A stretch of 64,000 bases of DNA from an uncultured delta proteobacterium. Its GTDB lineage: Bacteria > Desulfobacterota > Binatia > UBA9968. Shown here one piece after another: positions 1 to 64,000 of the stretch. Position 1 is the stretch's first letter. Every line of letters begins with the position of its first letter. The position numbers were made by a program, and so were the translations under genes. The notes beneath the pieces are model-generated. The model searched no databases. It saw only the letters and a list, made by a program, of their open reading frames with translations, and was not told the DNA's origin. The DNA is taken from positions 1 through 64,000 of the forward strand of contig CAVUZH010000020.1 of NCBI GenBank assembly GCA_963745835.1, read 5' to 3'.

Positions 1-226
1 ATCAAGAAAGTTAAAGTGACCCTCGCCTGCGCGCGTTTTACCGTCAGACTACGATTCGAGTAATTGGCTTCTTGGTTGCGCTGGACCAGCCAGCTTGCTA
101 GCCGACCTCATCGTGCTTGCGCGCTACCCTATGAACAACCGTGCATCGATGCGCCTGTGGACCCATTTGAAGCGCCATATGATTGATCGTTGGAGAAAGA
201 GAAATCCCCCGCGGAGCTTACAGTCA

Positions 227-265
227 GGCCCCATCAGGCGCGTTGATATTACGCCCGATGGGGCC
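227..265. terminator. GC-rich stem-loop, possible terminator downstream of the LVIVD gene
   Basis: Inverted repeat GGCCCCATCAGGCG...CGCCCGATGGGGCC about 50 nt past the stop of the minus-strand gene. Confidence 0.4.
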
Positions 266-311
266 AAGAAGATTTTTCCGTCAGTCGGCTATCATGAGAG
301 AACCGCCTCAG

Positions 312-1754
312 TTATTCCCTAGTTGTTAGCCTGGACTGAACTTCGATCTGCTGTTGCTGCAGCGGAAGATTGGCAATCTCGCGCGCTGATCCCGTCAACT
401 CTAGAATGTGCAACCCGGTGTTGGCCCGGTCGACAATGTAGATGAAGCCGCGGTCGTCGACCTCAACATTATTCGTTTGAATGGCAATTTTGCCAGCTCG
501 CGGATCGGTGTTCGCCGTCGTCGCCGGGACGAAATACGCGATCTCTACCGGTTCGAATGGATTGCGAATGTCGACGGCGCGAACGCCTGCGTTGAAGTAA
601 GCAACGAATAGGATCCGCCCATAATAGATTGGCGTAAAGCTCTCGTTCGAGGAGTGCGCGCCGAAGCGCCCACCACGGCGGCAGAAGACGCCGTCGGGAT
701 CATGCACGTGGTAGTTGGAAACGACCTGAGGCGTGGACTCAATGGTCACATCGGCGAAGAACACCATCTGATGGGCTTCTCCGTTGCACTCGTTGGCCGT
801 CGACTCATTGACGATCGCTAGGAAGTCGCGGGTGCCGCCCACATTGAAGGGCCCGAGGTCAGGGATTCGCACGCCGAGTATCGGGAATGTGGTGTGCGCG
901 CCCACCAGCGGCGACGTATCGAACTGTGAGATCACGGGAAAACGAAGGTTATCCGGCGTCGGCGCCGGAGGACCGGTCAAGAGCTTCGTGCGGTCGGCGA
1001 TCTGAACGGTCCCGTTTGAGCTGGTGCCGTGGCCGAAATAAACCCGATGCCCGGCGCTGATCGCGCCATGCAAATCCGTCGGGACGTCGCCCGTAGAACC
1101 CGGCTCCTGACCGACCAGGCCGTAGTCACGGATATGAACCGGCGACCTCGGGTTACTCAGGTCAAAAATCTGGGTCATGCGCTCGGTGCGCCAACCCGGC
1201 ACTCCCGAGACCAGGTAGGCGATGCCGGTATCACACTCCCACCAGTTTTTGTGTGTTCCCTCGAGTCCGGATACCACCGTAGTCCGGAGCACTGGCGCGA
1301 TCGGATTTCTGACATCATAGATTTGATGCGCTTCATCGCCAAACGCCCTCAGCAGGAACACTCCCTCTATATCCTGAGAGGTGACGCCGGGCAGGTCCGT
1401 GCCATTACACACCCGCACCATCTGCGCGCCGCCCGCTTCACCTGCTCCGCTGGGACCCGGGATGTGATGGAGATAAATGGGGTTACGCGGATTGGTGACG
1501 TCGACAATCGACACGCCGTTGTTCTCGACGGCGTTGGTCAGCGGATTAAAGGCCGAGCCGCCGTGGTGCCCGATATAGGCAATCCATCGGCTGCCCTGCT
1601 GATGGATTATCGGCTGATAGGCCGAACGCGCTTGAAGCGGGTTCTGACCCAGGAGCGCCATATTATTCGAGTCGGATGGATGCTGTGCCTCCACACGCCC
1701 GCTGCTCAAGCTCACTGATATGATCATAATCAGTAGCAGAATCAACTTTTCCAT
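312..1754 (-). CDS. Secreted LVIVD-repeat (beta-propeller) protein
   Basis: Signal peptide; repeated motifs GVSIVDVTNPRNP, QIFDLSNPRSP, GVRAVDIRNPFEP. Confidence 0.8.
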   Translation of the reverse strand: MEKLILLLIMIISVSLSSGRVEAQHPSDSNNMALLGQNPLQARSAYQPIIHQQGSRWIAYIGHHGGSAFNPLTNAVENNGVSIVDVTNPRNPIYLHHIPGPSGAGEAGGAQMVRVCNGTDLPGVTSQDIEGVFLLRAFGDEAHQIYDVRNPIAPVLRTTVVSGLEGTHKNWWECDTGIAYLVSGVPGWRTERMTQIFDLSNPRSPVHIRDYGLVGQEPGSTGDVPTDLHGAISAGHRVYFGHGTSSNGTVQIADRTKLLTGPPAPTPDNLRFPVISQFDTSPLVGAHTTFPILGVRIPDLGPFNVGGTRDFLAIVNESTANECNGEAHQMVFFADVTIESTPQVVSNYHVHDPDGVFCRRGGRFGAHSSNESFTPIYYGRILFVAYFNAGVRAVDIRNPFEPVEIAYFVPATTANTDPRAGKIAIQTNNVEVDDRGFIYIVDRANTGLHILELTGSAREIANLPLQQQQIEVQSRLTTRE

Positions 1755-2401
1755 CGCTTTCTCCCTTCTCTTCCTGATGAAGGATCCTTATCTCGACTGA
1801 ACATTTTCTCGATTGATATCCCGCAAAAACATTTCCCTGTCCCACGCGCTTCTCAGGCGTTCACCAGAATTGCGTATGTCCATCTGTAATTGGACCGACA
1901 AAGACAGGGGTTTGCTGGCACATGACCGAGAGCATTTGGTACGGCCTCCCGAAACATGCAGTGGTAAGATGAGAGTGTCATGGAATTTAGTTGGCGGGCG
2001 TGAGCGTGTCCAATAGTTTCTTCCAATGACTAGGTATTGGTTTTCCTTATGGCGGAAGCATCTTCAGATGAAATGAAGAGAAAAGCGAGATTTGAAAAAT
2101 GCGCCGGACTTTGGTCTTGCTTCGGCTCCTCCTCCGGAGTTTAAACACTCCCAAACGAACCGCCTCCCGTTTGTCACAAAGAGCGTATCGAGCATCAGCG
2201 CAATGCCTGCGGTCTATAAACCTTTCTCCCCAATGGGTCCTCATAAGAGCAAAAGATCCACTCCCGAAGTCTATCGGCCGAAGGAATTTCCCTCAACGAA
2301 TCAAACGCGGGTGAAATAGTTGAAGCTACACGGACCTCGCTAGACATTCTCTCTCGCTTGGAGTAATCGGGGCTTAAGGTGAATGCGAAACGGGAGCGAC
2401 G

Positions 2402-3397
2402 ATGAAACAGTGGACCATCATAATTTCTTTCATCGGTATCTTGCTGTCTCGGCCGACCGTAATCTCTTCAGCGGAAACAGCACTGAAGATTGTCAACGTG
2501 GCGGTTCCAGCGGTTTCCCTGTTGCAGGCACCGCTATTTACCGCGCTTGATGCCGGCGCATTCAAAAAATATGGCATGGAAGTTCGCTATGTCGTCACTG
2601 GCGCGCGGACCATTCAAGCGTTGGTTGGCGGCTCGGTGCAGTTCGCTCAGGGCGTTTCCAGCCGGACCGTTCCCGCCGCTGTTCTGGCAGGAGCGGACAC
2701 AGTGTTGATTGCGAACTTCAGCGATAAGCTTTTGTTCACCATGCACAGCGCTCCCGAAGTCAAGTCGCTGCAAGATTTGAAGGGAAAAGTTGTCGGGGTC
2801 TCCGGGATCGGCGGCTCCACCGACTTCGCCACCCGGTTGGCGCTCCGTGAAGCGGGGCTCGTCCCTGAGAAGGATGTTGCAATCCGCGGCGTAGGTGGAG
2901 TACCCGAAACCGTCGCGGCGCTCAAAGCCAAGATCGTTCAAGCCGGTACTCTTTCACCGCCTTCTTCGTTCGTCGCGCAGAAAGCGGGATTCAAGATGCT
3001 GTTCGATATGTCGAGCCTAGGCGTCGACTATATTTCGTCGGGCCTCGGCGTGAAAAAGTCCGCGATCGCCTCCAACCGACAAGAGGTCAAACAGTTCCTG
3101 ATGGCAATGATTGAGGGAGCAAAGATTCTAACGAGCGACGAGGAGTTTGCCTTACGGGTGTTGGGCAAACATACCAGGATTTCAGACCGTGAAATCCTGA
3201 AACAGAGCTATAGCTATCTGAGACCCTATTTCCTCAAAGTACCCTATCCATCCGCCAGGGCGATCAAAGATACTCTAGATATCCTGTCAAAAGAAATTCC
3301 GAGAGCCAAAGACGCGGATCCCGGAGAATTCATCGACAACTCGGTCGTCAAAGAGATCGAGGCGAGCGGCTATATCGAGAATATTTATGGCAAATGA
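2402..3397 (+). CDS. ABC substrate-binding protein, NitT/TauT (NMT1/THI5-like) family
   Basis: Signal peptide, DLKGKVVGVS motif, C-terminal FIDNSVVKEIEASGYI. Confidence 0.85.
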   Translation: MKQWTIIISFIGILLSRPTVISSAETALKIVNVAVPAVSLLQAPLFTALDAGAFKKYGMEVRYVVTGARTIQALVGGSVQFAQGVSSRTVPAAVLAGADTVLIANFSDKLLFTMHSAPEVKSLQDLKGKVVGVSGIGGSTDFATRLALREAGLVPEKDVAIRGVGGVPETVAALKAKIVQAGTLSPPSSFVAQKAGFKMLFDMSSLGVDYISSGLGVKKSAIASNRQEVKQFLMAMIEGAKILTSDEEFALRVLGKHTRISDREILKQSYSYLRPYFLKVPYPSARAIKDTLDILSKEIPRAKDADPGEFIDNSVVKEIEASGYIENIYGK

Positions 3398-4550
3398 GAT
3401 AGCGTATCGGTTCATCTCTGCTGACGATCATATCGACTTGCGTTGGTTGCCGAAGGATTTGTGGACCGAGCGGCTGCCCGGCAAGCTGCGGCAACGCGGT
3501 CCGCGTGTTGTGGAAAATGAGAAGGGCTCATACTGGACTTGGGAAGGACAGACCTTTAGCCCGCATGGATATTACACGGCGGCGCAGGGTAGCGGCGCCA
3601 TGTGGGCGATTGAACGTGCCGGCGTGATGCGCAAGGGCGAGCTGCGACCGACAACGGCCGCTCTTCGCTTGAGCGACATGGACCGTGACGGCGCGGACGC
3701 TTCGATCATGTATGGTCCAACCGATCCTATGGCTATCGCCGACCCGGAGCTCAGGCAACGATGCTATGAGGCCTACAACGATTGGTTGATCGACTTCTGC
3801 GCAGCCAAGCCGGAGCGCCTGATCGGCGTCCCCCAGCTTTCGATGGAAGACCCCGTTGCCGCGCGCGCTGAGCTGGAACGTCTCGCAAAGCGGGGCGGGC
3901 TACGGCATGTCAACATTCTGGCATCGCGTGCGAACCCGCCAGTCTACGACCAGCGATGGGAGCCGTTCTGGGCGCTCGCTAACGAATCCGGCATACCGAT
4001 CGGGTTTCATCTCGCAGTCCTGGTGAAAAAGACACGGCTCGATGAGGCAGACCGAGGCGCGGCGAATCTCGTGGTCACAGCAGCGTCCCGCTTCGCTAAA
4101 GAACCGCCGGGCGTTCAACTTATCGAACCGATCACCGGTCTTATCTTCTCGGGGGTCCTTGACCGTCATCCGCGGCTCAAGATTGTGATGGCCGAGGCGG
4201 GCCTTGCCTGGGTGCCCAGCATGATCCAGGGCCTCGATATCTGGTACCAGCGCACGCGTGACGGCCGCAGACTCACCGGCGATAGCCCAGTAAGCCTCCC
4301 TAAGCTGCTGCCCAGCGAATACTTCCACCGCCAGATTTGGATCAGCTTCGTCGATGACCCGCTCGGCATCAAAATGGTGGGGAGTGTCCTCGATGCCGAC
4401 AAGGTAATGTTTGGTTCCGACTATCCCCATCCCGCAAGTACGTGGCCCCACTCGCAAGAGATTATTGAAGAGCAAATCCAGGCGATGTCTCCCGAAATCG
4501 CCAAGAAGATCTTCCGCGACAATGCTCGCTTGCTCTTTGCAATCGAGTAA
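3387..4550 (+). CDS. Amidohydrolase family 2 protein
   Basis: ISADDH, MDRDG, AYNDWL, MFGSDYPH motifs; overlaps the stop of the upstream gene. Confidence 0.85.
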   Translation: MANEIAYRFISADDHIDLRWLPKDLWTERLPGKLRQRGPRVVENEKGSYWTWEGQTFSPHGYYTAAQGSGAMWAIERAGVMRKGELRPTTAALRLSDMDRDGADASIMYGPTDPMAIADPELRQRCYEAYNDWLIDFCAAKPERLIGVPQLSMEDPVAARAELERLAKRGGLRHVNILASRANPPVYDQRWEPFWALANESGIPIGFHLAVLVKKTRLDEADRGAANLVVTAASRFAKEPPGVQLIEPITGLIFSGVLDRHPRLKIVMAEAGLAWVPSMIQGLDIWYQRTRDGRRLTGDSPVSLPKLLPSEYFHRQIWISFVDDPLGIKMVGSVLDADKVMFGSDYPHPASTWPHSQEIIEEQIQAMSPEIAKKIFRDNARLLFAIE

Positions 4551-4889
4551 AAGTTTTCCATTTTGACCGTCTACGTTGCCACTATGGTCATCCGCCCATA
4601 TCATTCACCAGCAAGTGATCGCATAGTTCGGTGTTACCCGAGTTCTGACACACTCGCGTGCTGCAATCATTTGCGGCTAGCTAAATCACAGCAACCCGCC
4701 TAAGGGCGTCAACGGTTGAGCGCACCGGCCGTTGGATCCCACGACTGATTTGCGTATCGAAATGGAAAACCCCGCTTGATTAAGCTCTGTGCGCGTGCAT
4801 TGAATTAAATATAGCTGTGCCGAGTCGGGAATGTTGATCGTGATGAGCAGGCAAAGATTGTTTGGGTAGATGCAAAAAAGGAGGTTGCC

Positions 4890-5180
4890 ATGTCGATTGT
4901 CAGACTCATTTACGTAAGCGTAAAGGGTGATCAGGTTAAGGATGCGGTTAATCTTTGGAAAGAGCATTGCGCTCCGCTGATGATTAAACAGCCGGGGTGT
5001 CTGTCCGAAAAGCTCTTGGAATGTGTCGATGCACCAAATGAATTTATCTCCTACTCGGAATGGGATAGCCAGGAAAGCATCGACAAATATCGAAATAGCG
5101 AAGCACACGCGGAGATTCAAAGACACTCACGAGGATTGCAAGGCGGTCAGGCTACCGTGAAGCGATATGCCGTGAAGTAA
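4890..5180 (+). CDS. Antibiotic biosynthesis monooxygenase (ABM) family protein
   Basis: 96 aa, KQPGCLS and ISYSEWDSQESI pattern, GGAGG RBS. Confidence 0.75.
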   Translation: MSIVRLIYVSVKGDQVKDAVNLWKEHCAPLMIKQPGCLSEKLLECVDAPNEFISYSEWDSQESIDKYRNSEAHAEIQRHSRGLQGGQATVKRYAVK

Positions 5181-5259
5181 TCCACCACTCTGAAACTCCG
5201 GCACGAAAGGAAAGTTGATAAACGCGATGGGATCTGCAGTAATCGCGCAGGAGGACTTT

Positions 5260-5568
5260 ATGCCAAGATATATTCTTCTTAGCACGCTGACCCCCGAAGG
5301 GCGGCAAACAATGCACAAAAACCCCGATCGGCTGGAAGAGGTCAACAAGGAGGTGGATGCATTCGGTTGTAAGATCATAGCCCAATATGCGGTGCTGGGT
5401 GGTTTTGATTTCGTCAGCATCGTCGAAGCGCCCGACAACGAGACGGTCGCTCATATGTCGGTGGATTTAGGTTCACGGGGAACGATTAGCATTACTACGC
5501 TGCCGGCGATTCCTACTAAGGAGTTTATCGCGAAGCTTAAGGGGCCTAAACAGATGGGACACAAGTAA
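5260..5568 (+). CDS. GYD-domain protein
   Basis: MPRYILLSTLTPEG...YAVLGGFDFVSIVEAPD; GGAGG RBS before ATG 5260. Confidence 0.75.
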   Translation: MPRYILLSTLTPEGRQTMHKNPDRLEEVNKEVDAFGCKIIAQYAVLGGFDFVSIVEAPDNETVAHMSVDLGSRGTISITTLPAIPTKEFIAKLKGPKQMGHK

Positions 5569-5731
5569 AGCTGAATCGCGGCGAGCTATACGACAGTAGT
5601 TCCGGCCGCTTTCGGCGTTGCCGACTGCCGCAAGTTGACGGCGCGGGATTCTCGCCGGGGTTACCACGCTTGCCGCAAACGGCATTCCTATCGGTTCGCC
5701 GAGAGTGAACGGACTATTCGGAGGTTGCACA

Positions 5732-8179
5732 ATGAGTAAGATTACCCGGGTGGATACTCGGCGAGATGGCGAAGCGGTCGGATGGGCAAGGGAATTGCGC
5801 GATACCGAGGCTTGGTTTCAAAGCCAACGGTTCCGACAAATCATCCGTCTTCACACGGCCTACGAGGTCGTCGCGCTGCGCGGCACTGTCCGGGAAGACT
5901 ACACTATCGCGAGGCAGGCCGCCGATAAGATGTACGATTACCTGCAAGGGTTGTTCAAAGCCAAAAAACAGGAAATTACCTACGGACCTTTCTCACCGAC
6001 CGGAGCGGTGCGCGCGGTCATGGAGGGCATCAAGATTCTCTATCTCGGCGGATGGTCCACCTCGGCCCGCGGTTCCGACTCGGAAGATCCTGGCGCCGAC
6101 TTGGCGAACTATGCGCTCGACCGGGTTCCCAAGGAGGGAGCCGCATGGGTGCGCGCCTTGATGCACCAGGATGAAGTGCAGAGGTCCAATCGCATGAGAA
6201 TGACCTCAACGCAGCGTAAAAAGATCACTGCTATCGAGTTCAGTCCGCCGATGATTATTCCCGACGGCGACACCGGACATGGAGGCGAGCATCATGTTCG
6301 CAACCTGGTCAAGAAGTTTGTCGAGAACAAGATTGGCGCCATTCACATCGAAGATCAAAGACCGGGTTGCAAGGTTTGCGGCCATCAGGGGCAGAAGGTA
6401 CTTGTCTCCACGACTGAAATTATTGCGCGGCTCAATACAGCAAGGCTGCAGTTCGACGTCTTGGGCGTTCCCGGCGTGATTGTTGCCCGGACAGATTCTA
6501 ATGACGCCACCGCAATAGACAGCTTGGAAGACGAGCGCGATCATCCTTTTGTAATGGGCGCGACAAACGCAGAGATTGTTCCCTTTAAGAACGTCAGTCT
6601 GGCGGTCATCAAGAAGTTTTACGATGGGGGTTTTAAAGAGATCAACGGACATTTACTGTACAGGATCTCCGACAAGGCCTACCGAGACGCACAGGAATGG
6701 CTAAGAAAACAACATCTCGCTTCTCGAGTCGATGAGGCGATAGCGCGCATCGATAAAGAGATCTCGTCGCTTAAAAAACTTCGGCAACAAGCCCGTCGCG
6801 AGGGCAAGGGCCGGAGAGATGCGCGTGAGCAGCTCGCGGCGCTTGAAGTGACGGCCAAGAGGGTCGCTGAAGAAACCGTCGACCATGTATTGGCCGTGAT
6901 CCGCGAGGCGTGGGCGGAGAAGGCAGGCTTAAAGACCTATGGTGAGGCCGTCGCAGAGATCATGGAAGCGCGGCTTGGCAGCCAGGGCAAGCTTCCCATG
7001 TCAGTCGAACGCTGGAGAAAGTTTGCCGCCCAGGCGTCCTTCGGCGAAGCTCGTGACCGGGCCAAGTCCATGAGTATCGAAGTCTTCTGGGATTGGGACT
7101 TGCCGAGAACGCCGGAAGGTTTCTATCCAATCACGGGCGGACGTGACATGGCAACCGCGAGAGGATTGGCTATGGCGCCATTCTGCGATTTAGTTTGGCG
7201 CGAAACGGCCAAGCCGGACTTGGAAGACGACAGGATGTGGGCCGAAGCCATGCACGAGGTATTCCCTGACAAGCTGTTGGCCTACAACTTGTCGCCGTCA
7301 TGGAACTGGGACGCCTGGGGTTTTACCGACGGCCAGATCCGGAGTTTTGCCGCCGAGCTGGGCAAAATGGGTTACGTTTTTAATTTCATAACCTATGCGG
7401 GTCATCAAACCGAAGCCCTGATGAACGGGCGGCTGGCGCGGGCGCTAAAAGAAGAGGGGGTTCTCGGTTTCGTCCGGCTCATCCAGCGCTCGCTCCGGCT
7501 CGCCAATGATCCAGCGCAATTCCCGCAGACATTCGTGGGAGGGCCGTGGGCGGATCGATTCCGGCGTGCTGCGCGCGGGCCGTCGCTGACTACATCATCG
7601 ATGGGTGGCAAGTCGACCGAGGCGCAGCACAGAAAACCGGTCGAGGTGCCCACCAGCGTTCTGGAACGATGGCTGCGTATGTGGACCGAACATTGGAGCA
7701 AGCAGGGTCTGTATAAAGGCGGCGAGCTCAGCGTCGAAGTTAAAGAACGCTGGGCTGGCGCCGAGGAAATGATGCTCAACGTTTTCGATGAGGCTCGCGA
7801 CAAGATTGCTGAGATCATTTATCGCGTCGATAGAGACAGAGCCGGTCGAAAATTTCTCGCGGTGAAGGATCAGAATACCGTGAAGAAGTATCGCGCCCGC
7901 CGACTGATGACGTTAATGCATTTTTTTCTGCTTCATCGTTACAAAACAGATCTGGTGCATTACGTGACCCCAACCGACGATAACCGCTTGTCGGTTAGCC
8001 GAATGATCCAGAACGGCGTTTTCCGCGCAGCGCGGACCGATGATCCGAACATTATCGCTCTTGGCGTAGATACCGCGCGGGCACAAAAGATATTCGCCAA
8101 CGATGATTCGCTGAAGCGCTTTATAACCAACGAGTTTAGGGCGTCCAGAGGCCAGGCGCTTATGAGAGCCGTTGGTTAA
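5732..8179 (+). CDS. aceA: Isocitrate lyase, long ICL2-type with C-terminal GNAT-like domain
   Basis: DGDTGHGG, HIEDQ..KVCGH, ARTDS, LAYNLSPSWNW; C-terminus (KDQNT, RLMTLMH, HYVTPTDDN) resembles M. tuberculosis ICL2; RBS before ATG 5732. Confidence 0.9.
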   Translation: MSKITRVDTRRDGEAVGWARELRDTEAWFQSQRFRQIIRLHTAYEVVALRGTVREDYTIARQAADKMYDYLQGLFKAKKQEITYGPFSPTGAVRAVMEGIKILYLGGWSTSARGSDSEDPGADLANYALDRVPKEGAAWVRALMHQDEVQRSNRMRMTSTQRKKITAIEFSPPMIIPDGDTGHGGEHHVRNLVKKFVENKIGAIHIEDQRPGCKVCGHQGQKVLVSTTEIIARLNTARLQFDVLGVPGVIVARTDSNDATAIDSLEDERDHPFVMGATNAEIVPFKNVSLAVIKKFYDGGFKEINGHLLYRISDKAYRDAQEWLRKQHLASRVDEAIARIDKEISSLKKLRQQARREGKGRRDAREQLAALEVTAKRVAEETVDHVLAVIREAWAEKAGLKTYGEAVAEIMEARLGSQGKLPMSVERWRKFAAQASFGEARDRAKSMSIEVFWDWDLPRTPEGFYPITGGRDMATARGLAMAPFCDLVWRETAKPDLEDDRMWAEAMHEVFPDKLLAYNLSPSWNWDAWGFTDGQIRSFAAELGKMGYVFNFITYAGHQTEALMNGRLARALKEEGVLGFVRLIQRSLRLANDPAQFPQTFVGGPWADRFRRAARGPSLTTSSMGGKSTEAQHRKPVEVPTSVLERWLRMWTEHWSKQGLYKGGELSVEVKERWAGAEEMMLNVFDEARDKIAEIIYRVDRDRAGRKFLAVKDQNTVKKYRARRLMTLMHFFLLHRYKTDLVHYVTPTDDNRLSVSRMIQNGVFRAARTDDPNIIALGVDTARAQKIFANDDSLKRFITNEFRASRGQALMRAVG

Positions 8180-8331
8180 ACCGAGGATGCTCAGGAAGGA
8201 GACGTAAGCTGCGCCGATGTCGAAGATCTGGGAAAGCACTTCGACGGCCAGGCTGATTTCGGATGCTGAACCGCTACGATCGAGATCCGCCCGGTGTTTA
8301 TGACGCAGATAAATTTGCGAGGGGAAAAGCC

Positions 8332-10524
8332 ATGGCAAACTTCGTAACGATCGACGGACTTAAAGTTAACGAAGAATTGCACAGTTTGGTCCGGGATGAG
8401 ATTGCCCCAGGCACGGGCGTCGATCCGCAAGCGTTCTGGATTAGTTTGGGCCAGATTGTCAAGGATCTGGGGGCGAAAAATCGCCAGCTTCTGGCCAAAC
8501 GTAAAGAGCTGCAGAAGCAAATCGACGAATGGTGCCGCACAAGACGGGGTCAGCCATTTGATGTTGAGGAATACAGAGCGTTCTTGATCGAGATAGGCTA
8601 TCTCGTTCCTGAAGGTGAAAATTTTCAGGCGACGACGACCAATGTCGATCGTGAGATCGCGGAAGTTTCGGGTCCTCAGCTGGTCGTGCCTCTCGATAAC
8701 GCCCGCTATGCGCTCAACGCAGCAAATGCTCGATGGGGCAGTTTGTATGACGCCCTCTACGGCACGGATGTAATTCCGGAAGCGGATGGCGCCGAAAAAG
8801 GCGAAGCCTACAATCCGCGGCGCGGCGCCAAGGTGATCGCGCGAACGCAGGCCTTCTTGGATCACGCTATCGGCCTGGAGCGAGGAAAGTTCTCGGATGT
8901 CGTTGAATTCTCGATTAAAGAGTTGAAGGGTGAGACCCAGCTGATTGCCAAGCTGAAAGATGGCAGCGAAACAGGACTAGCGGACGGGCGCAAGTTTGCA
9001 GGTTTTGTAAAAAAAGGCAGCGATCTAACAAGCGTTCTACTCAAAAATAACCAATTATATGTTGAAATTCAGATCGATCGTAACCATCCCATCGGCAAAT
9101 CCGATGCTGCCGGGGTTAAGGATGTGATTCTGGAAGCTGCCATTACCACGATACAAGACTGCGAAGATTCTGTTGCCGCGGTCGATGCGGCGGACAAGGC
9201 AAGAGTCTACCGTAACTGGAATGGCATTATGAAGGGCACCCTCGAAGAAACCTTCGAAAGAAGCGGCGGCGGGATAATCATGCGGGCCCTGAATCCCGAT
9301 AAGATTTTTACTGCGCCGAACGGAGAAAGCGCGACATTGCCGGGAAGAAGTCTATTGCTCGTGCGCAATGTCGGACTTCATATGTACACCGATGCCGTAA
9401 CCACCGTCGACGGCGAGGAAATTCCCGAGGGATTCCTCGATGCCATGATGACGGCGCTGGCTGCCCTGCACGATCTCAAAGGCAACTCGAAGTACATTAA
9501 CAGCCGGACCGGCAGCGTGTATATCGTCAAGCCCAAATTGCACGGCCCTGAAGAGGTCGCCGCGACTATCGAACTATTCGCAAGGGTAGAGGTTGCGCTC
9601 GGCCTCGAGCGCAACACGCTGAAGATCGGCATTATGGACGAGGAACGGCGCACGACGGTGAATTTGAAAGAGGCAATCCGGGGCGCGAGCGAGAGAGTTG
9701 TTTTCATCAACACGGGTTTCCTCGATCGCACCGGCGACGAAATTCACACCAGCATGGAATTGGGTCCTATGTTGCCGAAGATGGAAATCAAGAATCAGCC
9801 GTGGCTCGGTGCTTACGAAGATCGGAACGTCGATATCGGTATCGAGACCGGGCTTGTGGGAAAGGCGCAGATCGGCAAGGGGATGTGGACCATGCCCGAA
9901 GAGATGCGCAAAATGGTCGAGACCAAAATGGCTCATCCCGAAGCTGGAGCAAACACCGCGTGGGTCCCTTCACCGACGGCGGCAACGCTTCACGCGCTCC
10001 ATTACCATCAAATCGATGTCGCCAAGAAACAGTCCGAGCTCATTCGACGCGGCCGGGCGCGCATTGAGGATATTCTCACTCCCCCGCTTCTCGACCGAAC
10101 GTTGACACCGGAGGAGATCCAAAGGGAATTGGACAACAACGCACAAGGTATTCTTGGGTACGTGGTCCGCTGGATCGATCAAGGAGTCGGGTGCTCGAAG
10201 GTTCCCGATATCGGCAACGTCGGCCTAATGGAAGACCGAGCGACCTTGCGGATATCGAGTCAACATATGGCTAACTGGCTGCACCACGGCATCGTCGACG
10301 AACCGCAGGTAAGAAAAACCTTTGAGCGAATGGCGGTGGTGGTGGATCGGCAAAACAGCCAGGATCCGAACTATCGAACAATGGCCCCCGAGTTCGACAA
10401 AAGCATTGCCTTTCAGGCGGCGTTGGATCTCGTCTTCAAAGGGAGAGAGGCAGAAAACGGCTACACCGAACCGGTGCTTCACGCACGGCGCCGCCAGGCA
10501 AAAACCGCAAGTCTCACCGGTTAA
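8332..10524 (+). CDS. glcB: Malate synthase G
   Basis: [58 protein letters not shown]; start set to ATG 8332. Confidence 0.95.
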
Positions 10525-10721
10525 AATGCTTTTCTTTGATTCGATGGCACATAGTCGCGCCGCCCGAGTTCAAGATTTAGAAAACTCCATAGTCGCTCTT
10601 ACGCTTGACATGGGGACTGCCGTATATCCTTAGCCTGAGTAGTTCCGTTTTAGCCTTAACCGGTTCAACACGCTCAAAGCATTCGGTCCTGGAGCTTGTT
10701 CAGTCGATTTTAGAAGTGGGC

Positions 10722-11354
10722 ATGCGAGCGAATGGGAAATCAATGGATCAGCGGGTATCAGTTTCGGTCCGGCGCAGGGCCATAAGAAAACTTCGAACCA
10801 TCCTATGCGGGGTCATCCTTGCGGCTTGCATGGCCGGGATTGGGTGCGACGAGCAGCCGACCTCCGCAACGACTTCTCTACGCGAACCGGACGTGCGCTA
10901 CGAACCCACATCACCGGATGTGGTGCAGGTGATGTTTCGTCTTGCCAACGTCAATACGGGTGAGGTGGTCTACGATCTAGGGTGCGGTGATGGCCGGATC
11001 GTCATCACCGCAGTTCGAGAGTCCGGCGCGCGCGGCGTCTGTGTCGATATCGATCCGCAGCGCATCGCTGAAAGCAGGGAAAACGCCCGCGCGGCCGGCG
11101 TTACTGAAAACATCCGTTTTCTCAATCAGGACCTTTTTGAGACAGACGTGAGCGACGCGTCGGTGATCATGCTCTTCCTATCGCCCGAGCTCAATCTAAA
11201 ACTGCGGCCAAAACTGCTGCGCGAGCTCAACCCGGGCGCCCGCATCGTCTCGCATTGGCATGACATGGGCGACTGGAAGCCGCAAAAAGTCGTGCGCGTT
11301 CGAAGCGGCGGCCGCGAGCGTTCCATTTACCTTTGGACCATCCCGCCACGCTAA
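10722..11354 (+). CDS. Class I SAM-dependent methyltransferase, possibly a lipoprotein
   Basis: VYDLGCGDGRIV, LRPKL..EL.PGARIVSH; hydrophobic leader ending GIGC; start uncertain. Confidence 0.8.
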   Translation: MRANGKSMDQRVSVSVRRRAIRKLRTILCGVILAACMAGIGCDEQPTSATTSLREPDVRYEPTSPDVVQVMFRLANVNTGEVVYDLGCGDGRIVITAVRESGARGVCVDIDPQRIAESRENARAAGVTENIRFLNQDLFETDVSDASVIMLFLSPELNLKLRPKLLRELNPGARIVSHWHDMGDWKPQKVVRVRSGGRERSIYLWTIPPR

Positions 11355-11482
11355 AAACATCGCGCGCTCAAGTGGCCAGCGCGGCGCACGCGCAAAAACC
11401 ACTTTCAAGCGGACAGCGTTGTCGAAATAAGGATCGGTCAGGATCTCGGAGGGAGAACACTCGGAGATCGCGGACTACCCGC

Positions 11483-12301
11483 TCACGGCGCATTGCTCGG
11501 ATCCCAGCAGGTTCGCAGGTTTTCATTAAAATTATCCAGCAGCCCCATGTCATCTCGGGAAATCTCGAAATCGAAAACATCGGCGTTTTCGAGAATACGT
11601 CGGCGATTGGATGATTTAGGAATCACCACTAAGCCGTGCTGCAAGGCCCAACGGATGAGAATTTGTGCGGTCGATTTGGTTTCATATCTTTTGGCGATTG
11701 CGACAAGCTTGGGATCTTTCAGCCGCTCTCCATGAGTCAACGGGCTATAAGCTTCGACGACAATCCCTTTGGCCCGGCAGAAAGCGAATAAATCTTGCTG
11801 ATACAAATAGGGGTGAAACTCCACCTGATTGACTGCAGGGACGGTTTCGCTCTCGGCGAGCAGCTCGCTCAAGTGCGCGATGGTGAAATTGCTGACGCCG
11901 ATGGAACGCGTCTTCCCCTTTTTCCGCAGCGCTTCGAGAGCGCGCCAACTTTGCCGCCGCTGCCGCACCGGAAAATGAATCAGGTACAGGTCTACATAAT
12001 CCATTTTGAGCTTGCGCAGGCTGGTGTCGAGCGCCCGTTCCGGATTACCGTGATCGCTGTTCCACAGTTTGGTGGTGAGGAATATGCTTTCCCGGGGAAT
12101 GCCGCTCATCCTGATGGCAGCGCCCACGCTCTCTTCATTGCCGTAGGCTGACGCGGTATCGATATGCCGATACTTCGCTTCCAGCGCCGCCAGCACCGCA
12201 TCGGACGTCCTGGCCGGGCTAATCTGCCATACGCCCAATCCGAGCTGAGGGATCAGATTATCGTCATTGAGTTTTAACTTCGTTTCGATAGTAAGTTCCA
12301 T
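11483..12301 (-). CDS. Aldo/keto reductase
   Basis: HIDTASAYGNE, TTKLWN, DLYLIHFP, IGVSNF, VIPKS. Confidence 0.93.
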   Translation of the reverse strand: MELTIETKLKLNDDNLIPQLGLGVWQISPARTSDAVLAALEAKYRHIDTASAYGNEESVGAAIRMSGIPRESIFLTTKLWNSDHGNPERALDTSLRKLKMDYVDLYLIHFPVRQRRQSWRALEALRKKGKTRSIGVSNFTIAHLSELLAESETVPAVNQVEFHPYLYQQDLFAFCRAKGIVVEAYSPLTHGERLKDPKLVAIAKRYETKSTAQILIRWALQHGLVVIPKSSNRRRILENADVFDFEISRDDMGLLDNFNENLRTCWDPSNAP

Positions 12302-12516
12302 AGAACTGACGATCCAAAGAAACTTTGCACGGCTAGCTGAGGTGATTTAAGAAACCAGCTATTTTGCGCGCAATCAGGTTACGGATTTGGACGCCCCTTT
12401 TGGGTATGAATCATTTCCTTGGACCTAATTTCTAACCTCGCTCACCCCCCATTCTTTGTTAATCACCAAAAGATCATTTTGTATAACAATACGAATTGCT
12501 CCTAACGAGAACAGCG

Positions 12517-14151
12517 CTATGGCTTGAACCCGACCACGAGGTGGGCCCGATGGGACTCCGGAAAGGGCTCTCCTTCGCACTTGACGGTGACGATGTACGT
12601 GCCCGCCGTTGGGATTGATTCGGGTGAGATAATCGCCTTGAGCTCGTCTTTGGACACGAAGCTCGTCGGTAGTGCCTCGCCGTTGAGCATGACTTGCTGG
12701 AATGGCCACATCCCGCCCGCACCACGCACCTTCAATACCGTCGGACCGGATCTCTCGGTGAGAAAAAGCGGCGCGATCTCGAGATCCAGCGGCAAACTCT
12801 GAAACGAATAGAATGACGGAATCGGATTCTTGTATCTCTTAAATCCGATATCGATCACCTTTCCATCCATGATTACCATCTTCACGTTCTGCGTCATCCA
12901 GATATCTTGCAGCGGATCCCCCTCGACAATGGACAGGTCGGCGACCTTGCCGGCCTCGACGCTGCCGTAGTCCTTGTCCTTGCCGAAAGTTCTCGCGACG
13001 TTAAGGCTGGCAGCTTGGATCGCTGTCATCGGCGGCACACCCGCTTCGACGTCCATCACCAGGGCCTGATGCATCAATAAAGCTGCCATGCCACGAGGTG
13101 GGTCCGAGCCTTCTTTCAGAATACCGCCCGCTTGGACGAAACGGCGGATGAACTCATTGGCTTTGTCATAACCGATCCTGGCGCGCTCGCGCTGCTCGGG
13201 CGTATAACGCTTGAGCAGCTTGTCATAGGAGTTATCGGTCACCGCTCGGACTGCGGCGGGAAGATCGGCTTCGGGGTCGTTCAAGATTTGATTTTCTCTT
13301 TCCCTGAAACGATGCGCGCTCGGCGACAGCGGTCGCAGCCATTTGGCAATCGTCGGAGTCCACGCGACCTGATGCTGCACCATCGCGCCGATCACCTCGT
13401 CGAAATTCTCGGTTTGGTAATAAGCGCCGGCAAGTTCCTGATCGATGACGCCGCCGAGCCGATCCTCGGCCAGCTTGCGCCTGGCCGGCACATAAGGGAT
13501 AGAGCTGTAACCCACGGACCAGATGTGCTCGATGGCGTCAACCCCCGCATCGCAGTAGCCGACCACATCCCAACTATGGGCGGCAACCGCCATGCCCAGC
13601 CGGTGAGCCTCCTCAACAGCGACTTTCACCAGGTCGAGAGAAAGAAATTCATTGACCTTGAGGATATCGCACCCTATTTCTTTTTTGCGCTGGACCGCGC
13701 GGCGCACTTCATCCGCCGTTGTGACGATGATGTTGTCACGAAAGGTTCTCGACCCGAAGGCATCGTGCCCGGTGCCAACGCCACCGATTGCCCGGCCTGA
13801 CATCCAGATTCGCGGCCCGCGAATTTTACCTAGATCGGTGCCCTGCTTTTGAGCGAGAGTCCATGGCCCATCCTGGTAAAGCTCGATATTGGCGCACGTG
13901 GTAATCCCGAGATGGAGGTATAGCTCTCCGTGGAAATCCTCCAGATGGCCGTGACCATCGATGAAGCCCGGCAGAACGGTTTTACCGTTGACGTCGATCA
14001 CCTGGGCACCCACTGGAACAGCGAGTTCGCCGCTCCTGCCTACCGCCGTGAATTTTCTTCCCTGAATAATGATCATCGAGTTGTCGATGGGCGGCCGACC
14101 GGTGCCATCGATCAATTTTCCGCCCCGCACAGCGAGTATTTCCTCTGCCAT
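12517..14151 (-). CDS. Amidohydrolase family protein with C-terminal Ig-like (IPT/TIG-like) extension
   Basis: VLPGFIDGHGH, GSVEAGKVADL; beta-rich tail of about 90 aa. Confidence 0.8.
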   Translation of the reverse strand: MAEEILAVRGGKLIDGTGRPPIDNSMIIIQGRKFTAVGRSGELAVPVGAQVIDVNGKTVLPGFIDGHGHLEDFHGELYLHLGITTCANIELYQDGPWTLAQKQGTDLGKIRGPRIWMSGRAIGGVGTGHDAFGSRTFRDNIIVTTADEVRRAVQRKKEIGCDILKVNEFLSLDLVKVAVEEAHRLGMAVAAHSWDVVGYCDAGVDAIEHIWSVGYSSIPYVPARRKLAEDRLGGVIDQELAGAYYQTENFDEVIGAMVQHQVAWTPTIAKWLRPLSPSAHRFRERENQILNDPEADLPAAVRAVTDNSYDKLLKRYTPEQRERARIGYDKANEFIRRFVQAGGILKEGSDPPRGMAALLMHQALVMDVEAGVPPMTAIQAASLNVARTFGKDKDYGSVEAGKVADLSIVEGDPLQDIWMTQNVKMVIMDGKVIDIGFKRYKNPIPSFYSFQSLPLDLEIAPLFLTERSGPTVLKVRGAGGMWPFQQVMLNGEALPTSFVSKDELKAIISPESIPTAGTYIVTVKCEGEPFPESHRAHLVVGFKP

Positions 14152-14561
14152 CTCTTTTCCTCCAAAATCCTGCTTAACAGGCCTTTACAACCGGTTCTTT
14201 GCTGACGAACTCGCAGCTCAATACACATTCTTCCATTCGTGCGTGAACTGAATCTCTAAGGACAACTATTGATGAACCGCTTTACTGTCAATGCAAATCT
14301 GTAAAGATTTGCGGCCGGAATGTAACGAGCAAATTAGCGCTGATCAATTTAATCCGCAGCGGACAAGTCGAAACGGCGCGCACAAGCGTCAAAGAAACAA
14401 CCATCGATTGCACGGAACCGAACCGTTGCAGGTTCGACATCCAATTCCGAGTCGTACCGACCGCTTGCGCGCTGCTGCAATCCGCATTAAAACAGCGCAC
14501 GGCGACGGCCGGCGTCTCAGCGCTGGATGTATCAAGCCAGACTTGAGGGAGGTTACGTACG

Positions 14562-15005
14562 ATGAAGCTCTACGTCCGATTTTACGCGATTGCGCTGCTG
14601 TTGTTTCGACCAATTGCCGTATTCGCAATCGACGAAAACCCCGCCGTGAAAGTTACCCAGCTTTTCAAGACAACCAGCAGCTGGGACGGCAAATCAATCG
14701 TTTATCCGGAAGGAGAGGCGGAGGTGACGGCGCTGCTCGTCGAGATTGCACCGGGAGAAAGCACCGGTTGGCACCAGCATCCTGTGCCATCATTCGCCTT
14801 CCTGCTCGAAGGAACGCTGGAAATTACTCTCACTGATGGGCGGGCAAAACGCATGGAGCCCGGAGACGCTTTGTCTGAAGTGACCGGAACGATGCACATT
14901 GGCCGAGCACTGAGCAAAACTCCTGTGAAAATCGTCGTCTTTTATGCCGGTTCAGTTGGCAAGGCATTGACAGTCAATCAGCCAAGCGAAAACACGCCAC
15001 AATGA
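14562..15005 (+). CDS. Cupin-domain protein, exported
   Basis: Signal peptide, GWHQHP...LEGTL, MHIG; GAGGAGG-like RBS. Confidence 0.8.
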   Translation: MKLYVRFYAIALLLFRPIAVFAIDENPAVKVTQLFKTTSSWDGKSIVYPEGEAEVTALLVEIAPGESTGWHQHPVPSFAFLLEGTLEITLTDGRAKRMEPGDALSEVTGTMHIGRALSKTPVKIVVFYAGSVGKALTVNQPSENTPQ

Positions 15006-15139
15006 TCCCCATGAGCAGCGCTTCTTAATTCAGCTCGGCAGCTTCAAGATCATATCGCCGGATGTAGCTGCTGCTCGAAATGATTGTGCAGCGGCCTTCC
15101 CGGAAGAAAATTTGAAAAAAAATCCGTGATTGAATCGAG

Positions 15140-15165
15140 AAATTATCCACAGCTGTGGATAATTT
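15140..15165. promoter_or_regulatory. Perfect 26-bp palindrome made of two consensus DnaA boxes
   Basis: AAATTATCCACAGCTGTGGATAATTT = TTATCCACA (15143-15151) + GC + TGTGGATAA (15154-15162); weaker box ACATCCACA at 15199. Confidence 0.6.
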
Positions 15166-15271
15166 TGGTTTTCCAGTGGCAACCTATCGTTAAGAGGAAC
15201 ATCCACAGAAATATGAACAGATGCAGTTCGCGCCGCAGCGAAAATTTTCGTTAATCGCGCGAATTTCTTGC

Positions 15272-15301
15272 TTGACAACTTCGCGTCTAAAAATTTACAG
15301 T
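15272..15301 (+). promoter_or_regulatory. Sigma70-type promoter of the ExeA-like gene
   Basis: TTGACA-N18-TACAGT in an AT-rich intergenic region. Confidence 0.55.
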
Positions 15302-15436
15302 CGCGCCTCAATCGCGCCACTATCAGCCATCGAGTTCTTTTAATTGCCAAGACTTTCTTGTTCGTCTTTCCGTTCCGACGAACGGAGAAAACGAAAGTTG
15401 TTGAACACAGACCGCCCTCATAAGGAGAGTACTTAA

Positions 15437-16714
15437 ATGAGTGAACTTCCCGGGCCACCAGAACACAAAGCAATGCTCCACAGCCATTTTGGTTTTCGCG
15501 AAATGCCGTTCGGAGTAACGCCCGATCCGCGATTTTTTTATGGCCACCCGCACTACCTTGAAGGCTTGGCCGCGCTGGTTCATGGAATCGAAGCTAAAAA
15601 AGGTTTCATGCTCGTCACCGGAGAAGTGGGAACGGGAAAAACGATTCTGCTGCGCAAGCTAATGCGCCATCTCGACGGCCGCGTCCAGTTCGTTTTTGTC
15701 TCCAACAGCCACTTGACGTCCTATGGGCTGACTGAGTTGATTGTGCAGAATCTGGCGATCAGCAACAAAGAAAAAAGCCGCTTGGAGATGCTTCAGGATC
15801 TAAATGACTATCTTATTCAGCAGCTGAGATCCGGTCGCACGATCGCTTTGCTGGTTGATGAAGCGCAAAAGCTTAGTGATGAAGCGCTCGAAGGGTTGTG
15901 CGATCTATCGAATCTGGAAACAGATGAGGAGAAATTGCTGCAGATCGTGCTCGTCGGACAACCGGAAGTCACGATTAAATTGAACAAGCCATCGCTGCGC
16001 CGCATCAAACAGAGAATCACCTTGCACCACCGTCTCTATTCGTTGCAGACGCCCGCAGAAGTGGATAATTACATTCGCCATCGCCTCGAGATCGTCGGCT
16101 ATTCGGGTCCTGAGATCTTCACCAGGGAAGCGGTTGAGGCGATCTGGCAATATTCCGGCGGAACGCCCCGATTGATCAACATCCTTTGCGATAACACACT
16201 CGCAATCGCTTGTTTGGCGGCTAGGAAAAAAGTCTCTGCTTACATGATCATGAAGGCCGCGGGTGGGCTGCTGTTGGAACCTGGTTTGGAAGCGTCAAGA
16301 GTTTCCGCCGATAGCGGATTTCTCAGGATGAAGACCGCGGCGGCCCGGAACAGCCCACGCCACTCTGAAGCAAACGGCAGCGAGATCACCGTCAAAAATA
16401 GAGCTCCAGCGCCGCCGATCCCGCTGCGTGAGTCGGACCGCGTTAAACTTTCCCGAATCGCCACTAAAGGACCGGCCGTTTCGCTGCAGTTTTTTGACCG
16501 CATGACCCGCGCAGCGACGGAAGCGATGGGGCCGATGGCAAATCGCATCGTCGTGGATCAGATTTCCGCGCTCGGCGAATCCCGCCAAGCATTTCCCCAG
16601 GGAAAGCTCGCCGAGCTCATATTGCGCGTCAGCGTAGAGATTCTGAACGAGAGCATGCGAGACAACTTCCAGAGGACCATGGTGCGGGAAATCGCCAGTC
16701 TCCAAACCATGTGA
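15437..16714 (+). CDS. ExeA/GspA-like AAA ATPase with extra C-terminal helical domain
   Basis: HFGFREMPFGVTPDPRF, Walker A GEVGTGKT, LLVDEAQ, QIVLVGQPE, SGGTPRLIN. Confidence 0.88.
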   Translation: MSELPGPPEHKAMLHSHFGFREMPFGVTPDPRFFYGHPHYLEGLAALVHGIEAKKGFMLVTGEVGTGKTILLRKLMRHLDGRVQFVFVSNSHLTSYGLTELIVQNLAISNKEKSRLEMLQDLNDYLIQQLRSGRTIALLVDEAQKLSDEALEGLCDLSNLETDEEKLLQIVLVGQPEVTIKLNKPSLRRIKQRITLHHRLYSLQTPAEVDNYIRHRLEIVGYSGPEIFTREAVEAIWQYSGGTPRLINILCDNTLAIACLAARKKVSAYMIMKAAGGLLLEPGLEASRVSADSGFLRMKTAAARNSPRHSEANGSEITVKNRAPAPPIPLRESDRVKLSRIATKGPAVSLQFFDRMTRAATEAMGPMANRIVVDQISALGESRQAFPQGKLAELILRVSVEILNESMRDNFQRTMVREIASLQTM

Positions 16715-16821
16715 AATTTATTTCGAAGTAACGGATGCATGGTCATCGCATCGCAGCGCGCGACATCGCGCCGTCGGGGTGCCAACTTACATTGATTAAT
16801 TTTTGCGGAAGGAAAAATTTA

Positions 16822-17118
16822 ATGTCAGAGAATCCTAAAAAGTCAGAAGAGCCGTTCGATCATCTGGTGCGCGCGCTACAGGAAGGCGAAGCGTGGAGGA
16901 TCAGTCAATGCATTCAAGATATCGATCACAGGCTTCTCGATTGTCGAAAGTCGCTGGAAGAATATAGCCGTCTCCGCTCAACTCTCCGCACTATCAACAA
17001 TAAGCTTTCGCGGCTAGGCGCCGAGCCGTTGAAGGTTGCTGACGAGTTAGCGACCCAGGATTTAAGCGAGATCATCAAAAGCCGGCTCGACCATTTCAAA
17101 TCCAGCGGTAAGATCTAG
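16822..17118 (+). CDS. Hypothetical helical/coiled-coil protein
   Basis: 98-aa ORF with AAGGA RBS, directly after the ATPase. Confidence 0.55.
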   Translation: MSENPKKSEEPFDHLVRALQEGEAWRISQCIQDIDHRLLDCRKSLEEYSRLRSTLRTINNKLSRLGAEPLKVADELATQDLSEIIKSRLDHFKSSGKI

Positions 17119-17183
17119 ACCGCCGGAAAAATTACCGACGCTTTAACGGTCGCTGGATCAAAGCCTATACGGGTTGCCGACCG

Positions 17184-18233
17184 TTACGCGCCTCGGATGC
17201 GGCGGTTGAAGCGGATGGAATCGAGAAAGGCGGCGATGATGAATCCTGCTCCGACCAGTCCCGTGACAGCTTCAGAAATATGTTCCACCGCGCTGATAAA
17301 CATCATCACTGCCAAGGCGATGATGGCATAGAATGCGCCGTGCTCCAGATAACGGTAAGATGTGAGCGTCCCGCGCTCCACTAACATGATCGTCAGGCTG
17401 CGGACGAACATCGCGCCGATGCCCAAGCCGATGGCAATGATAAAAAGATTGTTCGACAGCGCGAAGGCGCCGATCACGCCGTCAAAGCTGAAACTGGCAT
17501 CGAGCACTTCGAGGTAAAGGAACGACGCTGCGCCAGACTGCACCACTTCTCCAGTCAGTGTCGATTCAACCTTCAACAACGCCGAGATACCATCTACTGC
17601 AATGTAGGTGACCAGCCCGAAGATCCCCGCGGCCAGAAACTGGAACTGCTCGGAGCCGACGAGCTGGGTGGAAACGAAGTACATAAGGAGCAAAACAAGC
17701 CCTAGTTCCACCGCCTCGATGCGCCCGAGCCGCGTTAGAGGTCGCTCAATGACAGAGATCCAGTGCACGCTTTTTTCCCGGTTGGAAAAGTGTCGGAGTC
17801 CGACCATCGCCAGGAACGCGCCGCCAAAAGCCGAAACCGAGACATTCGCGCTGGTTAGCACCCGCGAATAGTTGTCCGGATCGGTGGCCGCGAGCACCAG
17901 CGCCGAAACCGGACCGATTCGCGCGATGATTGCAACAATAACCAATGGAAAAACGATGCGCATGCCAAAGACAGCGATGGCAATGCCCCAGGTGATGAAA
18001 CGGCGCCGCCAGAGTGGCGACATTTTCGTTAAGACGGCGGCATTAACGACCGCGTTGTCGAACGACAGCGATACTTCGAGAGTGGCGAGCACGGCAACGA
18101 TGAACATCGTCGACAGCGCACCGGTCCAGCTGTGATTGGTTCGCCAGCCAAGGTATGCCCCGAGGGCAAGTCCCCCGAGTGTGACCAAGAACGATTTGCG
18201 AAAGTAAATCAAGGTCGCTGTGCAATAGCGCAA
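17184..18233 (-). CDS. DUF475 family (TerC-related) membrane protein
   Basis: LEVSLSFDNAVVNA, YLEVLDASFSFDGVIGAFA, YRYLEHGA; start uncertain (TTG). Confidence 0.88.
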   Translation of the reverse strand: MRYCTATLIYFRKSFLVTLGGLALGAYLGWRTNHSWTGALSTMFIVAVLATLEVSLSFDNAVVNAAVLTKMSPLWRRRFITWGIAIAVFGMRIVFPLVIVAIIARIGPVSALVLAATDPDNYSRVLTSANVSVSAFGGAFLAMVGLRHFSNREKSVHWISVIERPLTRLGRIEAVELGLVLLLMYFVSTQLVGSEQFQFLAAGIFGLVTYIAVDGISALLKVESTLTGEVVQSGAASFLYLEVLDASFSFDGVIGAFALSNNLFIIAIGLGIGAMFVRSLTIMLVERGTLTSYRYLEHGAFYAIIALAVMMFISAVEHISEAVTGLVGAGFIIAAFLDSIRFNRRIRGA

Positions 18234-18441
18234 ACCGCGGAAACTTTCCAGTCCTTTTGGTACTTGGGAAGTTAGTGACCCAAGATTTGAACGAGATCAT
18301 CAGGAGCCGCATGGATCATTTCACATCCACCGGTAAGATTAGCCTACTGTCACGGCAGTTAGAATCCTGGGAGTTTTCGATCCTCGGTCAAACAGGGCGA
18401 AAGGAATAGCATTGAATTCTAACGGACCAGACGCCGCACTA

Positions 18442-19206
18442 TTAGATAATCCGCGCCACTCGTTTTCCCTGCATGATTTCGGTGTCGTGATTGGGAAAAG
18501 CCAGATCAGGCCGGGCCGCCGTGCTCAGGGCCCGTTCAAGCGCAACCACCGTATCAGCCAGATTGTGATACCAGCCGACCGGAACGTGATCGCGAATATT
18601 TTTTAACGTATAAGCGATATCGCCACAGAGCACGGCCTTACCGGCTGCTGTGTCGAGCGCTACCATCTGCGATCCTGGCGTGTGGCCACCGGCTTTGAGC
18701 AGCTCCAATCCAGGATAAAGCTCCACATCGCCTTCGATCAGTTCGATGCGACCTTCCTGTTGTAGCCTCTCCAGCGCGGGACGCACTTTTGGGCGAATCT
18801 GCTTGGCAAAAATTTCGTGACGCATGAGCGGCCCCGTCCAAAATTCCAACTCGGCACGCTGGATGACGAATTTAGCATCGGGAAAATAATCCAAACCGGT
18901 GAAATGGTCTTGGTGAAAATGGGTCACGACAACAGTCTCTATCTCGTCGGCTTTTATCCCAAGCTGCGCCAGCAACGCCGGCGGTTCAATAAAATTTTTT
19001 CCTTGAGCCCATTCTGGCGCGACATAATCAGGATGATATCCGGTATCTACGGCCACGGGGCCTTGAGGACCCTCGACCAACCAGAAAATATAAGCAACCG
19101 GTTTATCCCGTTCGAGATCACTGCGCACGCACGGCATAATCCCTGCACGCCACCAGTTTTCACTCATCCCGACCATCAACGCGTGAATTGAATGATTCGA
19201 TGTCAT
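18442..19206 (-). CDS. N-acyl homoserine lactonase-like metallo-beta-lactamase
   Basis: VDTG, THFHQDH, GHTPGSQ, GD, PNHD. Confidence 0.85.
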   Translation of the reverse strand: MTSNHSIHALMVGMSENWWRAGIMPCVRSDLERDKPVAYIFWLVEGPQGPVAVDTGYHPDYVAPEWAQGKNFIEPPALLAQLGIKADEIETVVVTHFHQDHFTGLDYFPDAKFVIQRAELEFWTGPLMRHEIFAKQIRPKVRPALERLQQEGRIELIEGDVELYPGLELLKAGGHTPGSQMVALDTAAGKAVLCGDIAYTLKNIRDHVPVGWYHNLADTVVALERALSTAARPDLAFPNHDTEIMQGKRVARII

Positions 19207-19730
19207 AAGAAGTACTTGATCTCTGGCAAAGTCAGTTGGCCAACATTACCTAGGCCTCAAGCAACTTCAGAAGCAGCCCCGGCTCGAGCAGACGGTTTTT
19301 AAACACCAGATTGTCTCCTAGCGCTTTTTGATATTGGTTGATTGAACTTCTAGCGCGGCGCTTGGGTAATCCTCCAACTAAAATCTTCGATCTGCAACCG
19401 AGCAATAACTTCCGGGGGAATACATGCCGAACTTAGCTCCCGGATTCTGCGGATAACGCAAAGTTGCAGGAAGGCTGATTGGCTTGATCAGGAATTCGCG
19501 TTCCGTCGAAGTAATGTGAAAGACTAGTGCGGACTACCTTGCATGCTACTTGCTCGGCCGGACTGTCCGGCTGATCGGCGGCCTGCGGTGATTGACACAG
19601 GCCGCGCAAATGAGTATTAAACCCCGAAGGAATGGCGAGCTGAGGGTCATATGGCCAGTCAATTCCGGAAGCGCGACACTTTAACGGGGGCTGAGTTCGA
19701 TTGTTTCGAAGAAGCGCAGCGGATTACTTC

Positions 19731-20414
19731 ATGCGAAAATTGTTTCTGGTCTTTCTTGTATTCGGCGCCCTTTTACTGCGCGCTAACGGGATTTGGGCCC
19801 AAACGTCGGCTCCGGCAACCCCAGCCGGTGCGGTATCGTTTGAAGAGAATATCGCCGCCTTCGCGGCGGCGGACCGGGAACAAGCCCCGCCGACAGGGGG
19901 AATTCTATTCGTCGGCAGTTCGTCGATCAGGCTGTGGAACGATCTCGAAAAGCAATTTGGGCCGTCCATCGTCAAGCGCGCTGTGGGCGGCTCCAAGATG
20001 TCCGATTGCACGCGGTACCTAGATCGATTGGTATTCCCTTACAAGCCGCGCCAGGTAGTGGTTTACGCCGGCGATAACGATTTGGCCGAAGGGATCCCAC
20101 CGGAGGACATCCTGATCAGCTTCAAGAAGTTTGTCGACGGGGTACAGAGAGAGCTCCCAACCACAAAGATATCCTATATTTCAATCAAGCCAAGTCCGGC
20201 CCGAGCCCGGCTCATTCCCAAGATCCGGGAGACCAACCATTTGATCCAAAAATACACCTCCGAGAATCAGAAGCTCGACTTCATCGAGGTGTTCACGGCG
20301 ATGCTCGATGCCGATGGACGTCCGCGCGCCGATCTCTTTCGCGCCGATGCGCTGCACCTGAACGAAGCCGGTTACACCCTATGGAGAACGATCATCGCGC
20401 AGCATGTGCGGTGA
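19731..20414 (+). CDS. SGNH/GDSL hydrolase, exported
   Basis: LFVGSSSIRLW, YAGDND, DALHLNEAGY; signal peptide from ATG 19731. Confidence 0.88.
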   Translation: MRKLFLVFLVFGALLLRANGIWAQTSAPATPAGAVSFEENIAAFAAADREQAPPTGGILFVGSSSIRLWNDLEKQFGPSIVKRAVGGSKMSDCTRYLDRLVFPYKPRQVVVYAGDNDLAEGIPPEDILISFKKFVDGVQRELPTTKISYISIKPSPARARLIPKIRETNHLIQKYTSENQKLDFIEVFTAMLDADGRPRADLFRADALHLNEAGYTLWRTIIAQHVR

Positions 20415-20520
20415 GCCTGACGGATTCATCCTTTTCCACGCTCTCGTCGCTCTCGGATTGAAACTCGCGTAAAGGTCTGTCACAGCGAACGATCCCGAGC
20501 CATCAGACACGAGTTCTCTT

Positions 20521-21318
20521 TCACGCTCGGACCGCGTTAGCGCCGCTGGGTGTGAGATGCAGGCAGCTCTGGAGTTCTTCGCTCGTCAGCGGTTCCTTGA
20601 ACATTTCATTGCGCATGTACACTCGTTGAAGGCTCACTGCACGCACGGCTTCTTTCATCCGCACGAGATCCTGTTTGCTCTGGACAGCCCGTGTCGCTTG
20701 GCTTGCCGCCTCCTTGTAATGGTTCTTTTCGTCCTGATAAATCACTTCCATCGCACTGGCGATCATTCTTTCGAGCCGGCCGCCCTTGAGCTTTTTCCCC
20801 TCGCGAAACATCCGGGCGCCGCCCCCTTCGGTAACGAGCACCGCGGCTTTATCCACAGGGGAGCCCGAAGTTACGAAACCTCTGCGTATATCACCGAGCC
20901 TTTTTTCCTGGGGCAGCTGAAAAGTATCTGCCGCTGAAACCGGATGGCCCAGCAGATATTCGAGAACGTCGGCCAAGAGCACGTAGTGATTGAACTCTTG
21001 CGTGAGCTGTTCGAGAAGCGAATGGTATCGGTGCCGATCGATGGTTTTGTCGATGTCGGGAAACCTTGCCGCCAAATCGTTCAGCTCCTTCTGCAGCCCG
21101 GTGAAATAACCGTCCACCGGATGCAGCTCCTTCCAGAGCTGCGCCTTGAGCCAGAAAATGTGATCCTCGCGCGTCGGCCGCTTCTTGAAAAATCGCCGGA
21201 CGATCGTAGCCTCAGCTTCCCAGTAGGGTAGCGCCGTCGCGATCAGATCTTGTGCGATATCTTTCATGTCTCGCTCTCTTGGCACGTGGTCGATGGGCGC
21301 CTCACGTATTTCAGTCAT
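20521..21318 (-). CDS. Hypothetical ferritin-like (diiron-carboxylate) protein
   Basis: Helical protein with paired ExxH motifs (EFNH, EKNH) and TEGGG. Confidence 0.55.
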   Translation of the reverse strand: MTEIREAPIDHVPRERDMKDIAQDLIATALPYWEAEATIVRRFFKKRPTREDHIFWLKAQLWKELHPVDGYFTGLQKELNDLAARFPDIDKTIDRHRYHSLLEQLTQEFNHYVLLADVLEYLLGHPVSAADTFQLPQEKRLGDIRRGFVTSGSPVDKAAVLVTEGGGARMFREGKKLKGGRLERMIASAMEVIYQDEKNHYKEAASQATRAVQSKQDLVRMKEAVRAVSLQRVYMRNEMFKEPLTSEELQSCLHLTPSGANAVRA

Positions 21319-21521
21319 GGAAATTTGGCGGTTCTATCCAAGCTCAAACTTCGAACTTTGAATATCGACGACCCCGAGATCGACCGGGCTGCCAATCAGA
21401 TAGCCGCCGCTCTGCGGAAGCTTGCTCTCCCGGCCGGCAACCTGATCACTGCCACCATAGTCTGTCGATCCCGCTCAGCTGGAAAACTCGCAGAGCCCAG
21501 AACCGGTCGCGGAGCATCGGA

Positions 21522-22484
21522 TCAACGAGTACTTTTTCCAATGGCATTGATGAAGCTGTAGTCAATCATCTCGTTCGCAGAGATCTTCGCCTTCAGTCTG
21601 CCGGTCTCAATCTCCTGTTCGACGGTGGCCAGGATACCTGCGTCGAGAATGTGGCCGTCGAGCGGAAACGAATCGCGGTACTCATCGTATCCAGCGCCAG
21701 CCTCGGCAGCATCCAGCCCGACATACTTTCTGAGCGCTCGAATCCCGTCGTCGCGGTTCTCGCGCGTATGCTTCACGCCGCGTTGATAAGCGCGTAAAAA
21801 CTTGGCGGTCTGCTCTTTTTCTTTGGCAAGCCAGCCCTCTCGCGCGATGAAACCGACGTTGGTCCAGTTGGGATAGAGATCCTTGAGGTCGAAGAGCTTA
21901 TTCATGCCGACCGACTTGGCGCGTTCGGTGACCGGGAACCATAGTATGGTTGCATCGACGATGCCGGTGGCCAATGTGGTGAAGCGCGCCGGGGTGGCGC
22001 CGATCTGCAACATCGTGACATCTTTGGGGTCGACGCCCGCCTGGCGCAGCGCCGAACGGGTGAGAAATTCAGAGAGGGAGCCGAAACGGCTGATCGCGAA
22101 CTTTTTCCCTTTGCTGTCCTTCAGCGATTTCATCTTGGGACTGCCATAGATTTGAAACGGCATCACATTGGAGATCGCCCAGAAATTCTTGATGTCCAGT
22201 CCGCCGGCTCGGGCGAGCACGGTCTCCGGCACGCCTCCCGCCATGATCTGCACGTCGCCGCCAATGACTGCCTGGAGATTAGTAGCGCCGGCATTAAACA
22301 TCACCACCAGAACATCCAGGCCTTCGTCCTTAAAGAAGCCTTTGTCCTGAGTGATGTAGATCGGCAGGAACGCAACGTTCACCGTCGAAACTCCGACAAC
22401 GATGCGGCCATCGGCTTGTGGAAGCTTGACGCTGCCCAGCACAACCAGAAACGATAAAGCAAACCATATTACTCGCCAGATCAT
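21522..22484 (-). CDS. ABC substrate-binding protein, NitT/TauT family
   Basis: Signal peptide, KGFFKDEGLDV, KGKKFAISRFGS. Confidence 0.85.
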   Translation of the reverse strand: MIWRVIWFALSFLVVLGSVKLPQADGRIVVGVSTVNVAFLPIYITQDKGFFKDEGLDVLVVMFNAGATNLQAVIGGDVQIMAGGVPETVLARAGGLDIKNFWAISNVMPFQIYGSPKMKSLKDSKGKKFAISRFGSLSEFLTRSALRQAGVDPKDVTMLQIGATPARFTTLATGIVDATILWFPVTERAKSVGMNKLFDLKDLYPNWTNVGFIAREGWLAKEKEQTAKFLRAYQRGVKHTRENRDDGIRALRKYVGLDAAEAGAGYDEYRDSFPLDGHILDAGILATVEQEIETGRLKAKISANEMIDYSFINAIGKSTR

Positions 22485-22638
22485 TAGCTTTCCCTCCGCC
22501 TGCGCACCGTAGGTTAGTCATGGAGACCCGTCAAGAGCCACCGGCGAGGTCCCAGGGGGAACTTCGGTCAGCAAATCTCTTAATGGATGCGCGTAGACGT
22601 CTGGTAAAGCGGCCTTAATGCTTGATGCGATTTTCCGC

Positions 22639-22857
22639 TTACCTCTTCAACGGCACCAGGAGCAAGACTGCGCCAATCACTACTGCTCCCACGCCAGCCC
22701 AAGCTGGAATCTTGACCGTCTCCTTATCTTTCACCTGAAGCTCGAGCGGGCCAATCTTGGCTTCATGAGTTTCTTTTGTGAAACTGAAACTGCCATAGGC
22801 CAGCCCGAGAACACCGGCCACGATCAAAACCACTCCAATCATTTTGACTGCGTTCAT
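22639..22857 (-). CDS. Small membrane protein with two hydrophobic segments
   Basis: GVVLIVAGVLGLAYG...KIGPLEL...IPAWAGVGAVVIG; GGAGGGG RBS. Confidence 0.75.
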   Translation of the reverse strand: MNAVKMIGVVLIVAGVLGLAYGSFSFTKETHEAKIGPLELQVKDKETVKIPAWAGVGAVVIGAVLLLVPLKR

Positions 22858-23174
22858 CTCATCCCCTCCTAAAACGACCTCGTGTATCGTTGTTAGCGAT
22901 GCGTGCGATTCTCTCTATTCGAATCTGCGGAGATTTGTCAACATCACCGATTACCAGTCTCGATGGCCGGCTGGCCCACGGCTGCCAACTTTTCAAAACG
23001 CCAGTACCTCTTCCCATACCCTACGGAAGCGGTTCCCGAGTTCCCTCTCTACTACAGAACCGAGAGATAATTTGACGGCCGGGCAAATGCTGGACATGAC
23101 CGACATCAGATTATAGGCTGCCGACATGGTCGAATGCATAATTAGAGCGCGATTTAACGTACCGGGATGATTTA

Positions 23175-24467
23175 ATGAGCCGGATTTTCATGCGAGATCT
23201 TTTTTGCATCTGCGCGATTCTTGTCTGTCTTCTACCGCAATCAGTCAACGCGCAGGCAACACTGCTCCGCGCTGTCATCTCCAGGACGGACACGCCACAG
23301 CTTTGGGATGACGCCATCGCTGACTTCGAGCAGCAAAATCCCGGGGTTAAAGTCGTCAAGGAGATTGCGCCAAATTCTTCGACCCAGTTCCATGATCTGC
23401 TCACCCAGAAATTGAAAAATCGCGATACTCGCCTGGACGTATTCTTCATGGATGTCATCTGGCCCAGCGAGTTCGCATCGGCTGGCTGGACGTTACCGCT
23501 GGATCGTTTCTTCTCGACCACGGAGCAGGGAAAATTCCTTGAGGCGCCGATAGCGGCCAATCGCTATCGCGGAGAGATCTTCGGCGTGCCGCTTTTCATT
23601 GATGCCGGATTGCTCTATTACCGCAAAGATCTCCTCGAGAAGCATCGGATGGCGCCGCCGCGTCACTGGCCCGAACTTGTGGAGCAAGCTAAAACCGTCC
23701 TTGCTGCCGAGCGAGATCCGCACCTGGTCGGGTATTCGGGCCAGTTCAAACAATACGAAGGGCTAGTCTGCAACATGATGGAATTCATCCTCGGCAACGG
23801 CGGCGCTTTATGGGATGAACAGCGGTTGGTGAGCGCGGTGCAACAAGAACGCGCCAAGCAGGCGGTCCGGTTCGTGCGCGATCATATCATAAGCGAAATC
23901 TCGTCACGCGGCGTGTTGGCCTACGAAGAGCCGGAATCGGTTGCGCTATTTGCCCAGGGACGGGCAATTTTTCACCGCAATTGGCCCTATGCGTGGCGGG
24001 TCGCCAACGATCCTGAACAATCGAGAGTGATAGGTAAAGTCGGTATGATGCCATTACCGGCTTTTCCCGGTGGCAAGGGTGCTTCGACCCTCGGTGGCTG
24101 GCAAATAGGTATCAGCCGCTTTTCTAAAATACCCGAAGTTGCTTGGCGCTTTGTTGCGTTCATGACCAGTCACCAGATGCAAAAGCGGATCGCCTTTTCC
24201 ACCGGCCGCGCGCCTACCCGAAAAGCGCTCTACACGGACCCCGAGCTGCTGGCCCAGGTTCCATGGCTCGAATCTATGCTGGAAACCTTCAAGCAAGCCG
24301 TGCCGCGGCCGAGGACGCCGGTCTACGCGCCGCTTTCGAACATTATGCAACGTTACTTTAGCGCTGCCTTAGCCTTGCCCGGCAGCAAGATCGACCAACG
24401 GTCGGCATTGGCGGCGCGCGACATGGATCGCGTGCTCGATCTATTGCGCGAAGGTGCGGCTCCATGA
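23175..24467 (+). CDS. Sugar ABC transporter substrate-binding protein (trehalose/maltose-like)
   Basis: DVIWPSEFA, DAGLLYYRKDLL, QYEGLVCN, FHRNWPYAW. Confidence 0.9.
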   Translation: MSRIFMRDLFCICAILVCLLPQSVNAQATLLRAVISRTDTPQLWDDAIADFEQQNPGVKVVKEIAPNSSTQFHDLLTQKLKNRDTRLDVFFMDVIWPSEFASAGWTLPLDRFFSTTEQGKFLEAPIAANRYRGEIFGVPLFIDAGLLYYRKDLLEKHRMAPPRHWPELVEQAKTVLAAERDPHLVGYSGQFKQYEGLVCNMMEFILGNGGALWDEQRLVSAVQQERAKQAVRFVRDHIISEISSRGVLAYEEPESVALFAQGRAIFHRNWPYAWRVANDPEQSRVIGKVGMMPLPAFPGGKGASTLGGWQIGISRFSKIPEVAWRFVAFMTSHQMQKRIAFSTGRAPTRKALYTDPELLAQVPWLESMLETFKQAVPRPRTPVYAPLSNIMQRYFSAALALPGSKIDQRSALAARDMDRVLDLLREGAAP

Positions 24468-25351
24468 AAAGCTCGCACCGGTTGGCCCTGCTGTTTATCG
24501 TCCCCAGTCTGGTCTTCGTCTCTGTCTTTACTCTTTATCCGATTATTGAATCCTTTCGCCTGAGTTTTTATCGGATGATCTTGACCCTGCCCTGGCTGGG
24601 CCAAAAAATGGTCGGCTGGGAAAACTACCTCGATCTCTGGACCGACCCGGTCGCATGGCAAGCGTTGCGAACGACGCTCCTATTCGTCGCGGTCACAGTT
24701 CCATCGGAGTTGTTGCTCGGGCTCGGCATGGCGCTGGTGATGAACGAGGCGTTTCGCGGTCGCGGAGTGTTGCGCGCCGTCGTGCTCGTTCCCTGGGCTA
24801 TTCCCACCGTGGTCTCCTCACAAATGTGGCGCTTCATTTTCAATGACCGGTACGGTCTGTTTAACTTCGTTCTGTTCGGCGGCGATACGGCGCGATATTT
24901 TGCGCCGCTGGCGGATCCTCGATTCGCGATGCTGGCAATCATGGCGGCGGAGATCTGGAAAACCGCTCCGTTTGCGGCATTGATTATTCTGGCCGGGCTA
25001 CAAACTATTTCCGACGAAGTTTACGAAGCCGCGAGCATCGACGGCGCCACTTCCTGGCAGAAATTTTATCACGTTACTTTGCCGCTGCTCTGGCCGGCGC
25101 TGTTGTTGGCCTTGCTTTTCCGCACCATCGACGCCCTGCGCGTCTTCGATCTGGTCTTCGTCATGACTCAGGGCGGCCCCGCCGATGCCACCAACGTACT
25201 GCAGTTCTACGGCTATAAGAAAACTTTTGCCGAAGGCATGATCGGTTACGGTTCGACCATCGCGGTGACGGTTTTTATGATCTCGCTGATTTTGGCCCTG
25301 GCCTATTTGCGCGCGCTCAAATCGGAGCGGCTCCAGGGAGCGGCGCGATGA
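24464..25351 (+). CDS. Sugar ABC transporter permease (MalF-like)
   Basis: EAA loop YEAASIDGA, FRTIDALRVFD, TQGGP. Confidence 0.92.
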   Translation: MKSSHRLALLFIVPSLVFVSVFTLYPIIESFRLSFYRMILTLPWLGQKMVGWENYLDLWTDPVAWQALRTTLLFVAVTVPSELLLGLGMALVMNEAFRGRGVLRAVVLVPWAIPTVVSSQMWRFIFNDRYGLFNFVLFGGDTARYFAPLADPRFAMLAIMAAEIWKTAPFAALIILAGLQTISDEVYEAASIDGATSWQKFYHVTLPLLWPALLLALLFRTIDALRVFDLVFVMTQGGPADATNVLQFYGYKKTFAEGMIGYGSTIAVTVFMISLILALAYLRALKSERLQGAAR

Positions 25352-26163
25352 AGCGATCTTCGGCATTGGCGGTGTTTGCTCTGGCCATCGCGCTGTACTG
25401 TTTGCTTCCGTTTCTGTGGTTTGTGCTCACGTCGTTCAAGACACCGGCCGAATTGGCGGCGATCCCGCCCAAGCTCGTGCCATCCCTTCACTGGGGTTTT
25501 TATCACTCGGCACTGTTCGATCACGGCTTGGCTCGGTACGTCGGCAACAGTCTGATCGTTGCCGGCGCTGCCACCCTGATCAGCATTACCGTAGGGTCCA
25601 TGGCCGCCTATGCCATCAGCCGTTTTCAACTGGCATGGACGAGATTCTACCTGCTGGCGCTGCTGGCGATCTCGATGTTTCCGCAGATCGCCATTGCCGG
25701 TCCGGTCTGGAACATTCTTAACCATTTGGACTGGCTGAATACTTACCATGGTCTGGTAACCGCCTATATCGCGCTTTCTCTGCCCCTGGCGATCTGGATT
25801 CTCACGACATTTTTTCGTGAAGTCCCGGTCGAAATCGAGGAAGCAGCCCTGATCGATGGTTGCAGCCGTCTGCAGGTTCTGCGCAAAGTAGTTTTGCCTC
25901 TGGCCGCGCCCGGAATTCTGACAGCGGCGTTGTTAGTCTTTATTCATACCTGGAATGAGTTTTTCTTTGCTCTGATCATCATGACTGATCCGGACATCCA
26001 GACACTGCCGGTGGGCATCGCGCTCTTTCCCGGCGAATACACCATGCCTTGGGGTGAAATCGCCGCGGCTTCGACATTAGCGACTCTGCCGCTAATATTT
26101 CTGACGCTGTTTTTTCAGCGCGGGATCGTCAGAGGCTTGTCGGCGGGCGCCGTAAAAGGTTGA
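25348..26163 (+). CDS. Sugar ABC transporter permease (MalG-like)
   Basis: IEEAALIDG, WNEFFFAL, C-terminal GLSAGAVKG. Confidence 0.92.
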   Translation: MKRSSALAVFALAIALYCLLPFLWFVLTSFKTPAELAAIPPKLVPSLHWGFYHSALFDHGLARYVGNSLIVAGAATLISITVGSMAAYAISRFQLAWTRFYLLALLAISMFPQIAIAGPVWNILNHLDWLNTYHGLVTAYIALSLPLAIWILTTFFREVPVEIEEAALIDGCSRLQVLRKVVLPLAAPGILTAALLVFIHTWNEFFFALIIMTDPDIQTLPVGIALFPGEYTMPWGEIAAASTLATLPLIFLTLFFQRGIVRGLSAGAVKG

Positions 26164-26204
26164 AAGCAAGCATGTATCTTGATCCGACAAAACCTGCGGC
26201 TGAC

Positions 26205-26365
26205 TTAGCGGGCGAAGGCGGTGAGACCGGAAGCCGTGGGCACCTGGGCGTACAGGTTGATGTCAGGCCCAACATAGGTAACCTCGCCCTGAGGGGGATT
26301 GCGGGGTGGCCCTTGAGGCAGCGCCCTATTGCCGACGGCTGGAGGGCTCATCACATTCGCGCTGG
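26205..26365. ncRNA. Candidate structured RNA or element: long interrupted hairpin inside the ABC operon
   Basis: Nested pairings GCGAA/TTCGC, GGTGAG/CTCATC, AGCCGT/ACGGCT, GGCA/TGCC, GGGCGT/GCGCCC, GGCC/GGCC, CCTCGC/GCGGGG. Confidence 0.5.
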
Positions 26366-26392
26366 CGGAGTTCCACAACCGGAGGAATCCCT

Positions 26393-27472
26393 ATCGCAGC
26401 TCTAACCGTGCATCGGCTCTCGAAGCAGTTCGGCGCCAATGAAATCCTGAAGGACATATCCTTTGAGGTCGGCGACGGCGAGTTTTGCATCCTTCTCGGA
26501 CCTTCGGGCTGCGGTAAATCTACCCTCCTGCGGCTGATCGCCGGGTTGGAAAAGCCCAGCTCCGGAAAGATTCTTTTCGACAGCCAGCGTATCGAGCATC
26601 TGCCGCCGCGCGAGCGCAACATCGCCTTCGTCTTCCAGAGCTATGCGCTCTATCCGCACATGACCGTTTTCGACAATCTGGCTTTTTCTCTGAAGCTCCG
26701 CGGCGAGCCTGGCGCGGAGATCGCCGCCAAGGTACGAGATGCGGCGCGCCTGCTCGAGATCGAAAACTTAATCGAGCGCCGGCCCCATAGCTTGAGCGGC
26801 GGGCAGCGGCAAAGAGTAGCACTCGGGCGCGCGATCGTGCGCCAGCCGCAAATTTTCCTCTTTGATGAGCCGCTGTCGAATCTCGATGCTGCGCTACGCG
26901 CCACCATGCGGGTGGAGCTGGCGCGATTGCACCGACGCCTTGGCACCACGATTGTCTATGTCACACACGACCAGGCCGAGGCGCTGACGTTGGGCGAAAA
27001 AATTATCGTTCTGCACCAAGGAAGCATCCAGCAGATCGGCTCACCCTCAGACATTTATCAACGACCGGCGAATACCCAAGTCGCATCATTCGTCGGCAGT
27101 CCGCAAATGAATCTGTTACGCGGCACTGTGGATGAAGGCGGATCGGTTTTTCACTGCGGCAGCCTGGACCTGAACCTCGCAGCCATTTTCGCAAGACCGC
27201 TGCCGCAACTCGCCGGCAACGCTGCTGCGATTGGCATTCGCCCGGAGAATTTGCAGCTGGCCGAGGCGGCCGGACAGAGCTGGATCAATGGTGATGTCGA
27301 GATTATCGAGGATCTGGGTTCGGACCGGTTCCTGCACGTGAAATGCGCCGAGGTCGAACTGATCGCTCGGACCGGCAGAGAGTCGAATGTTAAACAAGGA
27401 GACATGGTCGGCTTCAGCGTCACCCCGGAGCAGGTACATGTCTTTAAGAATGACCGGCGAATCGCTCCATGA
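26393..27472 (+). CDS. Sugar ABC transporter ATP-binding protein (MalK/UgpC-like)
   Basis: GPSGCGKST, LSGGQRQRVALGR, FDEPLSNLDA, YVTHDQ; GGAGG precedes an in-frame ATC at 26393 (alternative GTG 26408). Confidence 0.9.
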   Translation: MAALTVHRLSKQFGANEILKDISFEVGDGEFCILLGPSGCGKSTLLRLIAGLEKPSSGKILFDSQRIEHLPPRERNIAFVFQSYALYPHMTVFDNLAFSLKLRGEPGAEIAAKVRDAARLLEIENLIERRPHSLSGGQRQRVALGRAIVRQPQIFLFDEPLSNLDAALRATMRVELARLHRRLGTTIVYVTHDQAEALTLGEKIIVLHQGSIQQIGSPSDIYQRPANTQVASFVGSPQMNLLRGTVDEGGSVFHCGSLDLNLAAIFARPLPQLAGNAAAIGIRPENLQLAEAAGQSWINGDVEIIEDLGSDRFLHVKCAEVELIARTGRESNVKQGDMVGFSVTPEQVHVFKNDRRIAP

Positions 27473-27525
27473 CCCTTTGGATTCAGGTATGCACTCCTGA
27501 GTAAACAAACAAGAAGTATTCAGCG

Positions 27526-28350
27526 ATGAAGCACGCCGGCGTCAAACCAGCAATTGGCTCGCTCCTGTTGCTCTTGGCCTGGGTCATTTTTCCACGGCCT
27601 AACCCCGCTGCCGAATTGAAGATCGCGGCCAGAGGGGCTGTGCTGATGAATGCGCAAACGGGGAAGATTATCCGGGCCCACAATCAAGATCTGGCGCTGC
27701 CGCCGGCAAGCACCGCCAAAGTCCTCACGGCATTGGTCGTGCTCGATCAGAACCGCACCAGTGACGTCGTCACTATTCCGCCCGAGGCGCTGCGCGTTTC
27801 GGGCGCGGGCACACAACTCACAGCCGGAGAAAAGCTATCGGTGGGCGATTTGCTTCATGCCATGCTGTTGGGCTCCGGCAACGATGCCGCCATTGCGCTG
27901 GCCCTTCATACTGATGGTTCCACCGATAGTTTCGTTCAACGAATGAATTATAAGGCGCATACGCTGGGCGCGGTTCGTTCCCGCTTTTTTAATCCTACCG
28001 GCATGCCTCACCCGCAACAGCTGACCACCGCGCGGGATCTGGCGCTAATCACCAAAGCCGCTCTTGAGAATTCGGAGTTCCGCAGGATCGTCGGGGAGAA
28101 AACATACCGGTGGAGGAGCAGCGGGTGGCAAGGCACAATCAAAAATTCCAATAAATTGCTATTCAGTTACGACGGCGCCATCGGCGTAAAGACCGGCAAC
28201 ACCCTAGAAGCCGGCTATTGCCTTGTGGCAGCCGCCCAACGAGCCGGGCAAATCTATATTGCGGTGGTTTTGAAGAGCGGCGAAAAATCCGTTTGGCAGG
28301 ATGCCAGGAAGCTTCTCGATTATGGGTTCAAAAACATGACTTCATTTTAA
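27526..28350 (+). CDS. D-alanyl-D-alanine carboxypeptidase, peptidase S11
   Basis: SxxK (STAK), SGN and KTG motifs. Confidence 0.9.
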   Translation: MKHAGVKPAIGSLLLLLAWVIFPRPNPAAELKIAARGAVLMNAQTGKIIRAHNQDLALPPASTAKVLTALVVLDQNRTSDVVTIPPEALRVSGAGTQLTAGEKLSVGDLLHAMLLGSGNDAAIALALHTDGSTDSFVQRMNYKAHTLGAVRSRFFNPTGMPHPQQLTTARDLALITKAALENSEFRRIVGEKTYRWRSSGWQGTIKNSNKLLFSYDGAIGVKTGNTLEAGYCLVAAAQRAGQIYIAVVLKSGEKSVWQDARKLLDYGFKNMTSF

Positions 28351-28554
28351 CCGACAGAACCGGTCCTTCAGAAAGCCCCGACATACTGTGTCAATCGAGG
28401 GATGCGCTTGGCTCGGCCCTCGATTAACGTCACGATGAATAAAACCGCTCCTAGCACGGTGCTATATTCGTCACGAGATCTCGAAGTGAATGACAACTGC
28501 CAGCCAATCGTGATACCAGAGACGAATGAAAACTGCTCAAGGAGAAGCGCGCCG

Positions 28555-29265
28555 ATGAAGATACTCTGCCGTGATTTAGACGCCGATAAAGATGGTATCC
28601 CCGGATATATTGCCCATCCTGAACGCAAAGAACCCGGCCCCGGAATATTGATCGTGCATCATCACTACGGCGTCACCGGCCACCTCAAGTCGGTGACCTG
28701 CGATTTTGCCAAGCAGGGGTATACCACAGTCGCTCTCGGCATTTATAAGCTTCTCGGTGAAGCAGACGGAGTCCACGAGGCGCAGAAAAAAACCACTGAC
28801 GGACAATTCGTTGAAGTGATTCAGCGAGGCTGGCGCTATCTCACTAAGAGAAACGATGTCGCCCCCAAACGCTGCGCTGTGGTCGGCTACTGCATGGGCG
28901 GTCGCATCGGCATCCACTTCGTCGCGGCAACTCCGGACGTGCGCAGCTTCGTAGGTTATTACCCTTCCGTGCGCGATGAAGGGCCCAGCCAGTTACGCCC
29001 GCGTCATCCTAACGACGCGGTCAAGGATTTTAAATGCCCGTCGCTCATCTTCTTTGGCGGCAACGATCATGTGGCCAGCGTCGCCGTGCAAGATCGTCTG
29101 AAAACCAGCCTTCATGCTAATGGCCAACCCCTTGATTGGCATTTCTTCCAGCACGCGGGTCACGGCTTCGCTCTCGGCGATGGCGACTGCTACGATCCGC
29201 GACTGGCCGGGCTTGCCTGGACGATTACGTCGGACTTTCTCGAGCGGGAACTGGGAACCGAGTAG
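28555..29265 (+). CDS. Dienelactone hydrolase family protein
   Basis: GYCMGG nucleophile, AGHGF; AAGGAG RBS before ATG 28555. Confidence 0.88.
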   Translation: MKILCRDLDADKDGIPGYIAHPERKEPGPGILIVHHHYGVTGHLKSVTCDFAKQGYTTVALGIYKLLGEADGVHEAQKKTTDGQFVEVIQRGWRYLTKRNDVAPKRCAVVGYCMGGRIGIHFVAATPDVRSFVGYYPSVRDEGPSQLRPRHPNDAVKDFKCPSLIFFGGNDHVASVAVQDRLKTSLHANGQPLDWHFFQHAGHGFALGDGDCYDPRLAGLAWTITSDFLERELGTE

Positions 29266-29382
29266 CCTGCTGAAAAGCCTTATGGTTCGTTACGCTCGCC
29301 CGATTCGCTTCAATGTACTGAAGCGTACGCCTCAGCTCATCGAACTTCGGGTGCCTCGCCTCCGAGTCTTTTTGAGCAGCCT
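29264..29382 (-). mobile_element. MITE-like element, family A (inverted relative to the 58452 copy)
   Basis: Terminal inverted repeats AGCCTGCTGAAAA / TTTTGAGCAGCCT; reverse complement aligns along its length with 58452-58578. Confidence 0.7.
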
Positions 29383-29449
29383 ATGATTCGATAGTTTTCA
29401 GTAAACCGGCAGAAGATACCCAATTATGTGAAGAGCAAATCCGCAGTGC

Positions 29450-29920
29450 CTAAAGTTCCTTGTAGGCAAAAACTCGGAATGGTTGATAGCCGAGTCGCTG
29501 CCATGAAATCGCGGCCAATTCGTTCTTGACCATATACGAAAGCTCAATGACACCGACTTCCTTCTGCCGAAACCAATCTTCCGCGGCACTGACCAGCTTA
29601 GCCGCGATGCCGCTGCGCCGGTTTGCTGGCTCGACCCAACACACCGCAATATGACCCGACCTACCGAGACGTGACGCCGAGAACGACGAACTGCCGATGC
29701 TGGCCAGCAAGCAAGCTACAGGCGAACCTTCGACTTCCTCCAATAACGTGAGCGCGTCTTCGCGGCCTACATAACGCTTGACGTGAGTGCGGATGGTTTC
29801 GTCGGCCGTTTCCGGCAGCCGCGCGATATAGAAATCCTGCTCGCCGGCTTTCATATGATAGGCAATCTTCACATAGCACTCGGCGAGAAAGTCCAAATCG
29901 TTTTCGGTCGCTTGGCGCAT
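29450..29920 (-). CDS. GNAT family acetyltransferase
   Basis: WVEPANRRSGIAAKL, N..A..W..LGY. Confidence 0.85.
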   Translation of the reverse strand: MRQATENDLDFLAECYVKIAYHMKAGEQDFYIARLPETADETIRTHVKRYVGREDALTLLEEVEGSPVACLLASIGSSSFSASRLGRSGHIAVCWVEPANRRSGIAAKLVSAAEDWFRQKEVGVIELSYMVKNELAAISWQRLGYQPFRVFAYKEL

Positions 29921-29924
29921 GGAG

Positions 29925-30410
29925 CTATTTGAGCGGCATCGGCGCGACTGGATGATTGGGATCAGTCCATTGGACCAGTTCCGGCTTCTCAGCGGCAGCT
30001 ATATCCAGATTGATGACGATGGGTTCTTGATCGCTTCGAACCAGCACGCAAAACAAAGGCTCGGCCGTGCTGGCATTGATCTCCTGATGCGGCACGAAGG
30101 GCGGCACAAAGATAAAATCGCCGGGCCCCGCCTCGGCGACATACTCCAGTGATTCGCCCCAGCGCATCCGGGCGTTGCCGCTGACCACATAGATGACGCT
30201 TTCCAATTCACCATGATGGTGCGGTCCGGTTTTGGCATCGGGATGGATCGTCACGGTGCCGGCCCAGAGTTTGGTTGCGCCGGTGCGCGCGTGGGTGATC
30301 GCGGCGGCGCGCGTCATTCCCGGAGTTTGCGCAGTATTGAGATCAAGCTGCGCGCTCGCAATGATTTTGACTCCATGGTCTCGCCAATTCCGTTCGGATG
30401 ATGAAACCAT
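29925..30410 (-). CDS. Cupin-domain protein
   Basis: TGPHHHGELES, GDFIFVPPFVPHQEIN. Confidence 0.88.
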   Translation of the reverse strand: MVSSSERNWRDHGVKIIASAQLDLNTAQTPGMTRAAAITHARTGATKLWAGTVTIHPDAKTGPHHHGELESVIYVVSGNARMRWGESLEYVAEAGPGDFIFVPPFVPHQEINASTAEPLFCVLVRSDQEPIVINLDIAAAEKPELVQWTDPNHPVAPMPLK

Positions 30411-30484
30411 ATCTTCCTCCGTTCGTTCGTTGACCTTACTGTTCGGGTTCCGGCAGAAACCCGTCTCTCACTCGACGATCTTAA

Positions 30485-30539
30485 TGTCATTCCGACTGAA
30501 TGTGAGGGTCTAAGATTTCTCGCTGCGCTCGAAATGACA
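30485..30539. repeat. REP-like palindrome of the GTCATT...AATGAC class
   Basis: TGTCATTCCGAC...AGATTTCTCGCTGCGCTCGAAATGACA. Confidence 0.6.
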
Positions 30540-30587
30540 ACAGAGACATCATGGGTACCGACTGTTCCGAGATGGGTTTCGTAGACT

Positions 30588-31568
30588 TCATACTTCCGTT
30601 CGGACTAGACTTTGTGCCTTCCGGTCCCAACGCCAGAGATTTGCCGTTGTTAGATGAACACCACCGAGCCATTTGTCAATGCCGTTAATTTCGATCCAGT
30701 CGAGCTCGTTCGCAAGCACCCTCTCGCCGGCCTGTGTGATGACAATCTGTTGTTCATTGAATTCAGACCAGGATGCGCAAAGGCTTGGCAGCACAAACCC
30801 GCCATGAACAGCGCGCAGTAATGGGCGCTTGCTCTCGGTCATTCTCGCCAAATAGAGCCAGAACAAACTGTCTCCCATGAAGCGGCTTTCTTCGCATGCT
30901 TGGGCGGCGGCGAAAATCTTTCCCGGTTTACTGTTTCCGTCCTGCACGGCTTTGAGAATCGCTTCCTCCGTTCGATTCACTCCATTCTTTAATGACGGGT
31001 ACTGTTCGAGGTGCCGAAGTACCGATGCGCCGAGAAAAGGTAAAGCCGCTAAATCCATCGTCAACAAATTTTCCCAGCACGTAGGATTAGGAGAACAGAA
31101 CGCCGACCAAGCTTTCACGCCAAGCTCCAGATGTTCCGGCAGCACGGTTCGACGCAGTGGATAAAGCGCGGCAAGGGATTCCGGCTGCATCGTGCCTAGG
31201 TAGTCGCCAGCACAAATCATGCTGAGAGAAGTGTCGTTGAAATCTTGACCGGCAAACCAGTCGAGTATCTGTAACAGCTGGAGCTGATCGTAAAGGTCGT
31301 GCTCGAACCACAGGATGACTTCTTGATATTCTCGAAAAGAAGCGAGCTTGGTATCTCTGGCTCGAAAGTCAGCCCGTGCTTTCTCACGCGTCTGCCAGCC
31401 ACAATCGGCGATGAATTGGGCGCGGACCTCCGACATCTGCGCAAGGGACAGCCCGGCGGGTACCGACCCTTCGTGCAATACATCACGCCACGGCAAGACC
31501 TCCCCGCCGAGGCCGGCTTTTTCCATGACAGTTAGGGTGGCGTCGCCGTTGGTAATGTGCAAGGTCAT
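30588..31568 (-). CDS. DUF1835-like protein
   Basis: LHITNGD, WRDVLHEG, LWFEHDLYDQLQL, DKWLGGVHL. Confidence 0.8.
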   Translation of the reverse strand: MTLHITNGDATLTVMEKAGLGGEVLPWRDVLHEGSVPAGLSLAQMSEVRAQFIADCGWQTREKARADFRARDTKLASFREYQEVILWFEHDLYDQLQLLQILDWFAGQDFNDTSLSMICAGDYLGTMQPESLAALYPLRRTVLPEHLELGVKAWSAFCSPNPTCWENLLTMDLAALPFLGASVLRHLEQYPSLKNGVNRTEEAILKAVQDGNSKPGKIFAAAQACEESRFMGDSLFWLYLARMTESKRPLLRAVHGGFVLPSLCASWSEFNEQQIVITQAGERVLANELDWIEINGIDKWLGGVHLTTANLWRWDRKAQSLVRTEV

Positions 31569-31652
31569 CGGTAGTTATACCAGCGAGCACGCCGGAAACG
31601 GCAACCCAAGAGAAGTTAATTTATGTACTGTCCGTGACAACAGCGTCGCGAC

Positions 31653-33212
31653 CTACGGTTGGCTCGACACTATCGGCGCCGGCATTCTGAAATCAATCGG
31701 ATGAATGACTTTGGTATACGGGTAGGGCTCCGTTTCGACGTGCCAATTCGCCCAGATTCTTCCTGAATCATCGGGTTCTAAGCTGAGCCAGTTCCTCGCG
31801 CCGACATAATGATGATGGGTGCCGGGAAACTCCAGCATCTCGCTGTAAAGGTCGCGGTCCAGTTCCATTTTCTTGCCGGTTACAGTTTCCAAGAAAAAAA
31901 GGACGACGCCGGCCGGCGGTGGATGCACGATGCCGGACGAGGTCAACTGATTGATCACTTGGGTGCTGGGATCATCTGCAGTCGAGCGGGTCGACGCGAC
32001 GATACCAAGAGCGCCGACGTGCACATCGCCGGAAAGCACCGTGACCCGGCATTTCTTGGCGTCAGCAAAGGCCAACAAACGGTGAATCAGCCGCAACCGT
32101 TCTTGGCGGTGAGGCACGCTCAGCCACTGATCTCTGAGATCGTCTTCCAGCTCTTGCCGTCCAGGGAAAATCCCTAAAAGCTTCTCGAGCAGCGCAAACT
32201 CAGGATGGACTACTGGAATACTGGACATCAGCAACAGGTGTCGAGCCGACGGGGTTTGGCTTCTTCTGCGCGGGGACGTTGCATCCAACCAGTCATAGAT
32301 AGCCTTCCAAGATTCCGCACTGATGACCTGGCTCTTGGTTCTTTCGCTTCGCATGTCCAAGGCCAGCAGTGTCAGGCCGGCTATTTCAGCGCCGAGGCTA
32401 AAAGCCTGCTGCGCTTTGATCGATAGCGGGTGAGTTTCGTCGCGGCCAAGTTGCAACTGGTAGAGCGCAAAATATTCTCTCGCGATGGCAAATATTCCCT
32501 TGTAAACATCACACTGCTGAAGTTCCGCTTCATACGATCCCCAACCGTCGAAGATATCGTGATCGTCCCACATCATGATGCTCGGCACTTGAGCGAGAAC
32601 GCGCGCGGGCTCGGCTTGCGACCATCGCTCCACGTAGACGTCCGCGTAGAACTGATCCACCAGCGAGCGCATTTCATCGGTAAACGGCTGCTTGATCCGT
32701 TGTTCAAGCGGCAGTCTCGCCCATTCCTGGAGCGGCATAAGCTTGTCCCACATCGAATCGCAATAAAGCTGATCTCCACCCATCATCAACAGATGATATG
32801 GCCTCGCCTCATGCTTTTCAGCAACCTGCCGCCATAACCGGTTGGCGTCTTTGGTGTCGTTCAGCAACTTCATACTGGAAAATCCATTGCAGGATGCATA
32901 AAGCATGTTGGGAATGGCGTCGCGCGGCGGCACGACAAACAAATTTTCCACAGCGCCTATGGTGTAACTGACTGGCTGGGCGCGGGCAGTCTGTTTAACG
33001 GCAAAATCGAAGCGCCAGACCTGAAAAGTCGGATTGGACTCGGGAAACGCCTTTAGAAGTTTTGCCGCCCGCTTGATAGCTTTCCTGTTGCCGCTCTGAA
33101 GAATCAATTCCGGCGGGTTGCTTAAGATGTCGGTCACGATCAGCGCGCTTAAACTCCAACCAATCGTTGTCACTCCACGAAAACTAAGAATCGGCCCAAG
33201 AGAAATTTTCAT
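31653..33212 (-). CDS. PhoD-like metallophosphatase
   Basis: YASCNG, GGDQLYCD, MMWDDHDIFDGWGS, LSGDVH; no obvious signal peptide. Confidence 0.85.
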   Translation of the reverse strand: MKISLGPILSFRGVTTIGWSLSALIVTDILSNPPELILQSGNRKAIKRAAKLLKAFPESNPTFQVWRFDFAVKQTARAQPVSYTIGAVENLFVVPPRDAIPNMLYASCNGFSSMKLLNDTKDANRLWRQVAEKHEARPYHLLMMGGDQLYCDSMWDKLMPLQEWARLPLEQRIKQPFTDEMRSLVDQFYADVYVERWSQAEPARVLAQVPSIMMWDDHDIFDGWGSYEAELQQCDVYKGIFAIAREYFALYQLQLGRDETHPLSIKAQQAFSLGAEIAGLTLLALDMRSERTKSQVISAESWKAIYDWLDATSPRRRSQTPSARHLLLMSSIPVVHPEFALLEKLLGIFPGRQELEDDLRDQWLSVPHRQERLRLIHRLLAFADAKKCRVTVLSGDVHVGALGIVASTRSTADDPSTQVINQLTSSGIVHPPPAGVVLFFLETVTGKKMELDRDLYSEMLEFPGTHHHYVGARNWLSLEPDDSGRIWANWHVETEPYPYTKVIHPIDFRMPAPIVSSQP

Positions 33213-33233
33213 CGTCGCTCTCCTATCTCTGAC

Positions 33234-33263
33234 GTTGAACGTTTGAACGTTGAACCATTGAAC
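33234..33263. repeat. TTGAAC short tandem repeat (half element)
   Basis: GTTGAAC GTTTGAAC GTTGAAC CATTGAAC. Confidence 0.55.
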
Positions 33264-33269
33264 AGCTGT

Positions 33270-34448
33270 TCAGACTGCCTGTCCCGCGGCATTGCCGGAT
33301 GCCCAAGCCCACTGAAAATTGAATCCGCCGAGATGGCCGGTCACATCAACCACCTCGCCGATTATATAAAGCCCGGGTATCATTTTGGACTCCATGGTTG
33401 TCGAGGAAAGCTCATCGGTGTTGACGCCTCCTGCGGTCACCTCGGCGGTACGATACCCTTCCGTGCCGACCGGATGAAACGCCCATCCCTGTAGTTGGGC
33501 GGCAACTTGCCGCAGTTCGGCGGCGCGATACTGTCGCAGCGGCCGGCTGTCAAATTTGATCTCGGATAATCTCTGGGCGAGGCGCTTGGGAAATCTTTCG
33601 CCAAGCACATTTTTGAGTTCTGCCGCCGGCCGGGTCTGCTGCCGCTCCAGCAACCACTCGGCCCCATCGATGCTCGGCAAAAAATTCACGCGCAGCTCTT
33701 GGCCGTGTCTCCAGTAAGAAGATATCTGCAACATCGCCGGCCCGCTGATGCCGCGATGGGTAAACAGCATCGGGGCGGCAAAACTTTGACCGTTTGAAGT
33801 TGCTTCGACCGGTAATCCAATGCCGGCTAAATCCTGATAGCGTGTCAGATCCTCTGCGCTGAACGTAAACGGCACCAGCGCCGGATAGGTCGGCACGATG
33901 CTATGTCCAAACCGTTTGGCGAGCTCATAACCGAAATTCGTGGCGCCCATCTTCGGGATCGACAGGCCGCCTGAAGCGATGACTAACGATGCCGAGTGAA
34001 TCGGACCGCCGCCGGTCTCGATTATAAAACCCTCGCCCGCTCGCTCTACGGACGTCACCACGCCGTTTACTTCGATGCGGGCGCCGGCCTGCCGACATTC
34101 ATTCGCCAGCATCGTCACGATCGGCTTGGCCGAGTGATCGCAAAACAACTGGCCGCGCTCTTTTTCGTGATAGGCAATGCCATGGCGCTCCACCATGGCA
34201 ATGAAGTCTGAAGGTGTATAGCGCGCCAGTGCTGATTTGCAGAAATGCCGATTGGCCGATAAAAAATTTTCCGGCGTAACATGGAGGTTGGTGAAGTTAC
34301 AGCGGCCGCCGCCGGAGATGAGGATTTTTTTGCCGATCTGACCGCTGCGCTCGATGACCAGAACCCGCCGGCCGCGTTTGCCCGCCTCGATCGCGCACAT
34401 CAAACCGGCAGCGCCACCGCCGATGACGACTACATCATAACGGCGCAT
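33270..34448 (-). CDS. HI0933/YhiN family NAD(P)/FAD-dependent oxidoreductase
   Basis: GGGAAG, ISGGGRCNFTN, AEVTAGGV, GGFNFQWAWASG. Confidence 0.93.
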   Translation of the reverse strand: MRRYDVVVIGGGAAGLMCAIEAGKRGRRVLVIERSGQIGKKILISGGGRCNFTNLHVTPENFLSANRHFCKSALARYTPSDFIAMVERHGIAYHEKERGQLFCDHSAKPIVTMLANECRQAGARIEVNGVVTSVERAGEGFIIETGGGPIHSASLVIASGGLSIPKMGATNFGYELAKRFGHSIVPTYPALVPFTFSAEDLTRYQDLAGIGLPVEATSNGQSFAAPMLFTHRGISGPAMLQISSYWRHGQELRVNFLPSIDGAEWLLERQQTRPAAELKNVLGERFPKRLAQRLSEIKFDSRPLRQYRAAELRQVAAQLQGWAFHPVGTEGYRTAEVTAGGVNTDELSSTTMESKMIPGLYIIGEVVDVTGHLGGFNFQWAWASGNAAGQAV

Positions 34449-34539
34449 CTATGAGATGAGGGGCGCGACCGATAAAATCATATTAAAGCCTTCAGATGAG
34501 GCTCGGCATTTGAAGATGGTATGCGATTGCTGCCGTTGG

Positions 34540-35715
34540 TTAGATCACGCCCTTGTCTTTGAGTTCCGCGATCTTCTTGCCGTCATATCCCAACGCCGTT
34601 AAGAATTCCGCGTTGTGCTCGCCGAGCTCGGGCGGCGGCCCGGGATGAGGTGATTTGGTCTCGCTGTACTCGTTGGGGAATTTAACCGTGCGAATGTCCG
34701 GCCTGTCTTTGCGGTCGATCTTTATTTCCAGACCCATGTGCCTTATCTGCGGGTCTTCGAACAGTTCGAGCATGTTGTAAACCGGCGTGTGCGGCACATC
34801 GTTGAGTTCGAGCTGCTCGAGCCAGAAGGAGCGCGGTTTCTCTTTGAAAAATTCGGTAAACACCGCGTTCAACTCCGAATAATTCTTGCGGCGGTTGGGC
34901 CGGGTGTTGAAGCGTGGATCATCGATCATCTCAGGGTGGCCGGCGGATTTGCACAAACCTTCCCAGAATTTCTGCGGCGACGAGAGATGGATGGCGAAGG
35001 GCAAGCCATCGGAGCCGCTGAACGCGTAAGTTTGCGACTGCATCGGTCGGGTGTAGGGTCCGGGGATTTTTCCAGTGGCGAGCGCATCGGTGGCCGGAGC
35101 ATTCAAAAAAGCCAGAACCGAGCCCGCCATCGTGGTATCGACCTGCTGGCCTTTGCCCGTTTTCGATCGCGCCACCAACGCGCTTAGAACACCGACGGTT
35201 GCGAATACCCCGCTCAAGCTATCGGCATAGTTGGGCCCGATCGGGCGTGGATCTTTCGCCTCCATCAGCAAACTCAGCATACCGCCAAGTCCCTGGCCCA
35301 CCGTGTCGTAGGCCGGCCGCTTAGCATAGGGACCGGTCGGGCCGGTGCCGGTGATCGAACAGTAAATGAGTTGCTGGTTGAGCTTGCTCAGGCTCTCGTA
35401 ATCGATGCCCAATCGCTTTGTCACTCCCGGCCGGTAGTTTTCCACAATCACATCGGCATCTTTGACCAAGCCAAGAAAGATCTCCTTGCCCTCCGGGGTT
35501 TGCAAATTCAACGTCACGCTTTTCTTGCCGCGGTTGTAAGCCCAGAAATTGGGTTGATCGCCGCCCAGATCCCAACCGCGAAAGGGATCGCCGCCTTGAG
35601 GATTTTCAATCTTGATGACTTCCGCGCCCAGATCCGCAAGCAACATCGCGCCATAAGGACCGGAAATAAAATTACCGAGCTCCAAAACCCTGATGCCTTC
35701 TAAACAACCATTCAT
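34540..35715 (-). CDS. Class III CoA-transferase (CaiB/BaiF), copy 1
   Basis: LADLGAEVIKIE, NRGKKS, ENYRPG, catalytic Asp in YADSLSG, PPELGEH. Confidence 0.92.
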   Translation of the reverse strand: MNGCLEGIRVLELGNFISGPYGAMLLADLGAEVIKIENPQGGDPFRGWDLGGDQPNFWAYNRGKKSVTLNLQTPEGKEIFLGLVKDADVIVENYRPGVTKRLGIDYESLSKLNQQLIYCSITGTGPTGPYAKRPAYDTVGQGLGGMLSLLMEAKDPRPIGPNYADSLSGVFATVGVLSALVARSKTGKGQQVDTTMAGSVLAFLNAPATDALATGKIPGPYTRPMQSQTYAFSGSDGLPFAIHLSSPQKFWEGLCKSAGHPEMIDDPRFNTRPNRRKNYSELNAVFTEFFKEKPRSFWLEQLELNDVPHTPVYNMLELFEDPQIRHMGLEIKIDRKDRPDIRTVKFPNEYSETKSPHPGPPPELGEHNAEFLTALGYDGKKIAELKDKGVI

Positions 35716-35768
35716 ATACTCTCTCCTACTGGAAATTCTCTCTCATCGTTTTGTGATTCGGAGCAGAC

Positions 35769-35837
35769 TCACCACGGAGATGCGGAAGATGCAGAGAAAT
35801 GATCATAAACACTCAGCGAACTCTGTCTGCGCGGTGA
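35769..35837. repeat. Imperfect palindrome of the CACCACAGAG/CTCTGT-GGTG class
   Basis: TCACCACGGAGATGCGGAAGATGCAGAG...CTCAGCGAACTCTGTCTGCGCGGTGA between the two CoA-transferase genes. Confidence 0.55.
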
Positions 35838-35846
35838 ATATCGCTT

Positions 35847-37022
35847 TTAAATAACGCCCTTCTGTTTGAGCTCGGCGATCCTTGTTTCGTCATAACCCAA
35901 GGACTTCAAGAATTCATTGTTATGTTCGCCAAGCTCCGGCGGCGGGGCGGGATGAGGCGATGGGGTTTCGCTGTGAGTCAAAGGGAACTTCACGGTTCGA
36001 ATCGTTGGCTTATTTTTTCGCTCAATCGCGATTTCCATGCCCATGTGTTTAACCTGCGGATCTCCGAACACCTCCTTCAAGTTATACACGGGCGTATGCG
36101 GCACGTCGTTGGCTTCGAGCGCCTCGATCCATGCCGACCGGGGCCGTTGTTTGAAAAACGCCGCGAAAGTCTGGCTGAGCGCGTCATAGTTGGAACGCCG
36201 CTCCGGCCGTGTTCTAAACCGGGGATCTTCGATCAATTCCGGATGGCCGACCGTTTTGCATAAACCTTCCCAGAATTTTTGCGGCGACGACAAGTGAATC
36301 GCCAGCAGTGCGCCGTCCGCGCAGGCGAAGGCATAAGTCTGCGATTGGCGCGGCCGGGTGTACGGACCTGGGATTCTTCCATCTGCGAGAGTTTCGGTTG
36401 CCGGCGCGTTCAAAAAAGCCAGAATCGAACCGACCATGGTGGCATCGATTTGTTGTCCCTTGCCGGTACGCATGCGCGCCGTCAGCGCTCCCAAAATGCC
36501 CAGCGCCGAGAACATGCCACTCAAGCAGTCCGCGTAGGCCGGGCCGACCGGCTTAGGATTCTGCGGGTCCATGAGAACACTCATCATGCCGCCCATTCCT
36601 TGACCCACCGTGTCATAGGCCGGCCGTTTGACGTAGGGCCCGGTCGGTCCGGTACCTGTGATCGAGCAGCATATAATTTTTTCATTGACCTTCTGCAGCG
36701 ATTCGAAATCGATACCCAGCTTCTTAGTTACGCCTGGACGGTAATTGTCCATGACTACGTCGGCCTGCTTCACGAGGCCATAAAAAATTTCCTTGCCTTC
36801 GGCTGTTTGCAAATTCAAGGTGACACTTTTTTTGCCGCGGTTATAGGCCCAGAAATTGGGCTGGTCGCCGCCAAAATCCCAGCCGCGAAAAGGATCGCCG
36901 CCCTTGGGATTCTCAACCTTGATAACTTCGGCGCCCATATCCGCGAGCAACATCGCGCCATAAGGACCGGAAATAAAATTTCCAAGCTCCAAAACTCTGA
37001 TGCCGTCCAAACAACCCTTCAT
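35847..37022 (-). CDS. Class III CoA-transferase (CaiB/BaiF), copy 2
   Basis: Same motifs, same length (391 aa) and colinear with copy 1. Confidence 0.92.
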   Translation of the reverse strand: MKGCLDGIRVLELGNFISGPYGAMLLADMGAEVIKVENPKGGDPFRGWDFGGDQPNFWAYNRGKKSVTLNLQTAEGKEIFYGLVKQADVVMDNYRPGVTKKLGIDFESLQKVNEKIICCSITGTGPTGPYVKRPAYDTVGQGMGGMMSVLMDPQNPKPVGPAYADCLSGMFSALGILGALTARMRTGKGQQIDATMVGSILAFLNAPATETLADGRIPGPYTRPRQSQTYAFACADGALLAIHLSSPQKFWEGLCKTVGHPELIEDPRFRTRPERRSNYDALSQTFAAFFKQRPRSAWIEALEANDVPHTPVYNLKEVFGDPQVKHMGMEIAIERKNKPTIRTVKFPLTHSETPSPHPAPPPELGEHNNEFLKSLGYDETRIAELKQKGVI

Positions 37023-37136
37023 GCGTTTACCTCTTTAATTTTTACTCACGCCTGTCGCCGGCAGCGACGTCCGATAGACAGGAGTGGGCGATTTCGATAT
37101 TGGACTTTCATACCTTCCAATTCACAGGAGAACAAG

Positions 37137-38504
37137 ATGGCAACGCCACCGCCCGTCACCGAGACCTTAGCTCGTTTCGTCGCCGAGACCGACTATTCGG
37201 CCATCTCCGATAGTGCCTTGAGCAACGCCAAAATGCACCTGCTCGATACCATTGGCGCTGGCTTAGCGGCAGTGAGCACGACCGTGGCGGCCATTGCGGT
37301 CAATTATTGCAAACGAATGGGACATTCGCAGGAAGCCTCGATCTGGGGAACGACTGAGAAAGCTTCGGCTCCGATGGCGGCCTTTACCAACGGTTTATTA
37401 GCCCACACTTTGGATTTCGATGACTGGGATGCCTACCTGCGCGCGGGTCATCCGAGCAGCGTGATCACTGCCGCCGCGCTTGCGCTGGGCGAGAATATCG
37501 GCGCCTCCGGAAAAGATTTTTTGAAAGCCTATGTTTTTGGGATTGAAGTGCTCACGCAAATGGCCGCCGGTACCCCCGAGCTGCATAAACGCGGCTTTCA
37601 CAGCACGCCGGTGTGGGGCAGCATCGGCGGGGTCATCGCATCGGCCAGTTTGCTCAAATTGGATCCGGAAAAAATCAAAGCCGCTCTTGGCGTGGCCGCC
37701 TCGGGCGCGGCGGGGATCCAACGTCAACAGGGCTCGATGGTCAAACCGTTTCATGCCGGCAATGCCGCCCGCAACGGCGTCGAAGCCGCGCTTCTGGCGC
37801 AGCAAGGTTTTACCGCCGATCAGAATATCATCGAGGCGCCGCGCGGCTTTTGCGACACATTCTTCGGCTCGGGAACTTGCGATTACGAAAAGATGTTAAG
37901 AGGCATCGGTCAGCCCTATTTCCTGGAATCACCCGCACTCGGGCTGAAAATGCATCCGTGCAGCGCGCCACAATTTCTCGCGGCCGATGCGGCGCTGCAG
38001 CTCAAGCGCGAGCATGCAATCGATTTTGCCGATGTCGCCAAGATCGAGGTCAGTATTCCGCCGATGCGCTACCAACGGCATTTCCACGCCGAAGTGAAAA
38101 CCGGCCTGCGCGGAAAATTTGCGATCAATTATGTCGTTGCGCTCGGCGTACTCGACGGCAAGCTGGACAATGATACTTTCACCGATGCAAAAGCCAACGA
38201 TCCGCTGGTTCAGCAAGCCCTGCGCAGAGTTGACGTGATAATCGACGATTCGATTCCCGAACCCGGCACCTACTGCCCGGTGACCATTGAATTGAAGAAC
38301 GGCAGGCGGCTGAGTCACACGGCACGAATTGCCAAAGGCCATCCAGAAAATCCCATGAGCGAAAGCGAGATCTTGGCCAAGTTCAAGAACAACGTCAAGG
38401 GAGTCATCTCGACAGAACGTTCGGAACAGTTGATCGCCGCATTGAAGAATCTGGAAGAGATTGGCGATCTGCGACAGGTGACGGGTTTCTTGCGGCCGGC
38501 GTGA
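37137..38504 (+). CDS. MmgE/PrpD family protein
   Basis: NGLLAHTLDFDD, HPSS, GFHST, KPFHAG, KMHPC, KGHPENPM; start ATG 37137 after AGGAG. Confidence 0.9.
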   Translation: MATPPPVTETLARFVAETDYSAISDSALSNAKMHLLDTIGAGLAAVSTTVAAIAVNYCKRMGHSQEASIWGTTEKASAPMAAFTNGLLAHTLDFDDWDAYLRAGHPSSVITAAALALGENIGASGKDFLKAYVFGIEVLTQMAAGTPELHKRGFHSTPVWGSIGGVIASASLLKLDPEKIKAALGVAASGAAGIQRQQGSMVKPFHAGNAARNGVEAALLAQQGFTADQNIIEAPRGFCDTFFGSGTCDYEKMLRGIGQPYFLESPALGLKMHPCSAPQFLAADAALQLKREHAIDFADVAKIEVSIPPMRYQRHFHAEVKTGLRGKFAINYVVALGVLDGKLDNDTFTDAKANDPLVQQALRRVDVIIDDSIPEPGTYCPVTIELKNGRRLSHTARIAKGHPENPMSESEILAKFKNNVKGVISTERSEQLIAALKNLEEIGDLRQVTGFLRPA

Positions 38505-38522
38505 GCCGGATAGGACGATAGT

Positions 38523-39377
38523 TTAACTCTGCGCCGGATGTTGACTGGCCAATCGCGGCACCTTGTGGCGATTGTAACTCCACAAGTATTGCTCGGGGCA
38601 GCGCCGCACCAGGTTTTCAACCAAGCGGTTGAGTGTGCTCTCATCGAAATTCTCGCTTGCCACCGGATCGAACTCAAGTTCGAAGCCGGTGCCGCAAGGC
38701 AGCCGTTTGCTAAAGACACTGATGAGCGAGGCGCCCGTGCTCTGCTGCAATTTTCGCACTAGAGGCATGGTATAGGCCGGACGGCCAAAGAAATCGGCCC
38801 ATACTCCGGCGGCGGACTTGGGCGCTTGATCCGGCAGTAAGGCAATCGCTTGACCGCTATGCAGAGTTTTCAAAAGCAATTGAACGCCTCCTCGATTGGT
38901 CGGCGCCAAGCGTAGTTGTTCGCGGCTGCGGCCGGCGATGATCAGGGACTTAACCCATTTTTGCCGCGGCGGCCGGTAGAGAACGGTCAGCGGCATTCGC
39001 TTGGCAACGTACTGAGCGGCAATTTCGAAGCAACCCAGATGTGGGGTAATGAATATTATTCCTTTGCCTAGCTTTCGCGCTGCTTCCACATGGGCCCAAC
39101 CTTGGCATTCGATAACCAGCTTGTTGATTTCACGATCTCGTCCGAACCAAACTTTCGCCAGCTCCACCGCTGCTTTACCCGATTCACGAACGGTTTCATG
39201 AAGCAACGCGCGATATTCGGTCTCACTGGCGCAAATCGCGCTGGCGCGCAGATTCTCTCTCAGACGCCGCGCATGGGTCGGCCAAATCCAGTATGTGACC
39301 CAGCCGACGATCACGCCGATGCGATGCAACCAACGAAGCGGCAGTCGAGCGATTATTCTTAATAAGGCAGGCAACAA
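38523..39377 (-). CDS. Lysophospholipid / lipid A acyltransferase (LpxL/HtrB-like)
   Basis: TPHLGCFE, LLPDQ, FFGRPA, PEQYLWSYNR. Confidence 0.88.
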   Translation of the reverse strand: MLPALLRIIARLPLRWLHRIGVIVGWVTYWIWPTHARRLRENLRASAICASETEYRALLHETVRESGKAAVELAKVWFGRDREINKLVIECQGWAHVEAARKLGKGIIFITPHLGCFEIAAQYVAKRMPLTVLYRPPRQKWVKSLIIAGRSREQLRLAPTNRGGVQLLLKTLHSGQAIALLPDQAPKSAAGVWADFFGRPAYTMPLVRKLQQSTGASLISVFSKRLPCGTGFELEFDPVASENFDESTLNRLVENLVRRCPEQYLWSYNRHKVPRLASQHPAQS

Positions 39378-39602
39378 AATGAATACGAGGTAACTGGGCG
39401 CGGCTTTTCGATCTTAGAGGATGAGTTCCCATTAGGATACCTTCTAGGAGCTAATCCGGCAACTCTAAAACCCATCAGCCAAGATAATTAACGCTAATTT
39501 AGCTGGCGCGCTGCTGCCTTGCGCTGTGCTTGGACATCTATCCTCGGCTACGGTATGGGAACTCCATCCCGATTATTACCAATTTCTAAAAAACTCTAGG
39601 TG

Positions 39603-39804
39603 CAGGCTGCTCAAAAACTCAGAGGCTGTGCGCGCCGGTTCGACGTGCGTGCAGCGATGCGTGGGTACGTTGCAGCGAGGCAAATCGCGCGGACATGCGC
39701 GGGTTCAGCGGCTGGATGTCGGGAAACAAACAGCTATCCGGCCACTTACCGTTCATCGAACCGACACCAAGGCAACGAAGCATATGAATTTTTTTTGGAG
39801 CCTG
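39603..39804 (+). mobile_element. MITE-like element, family A (longer variant)
   Basis: Ends CAGGCTGCTCAAAAA / TTTTTTGGAGCCTG; internal TACGTTGCAGCGAGGC and CAACGAAGCA resemble the 58452 copy. Confidence 0.6.
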
Positions 39805-39830
39805 CTAGAACAGAGATCACGGAGGATACC

Positions 39831-41951
39831 TTGGCCAACAACAGTCCTTTGGCTCCGCTGTTTGAGGCGGATCGTCTGGCCATCATCGGCGCCAGCGATC
39901 GCAATCACTACGCCGTCAATATAATCAAGAACCTGCAGAACATGGGCTTCGACTCTTCACGGATCGTGCCGATCAATCCGGGCCGGCCGGAAGTCTTCGG
40001 CTTGAAAGCATATCCGAGTGTTCTCGAAGTGCCCGGGGAAATTCCCCTTGCAGTGATCGCAGTCAATACCAACACGGTTGTCGGCGTGGTCGAGGAGTTA
40101 GGTATAAAAGCAGTGAAAGCCGGCGTCATTTTTGCCGACGGCTTCGCCGAAGGAGGAGAACAAGGGAACAAGCTCCAACAACGCCTGACCGATGCCGCCA
40201 AAGCCAGCGGGTTGAAGCTACTTGGTCCCAACTGCATGGGTTTTGTTTCGGTGCCCGCCAAGCTGGGTATTTGGGGCGGCGAACTGCCAAAAAATCTTCG
40301 CGCCGGCAACATCGGCTGCATCTTCCAAAGCAGCGGCATGATGAACTTGATCATGATCCTCGGCACTAAGCGCGGTTTCGGGTTTCATCTCTGCGCCAGC
40401 GGCGGCAATGAAATAATCTTAAATTCCGCCGACTATCTGGAATACCAAGCCGACTGTCCGGAGATTGATGTAATCGCCGCGTACTTGGAGGCGGCGCCGA
40501 AAGAACCAGAAAGGTTTGCTGCCGCGCTCGACCGCGCCATCGCCAACGGCAAAAGCGTGCTGATACTGCGCGCCGGCCGAACCGACCGAGCCAAACGCAA
40601 CGTCATCGCGCACACCGGCCAACTGGCCGGCTCGGCCGCCACATGGGACGCATTTTTCGAGCAACACGGCGCTATTCTGGTGAACGATCTCGATGATTTG
40701 ATCGACACCATCGCGCTCTTTGCCGGTGCCAAGGTCCGGCCGGATAGACACGAGCGCGGCGTTGGTCTGATAACCATATCCGGCGGCGATTGCACCTTGC
40801 TGTGCGATATCGCCGATCAGGAGAGTGTCACGCTTGCCGAACTCAGCCTGGAAACCCAAAATATTTTGACCGAAAGTCTCGACAAACCAACATTGCTGGG
40901 AAATCCCCTGGACGTCGAGGACCTGCAACGAATGAAGCCCGCAGCTTTTGATCTGTGTTTGCAGACATTCTTCCAAGAACCCAATATCGATATGTTGGGA
41001 ATTCGCCTGAATCTTCCGGAAACGATCACGCCGGCATCTGAAGAGCTCTACGGCAAAATTGCCGATCTCAGTAAAGCCACCGACAAGCGTGTCTTCGTGC
41101 TCACACGCGCTACGGAACCGCCCGCGGAAGTCTGGCACGAGCGGCTCAACGACTTAGGTTTGACCTTCACCGGCGATTACCGCAAATCACTGCGTGCTCT
41201 TGGCCGTTTGCGCCGCAACGAAGTTGATCGCGCCAACGGCCGCTTCACTCCAGCGATACGCTCAGACGCCGCGCCGACGCGGCCAAATTTGGGCCATGGC
41301 CTGCTGTCGTATCGCGCAGCCGAAACACTGTTGCAAGCCTACGATATAACGATGACTCAGACGATCCTGGCGCAATCAATGGATGAAGCGGTTACGGCCG
41401 CGGAGCAAGTCGGCTACCCATGCGTTCTTAAAGTAGCGTCGGTGGATCTGCCGCACAAAACCGAATTCGGCGCGCTGCGCTTGGGTTTAGAAAATCGTGA
41501 TAGTGTTCGGCGCGCACACGACGAAATGCTATCGCGAGTGCGCGCGCTCAAGCCTGAGGCTAACATCGAAGGCGTTCTGGTGCAGAAACAAATCAAAGGC
41601 ATCGAGTGTTTGCTGGGCGTCTCCCGTGACGAGCAACTTGGGCCCACGTTGGTCATGGGTCTCGGCGGCGTTTTCGTCGAGGTTCTCGCCGACGTGGCGC
41701 TGCGCATTCCGTCGATCAGCGCCGCCGAAGCGCGCCGTGCGCTGGAAGACTTGAAAGGCGCAAAAGTTTTCCACGGGATCCGTGGCGCACCGCCCGCCGA
41801 CATCGACGCTCTGGCCCAAATCGCTGCGCGGCTTTCCTGGCTCGCCTACGATCTGCGCGACGAGATTGCCGAGTTGGATTTAAATCCCGTGATCGTCCTG
41901 CCTAAGGATCAGGGTGCGTTCGCTGTAGACGCGTTGGTGGTAATGCGCTGA
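39831..41951 (+). CDS. Acetate-CoA ligase (ADP-forming) family, fused CoA-binding and ATP-grasp domains
   Basis: IIGAS, LLGPNCMG, AHTGQLAG, SGG, NPLD, HKTEFGA, ELDLNPV; TTG start after GGAGG. Confidence 0.9.
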   Translation: MANNSPLAPLFEADRLAIIGASDRNHYAVNIIKNLQNMGFDSSRIVPINPGRPEVFGLKAYPSVLEVPGEIPLAVIAVNTNTVVGVVEELGIKAVKAGVIFADGFAEGGEQGNKLQQRLTDAAKASGLKLLGPNCMGFVSVPAKLGIWGGELPKNLRAGNIGCIFQSSGMMNLIMILGTKRGFGFHLCASGGNEIILNSADYLEYQADCPEIDVIAAYLEAAPKEPERFAAALDRAIANGKSVLILRAGRTDRAKRNVIAHTGQLAGSAATWDAFFEQHGAILVNDLDDLIDTIALFAGAKVRPDRHERGVGLITISGGDCTLLCDIADQESVTLAELSLETQNILTESLDKPTLLGNPLDVEDLQRMKPAAFDLCLQTFFQEPNIDMLGIRLNLPETITPASEELYGKIADLSKATDKRVFVLTRATEPPAEVWHERLNDLGLTFTGDYRKSLRALGRLRRNEVDRANGRFTPAIRSDAAPTRPNLGHGLLSYRAAETLLQAYDITMTQTILAQSMDEAVTAAEQVGYPCVLKVASVDLPHKTEFGALRLGLENRDSVRRAHDEMLSRVRALKPEANIEGVLVQKQIKGIECLLGVSRDEQLGPTLVMGLGGVFVEVLADVALRIPSISAAEARRALEDLKGAKVFHGIRGAPPADIDALAQIAARLSWLAYDLRDEIAELDLNPVIVLPKDQGAFAVDALVVMR

Positions 41952-42047
41952 GCCCTTGCCGCCTTGGCAAAATTGCGAGCCGTGACGCTTAGCCGTTCGT
42001 CACGACAATTCGCGGTTAACCATTACCACAGTAATCAAAGGCCGATC

Positions 42048-42734
42048 ATGCTGGCAGAGAAATTAATCCAGATTGCGGGGGTGATCGACGCCGCTGAGGC
42101 GCAAATGCTTCAGCAATGCGGCATTCGTTATTTGGGATTTCCGCTGCGGCTCCCGGTTCACCGCGAGGATCTCACCGAAGAGGAGGCCGCGGCCATCATC
42201 AAGAGCTTGGCGCCGCCGGTATTCGGAGTGCTGATTACGTATCTCCACGAGGCAAGCGAGATCGCCGCTTTCTGTCATGCGCTGGGCGCCCGGATTGTGC
42301 AGCTCCATGGCGACATCGAACGCGATGAGTTGAAGCATCTAAAAACTCTCGATCCAAATTTAACCGTGATCAAAAGTCTGGTTATCGGAATGCACGAGGA
42401 GAAAACTTTGGAAGCATTGGTCAGTAAGTTATCACCGTTCGTCGATGCGTTCATCACCGACACATTCGATCCAAAAACCGGCGCGTCGGGCGCCACCGGC
42501 AAGACCCACGACTGGCGGATTAGCCAGCGTCTGATAGAACTTGCCGATAAACCGGTTATTCTCGCCGGCGGACTAACGCCAGAGAACGTCAAGAGAGCGA
42601 TTCTGGAAGTACGGCCGGCCGGAGTCGATTCTCACACCGGCGTCGAAGACTCCAACGGCCGCAAGAGCCGTGAAAAAGTGCGCAAGTTCGTGTCGGAAGC
42701 CCAGGAAGCTTTTGAGCTCGTTAAAGCAAAGTAG
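42048..42734 (+). CDS. trpF: Phosphoribosylanthranilate isomerase
   Basis: VQLHG, GATGKTHDW, ILAGGLTPENV, GVDSHTGVE; lies outside a trp operon. Confidence 0.8.
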   Translation: MLAEKLIQIAGVIDAAEAQMLQQCGIRYLGFPLRLPVHREDLTEEEAAAIIKSLAPPVFGVLITYLHEASEIAAFCHALGARIVQLHGDIERDELKHLKTLDPNLTVIKSLVIGMHEEKTLEALVSKLSPFVDAFITDTFDPKTGASGATGKTHDWRISQRLIELADKPVILAGGLTPENVKRAILEVRPAGVDSHTGVEDSNGRKSREKVRKFVSEAQEAFELVKAK

Positions 42735-42807
42735 CAATCATCAACCGCTTGGCTCAAACATAGGCGGATACCTCAGGGTGAGCCCAGTCCCCCGGCCGCT
42801 TACGAAT

Positions 42808-43839
42808 TTAAAGGAGCCCGATCATCTTACCGTAACTCTTCGCAAGTGATTCCACTTTCTCCGACTGCTCCTTGCGCATGTAGATCATTTCTTTACCCTT
42901 GGCTTTCTGATAATACGCCGTTCCGGGAATTAGTGCGGAACTTACGCCGACGGTTCTTTCCCACACCTGCTGTGACTCTGGCATCGTCATAAATAGCGCG
43001 AAGAGATGCGCCGCATTGGGATGCTGTGCGCCCTTGAGCACGCCTACGTGATAGGAAGGAGCAATAACCGGTTGCACATCACTGGCCTCGGCGATTGGAG
43101 CCCCCGTCTGTTTGGCAAGGTGGATATAACTATCGGTCAAGCTAAGCGCGACAAGGATCTCGCCCACTTGGAGCCGGGTATAGGTCGGTCCCAACTCGCC
43201 CACGACAGGATTCTGCTGCGCCAGAGCTTTTACATATGCAGTGGTCTTCTCTTCTCCCCATGGTCCGACGGCCAAACGCCCCAAATGGTGAGTCGCTGTG
43301 GTCAGGCCCACCTTACCTTTCCACTTTGGTTGGAGGAGATCTTCCCAGCTCTTCGGCGCATCTTTCGAGGAAACCATGCTGCTGTTATAAGCGGGGACGA
43401 TGTATTGGTGGACAAAGGAGATCGAGCCGCCGTCGTGATCGATCAATTTCTCGTCCACGCCCAAAGACTTGTAGTCGAACGGTTTTTGCAGCTTACGCAG
43501 CCACAAGCTCGCATGGTGCGCGTCTGTGGCAACCATGACATCCCATTCGGGGGGCGCGCCTGTGGCGGCTTGAGTCGCAACCTTGCCCACGTCCCGGGTC
43601 ATGGATCCCGAGGGAATGAATTTGACATCGATGTTGGTGCCGTATCTTTTGTTTAAGGCTTGAGCAAGAACCTGGGCGCCCTCGGGCTTCAAAGTGGATG
43701 GGCCATAAAAGTTGAGGGTGCCTTCTTTTCTTGCGGCGGCGATCAAATCGTCCAGCGGCGCGGCCGGAGCAACAGAGACCCACTGAAGCACAGCGAACGC
43801 GGCGGTTAAGCCCAAGTTAAGGAGACGCAACGATCGCAT
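42808..43839 (-). CDS. ABC substrate-binding protein, Fe3+/thiamine-type family
   Basis: AARKEG, PKSWEDLL.PKWKG, AQHPNAAHLF; GGAGG RBS before ATG 43839. Confidence 0.85.
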   Translation of the reverse strand: MRSLRLLNLGLTAAFAVLQWVSVAPAAPLDDLIAAARKEGTLNFYGPSTLKPEGAQVLAQALNKRYGTNIDVKFIPSGSMTRDVGKVATQAATGAPPEWDVMVATDAHHASLWLRKLQKPFDYKSLGVDEKLIDHDGGSISFVHQYIVPAYNSSMVSSKDAPKSWEDLLQPKWKGKVGLTTATHHLGRLAVGPWGEEKTTAYVKALAQQNPVVGELGPTYTRLQVGEILVALSLTDSYIHLAKQTGAPIAEASDVQPVIAPSYHVGVLKGAQHPNAAHLFALFMTMPESQQVWERTVGVSSALIPGTAYYQKAKGKEMIYMRKEQSEKVESLAKSYGKMIGLL

Positions 43840-44449
43840 TGTCCACCTCCTGCTACGTGTCACTGGATCTTCTCGGGCGCCGAGCCATACCTGCGAGTCC
43901 ATTGTGCCCGAGCTCTTACCTGCACGGCGTCTATCGCTCGTGCTGAGAATTGTCAAGGCGGTTGAGATCGTCTTCTCAGATAATCACCCGGAAACCAGAA
44001 TTGACAAACTCCGCGGAAAACAACTCGTGCGTGATCTGTTGTCCGACTCTTCTTGGGATGCCTGACCACCGCCGAGCAGAAGCCACGCTCTGAGCTCAAC
44101 CAATTTTTCGGCCGCCGGGCTTGGCGACATCCTGCCGATCACGTCATTGGCACGCGTCCTGGTAATGCTAGAACAGTTCGCCGGCGTCCCCCTACATCGC
44201 GGTAGTAGTCTCGGGTTTAATCGGGTTGACAATCGTGCACCGGGATCGCAGGGACCTACCTTGAGCACCCGCGGTCATGGATGGTTGAGCCGTAGGTCGG
44301 ACCACCGCTACATCTCCGGAGTTTCAGGCAGTTAAAACACTTTGTGGCACGCCAACACCTGGCCAAGCTATTCTCAATCCGATTCTGAACGAGAACTCCG
44401 TCCACCTGGTCAACAGCGTCCCTGATCCTCTCTCGCTCCCGCCCAGTCG

Positions 44450-44770
44450 GTGCTCACCGATAATAGCTCTGAGTTCATGAAGCACTTCGATGAGGAAATT
44501 AGAGGTCTGCACAAGAACCATTGGCATACCTATCCCAGAACACCCAATATTGAATGCCCATGGGAAATTTTAATCCACGATTAAAGAAGAATTTATTGAC
44601 TACCATGACGAACTGCTGATCACTCCCGATGAGTTCAACCGTCAACTGATCGCATGGCTCATCTGGTACAACGCTGAATGACCTAATTGGGCACCTGAAC
44701 TTAAGTCTCCAGTCGAATTTCCTGTTGAAAGAAAATCCCGCTCTGTGCAAATCATGGTGGGCCAATACAT
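44450..44770 (+). pseudogene. Integrase-core (IS481-like) transposase remnant, C-terminal part
   Basis: Frameshifted VLTDNSSEF...HWHTYPRTP / IKEEFIDYH...WLIWYNAE*P with stops. Confidence 0.7.
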
Positions 44771-44935
44771 TTCATTGAGTTTGCCCATGACGCATGATAC
44801 GGTCGCGCGGAATCGTCGGTGCTCGAAATCCCGACAGGGCAAGGTAGCGGGCGAAGGTTTCAGATCGAATTGCATAGTCGTCATACTTTCTCCCATAGAA
44901 TCCAAACGCAGCCTCGATAAAATTTGGAGGCAGCA

Positions 44936-46579
44936 ATGTCAACTCCTTTATTCTCCACAGAGACGTCCGTACCGGCGGAGGTGTTGGGCCGACGCATCCA
45001 GCAGAGCCTGCAGGTAATCCTCGCCGGACTCCACGAGCGCAACGCCCTCTCCGCAGCGGACACGGAGGGGCTGCGGCGCGAGCTGCGCATGTTGCTCCAG
45101 CTCGAACTCATCCAGATCGCGACCTCGGAAGTCGACAAAGCCGAGCAGGTCCTGGAGTACATGCTGCGCCCGGGCATCGAAGAGTGCCTGAAGTTGTGGT
45201 TCGGCAAGTCCGAGCAGACCGACCAGGAGATTTGGAACCAGTTCGGCGCGGACGTTGCCCTGGCGTCAAGGGGGCACTACGACCACTGGGCCTTGGATCT
45301 CGAGCACCCGCGCCTGCTAGTGGCGCTGGTGATCATGCTCGACCAGTTCCCCCGCAACATGTACCGCGGCACGCCACAGATGTATGCGTGTGACGCGCGC
45401 TGCCTGGCCTTGGTCAAACGCGGGCTGCGCGTCGGCATGAGCGGACGACTGCGCCCAATCGAACGGGTCTTCCTCTGCTTGGTCCTGACCCACTCCGAGT
45501 CGCTGGACGACCAGTATCTGTGCATGGAGGAGTGGGGCCGGGCGATGGCGGATCTGGCGTCGGATGACCCTCTGAACGCCTTTCATGAAATCTTCCACCG
45601 GCATGTCGCGGTGATCAAGCGCTTCGGCCGGTTTCCCCACCGGAACGAGATCCTGCAGCGAGCCAACACTATGGCGGAGGAGGATTTCCTGCAGAACAGT
45701 TCGTTCCGCTTCGACCTGCCACTGACCCGGCGCTCGGACGACGTCATCGTGTTCGCCGGCACAGTCAAAAAGCGCACCGTGAAACTGCTCGACTACGAGT
45801 ACCAGACCCTACTACCAGACATCGACGAGCCGCACGGGACGTTCGAGTTTGAGTATGTGGGACCGGATAACGTCTTCGCCAAGACGCAAGAACAGCTCGA
45901 GAACCAGGGGTACATCCGCATCGGTGACACCGTCCCCGACTTCACCGCCGAGACCAGCATGGGCCCGATCAACTTCCACGAGTTCATCCACGACTCCTGG
46001 TGCGTGCTCTTCTCGCATCCTGCGGACTTCACGCCGGTGTGCACTACCGAGTTCGGGGCCACGGCAAAGCTCCACGCCGAGTGGAGCAAGCGCGGCACCA
46101 AGGTCATCGGTCTGAGCGTCGACAGTGCCGAGGACCACGAGCGTTGGATCGCGGACATCAACGAGACACAGCACACGCAGGTGAACTTCCCGATCATCGC
46201 GGACAAGGACCGAGCGGTGTCGATGCTCTTTGGCATGCTTGACCCTACCACCTTCCGCCACGGGCCAACCCTAGGTCAGACGATGACCGTGCGCAGCGTG
46301 TTCATCATCTCGCCTTTGAAGCGGGTCGAGCTGATCATCTCATACCCGGCCCACATCGGCCGCAACTTCAACGAGATTCTGCGCATCCTGGACGCCCTGC
46401 AGCTCTCCGCGAAATATCGGGTGGCAACGCCGGTGAACTGGCAGCCCGGAGATGACACGGTGGTGCTGCCTTTCATCTCGGATGAGGAGGCGGAGAGCAT
46501 ATTTGCCGACCAAGGTGGTTTCCGCAAAGTGCGCTCATACCTGCGCTACGTGCGGGATCCGTCGCTGCGTTGTTTATGA
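44936..46579 (+). CDS. DUF924-domain / 1-Cys peroxiredoxin (Prx6) fusion protein
   Basis: N-half LDQFPRNMYRG and RFGRFPHRN; C-half FSHPADFTPVCTTE, GRNFNEILR, VATPVNW; GGAGG RBS before ATG 44936. Confidence 0.88.
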   Translation: MSTPLFSTETSVPAEVLGRRIQQSLQVILAGLHERNALSAADTEGLRRELRMLLQLELIQIATSEVDKAEQVLEYMLRPGIEECLKLWFGKSEQTDQEIWNQFGADVALASRGHYDHWALDLEHPRLLVALVIMLDQFPRNMYRGTPQMYACDARCLALVKRGLRVGMSGRLRPIERVFLCLVLTHSESLDDQYLCMEEWGRAMADLASDDPLNAFHEIFHRHVAVIKRFGRFPHRNEILQRANTMAEEDFLQNSSFRFDLPLTRRSDDVIVFAGTVKKRTVKLLDYEYQTLLPDIDEPHGTFEFEYVGPDNVFAKTQEQLENQGYIRIGDTVPDFTAETSMGPINFHEFIHDSWCVLFSHPADFTPVCTTEFGATAKLHAEWSKRGTKVIGLSVDSAEDHERWIADINETQHTQVNFPIIADKDRAVSMLFGMLDPTTFRHGPTLGQTMTVRSVFIISPLKRVELIISYPAHIGRNFNEILRILDALQLSAKYRVATPVNWQPGDDTVVLPFISDEEAESIFADQGGFRKVRSYLRYVRDPSLRCL

Positions 46580-46699
46580 GCTTCCTAACCTCATTCCAGG
46601 GCCGAAATCGGATTTAAGCTTGGAGGCCTTGGCTGTCCTGCTGTTTCTACGCCCAGGATTTCAGAAAGGCTTCTTAAACGTTCGGTCTCGATCCGTTGC

Positions 46700-46836
46700 A
46701 GCAGACATCCCGCCGGCCATCACCACGCCCGATTTCATCGAGACGCGCCTCGGCACGCTTAAATTTCGACGGGTTTCCGGAGGACGCCACGGTCCAAAAG
46801 ATCTATGGCCAACCTCGATTTTTCATCGCGGTGTCA
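46700..46836 (+). pseudogene. N-terminal fragment of a DUF1254-type protein
   Basis: DIPPAITTPDFIETRLGTLKF / DGFPEDATVQKIY / LDFHRGV-like pieces across frameshifts. Confidence 0.55.
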
Positions 46837-47173
46837 TTGAATCCAGTATTGGGGCAGATCGAACTGTTTTCTGCTTCAGTTAAAAATCCTAACAAGAGAT
46901 ATCGACTTTCTTCCTTTTCTAAAACGGCCATAGATATCAACGGCTGACAATCCATGTCTTTGGCCGGTCTTGCTTTTCTCGTTGATGCTGAAGAGGATTA
47001 TAGGATCGCACAAAATGTGAATTCGTCGACGAGAGGGCTCCATGAAACGCGCCCTCATGAAACGCATCCTCTGTTCGCTGCTTGCCACCCTGCCGTTCGG
47101 CAGCGTCCTCGGTAGAAAACGAATCCACTCACGTCTGATACATCGAATCCCGTCAATCTACGCGCCAAAACAG

Positions 47174-47911
47174 CTAGCTACTGACCACACCGCCTCCGGC
47201 CTGGAGATTTTGTCCTGTTACCCACCGCGCCGCGTCGCTGGCGAGAAAGGACGCCACGTCGGCAATATCCTCCGGCGTGCCAACACGCTTGAAAGGCGAC
47301 TGACTGGCAGCGTAGTCGTGGTACTGTTCGGGCATCATGTCCGTATCAGTGAATCCTGGCGATAGAATGTTCACCGTAATATTGCGCGGGCCAAGTTCGG
47401 CCGCCAGGCATCGGGCAAACTGTTCGATGGCTCCCTTGCTCCCGAGGTAAACCGAGTTGTTGGGGAAAATCATCTTCGTGCCGCCCGTCGAAATGACGAC
47501 AATGCGGCCACCATCGCGCACGCGGCGGGCCGCTTCCTGCAGCGTGAAGAACACGCCCTTGGTGTTGATGCCGAAAACATAGTCGTAATCCGCTTCTGTG
47601 CTCTCAATGAACGGTTTCATAATATAGACACCGGCATTGGCAACCACGATATCGAGTTGTCCCATCGCTTTTTCGGCTTCGCTGAACAAGCGCGTGACGT
47701 CGGCAGCTTTGGAAATATCGGCCTGAATCGCTATTGCCTTGCCACCCTTACCAACAATCCTATTCACCACCGCTCGTGCCGGTTGTTCGTTGCGAGTGTA
47801 ATTGATGACAATCGCCGCGCCATCGGCGGCAAGCTGCTCAGCGATGGCCTGTCCAATACCACGCGAGCTCCCAGTTACGAGTGCGGTTCTTCCGTTAAGT
47901 GAAACAGACAT
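47174..47911 (-). CDS. Short-chain dehydrogenase/reductase
   Basis: TGSSRGIG, ANAG, YLGSK, PGFTDT; start ATG 47911 after AAGGAG. Confidence 0.93.
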   Translation of the reverse strand: MSVSLNGRTALVTGSSRGIGQAIAEQLAADGAAIVINYTRNEQPARAVVNRIVGKGGKAIAIQADISKAADVTRLFSEAEKAMGQLDIVVANAGVYIMKPFIESTEADYDYVFGINTKGVFFTLQEAARRVRDGGRIVVISTGGTKMIFPNNSVYLGSKGAIEQFARCLAAELGPRNITVNILSPGFTDTDMMPEQYHDYAASQSPFKRVGTPEDIADVASFLASDAARWVTGQNLQAGGGVVSS

Positions 47912-48093
47912 AAAATTCTCCTTGAAAGCTTGTCTAATCGTTCGCAGGGCACTTGATCTTCTATACCACCAACGAGGAGTCTGTTGGAGAACCGTGAAGT
48001 GATCGAGCAAGCGGGCACGGACTATTACGCGCTAATTCACAGGCAAAACTGGATCTATGCGCTATGCGACCGATTCGTTGACCTCCTGAAACA

Positions 48094-48162
48094 TTGGAAC
48101 TATTGAACGATTGGAACAGTCTATTTGAGTGTTCCGACGTTGAACGCTTGAACGATTGAACG
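48094..48162. repeat. TTGAAC/TTGGAAC short-repeat tract
   Basis: TTGGAAC TATTGAAC GATTGGAAC ... GTTGAAC GCTTGAAC GATTGAAC. Confidence 0.55.
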
Positions 48163-48428
48163 ACCGCCAAGGAGGCTGCGCGTGTTCGCCTCGGATTTTC
48201 GTACGAAATCGCGATGGAAGACGCATTGCATGAGACTCAATAAAATTCTCGAATGAAAAGACATCGACGATGATCACAAAGCCATGATACTCGGAGAAAA
48301 CGCCAAGAGATTCTACCACCTCTAGCGTGAGATTCTCCCTGTTGCAGTGAACATGCGAGCGGAGTGATTAAGAAACCGTTGCCAGGCAGTCAAAGAATTC
48401 TGCTGTCGCAACGCAAAGACCTGACCCT

Positions 48429-48650
48429 GTGGCTTGCGCACGCTTGCTGATCGATTGGGCCCTGGCGGCCGACGGCGGAATGAAATATTTCGCCGAAAAA
48501 TTCGGCCGCACGCCGACGCGAACCGGACTTGAAGAGCGCTTTCCCCTGCTTCGGGTGAACAACTATCTGGTGGTCAAGCCCGAGATCGTCGGCCCGAACT
48601 TCAAAGAATTTACCAACCTGTACAACGAGATCTTCGCGATCGGAAAGTAA
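48429..48650 (+). pseudogene. 3' fragment of an ABC solute-binding protein gene
   Basis: ARLLIDWALA..G......FGRTPTR resembles the C-terminus of the 42808 family; begins right after a transposon-end-like motif. Confidence 0.55.
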
Positions 48651-48666
48651 AACAGCGCGGTCTAGG

Positions 48667-48692
48667 CTAAGTACTAAGTCAAGATTTGACCC
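48667..48692 (+). mobile_element. RAYT-type element end motif
   Basis: TAAGTACTAAGTCAAGATTTGACCC, nearly identical to 54199-54226, which closes a RAYT remnant. Confidence 0.6.
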
Positions 48693-49013
48693 TCAAAGTT
48701 GTTCGAGCGTCAGGCCGTCCGGACGAGCGATTCGATAGATGTAGTTCGCGGCCTTTCGGTCACCGCCGCCAGTCATGTATTCCGTCACAATATTCGGCTG
48801 TCCAGGAATATGCTTTTTCAAATACGGTAACATCGACTTCAGCCGCAAATCTCCCAACCCTCCGGGCTCCTGGCCAGCGATCACCGTGATGGTCTTGCCT
48901 TGATAAAAGAGCGCCTGCGGCAGTACCGGGTGCGGCTGGGATAAAAGGAAGAACGCCGATACGCACATGACTGCGCCGGCATTGATACCAACTTTGCGTT
49001 TCCCTGCATTCAC
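48693..49013 (-). pseudogene. 5' fragment of a TctC/Bug substrate-binding protein
   Basis: FYQGKTIT, KKHIPGQPNI, AANYIY..ARPDGLTL, then truncation; compare the intact paralog at 57368. Confidence 0.8.
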
Positions 49014-49312
49014 GACTGGGTCTCTTTGGCCAGGTCAAACGAGTGCACGCAGAAGACCGTGAGCCTCACAGAAACAATAGATTTCCGCGTGGCTATTGGT
49101 GACAAAGCCATGCCACATGGCTTTTGCTTAGATAGCTCAGCTGCAAGATATATTAAACGGCGGTCTGTGGCGGGTCCGCAAGTATCGACTTGTTCAAAAA
49201 TGCCGCGATGTTTTCCTCTTAAGCTGGATGGTAATGGAACCTCATAACTTTGCCGTTCTTATTAGAAGGCATTGTACTCGGTGCGCCGCGCTTCGGCGCT
49301 CACCGCGTTGTG

Positions 49313-50497
49313 TTACTCAAACTTCTCAAATGGCAGGCCGACATAATTTTCAGCAAACATAGTCTGCCCGGCATCCGATGCGGTCAAGTAATCAAGCTCG
49401 GAAATTTGTAAACGCCTGCTCATGGGATCATCGTCGAACCTATGCAGCAGGGATGTATACCACCAGGAAAAGCGGACCGCCTTCCAAACGCGGCGCAGCG
49501 CTGTGTCGGAATAGCGATCGAGCAAGTCAGTTCGTTTTTCTTTGTAATAGGCGAGCAGGGCGCGCGCGAGATAATAAACATCCGAAGCCGCAAGGTTAAG
49601 TCCTTTTGCGCCTGTGGGCGGGACGATGTGCGCCGCATCGCCTGCCAGGAAGAGCCGACCAAAGCGCATGGGTTCAGCGACAAAACTATGCAGGGGCGTG
49701 ATGCTCATTTCGAGACGGGCACCTGTTGTAACGGAATCAGCCGCATCAGAAGGAAGGCGGCGGCGCAGTTCATCCCAAAAAGCATCGTCGCTCCAATTAT
49801 TGACGTTATCGTCGGTATTGCATTGCACATAGTAGCGACTGCGGGTGTGCGAGCGCATACTGCACAACGCAAAGCCGCGTGCATGGTTGGCATAAAGCAG
49901 TTCATCCATGACCGGCGGCACATCAGAGAGAATTCCCAGCCAGCTGAACGGATACGTTTTTTCAAAAGTTTTGATTTTGTCCGCCGGAAGGCTTCGACGT
50001 GCAACGCCATGATAGCCGTCACATCCTGCGACAAAATCGCAGACGAGTTCCCAGCGTCGGCCGTTTTGCTCGTAGAGGATTCGTGGGGAATCCGTATCGC
50101 TTCCTTCCACCTTGATGGCCGGCGCGTCGAAGTGGACAATTCCCCCCGCCTCATCGATGTGCGCTTTCATCAAGTCGTGAGTGATTTCGGTCTGGCCGTA
50201 GACCATCACAACTTTTCCATTCGTATGTTCGGGAAAATCAAGGCGTTCGAGCCGGCCGTCAAATGCGACATTGATACCCTCGTGGATCAAACCCTCGCGA
50301 TCCATGCGTTCGCCCGCTTTGGCTTCCCGCAGCAAATCCGCCATACCTTGTTCAATCACACCAGCGCGAATGCGACCTAGTATATAGTCGCGGCTGCGAT
50401 TCTCGACGATCACCGTGTCAATTCCTTGCAGATGCAGCAATCTTGCAAGCAGCAGACCCGCTGGTCCTGAACCGATGATTCCGACTTGGGTTCTCAT
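49313..50497 (-). CDS. pobA: 4-hydroxybenzoate 3-monooxygenase
   Basis: MRTQVGIIGSGPAGL, RIRAGVIE, GCDGYHG, GDAAHIVPPTGAKGLN, AENYVGLP. Confidence 0.96.
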   Translation of the reverse strand: MRTQVGIIGSGPAGLLLARLLHLQGIDTVIVENRSRDYILGRIRAGVIEQGMADLLREAKAGERMDREGLIHEGINVAFDGRLERLDFPEHTNGKVVMVYGQTEITHDLMKAHIDEAGGIVHFDAPAIKVEGSDTDSPRILYEQNGRRWELVCDFVAGCDGYHGVARRSLPADKIKTFEKTYPFSWLGILSDVPPVMDELLYANHARGFALCSMRSHTRSRYYVQCNTDDNVNNWSDDAFWDELRRRLPSDAADSVTTGARLEMSITPLHSFVAEPMRFGRLFLAGDAAHIVPPTGAKGLNLAASDVYYLARALLAYYKEKRTDLLDRYSDTALRRVWKAVRFSWWYTSLLHRFDDDPMSRRLQISELDYLTASDAGQTMFAENYVGLPFEKFE

Positions 50498-50647
50498 CCT
50501 TGTTCCTGTCGGCTATTCATTGCGAAGCGCAGGAATTTTCAAATTCCAATTCCTTCGATCGCTACTCTGACGAAATCGCCGTTTTGGAGAGCATTGCGCG
50601 GTCGATCTATTCAGGCGTTGCGATATTTTCCAAAGAGCACCGGACCC

Positions 50648-51880
50648 TTAAGTTAACTGGCTGGTTGCATGGGTCGAGGCTAAGACCTGCTCGACGATCG
50701 CCTCGGCGAACTGCGGATCGTTGATGTGGCAGTCGAACTCGGTCACCGGCACGGACGCCGGCAGGGCCTTCTTCAGCGCTTCCGAGAACACCGGGCACAG
50801 CGACGGGTCGTGCAAATGCCCTTCGGGGCTGTCGTGGTGCGAGAAGCCCTTCAGCGGCACGAAGAACGAGACCGGCCCCTTGGCGCTGTTGATCAGGCCG
50901 CCCATGTGCTTCGCCAACTTCTGCAGTTCGCCAGCCTCGGTGCGTACCGCGGTAATTGCCTGGTTGTGGATGTGATAACGTTTTCCCGGGAATTGTGTCT
51001 TCGCCATGTCGATGGGTCCGGACAGCATGAAGTCCGCGTTGCCCGGCGCGAAGATTACCGGCACGCCCTTCTCGAGCGCCGCTTTGGCGCGGTCCGGGCC
51101 GGCGCTGAACATGCCGTTGTTCAGATAATCGTTGATCTCGACCAGCGACACGTCGACGACCGCGCTGACGTCGCGCTCCCGCACGATCTGGTCCATCGCC
51201 ATGCCGCCGGTACCGAGCGTGTGGAACACCATCACCTCGTAGCCTTTGCTCTCCAGCGACTTGCGCACGCGCACGGTGCAGCGATCGGTGGTGCCGAGCG
51301 TCGTCATCGCGATCAGCGGCTTCGTTTCCGCGCGCACGGGCGAGTAGCTCTTCGCCATCGCGGCGGTGGCGATCGCCGCGTTGCGGAACGCGTCGCGGGT
51401 GATGCTGTTGAGCCCGGCGATGTCACATACCGGGTTCACCATGATGATGTCCTTCGCGCCGACGAACGGCCGGGTGAAGCCCGATGCCATCGTCGACACC
51501 ATCACCTTCGGCAGGCCGTACGGGAACGCCTGCATCACTATGCTGCCGAGCGTGGTGCCCATCGATCCTCCCACACCGATGATGCCGGCAATGCCATGCT
51601 TTGACTGGGCCTCCAGCGCGCACTTGACGGCTCCTTCGATCATCACTGCCTGGCACTTGCCTTCATGACGAAGGTCGCGAACCTCCTGGATCGTCTTGCC
51701 TGCCGCCGCGGCGACGGCCTCCGGCGCGATCTCGACGTTCGGATCGGTCGAATCGCGGATGCTGGCGTCGAGGTGAACGACGTCCACTCCTTCGGCCTCC
51801 AGTGTCTGCCGGACGAATTGCGCTTCCACTGCCTTGGTGTCGAGGGTCACGATCATCAGAACCTTGGGTTTGCTGCTCAT
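50648..51880 (-). CDS. UPF0261 / Tm-1-like ATP-binding domain protein
   Basis: TLDTK, GGSMGT, PYGLPKVMVST, DIAGLN, VFHTLGTGG, HINDPQFA. Confidence 0.88.
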   Translation of the reverse strand: MSSKPKVLMIVTLDTKAVEAQFVRQTLEAEGVDVVHLDASIRDSTDPNVEIAPEAVAAAAGKTIQEVRDLRHEGKCQAVMIEGAVKCALEAQSKHGIAGIIGVGGSMGTTLGSIVMQAFPYGLPKVMVSTMASGFTRPFVGAKDIIMVNPVCDIAGLNSITRDAFRNAAIATAAMAKSYSPVRAETKPLIAMTTLGTTDRCTVRVRKSLESKGYEVMVFHTLGTGGMAMDQIVRERDVSAVVDVSLVEINDYLNNGMFSAGPDRAKAALEKGVPVIFAPGNADFMLSGPIDMAKTQFPGKRYHIHNQAITAVRTEAGELQKLAKHMGGLINSAKGPVSFFVPLKGFSHHDSPEGHLHDPSLCPVFSEALKKALPASVPVTEFDCHINDPQFAEAIVEQVLASTHATSQLT

Positions 51881-52016
51881 GGCCTGTCTCCTGTCGAATG
51901 AAAGAGCACTTCAAATCGCCGGCGCCGACGGTAATCGGCACCGAGCACCGTCTCGGCGCCCTTCAGATGATAGAAATCCGCTTTTGGGAGGCTCGGCGAC
52001 GGTACATCTGCATAGA

Positions 52017-52424
52017 TTACACAGTGCGACCCATGTCGAAGACGATCTCCCGTGAGATCTTCCCGTCGCGCATCTCAAAGATGTGAACCAGCCGCATTTC
52101 AATCTTGCTGCCGATTGGAAAATGCCAGTATCCATCTTTCGCCACCTCGAACGTGACGATGCTGTCATCCACCACACGCTCTTCGGTAGCGAAGCGCTGA
52201 AGAAACTGGAACTTTACATTACGCATGGACGCAAAGAGTTCCCGGTAATTCTTGGTAGTAGCTTCCTTCCCGGAAAAAGATCGATTAAGGCCATTCGGGG
52301 CAGGTGCTTCCCAAACGATGTCGTCAGTGAAAGTCTCGAGCGCCGTTTCGACCTCATTCAGCGCTTCGCTGTGGAAGTGGCTCTCCACAGCCGCCAGATT
52401 TTGGGTTATGCGATCCCTATCCAT
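52017..52424 (-). CDS. SnoaL/NTF2-like protein
   Basis: FTDDIVWEAP, HIFEMRDGKISRE; GGAGGG RBS before ATG 52424. Confidence 0.82.
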   Translation of the reverse strand: MDRDRITQNLAAVESHFHSEALNEVETALETFTDDIVWEAPAPNGLNRSFSGKEATTKNYRELFASMRNVKFQFLQRFATEERVVDDSIVTFEVAKDGYWHFPIGSKIEMRLVHIFEMRDGKISREIVFDMGRTV

Positions 52425-52490
52425 CTCGTTCCCTCCATCTCTTGCTTTACTTCGTGTTGCCGCCAAACGCCCAGAGCGCTTTGTTTCAAG

Positions 52491-52690
52491 TCACACAATT
52501 ATTGCATCTGCTTTAAGTCGACACCCACCACGTGTTACCTCCCGGATCGATAAAGCTCGCTTGGCGCTCGTCGTACGGTATGTCTTCTGGCGGGACATGG
52601 TCGTGGCTCCAAGTCGAATGGCTCGGCCGTACACCGCATCTACGTCGTCAACGTAGACGTGGATCGACCCGACCCAGGGTGAAACATGAA
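52491..52690 (-). pseudogene. VOC/glyoxalase (PhnB-like) C-terminal fragment
   Basis: IHVYVDDVDAVYGRAIRLGAT, frameshift, then PYDERQASFIDPGGNTWWVST. Confidence 0.7.
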
Positions 52691-52945
52691 ATGATGGGAA
52701 TTTGCTTTTCGGATCTCGACGCGAGTAATTGAACCCCGGCTCCATCAGCCGCTTGCGAGCCAGCTGTCAACAGCTCGACAGCGAGTCGGACCAAAAGAGC
52801 AGCCTCCATTCGTACGATTTGGGCGTACCGTATCCGATAAAGGTGGTCTCATACAACTATAATCGGCTTGAGTGGGCAGGAAACAACCTTTGGCTCAATC
52901 ATCGTAGCTGATCCAAGGATATGTCGCTGCGAAAAATACCTTCTC

Positions 52946-53220
52946 TCAGAGGACAACGGGTTTTTTGACGAGGCTTTCGCTAACGAAAGGGAAATTGTCC
53001 GCGAGCCAGGCGTCGATTCCGCCTTCGAGTGGGCGAACCCTGGTGATTCCTTTGGCTCGCAGCAGCAGCGCTACACGGGCGCTGGTCGCTTCGTTGGGTC
53101 ACGAACAGTAGAGAACGACGTCGCGATCCCGGGGAATCTCCGTAGCGCTCTTCGATCTCTTCCATGGTTAACTCGCAGCCATGGGCTGGCGAAGTCGACA
53201 ATTGAAAGTTCTTTGGCCGT
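52946..53220 (-). pseudogene. Rhodanese-domain selenoprotein remnant (YCS-U-PNE)
   Basis: Frame from 53140: EIPRDRDVVLYCS[TGA 53101-53099]PNEATSARVALLLRAKGITRVRPLEGGIDAW...; upstream part frameshifted and deleted. Confidence 0.75.
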
Positions 53221-53236
53221 AAGATCAGAAACCAGC

Positions 53237-53627
53237 GATGTAGACTTGCCTGACTCGACTAAGTCTTCTCCAAACGATTGGCTGATCTTCGAGGATCGGA
53301 ACCAAGAAACTTGCCACCCTGGGAAGAGAGATAACCCTGTTCAAACACCGCCTCGCGGATGTCCGATTGCAGGATGCGTGCTGTCGGGCAGCGATCGACC
53401 TCCAATAAAAAGTGGAAGTGATTCGAGATCAAGACATAGGTGTCGAGAGAGATAGCGCTAGAGCACGGTCGGAAGCGCTTCGATGAAGGCCCAATAGTCA
53501 CTTTGCCTGATAAAAATCTTTGGCCTTCATGCACCAGGGCGTCACGTGATGACAACCTTTAACATAACTCGCGGGTGACGCGGCATCCCCAGCCTATAGG
53601 ATTAGTCGCCTAGGCAAGTCTGACGCC
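53237..53627 (-). mobile_element. Degenerate RAYT (Y1 HUH transposase) element with terminal inverted repeats
   Basis: ATG 53586 MPRHPRV; KIFIRQSDY.AFIEAL; YVLISNHFHFLLEV (HUH); internal deletion after ARILQS; ends AGACTTGCCT..CGACTA / TAGTCG..AGGCAAGTCT. Confidence 0.75.
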
Positions 53628-53989
53628 GAGTTTCTTGCGTAAGCTAACTCATTTAGCAGTCTCGAATGGATTAAGTCAATCAATTGGCACAACTGAGTCG
53701 AACACATCGTCATTGATTTGCGCCACCCAATCGCCGATTTCACAATCCATGCCGCGAAGGGGCAACAATGGACCACGGCGCTAAATCAGCTTAATTCGTT
53801 GGCGCCGGAAAAACGACGATGAATACATCCGCATGATAACGTCGCTTCATACGGCGAATTCTCGGTAAGAAAGCAAAAGTAAAGACGCGACCCTACGCCG
53901 GCGCTCACGTCTGCGTCAGAACGCGTTTCTTTACTTCAGTAACGAATCATTCGGGATTACCCAGGCAGAATGCCTGACGTTAAAAGAGA

Positions 53990-54226
53990 TCGAATGGCGT
54001 TGACTACTTAAAACGAGGAAGTACCCCAACACCAGGCGCTCGTCGTGCGAGTTATTGAATCGATACAGCGGGCTTAAGCAACGGATGATCGGTGAGCGGT
54101 TCGGCGGGTAGGATGAGGGGTTGGCGCGGTCGCAGACGAGACGGGAAAGGATCGAGCCGGAACCGAAGATCCGAAAGTGGTTTCAGGATCTCTCGCGCTT
54201 AAGTACTTAAGTCAAGATTTGACCCC
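53990..54226 (+). pseudogene. C-terminal HTH fragment of a second RAYT-type transposase plus its end motif
   Basis: ELLNRYSGLKQRMIGERFGG*DEG...EPKIRKWFQDL followed by TAAGTCAAGATTTGACCCC. Confidence 0.55.
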
Positions 54227-54496
54227 AACCGACCCACAACGCCATGAGAGAAATGACGTCGCGTTATCAAACTCAAAAAAGCGACGGCGGACATTTTAAT
54301 CTGCATCAAGTCAGGTGAGTGCTCTCTCATTCCCCGCCCTCCAACGGCGCTCTCAAACTCTCCGACCCTTTCAGCTTCCAACAGCCGGTCTCCTTGACGA
54401 ACGTGCGGAACTTCGCATAGCGTAAAGCTCGCAGCCGACAAAACTTTTCTGTGTAGCGGCCGCGCGATTGATCACAAATACAGGGGAGGACACCAC

Positions 54497-56158
54497 ATGG
54501 CTGATAGTAACAATGGGTTAGACAAGATCTCCGCGCTCAATCCCGTTGGATATGCGCCAAAAGTGACCCCGAAGCCGATGGCGCCGCGGCTCGACGGCCT
54601 CGACGGCAAGACCATTTACTTGGTCGATCCGCGCTTCGATGACTCCGGCCTTTTTCTGCGCCAGGTGCAAGACTGGTTCGGCGAGCACATGCCTTCGGTC
54701 AAAACTAAGCTCGTCGAAATGTCGAGCGTCTACACCAAGGACGATCCGAAAACGTGGGAGATGATCAAGGCCAACGGCGACGGCGCGATTATCGGTGTCG
54801 GCCATTGAAGCACCTGCGCGCCGGCGGTCGCCGTGCATGCAATCGCGCTTGATAGTAAATACGGTGTTCCCACCGTTGCTATCCATACCAACGTCTTCGA
54901 GAAAGCCGTGCAGTCGGTGACACGCATGCACGGCATGCCCGAAGCGCGCCACACGTTCGTTCCCCAGCCGGTGATGGGCAAGACCGCGGCGCAGCTGCGC
55001 GCCTACGTCGACGGCAAAAGTCCGATCAGCGGCCGGCCGGTGATGCAGGAAGTCATCGAAGGTCTCACCCGTCCGGCCGAGGGAGATCGGATCAGAGAAA
55101 CCAAATTCGAGCGTACTACGCCGCGGCTCGTGGACGCCGACTCTGACGAGAACCTGCAGCGATTGTTCCTCGACAATAATTGGACCGACAAACTGCCGAT
55201 TGTTTTGCCCACGGAAAAGCGCGTAGTGGAAATGCTCTCTCACACGAGCCACAAGCCGGGCGAAATCGCCGGACATATTCGCTCGAACCAGTTTCGCCAG
55301 CACTGGGAATTTACTGTCGAGCAAGTCGCGGTCAACGCGGTGATGGCGGGCGCCCGCCCGGAATATTTTCCGGTCATTCTCGCTCTCGCAGCCAGCGGCG
55401 TGAGCGCGCGCGGCAGCACGACCAGCTCCATGGCGGCAATGGTCGTCGTCAACGGCCCGATCCGAAACGAGATCGCCATGAACTCCGGCACCGGCGCCAT
55501 GGCGCCGTACAATCATGCCAATGCGACCATCGGGCGCGCCTACGGCTTGCTGTCGCAAAATCTCCAGGGCGGCTCGATTCCAGGGGACAGCTACATGGGC
55601 TCCCAGGGCAACGGCTATGCCTACGGCACGGTCACATTCGCTGAGAATGAGGAACGCAGCCCGTGGACACCGTTCCACACGCAGCACGGATTCAAGCCGA
55701 CCGACAGCACGGTGAGCATATTCACCGGCTGCCGCTCGACCGCGTTTACCCTCGGCGTGCGCGAGAAGTACTGGCGCGAGCACGTGCGCAACATGCTACG
55801 CGGCATGGACGCACACAGCGCGCCGACGTTTTTGCTCGATCCCATCGCCGCGCGTCAGTACATCGACCGCGGCGGGTTTGACACCAAGGAAAAGCTCATC
55901 CAGTGGATTTATGAAAACGCATTGATGCCGGCCGGCGAATACTGGGATTATCAGTTGATTCAGAATTACATCTACCCACGCGCGACCTTCGGCGAGGAAC
56001 CCTACGCCTCCAAGCTGAAAGCCGCCCCCGACGAGATGGTCAAGATGTTCAAGCCCGACGAAATTCACGTCGTGGTCGTCGGCGGCGAAACCAATGGCTA
56101 CTGGCGCATCATGGGATGCAGTTATCAGAAAACTGTTTCGGTGGATGAGTGGAGATAG
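54497..56158 (+). CDS. Predicted selenoprotein, 553 aa: UGSC-like UxxC domain (Sec104) fused to a WTDxLP-type partner domain
   Basis: In-frame TGA at 54806-54808 in IIGVGH-U-STC-APAVAVHAIALDSKYGVPTV; frame stays open to TAG 56158; GGAGG RBS at 54497 but none evident at 54833; SECIS-like hairpin follows. Confidence 0.88.
54815..54841 (+). promoter_or_regulatory. Putative bacterial SECIS element
   Basis: TGCGCGC-CGGC-GGTC-GCCG-TGCATGCA hairpin; G-starting apical loop begins 17 nt after the UGA. Confidence 0.65.
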
Positions 56159-56170
56159 ATTTACTGGCTC

Positions 56171-56297
56171 GTTCAAAACGTTCAAGCCGTTCAACCGCTA
56201 CGCTCCGTTCAAACCCCCACCTCTCGTCCTCCCCCGCGACGCGGGGGAGGATGAAGGAGGGGGCTTCAACGATTTGAACTTTTTGAACGGCTTGAAC
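56171..56297. repeat. Composite palindromic element: 9-bp GTTCAA/TTGAAC arms around a GC-rich REP-like hairpin
   Basis: GTTCAAAAC GTTCAAGCC GTTCAACC...; core TCCTCCCCCGC GAC GCGGGGGAGGA; ...TTTGAAC TTTTTGAAC GGCTTGAAC. Confidence 0.75.
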
Positions 56298-56311
56298 CAA
56301 AGAATCTAAAT

Positions 56312-57241
56312 ATGTCTGAGTATGATGTAATCGTCGTCGGTTCCGGCCTCGCCGGGTTAACCGCCGGCTTGTTTTCCGCGCGGCACGGCCTTTCCACTCT
56401 GATTTTGGAATCGAATATTCCCGGCGGGCATCTCATCAGCATCGAGAAGATCGAGGATTTCCCCGGTTTTCCGGATGGCATCGCCGGTTATGACCTTTGC
56501 CCGACAGTTCAGCGCCAGGCGGCGGACCACGGAGCCGAGTTTGAACGCGCCGAAGTCGTCAAGCTGGAAGCCAAAGATCGTTTCTGGTCGGTTGCAATCG
56601 ACGAACAATCGCATCTCACCAAAGCCGTCATCGTCGCCACGGGTTCGGCGCTCAAAGAACTCGGCGTGCCTGGCGAAGAGAAACTGATGGGTCGAGGCGT
56701 AAGCCACTGCGCAAGCTGCGATGGCCCGCTCTACGACGGCCAGGTCGTCGGCGTGGTCGGCGGCGGTGACTCCGCGCTCCAGGAAGCGCTGACACTTGCC
56801 AATTTCGCGCAGTCGGTTTTAGTTTTTCAGCGCGAAGCAAGTTTTACCGGCCATCGTTGGTATCTCGACCGAGTATTGAACGAGTCGAAGATCGCGCCAC
56901 GCTATCGAACCACCGTCGAAGAGGTTTTGGGCGATGATAAACTCAGCGGCGTGCGGGTGCGCAACGTGGGTACAAGCGAGACATCTGAAATCGAGCTGGC
57001 AGGCTTATTCGTTTATGTCGGCTTGAAGCCGAATACTGCGTTGTTGAAAAATGTTCTAACGCTCAGCGACACCGGCCACGTGCCAACGGACGGCTGGATG
57101 AAAACCGAGCGGAACGGCCTGTACGCCGTAGGCGACATTCGCCAGGACTCGGCGGCGCAGGCGATTACGTCGGCGGGCGACGGCGCGACCGCGGCGATTG
57201 CGGCGTATCGATACATAAAGAGCCAGTTTCATGGAAGCTGA
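56312..57241 (+). CDS. trxB: Thioredoxin reductase-like flavoprotein
   Basis: GSGLAG, GRGVSHCASCDG (CxxC), GGGDSA, YAVGDIR, QAITSAGDG. Confidence 0.85.
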   Translation: MSEYDVIVVGSGLAGLTAGLFSARHGLSTLILESNIPGGHLISIEKIEDFPGFPDGIAGYDLCPTVQRQAADHGAEFERAEVVKLEAKDRFWSVAIDEQSHLTKAVIVATGSALKELGVPGEEKLMGRGVSHCASCDGPLYDGQVVGVVGGGDSALQEALTLANFAQSVLVFQREASFTGHRWYLDRVLNESKIAPRYRTTVEEVLGDDKLSGVRVRNVGTSETSEIELAGLFVYVGLKPNTALLKNVLTLSDTGHVPTDGWMKTERNGLYAVGDIRQDSAAQAITSAGDGATAAIAAYRYIKSQFHGS

Positions 57242-57285
57242 GGTCGGCAGAAACCAACTGGGATTTTCCGATTTCGCGCACGCGC

Positions 57286-57350
57286 GTCGTTCCCGTGAAA
57301 ACGGGAACCCAGGTTTGCATAGTCTGGACTCTCGCCTCCGCGGCAGTGAC
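57286..57350. repeat. Non-autonomous copy of the GIY-YIG-flanking REP pair
   Basis: GTCGTTCCCGTGAAAACGGGAACCCAGG...CTGGACTCTCGCCTCCGCGGCAGTGAC, matching the ends of 62858-63127. Confidence 0.75.
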
Positions 57351-57367
57351 GAACGCGAGGAGAAAGC

Positions 57368-58423
57368 ATGAGAAGGTCTGCAATCCGGGTTAGCGTTATC
57401 GCCTCACTCATGTTTGCCGCTTGCATTCTATTTCTTACCCGGCCTCTCCACGCCCAACCCAACTTCTTCCAGGGAACATCGGTGAGAATCATCCGCGGCG
57501 GCCAGCCGGGCGATCTCTATGACCTATGGACGCGCCACATTGCAACTTATTTGGGAAAACACATTCCGGGAAATCCAAGCGTCACAGTGCAAAACATGCC
57601 GGGCGCGGGTTCGGTGATTGCGGCCAACTATGTGTACAACGTCGCCAAGCCGGACGGCCTCACTCTGGGCTCGCTCAATTCGGCCATCTACATGGATCAA
57701 CTGATCGGCCGCAAGGAAGTCCAGTTCGATTGGGCGAAGTTCAATTGGATCGGTACACCGGAACCGACCGAGCTGCTGTTCATTATGCGCGGCGACAGTC
57801 CGTATAAATCCATCGACGATATGCGCAAGGGCGGCGAGTCGCCAAAATGCGGCTCCACGGGCACCGCTTCGATCACCTATCACATTCCCAAGCTCCTCGA
57901 CGACGTGCTCGGCGCCAAGTCCACCATCATTGCCGGCTATCAAGGCGCCGGCGATATCGACGTCGCCCTCGAACGCGGCGAGTTGCAGTGCCGGCTGATC
58001 ACCATCGCGGCGTTTTTTGGCCGCGAGCCGCATATCTCCTGGTATAAAAAGGGGTTCACTCGTCCACTCGTGCAAACCGGCCGCAAGCGGGATCGCTTGT
58101 TACCGGATACGCCTACTTTTCATGAGCTATTGGATCGCTACAAGGCGAGCGACGCCGATCGCCGCTTGGTCACGTTGATTACCGCGTCCAATGAGTTTGG
58201 GCGGCCGTGGACCGCGCCGCCGAACATGCCCGCCGATCGAATCAAGATCCTTCGCGACGCTTGGGATAAGACGCTCAAAGATCCCGATCTCCTGGCCGAT
58301 GCAAAGAAGCGCGGCTGGCCCGTCGACCCCATCAGTGGTGAACAGCTCTCCGAATTGGCTAAAGAAGTAATTGCGCAGCCGCCCGAGGTGGTGGCGAGAT
58401 TGAAGAAACTCTTGGCAGAGTAA
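57368..58423 (+). CDS. TctC/Bug family tripartite tricarboxylate transporter substrate-binding protein
   Basis: Signal peptide, KHIPGNP, NMPGAG, AKPDGLTL, GY.G..D...ALERGE. Confidence 0.9.
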   Translation: MRRSAIRVSVIASLMFAACILFLTRPLHAQPNFFQGTSVRIIRGGQPGDLYDLWTRHIATYLGKHIPGNPSVTVQNMPGAGSVIAANYVYNVAKPDGLTLGSLNSAIYMDQLIGRKEVQFDWAKFNWIGTPEPTELLFIMRGDSPYKSIDDMRKGGESPKCGSTGTASITYHIPKLLDDVLGAKSTIIAGYQGAGDIDVALERGELQCRLITIAAFFGREPHISWYKKGFTRPLVQTGRKRDRLLPDTPTFHELLDRYKASDADRRLVTLITASNEFGRPWTAPPNMPADRIKILRDAWDKTLKDPDLLADAKKRGWPVDPISGEQLSELAKEVIAQPPEVVARLKKLLAE

Positions 58424-58451
58424 GATTAGTTTAAATTTTCGCAATGTTTTA

Positions 58452-58578
58452 CAGGCCGATCAAAAAGGCCCAGATGCGAGGCGCGCGATTTATCGACGAG
58501 CGTAGGCGTACGTTAATGGTTACGTTGGAGCGAGGCGGTTGAGCGCAACAAAGCAGGTGGACCTTTTTCATCGGCCTG
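58452..58578 (+). mobile_element. MITE-like element, family A
   Basis: Terminal inverted repeats CAGGCCGATCAAAAAGG / CCTTTTTCATCGGCCTG. Confidence 0.72.
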
Positions 58579-58590
58579 ATAGGAGGTTTT

Positions 58591-59694
58591 ATGCCGGCTA
58601 AATATCGCGCCGACCACATCGGCAGCCTGCTTCGACCCGCTGAGCTGCTGCAAGCACGGAACGCAAGTTCTGACACCGTGCAGCTGCGCGCGCTCGAGGA
58701 CAAACACATCCTGCGGGTCATCGCGCGTCAGAAGGATCTCGGCTTCAAGATCTTTACCGACGGGGAGCTGCGCCGCAACAACTTCATGAGCGATTTCAAC
58801 GACGCCGTGGAAGGCATCGATGAAGGCGTGGCCGTGGCGCGCACTTGGCAAACCGGCACGGGCCCATCGTCCCGCCCTTCCATGGTGCCAGGCACGATCG
58901 TGGCCAAAATCAAACAGAAACGGCGTCTCACCGGTCATGAATTCGCTTTCATCAAGCAGCACAGCCCCGGCGACATCAAGGTCACCTTGCCCACCGCCAA
59001 TCAGTTTCCAGCGATCTATTATAAGAAAGGCATCAGCGACAAAGTCTATCCGAACTACTCCGATTTCTTGTGGGATATCGTGCCAATCTTCAAGGCGGAG
59101 ATTCAGGCGTTGGTCGATGAAGGAGCGCAGTACGTGCAAATCGACGCGCCTCGCTACAGCTATTACATCGATCCGAAATGGCGCAGCTACGTGAAAAATG
59201 AAATGGGGCTCGATCCCGACCAGGCGCTCGACGAAGCGATTAACATTGACAACGCTTGTCTGGAAGGCGCGAAACGGGCGGGCGCAGTTCTGGCGATTCA
59301 CCTTTGCCGCGGGAACAACCGCAGCCAGTGGTACGCCGAAGGCGGCTACGACGCGATCGCGGAAAAATTATTCGGCCGGCTCAAGGTCGATGCTTTTCTC
59401 CTCGAGTACGAGTCCGAGCGCGCCGGCACCTTCGAACCTCTGCGCTTCGTGCCGCGCGGTAAGACGGTGGTCCTGGGCCTCGTCAGCAGCAAGCTGGCTG
59501 ATATGGAATCGCCGGATCATCTCGCAAGAAGAATCGACGAAGCGAGCAAGTACGTACCGCTCGAGAATCTCGCTCTCAGCCCCCAATGCGGCTTTGCTTC
59601 GACCATGGAAGGCAACCTGCTCACGGAAGACCAACAGTGGCAAAAACTTGGCTTGGTCGTCGAGACAGCGCGCAAGGTATGGAGCACAGTTTAA
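58591..59694 (+). CDS. Cobalamin-independent methionine synthase II-like (single-barrel MetE/YxjG family) zinc enzyme
   Basis: RADHIGSLLRP, TDGELRR, HLCRGNN, LLEYE, SPQCGFAS. Confidence 0.9.
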   Translation: MPAKYRADHIGSLLRPAELLQARNASSDTVQLRALEDKHILRVIARQKDLGFKIFTDGELRRNNFMSDFNDAVEGIDEGVAVARTWQTGTGPSSRPSMVPGTIVAKIKQKRRLTGHEFAFIKQHSPGDIKVTLPTANQFPAIYYKKGISDKVYPNYSDFLWDIVPIFKAEIQALVDEGAQYVQIDAPRYSYYIDPKWRSYVKNEMGLDPDQALDEAINIDNACLEGAKRAGAVLAIHLCRGNNRSQWYAEGGYDAIAEKLFGRLKVDAFLLEYESERAGTFEPLRFVPRGKTVVLGLVSSKLADMESPDHLARRIDEASKYVPLENLALSPQCGFASTMEGNLLTEDQQWQKLGLVVETARKVWSTV

Positions 59695-59757
59695 CTTTGA
59701 CGCCTTAGATCGTTGGTGGTATCTATCGTCGCGCTCAAGAACACCCAAGGAGGCAAC

Positions 59758-60951
59758 ATGAGACGGCTGATTTGCGCTGCATTCTTTATTGTGCTCGCAC
59801 TGTTCGCTTCAAGCTCCGAAGGCGAGAGTCAGACGATCAAAGTCGGTGCGGTCGTGCCACTCACCGGCCGTTACGCGGCGCTCGGCGGCCAGGTCAAAAC
59901 CGGTTATGAGCTTGCCGTCCAGCACATCAACGCGGCCGGCGGTGTGTCGGTCGGCGGCAAAAAAATGCAGATCGAGCTGACGATGCTCGACGACGAGTCC
60001 GACCCGACCAAAACCGTCGCGCGCCTGGAAACACTCGCCACCCAGGGCGTGGTTGCCTACCTGGGCGGAGCGGGCTCCGATCTCCATGGCGCGGCGGCTT
60101 CCATCGCCGATAAGAACAAAATTCCCTACCTCGGCGTCGCTTTCGCCTTCTATGGAATCCACCAGCAGGGGCTGCGCTATCTCTTCTCGCCCTTTCCCAA
60201 ATCTCCCGACCTGACCAGAGAAACTTTTGTTTTTCTCGATGCGATGATTCCCGCCGCACAGCGGCCGCGTAAAGTTGCGCTGTTTCTCGAACGGACGGAC
60301 TGGGGAAAGGAGATGGGCTCTGGTTGGCAAGGTCTCGCCAAGAAACATGGTTACGAAGTGGTCGCCAGCGGCGAATACGCGCCCGGCTCAAAGGATTTTT
60401 CGGATCTGATCCTGAAAGCCAAAACAGCGGACGCCGAAGCGGTGTTTGCGCTGCCGTCGCCGCCCGACGGCATGACGATCGTCAAACAGATGAAAGAATT
60501 GGATTTCAACACCAAGGTGAATCTCTTCATCCGCGCCGCCGATCCACCCGTATGGTCGCAGAACTTGAGCAAAGACGGCGATTACGTGCTGCTTTCGCCC
60601 GGCTGGCACTTCGCCGCGAAGTATCCCAGAGTGAGCGAGATCAACGACGCGCATCAAAAATTATTCAACCGGCCGGCCGATCCTCTGGTCGGTCCGTCCT
60701 ACGCTTGCTTGCAGATCCTTGCCGATGCGGTCACGCGGGCCAAGACGATTGACCGCGATAAGCTACGCGATGCCGTCGCCGCGACGAAAATGACGACGGT
60801 CGTCGGCCCCGTGCGCTTTCGCTCCGACGGGACCGGCGAAGTCAAAGTGTTTTTCCAGCAATGGCTCAAAGGCAAGCAGGAACTCGTCTGGCCCAAGGAG
60901 TTCGCCACTGCGTCGTTCGGCTATCCCGCGCCACCGTTCGACAAGCGATAA
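59758..60951 (+). CDS. Branched-chain amino acid-type ABC substrate-binding protein
   Basis: IKVGAVVPLTG, DDESDP; GGAGG RBS before ATG 59758. Confidence 0.9.
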   Translation: MRRLICAAFFIVLALFASSSEGESQTIKVGAVVPLTGRYAALGGQVKTGYELAVQHINAAGGVSVGGKKMQIELTMLDDESDPTKTVARLETLATQGVVAYLGGAGSDLHGAAASIADKNKIPYLGVAFAFYGIHQQGLRYLFSPFPKSPDLTRETFVFLDAMIPAAQRPRKVALFLERTDWGKEMGSGWQGLAKKHGYEVVASGEYAPGSKDFSDLILKAKTADAEAVFALPSPPDGMTIVKQMKELDFNTKVNLFIRAADPPVWSQNLSKDGDYVLLSPGWHFAAKYPRVSEINDAHQKLFNRPADPLVGPSYACLQILADAVTRAKTIDRDKLRDAVAATKMTTVVGPVRFRSDGTGEVKVFFQQWLKGKQELVWPKEFATASFGYPAPPFDKR

Positions 60952-60995
60952 CCTTTTTGACGCATACGTAAACAGCGACAAGAACGGAGAATAAA

Positions 60996-61219
60996 AAGCA
61001 CGAAATCCGAAGCACGAAGCTCTAAACAAATTCGAATGATCCAAGCATGGCAAATTCCAAACGAGCCCAAATCGGATTCGAGGTTTTGGATTTTCTGGTT
61101 TTGGATTTATTTTGGCTCCGGTTTGTTTCGAATTTCGATATTCGGATTTCGGATTTACCCTTGTGGGGTTTGTTTCGGTCTGCGGGCCTCTTTCGTGCTT
61201 CGAATTTCGGATTTGGATT
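60996..61219. repeat. Heptamer-repeat palindromic element
   Basis: AAGCACG AAATCCG AAGCACG AAGCTCT...; complementary arms TTTCG AATTTCG ATATTCG GATTTCG and TTTCG TGCTTCG AATTTCG GATTT. Confidence 0.7.
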
Positions 61220-61253
61220 CCTTGGGATCTTGGCGCGACAAATCTGCAATCTA

Positions 61254-61976
61254 GTGTCCCTCCTAACACTCGCATCCGTTTCTAAGTCTTTTGGCGGTGT
61301 CACCGCCGTAAAAAATGTCAGTTTAACTGTCGAACCCGGCGAGATCCTGGGCGTCATGGGCCCCAACGGCTCGGGAAAAACGACGCTGTTCAACCTCGTG
61401 AGCGGTGCGCTGGCGCCGGACAGCGGGGAAATCCGTATCGACGGCGAGTGCACCAACGGCTTACGCCCTCATCAACTCTGCCGGCGCGGAGTTGCGCGCA
61501 CGTTCCAATTGGTTCGGCCGTTTCTCGCGTTGACGGTATCGGAGAACGTCCTAGTGGGCCTCGGCTACGGGCGGGAGAAACTCAGCGGCGCGCCGGCACG
61601 TCAAAGGGTGGCGGAACTTCTAGACTCCGCAGGTCTGTTTGGACGATCGGATCGCCTCGCAAGCACACTCACGGTCATGGATCGCAAGCGCCTGGAGCTG
61701 GCGCGCGCGCTCGCGACGTCGCCCAAGCTTTTGCTGCTCGATGAGTTCATGGCGGGTTTGACACCCACTGAAACCGCGGCGGCGCTTCGCCTCATCAGGG
61801 AACTGCAGCGCCAAGGTCTAACAATCGTGCTGGTCGAGCATATCGTCTGGGCTTTGCTTGACGTTTCCCATCGCATCGTGGTGCTGAGCGCCGGGGAAAA
61901 AATCGCCGACGGCGCGCCGGCCAAGATCGCCAACGATCCGCAGGTGATCGAAGTCTATCTCGGCGGAAACACGTGA
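61254..61976 (+). CDS. livG: Branched-chain ABC transporter ATP-binding protein
   Basis: GPNGSGKTT, ARTFQ, LLLDE, VEH, VIEVYLG; likely GTG start at 61254. Confidence 0.85.
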   Translation: MSLLTLASVSKSFGGVTAVKNVSLTVEPGEILGVMGPNGSGKTTLFNLVSGALAPDSGEIRIDGECTNGLRPHQLCRRGVARTFQLVRPFLALTVSENVLVGLGYGREKLSGAPARQRVAELLDSAGLFGRSDRLASTLTVMDRKRLELARALATSPKLLLLDEFMAGLTPTETAAALRLIRELQRQGLTIVLVEHIVWALLDVSHRIVVLSAGEKIADGAPAKIANDPQVIEVYLGGNT

Positions 61977-61979
61977 AGA

Positions 61980-62069
61980 GTTCAAATCGTTTAAGCCGTT
62001 CAAACCGCCAGAAAAAATACAAAAACAACGGTCTTAGAAAACGAGTTGAACTTTTTGAACGGCTTGAAC
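61980..62069. repeat. GTTCAA/TTGAAC palindromic element
   Basis: GTTCAAATC GTTTAAGCC GTTCAAACC ... TTGAAC TTTTTGAAC GGCTTGAAC; right arm matches the 56171 element. Confidence 0.72.
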
Positions 62070-62084
62070 GATTGTTATTGAGAT

Positions 62085-62810
62085 ATGCTCCAAGTAACTA
62101 ATCTCCACGTCGCCTACGGGGAATTACCCGCGCTCCAGGGCGTCAGCCTAAAGATTCAGCCGGGCGAGTTGGTGGCGCTCGTCGGTCCCAACGGCGCCGG
62201 CAAGACAACGCTGCTGAAAACCATTTCCGGCTTGTTGCCGGCGCGGGCCGGCACGGTTCGTTGGCAAGACGAGGCGATCAACGAGGCCTCACCGCAGCGC
62301 ATCGTAGAGCGAGGCATCGCCCTTGTTCCCGAAGGACGAAAGCTGTTCGCCGCGATGACAGTCAGGGAAAACCTCGAGCTTGGCGCCTTCATTTTGCGGG
62401 CGCAGAAAGAGAAATTTAGTCAGCTCGAAAAAATTTTCGCTCTTTTCCCGCGCCTCGCCGAACGCCAGCGTCAACGCGCAGGATCGCTCTCGGGCGGCGA
62501 GCAGCAGATGCTCGCTCTCGGACGCGCGCTCATGGGGTTGCCGCGGCTCCTTTTGCTCGATGAACCCTCGCTCGGCTTGGCGCCGCGCGTGGTCGAGTCG
62601 ATGATGTCGATCTTGTCCGATCTCCACCGCGGCGGCATGAGCGTGCTGATCGTGGAGCAAAACGTGCACGCCGTTCTCGCGCTCGCAGAGCGCGCTTATA
62701 TTCTCGAAGGCGGGCGCATCGTCGGCGAGGGCGAAGGCCGAAAACTCCTCGAAGATGATCATGTACGTGCGGCCTACCTCGGTCCCCTGGCGCGAGTTGG
62801 TGAGTCGTGA
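62085..62810 (+). CDS. livF: Branched-chain ABC transporter ATP-binding protein
   Basis: GPNGAGKTT, VPEGR, LSGGEQQML, DEPSLGLAP, VEQN. Confidence 0.9.
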   Translation: MLQVTNLHVAYGELPALQGVSLKIQPGELVALVGPNGAGKTTLLKTISGLLPARAGTVRWQDEAINEASPQRIVERGIALVPEGRKLFAAMTVRENLELGAFILRAQKEKFSQLEKIFALFPRLAERQRQRAGSLSGGEQQMLALGRALMGLPRLLLLDEPSLGLAPRVVESMMSILSDLHRGGMSVLIVEQNVHAVLALAERAYILEGGRIVGEGEGRKLLEDDHVRAAYLGPLARVGES

Positions 62811-62857
62811 TCATCGCCGAACGTGGGCTCACCACAACGAGCGCAAGCCACTTCAGC

Positions 62858-63127
62858 GTCATTCCCGTGAAAACGGGAATCCAGGCTAATTATGCCTAAA
62901 GAGCCAGCAGTCTACATTCTTTCAAGCAAGCGCAATGGAACGCTTTACGTCGGCGTAAGCTGCACCCCGATATGATTTCGGCAATAACCAGAGAGAAACA
63001 GATCAAGAAATGGAACCGCGCATGGAAGCTTGAGCTAATCGAAGGGCACAATCCCGAATGGAAGGACTTGTGGGACGAAATCATTTAAAAACGGACGGAC
63101 ATAGATTCTCGCTTTCGCTGGAATGAC
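62858..63127 (+). mobile_element. REP-flanked GIY-YIG nuclease element; gene 62892-63088 is internally deleted
   Basis: GTCATTCCCGTGAAAACGGGAATCCAGG; MPKEPAVYILSSKRNGTLYVGV; frameshift; LHPDMISAITREKQIKKWNRAWKLELIEGHNPEWKDLW; TAGATTCTCGCTTTCGCTGGAATGAC. Confidence 0.82.
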
Positions 63128-63184
63128 TTTACGCAACTGTTGGAGCTTCACTGCAGCGCTGAAAATTCTCGTCGGCTTTGTAAA

Positions 63185-64000
63185 ATGATTCTCACCCAAC
63201 AGCTCATACTCGGAGTTCTCGTCGGCGGGCTTTACGGGCTCGCCGCCGCCGGGCTGTCTCTTACGTTCGGTGTCCTTCGGGTGTTGAACGTCGCGCACGG
63301 CGAGCTGCTCATGCTCGGCGGCTACGGCACGTTCTGGCTGTTCACTCTTTGGAAGATCGATCCGTTCGCCTCGCTTCTCGCCGTCGCTCCGGCCATGTTC
63401 CTTTCGGGAGCGTTGCTTTACGTCGCGTTGTTTCAATTTGTCGTAAAAGCGCACGAGGAAGCGCGCATCAAGAACTCGCTGCTCATCGGCTTCGGTCTGA
63501 CCCTCGTTCTTCACGCCCTCGCGATACAACTTTGGACCGCCGACGAGCGCAGCGTCACAACAGCGTACTCCGGAGCCGTGCTGCGCCTCGGTCCCTTTGC
63601 GGTGCCGTGGCTGCGTCTAAGCAGCCTGCTGTTCGCCTTCGCGATCCTCGCCGCGCTGCACATGTTTCTTTCGGAAACGCGCTGGGGCCGGGCGATCCGC
63701 GCCACGGCGGAGGATTGGGAGGCCGCCGCGCTCATGGGCATCCCGGTGGGCAAAACCTACCTGCTGGCATTCGCTCTCGGCACCGCGCTGGCGGGTGTTG
63801 CCGGCGGGTTGGTCAGTATCTCTTATTCGATCAGTCCTTCGATCGGCATCGAGTGGACCTTAAAGGCTTTGATCGTCATCGTGCTCGCCGGCATGGGCTC
63901 GCTTTTCGGCAGCTTCGCCGGCGGCATTCTACTCGGCCTCGCTGAGGCGATGAGCGTGGTGTTTGTCGGCGGCCCGTACCGCGAGGTCATCGGCTTGATT
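63185..64000 (+). CDS. livH: Branched-chain ABC transporter permease, runs off the window end
   Basis: MILTQQLILGVLVGGLYGLAAAGLSLTFGVLRVLNVAHGELLMLGGY; TRWGRAIRA...AALMGI; absent from the ORF track because it is incomplete. Confidence 0.88.
   Translation, partial: MILTQQLILGVLVGGLYGLAAAGLSLTFGVLRVLNVAHGELLMLGGYGTFWLFTLWKIDPFASLLAVAPAMFLSGALLYVALFQFVVKAHEEARIKNSLLIGFGLTLVLHALAIQLWTADERSVTTAYSGAVLRLGPFAVPWLRLSSLLFAFAILAALHMFLSETRWGRAIRATAEDWEAAALMGIPVGKTYLLAFALGTALAGVAGGLVSISYSISPSIGIEWTLKALIVIVLAGMGSLFGSFAGGILLGLAEAMSVVFVGGPYREVIGLI

What the first reader, a model, noticed from the sequence alone, without database searches (positions are those of the whole stretch)
54497..64000. Candidate selenium-dependent reductase pathway: selenoprotein + TrxR + TctC + MetE-like enzyme + Liv transporter
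Seen: all genes are co-oriented and separated mostly by inserted palindromic repeats; no thioredoxin gene is present. Known: Sec-dependent glycine-type reductases draw electrons through thioredoxin reductase, and MetE-like Zn enzymes activate thiols for alkyl transfer. Inference: the TrxR may directly re-reduce the UxxC centre in a system that imports and reductively cleaves an organosulfur compound or modified amino acid. I do not know of a characterised pathway with this composition. The link to the distal transporter genes is weaker than the selenoprotein-TrxR link.
Basis: inference. Interest (0 to 1): 0.75.

Follow-up and report, generated by a model that had tools for sequence, protein, structure and literature searches.

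The report
UGSC selenoprotein with its own reductase
A selenium-containing protein of a widespread but functionally unknown family sits next to its own private thioredoxin-reductase-like enzyme, probably as a redox pair, while the neighbouring transporter and methyltransferase genes look like a separate unit.

Summary
The genes are real and co-oriented. 54497-56158 encodes a 553-aa selenoprotein with an in-frame UGA (U104, motif GH-U-S-T-C). It is a long form of the UGSC family (PF24696), fused to a ~360-aa domain that has no Pfam model and no clear structural relative.

The UGA is kept in 77 of 80 related loci and is followed by a hairpin that is invariant at synonymous sites. tRNA-Sec and SelB are present in the genome.

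The thioredoxin-reductase (TrxR) link holds. A sub-cut-off TrxR paralogue lies directly downstream in 23 of 24 Binatia-like loci and 11 of 20 Chloroflexota loci, but in 0 of 16 Rokubacteria loci. All four non-canonical TrxR paralogues of this genome lie beside UGSC genes, and the canonical TrxB is elsewhere.

The UGSC domain always comes with the unknown domain, split or fused: 7 of 7 loci here and 12 of 12 in other genomes.

The wider "pathway" does not hold. TctC, the MetE-like gene and the Liv genes form a second block seen only in close relatives, and the gap after TrxR varies from 26 to 4894 nt. TctC-like and NMT1-like binding proteins number 79 and at least 150 in this genome.

Verdict: a probable dedicated flavoprotein/selenoprotein redox pair with an unknown substrate.

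The parts
54497..56158 (+). Gene for the 553-aa long-form UGSC-family selenoprotein (stop codon included)
   Evidence: Frame is open with TGA=U. PF24696 scores 82.9 bits against a cut-off of 25, over residues 14-171. More than 6,400 homologues were found. The AF2 model has pLDDT 91.8 and pTM 0.90.
54806..54808 (+). In-frame UGA read as selenocysteine (U104) in the motif G-V-G-H-U-S-T-C
   Evidence: The codon is TGA in 77 of 80 related loci and TGC in 2.
54818..54836 (+). SECIS-like hairpin: a 7-bp stem with one bulged base and a GGUC loop, starting 12 nt after the UGA
   Evidence: RNAalifold on 22 sequences finds 7 pairs, one of them with a compensatory change. The nucleotides are invariant at synonymous sites. 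Both Cys-form loci carry changes in the stem.
54497..55081 (+). UGSC domain (residues 1-195), predicted five-stranded alpha/beta sandwich with U104 at the start of helix 3
   Evidence: Secondary structure. Best structural matches are flavodoxin-, CheY- and B12-binding-like domains, Z 8.5-11 over residues 34-195.
55082..56155 (+). C-terminal domain (residues 196-553) of unknown function. Elsewhere it occurs as a separate ~355-370-aa protein next to short UGSC genes.
   Evidence: No Pfam or NCBIfam hit. 3,852 clusters at 50% identity match at E <= 1e-3. Separate copies occur in this genome. No PDB match: Foldseek gives nothing at E <= 1e-3, and the best VIA Z is 5.5 over part of the domain.
56159..56311 (.). 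Spacer holding a nested palindromic repeat element
   Evidence: Inverted repeats I5 and I6. Related copies occur elsewhere in the genome.
56312..57241 (+). TrxR-like flavoprotein (309 aa) with a C-A-S-C redox motif. It is a non-canonical paralogue.
   Evidence: TIGR01292 scores 313.6 bits, below the cut-off of 343.45. Sequence. It is 38% identical to the genome's canonical TrxB, which has HRRDALRA where this protein has FQREASFT. Orthologues lie directly downstream of the selenoprotein gene in 23 of 24 and 11 of 20 loci.
57368..58423 (+). TctC-like periplasmic binding protein (351 aa, N-terminal signal-like sequence). It is an orphan, with no TctA or TctB beside it.
   Evidence: PF03401 scores 41.5 bits against 27. 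Sequence. It is one of 79 TctC matches in a genome with 14 TctA matches, the nearest TctA at C20:119521.
58591..59694 (+). Short MetE-like enzyme (367 aa, catalytic domain only) with H-x-C, E and C zinc-ligand positions present
   Evidence: PF01717 scores 52.9 bits. NF005085 scores 298 bits, below its cut-off of 313. Sequence.
59713..60951 (+). LivK-like binding protein of a branched-chain-amino-acid-type ABC transporter, 18 nt after the MetE-like gene
   Evidence: PF13458 scores 177.5 bits. RNA-library contigs bridge the MetE/LivK junction (records 6 and 15).
61047..61976 (+). LivG-like ATPase. The true start is probably near 61257, because the matches begin at residue ~71.
62085..62810 (+). 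LivF-like ATPase
63140..64000 (+). LivH-like permease. It runs to 64057 beyond the window and is followed by LivM-like at 64054-64968.

Best explanation
The region holds two separable units.

Unit 1 (54497-57241) is a two-gene redox module. It has a cytoplasmic selenoprotein of the UGSC family: a UGSC domain carrying the U104-x-x-C107 centre, fused to a conserved ~360-aa domain of unknown fold. It also has a dedicated low-molecular-weight TrxR-like flavoprotein.

The proposed mechanism has three steps.
1. The flavoprotein takes electrons from a pyridine nucleotide. Its NADPH-specific HRR motif is not conserved, so NADH is possible. The electrons pass through FAD to its C-A-S-C disulfide.
2. 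That dithiol reduces the selenenylsulfide of the UGSC domain directly, so no thioredoxin is needed.
3. The reduced selenol/thiol pair acts on a substrate held by the C-terminal domain.

Shown here:
- The UGA is a conserved Sec codon with a SECIS-like hairpin, and the Sec machinery is present.
- The UGSC domain and the C-terminal domain are always together.
- The TrxR-like gene is a separate paralogue kept next to UGSC genes over deep divergence.

Inferred: electron transfer between the two proteins, the donor nucleotide, and the existence of a small-molecule or protein substrate. The substrate is unknown.

Unit 2 (57368-64968) is TctC-like + MetE-like + LivKGFHM. It is a neighbouring uptake and thiol-alkylation block that travels with unit 1 only in close relatives.
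For: Selenoprotein.
- TGA is in frame and kept in 77 of 80 loci from several phyla.
- The hairpin is invariant at synonymous sites and has one compensatory pair.
- tRNA-Sec and SelB are present.
- RNA-library contigs from 2 studies cover the UGA region (records 9, 18, 25).

TrxR link.
- TrxR-like lies directly downstream in 23 of 24 Binatia-like and 11 of 20 Chloroflexota loci that have at least 1 kb of flank. TrxR identity there falls to 43-60%.
- On the selenoprotein tree, the label 'TrxR adjacent' sits on several branches and needs 6 changes, against 26.8 in shuffles.
- In this genome the 4 strong sub-cut-off TrxR matches (265-313 bits) all lie within 4 kb of a UGSC gene. The single above-cut-off TrxB lies on C13.
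- In 5 of 5 other genomes the UGSC-adjacent TrxR is a sub-cut-off paralogue (280-321 bits) and a canonical one lies elsewhere.
- C-A-[ST]-C is invariant in 19 aligned sequences.
- No thioredoxin gene is on the contig.

Domain pairing.
- Each of the 5 short UGSC genes here is followed by a 355-370-aa homologue of the C-terminal domain.
- In 12 of 12 UGSC loci from 5 other genomes, that domain is fused or adjacent.

Two units.
- The TrxR-to-TctC gap is 26-4894 nt.
- The TctC-to-MetE gap is 98-520 nt in 10 of 11 loci.
- The MetE-to-LivK gap is 22-28 nt in 6 of 8 loci.
- Unit 2 orthologues appear in 0 of 24 non-Binatia loci.
Against: - No TrxR-like gene follows the selenoprotein gene in 0 of 16 Rokubacteria-type loci or 0 of 7 loci from other lineages.
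- The paralogous long form in this genome (C15:89738) has none.
- One genome of the phylum has 15 UGSC copies but only the canonical TrxR at E <= 1e-30. The dedicated reductase is therefore optional.
- In two other genomes, sub-cut-off TrxR paralogues lie on contigs without a UGSC match (G028:C183, G031:C190).
- Many full-length homologues without a TGA have lost both redox residues, for example P0124, P0140, P0151 and P0203. The fold therefore also serves without a U/C-x-x-C centre.
- A 153-nt spacer with a strong palindrome separates the two genes. No RNA-library contig bridged it; the nearest starts inside it at 56268.
- No binding or electron transfer was tested.
- Only the 80 best of 325 related loci were examined, all at least 67% identical.
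Confidence: 0.6

Rival explanations
1. All nine genes form one selenium-dependent pathway that imports an organosulfur compound or modified amino acid (TctC, Liv), activates a thiol (MetE-like) and cleaves it reductively (selenoprotein + TrxR).
For: All genes are co-oriented with short spacers. Among Binatia-like loci with at least 6 kb of flank, the MetE-like gene follows within 10 kb in 12 of 20 and TctC in 14 of 20. The MetE-like zinc-ligand positions are intact.
Against: Unit 2 orthologues follow the pair in 0 of 24 loci outside the closest relatives. The TrxR-to-TctC gap ranges from 26 to 4894 nt and is filled by unrelated binding-protein genes. The other six UGSC modules of this genome have no MetE-like or Liv genes beside them. 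Binding-protein genes are hugely expanded here. RNA-library contigs bridged only the MetE/LivK junction.
Confidence: 0.1
2. The TrxR-like gene and the selenoprotein gene are co-regulated, for instance in a redox-stress response, but do not exchange electrons. The selenoprotein is reduced by the general thioredoxin system or another donor, and the TrxR-like enzyme has a different substrate.
For: Many lineages keep the selenoprotein without an adjacent TrxR-like gene. Some sub-cut-off TrxR paralogues lie away from UGSC genes. The genome has a canonical TrxB and three strong thioredoxin matches.
Against: Four of four non-canonical TrxR paralogues in this genome lie beside UGSC modules, in three different gene orders. 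That is hard to explain without a specific functional tie. No other candidate substrate gene is conserved beside the TrxR-like gene across the 80 loci.
Confidence: 0.2
3. The U-x-x-C centre is not a catalytic redox pair. It binds or carries a metal, selenium or sulfur species, and the flavoprotein serves to release or reduce the bound species, in the manner of mercuric or persulfide reductases.
For: Sec/Cys pairs bind soft metals and chalcogens (general knowledge, recalled). The C-terminal domain has no conserved Cys or His in the long forms. About half of the homologues, including all five separate partner proteins here, carry a Cys at the M-A-G-C position.
Against: No metal- or sulfur-trafficking genes recur in the neighbourhoods. 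The TrxR-like enzyme is of the low-molecular-weight TrxR type, not the MerA type.
Confidence: 0.1

Closest known systems
UGSC-containing selenoprotein family (PF24696; NCBIfam NF041046)
   Same: The N-terminal domain matches PF24696 above the cut-off. The Sec sits in a U-x-x-C motif after a beta strand. The family is abundant in environmental data. A fusion of UGSC to a conserved 'Unknown_1' domain was reported in 2008 (PMC2398784, passages read).
   Different: The motif is U-S-T-C rather than U-G-S-C. The score against the NF041046 equivalog is 59 bits, below its cut-off of 125. The literature calls the function unknown (PMC1976440 and PMC13188914, passages read). In the passages with 'UGSC' that I read in four of the nine papers found, there is no mention of a dedicated TrxR-like partner or of the obligate pairing with the second domain. 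Figure S1A of the 2008 paper is a supplement that I could not open, so I could not check whether 'Unknown_1' is the same as this C-terminal domain.
Thioredoxin reductase / thioredoxin system (low-molecular-weight TrxB, TIGR01292)
   Same: The flavoprotein aligns over the full TrxB length. It has an FAD-binding N-terminus, a C-A-S-C redox disulfide and a GGGDSA dinucleotide motif. The proposed flow, nucleotide to FAD to dithiol to a U/C-x-x-C acceptor, is the same logic.
   Different: The score is below the TrxB equivalog cut-off, and identity to the genome's own TrxB is 38%. The HRRxxxR stretch is not conserved (motif recalled; sequences). The acceptor is not a thioredoxin. Its model is a five-stranded alpha/beta sandwich whose best matches are flavodoxin-like, and it is fused to a large second domain.
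AhpF/AhpC and other dedicated TrxR-like reductase/acceptor pairs
   Same: A TrxR-family flavoprotein is encoded beside the one protein it serves. The TrxR-like protein also scores against AhpF-type models (TIGR03143, 254 bits; TIGR03140, 208 bits; both below their cut-offs).
   Different: There is no AhpF N-terminal thioredoxin-like domain (the protein has 309 aa) and no peroxiredoxin gene nearby.
Glycine/betaine/proline reductase selenoprotein B (GRDB family, PF07355)
   Same: It is a selenoprotein with a U-x-x-C motif that in known systems draws electrons from the thioredoxin system (recalled; the motif is listed in PMC2398784, Table 2).
   Different: No PF07355 match at E <= 10 for the UGSC domain. 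There are no GrdA, GrdC, GrdD or GrdE-type genes in the cluster. Real GrdA (with TGA) and GRDB-family genes lie on contig C3.

Membership tests
UGSC family (seleno)protein | Match to Pfam PF24696 above the gathering score | tested here: met
   82.9 bits against a cut-off of 25, residues 14-171.
UGSC family (seleno)protein | Match to the NCBIfam equivalog NF041046 above its cut-off | tested here: not met
   59 bits against a cut-off of 125. The model has 147 positions and fits the short forms; this protein is a divergent long subfamily.
UGSC family (seleno)protein | In-frame UGA (or Cys) at the first position of a U-x-x-C motif | tested here: met
   GVGH-U-STC. TGA in 77 of 80 loci and TGC in 2. 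The literal motif is USTC, not UGSC; the five short paralogues have UGSC.
UGSC family (seleno)protein | SECIS element after the UGA, and Sec-insertion machinery in the genome | tested here: met
   Conserved hairpin, tRNA-Sec, SelB at 394 bits against 242. SelA and SelD were not searched.
UGSC family (seleno)protein | Thioredoxin-like fold (suggested in PMC2398784) | tested here: inconclusive
   The AF2 model has the order b-a-b-a-b-a-b-a-b. The 50 best VIA rows are flavodoxin-, CheY- and Rossmann-like, Z 8.5-11, with no thioredoxin-fold entry among them. A fold that is not listed is not excluded.
Thioredoxin-disulfide reductase TrxB (TIGR01292) | Score above the equivalog cut-off | tested here: not met
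   313.6 bits against 343.45. The genome's C13 copy scores 418.
Thioredoxin-disulfide reductase TrxB (TIGR01292) | Redox-active C-x-x-C and FAD/NAD(P)H dinucleotide motifs | tested here: met
   CASC and GGGDSA are present. C133 and C136 are invariant in 19 sequences.
Thioredoxin-disulfide reductase TrxB (TIGR01292) | NADPH-specifying HRRxxxR stretch (motif recalled) | tested here: not met
   FQREASFT here, against HRRDALRA in the canonical paralogue. The stretch is variable across the subfamily.
Thioredoxin-disulfide reductase TrxB (TIGR01292) | Reduces thioredoxin | not testable with these tools
   This needs an enzyme assay. No thioredoxin gene is on the contig.
Glycine/proline reductase selenoprotein B (PF07355) | Sequence match to the GRDB family | tested here: not met
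   No match at E <= 10 for residues 1-195 or at E <= 0.01 for the whole protein.
Glycine/proline reductase selenoprotein B (PF07355) | Companion genes (GrdA and others) in the cluster | tested here: not met
   The only GrdA match in the genome is at C3:1192467, and the GRDB matches are on C3 and C14.
Cobalamin-independent methionine synthase, catalytic-domain-only type | PF01717 match and zinc-ligand positions | tested here: met
   PF01717 scores 52.9 bits against 21. H-L-C, E-Y-E and Q-C-G are present (ligand pattern recalled).
Cobalamin-independent methionine synthase, catalytic-domain-only type | Score above the NCBIfam subfamily or equivalog cut-offs | tested here: not met
   NF005085 scores 298.2 against 313. 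NF004875 scores 235.6 against 576. The substrate therefore cannot be assigned.
Tripartite tricarboxylate transporter receptor (TctC) | PF03401 match | tested here: met
   41.5 bits against 27.
Tripartite tricarboxylate transporter receptor (TctC) | Adjacent TctA/TctB membrane genes | tested here: not met
   The genome has 14 TctA matches. The nearest on this contig is at 119521, about 61 kb away.
Branched-chain-amino-acid-type (Liv) ABC transporter | Binding protein, two permeases and two ATPases of the family | tested here: met
   PF13458, PF02653 and PF00005 + PF12399 all match. LivM-like follows at 64054-64968, identified by ORF only. All equivalog scores are far below their cut-offs, so the substrate is open.

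The most novel reading that the evidence does not exclude
UGSC domain plus its ever-present partner domain is a previously undescribed selenoenzyme class built on a fold with no solved relative. In several phyla it is driven by its own thioredoxin-independent, probably NADH-using TrxR-like reductase. That would give the first functional handle on one of the most abundant selenoprotein families in environmental data.
Probability: 0.35. Interest if true: 0.75.

Novelty: new variant of a known kind. Interest (0 to 1): 0.55.

Why it matters
UGSC-containing proteins rank among the most abundant selenoprotein families in ocean and freshwater metagenomes (PMC2398784). A 2026 review still lists them as functionally uncharacterised (PMC13188914).

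This locus and its relatives turn that open question into three concrete, testable statements.
1. The redox domain never works alone. It always comes with one specific ~360-aa domain, either split or fused.
2. In Binatia and many Chloroflexota it has a private TrxR-like reductase, which names the likely electron source.
3. Natural Cys forms exist in Xanthobacteraceae- and Hyphomicrobiales-type genomes (so far seen here only as metagenome-assembled genomes). If a culturable host carries one, genetics and biochemistry become feasible without selenocysteine expression.

It also warns against reading long co-oriented gene runs in these genomes as pathways. Binding-protein families are so expanded that adjacency to them carries little weight.

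Tried and rejected
- **Complex prediction.** I did not resend it, so binding remains untested.
- **Fold of the whole protein and the C-terminal domain.** Foldseek against the PDB gave nothing at E <= 1e-3. VIA wide search matched the whole model only over the N-terminal domain. For the C-terminal domain alone the best Z was 5.5, over residues 216-346 of that model. The weak rows (class I fumarate hydratase, cyanuric acid hydrolase, OmpA-like) are not usable.
- **Sequence route to structures.** A profile search of PDB sequences gave a best E of 0.23.
- **Family and atlas searches for the C-terminal domain.** Pfam scans of 26 homologues at E <= 5 gave no shared family other than UGSC. The ESM Atlas returned only unnamed clusters, and then nothing among named ones.
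- **AhpD-like partner in Rokubacteria.** The CMD-family gene just upstream in 8 loci has no C-x-x-C in any copy. Rejected.
- **Sec in the C17 TrxR-like gene.** The in-frame TGA reported for C17:19079 is a frameshift near the N-terminus, not a Sec codon at the active site.
- **RNA motifs and signals.** There are no riboswitches or other Rfam families in 50000-64000 at E <= 1, apart from two chance miRNA-model hits on the palindrome. The promoter and terminator scan was uninformative: 2 promoter-like sites against 3.6 expected.
- **Single-sequence fold of the region after the UGA.** It was no better than shuffles (z = 0.95). The hairpin shows only in the alignment.
- **RNA-library contigs.** Four runs from 2 studies cover parts of most genes. 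They bridge only MetE/LivK and do not span the selenoprotein/TrxR, TrxR/TctC or TctC/MetE spacers. Contigs cannot prove or exclude co-transcription, and DNA carry-over is possible.
- **Neighbour clustering.** Across 81 loci, no conserved third partner emerged beyond TrxR. The recurrent neighbours belong to large expanded families: SDR, amidohydrolase_2, CoA-transferase III, Zn-ADH, luciferase-like, NMT1 and ABC_sub_bind.

Full report
**What is there**

On the + strand the region encodes the following:
- a 553-aa protein with one in-frame TGA (54497-56158)
- a 309-aa TrxR-like flavoprotein (56312-57241)
- a 351-aa TctC-like binding protein with a signal-like N-terminus (57368-58423)
- a 367-aa MetE-like catalytic-domain protein (58591-59694)
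- a Liv-type ABC transporter, LivK/G/F/H, with LivH ending at 64057 and LivM at 64054-64968, just beyond the window

The window is G000:C20:1-64000, in a 7.28-Mb, 25-contig assembly. The closest relatives are metagenome-assembled genomes labelled Candidatus Binatia.

The genes upstream are on the other strand: an FAD monooxygenase, UPF0261 and a SnoaL-like protein. About 1 kb before the selenoprotein gene shows no convincing ORF.

The spacers hold palindromic repeats that belong to dispersed repeat families. No thioredoxin gene is on the contig.

**The selenoprotein is real**

- Read with TGA=U, the frame gives G-V-G-H-U-S-T-C.
- Residues 14-171 match Pfam UGSC (PF24696) at 82.9 bits against a cut-off of 25. 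The NCBIfam equivalog built on short forms is missed, at 59 bits against 125.
- In 80 related loci from Binatia-, Chloroflexota-, Rokubacteria- and other-labelled genomes, the codon is TGA in 77 and TGC in 2. My pattern did not find it in 1.
- In 22 diverse sequences, the ~25 nt after the UGA are nearly invariant even at third codon positions. They form a 7-bp hairpin with a GGUC loop and one compensatory G-C to C-G change.
- The two Cys-form loci carry changes in that stem. This is only two controls.
- The genome has tRNA-Sec and SelB.
- It holds seven UGSC genes, all with one TGA: two long and five short.
- Contigs of four RNA libraries from 2 studies cover parts of the gene, including the UGA region. 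DNA carry-over cannot be excluded.

**The protein is a fusion of two partners that always go together**

- Residues ~196-553 have no Pfam or NCBIfam model.
- This part alone finds 3,852 clusters at 50% identity with E <= 1e-3. They include stand-alone ~350-400-aa proteins, and ~710-aa tandem duplicates that lack a UGSC domain.
- Each of the five short UGSC genes in this genome is followed by a separate 355-370-aa homologue, 24-35% identical, sharing the W-[TS]-D-G-L-P-x-x-P-P-T stretch.
- In 12 of 12 UGSC loci taken from five other genomes of the phylum, the domain is fused or adjacent. In two of these only its first ~210 residues match, and they lie upstream.
- Zhang and Gladyshev (PMC2398784, passages read) reported a UGSC/'Unknown_1' fusion. 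The figure is a supplement I could not open, so I assume but have not shown that it is the same domain.

**Structure**

- The AF2 model of the whole protein is confident: pLDDT 91.8, pTM 0.90.
- The UGSC domain is a b-a-b-a-b-a-b-a-b sandwich with U104 between strand 3 and helix 3.
- Its best matches are flavodoxin-, CheY- and B12-binding-like domains, Z 8.5-11. No thioredoxin-fold entry is among the 50 rows shown. The earlier 'likely Trx-like fold' is therefore not supported by the model, though it is not excluded.
- The C-terminal domain, modelled alone at pLDDT 84.8, has no usable match. Foldseek gave nothing at E <= 1e-3, and the best VIA Z was 5.5 over a sub-domain.

**The TrxR link**

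The flavoprotein:
- It aligns end to end with TrxB but scores below the equivalog cut-off, 313.6 against 343.45.
- It has C-A-S-C and GGGDSA.
- It carries FQREASFT where the genome's canonical TrxB (C13, 418 bits) has HRRDALRA. The two are 38% identical.

Conservation in the related loci, counting only those with at least 1 kb of downstream sequence (67 of 80):
- A TrxR-like gene starts within 600 nt, on the same strand, in 23 of 24 Binatia-like loci. The 24th has it at +1454, after an inserted TctC-like gene.
- It does so in 11 of 20 Chloroflexota loci, 0 of 16 Rokubacteria-type loci and 0 of 7 others.
- Its identity to the window's protein there is 43-60% in Chloroflexota.
- On a tree of 81 long-form proteins, the label lies on several branches. 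It needs 6 changes, at least 2 of them forced by well-supported branches, against 26.8 in shuffles. One locus under 500 aa was dropped from this tree.

Evidence from whole genomes:
- In this genome the four strong sub-cut-off TrxR matches (265-313 bits) are at C20:56321, C2:82904, C3:314048 and C17:19079. Each lies within 4 kb of a UGSC gene, in three different gene orders. The C17 copy is frameshifted.
- In five other genomes the UGSC-adjacent copy is again a sub-cut-off paralogue, with a canonical TrxB elsewhere.

Evidence against a universal tie:
- Rokubacteria-type loci have no adjacent TrxR-like gene.
- The long paralogue on C15 has none.
- A genome with 15 UGSC copies has only the canonical TrxR.
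- Two sub-cut-off TrxR paralogues in other genomes lie on contigs without a UGSC match.

The reductase is therefore a frequent and specific companion, but an optional one.

**The rest of the cluster is a second unit**

- Among Binatia-like loci with at least 6 kb of downstream flank (20 loci), orthologues at 60% identity or more are found as follows: TrxR in 19, TctC in 14, MetE-like in 12, LivK in 9. Later genes often fall off the 10-kb flank. Among 24 such loci from other groups, none has TctC, MetE-like or Liv orthologues.
- The TrxR-to-TctC gap ranges from 26 to 4894 nt and exceeds 2 kb in 6 of 14 loci. It is filled by other binding-protein genes.
- The TctC-to-MetE gap is 98-520 nt in 10 of 11 loci. 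The MetE-to-LivK gap is 22-28 nt in 6 of 8 loci and 18 nt in the window.
- RNA-library contigs bridge the MetE/LivK junction and no other spacer.
- The genome has 79 TctC matches against 14 TctA matches, and at least 150 NMT1-like matches. Only 150 of 400 NMT1 candidates were scored, and all of those were below 1e-17. A binding-protein gene next to any given gene is therefore weak evidence.
- The other UGSC modules have NMT1-, SBP_bac_6- or TctC-type binding proteins beside them, but no MetE-like or Liv genes.

**Mechanism**

The best-supported reading is a dedicated electron chain: pyridine nucleotide, then FAD, then C133/C136 of the TrxR-like enzyme, then U104/C107 of the UGSC domain, then a substrate held by the C-terminal domain.

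Only the anatomy and the gene linkage are shown. Every transfer step is inferred, and the substrate is unknown.

Two observations limit the reading:
- Many TGA-free homologues have lost both redox residues.
- About half of the homologues, including all five split partner proteins here, carry a Cys at M-A-G-C where the window's protein has Ala.

**Comparison and novelty**

- The gene is a member of the known UGSC family (long subfamily). The literature still calls its function unknown (PMC1976440 and PMC13188914, passages read).
- The system works like a TrxR/Trx or AhpF/AhpC pair, but it is neither. The reductase fails the TrxB cut-off, and the acceptor is not modelled as a thioredoxin.
- It is not a glycine-type reductase. 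There is no GRDB match, and real Grd genes lie elsewhere.
- Two literature searches bear on novelty. 'UGSC' + 'selenoprotein' found 9 papers, and I read the passages with 'UGSC' in 4 of them. 'Binatota' + 'selenoprotein' found 0 papers.
- In those passages I saw no mention of the dedicated reductase or of the obligate domain pairing.
- I rate the system a new variant of a known kind, of moderate interest.

Noticed in passing
G000:C20:65259-66266 (just beyond the window; L094:1259-2263): A 335-aa IS200/Y1-type transposase-like gene (PF01797, E 2.3e-8) directly follows LivM. It may be the kind of enzyme that spreads the palindromic repeats seen in the spacers of this cluster (the link is recalled and was not tested).
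   Followed up: partly
window 62892-63085: The 375-nt LivF/LivH spacer holds two out-of-frame pieces of a small ORF. The first piece weakly matches the GIY-YIG domain (E 0.0054, 17.4 bits, below the cut-off). It looks like a decayed small nuclease gene inserted in the transporter operon.
   Followed up: partly
G000 genome-wide: There is an extreme expansion of orphan binding-protein genes. The genome has 79 TctC matches against 14 TctA matches. It has at least 150 NMT1-like matches, and 400 candidates before scoring stopped.
   Followed up: partly
G000:C17:19040-19939 (L089): The TrxR-like gene near the C17 UGSC module is frameshifted close to its N-terminus. This is either an assembly error or a pseudogene. 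The in-frame TGA reported there is not a Sec codon.
   Followed up: yes
G000:C3:1192467-1197394: A GrdA gene with an in-frame TGA and a GRDB-family gene lie about 3.4 kb apart. Two further GRDB-family genes without stops are at C3:675066 and C3:761351. The genome therefore probably also has a glycine/betaine-reductase-type system.
   Followed up: no
G034 (same phylum), 15 places listed: One 4.4-Mb genome carries 15 UGSC matches, 13 of them with a TGA, and nearly all are long forms (open frames of 558-607 aa). At E <= 1e-30 it has only the canonical TrxR.
   Followed up: partly
P0186, P0230, P0232, P0253, P0266 (proteins of ~710-740 aa): The ~710-740-aa forms lack a UGSC domain; the two compared (P0232, P0186) are tandem duplicates of the unknown C-terminal domain, each half with an M-A-G-C cysteine. 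The domain therefore also exists without the selenoprotein part.
   Followed up: partly
window 61001-61260: The LivK/LivG spacer carries several copies of a short T/G-rich unit (TTTCGGATTT-like) within inverted repeats. A 36-59-nt piece recurs on at least six other contig positions.
   Followed up: partly
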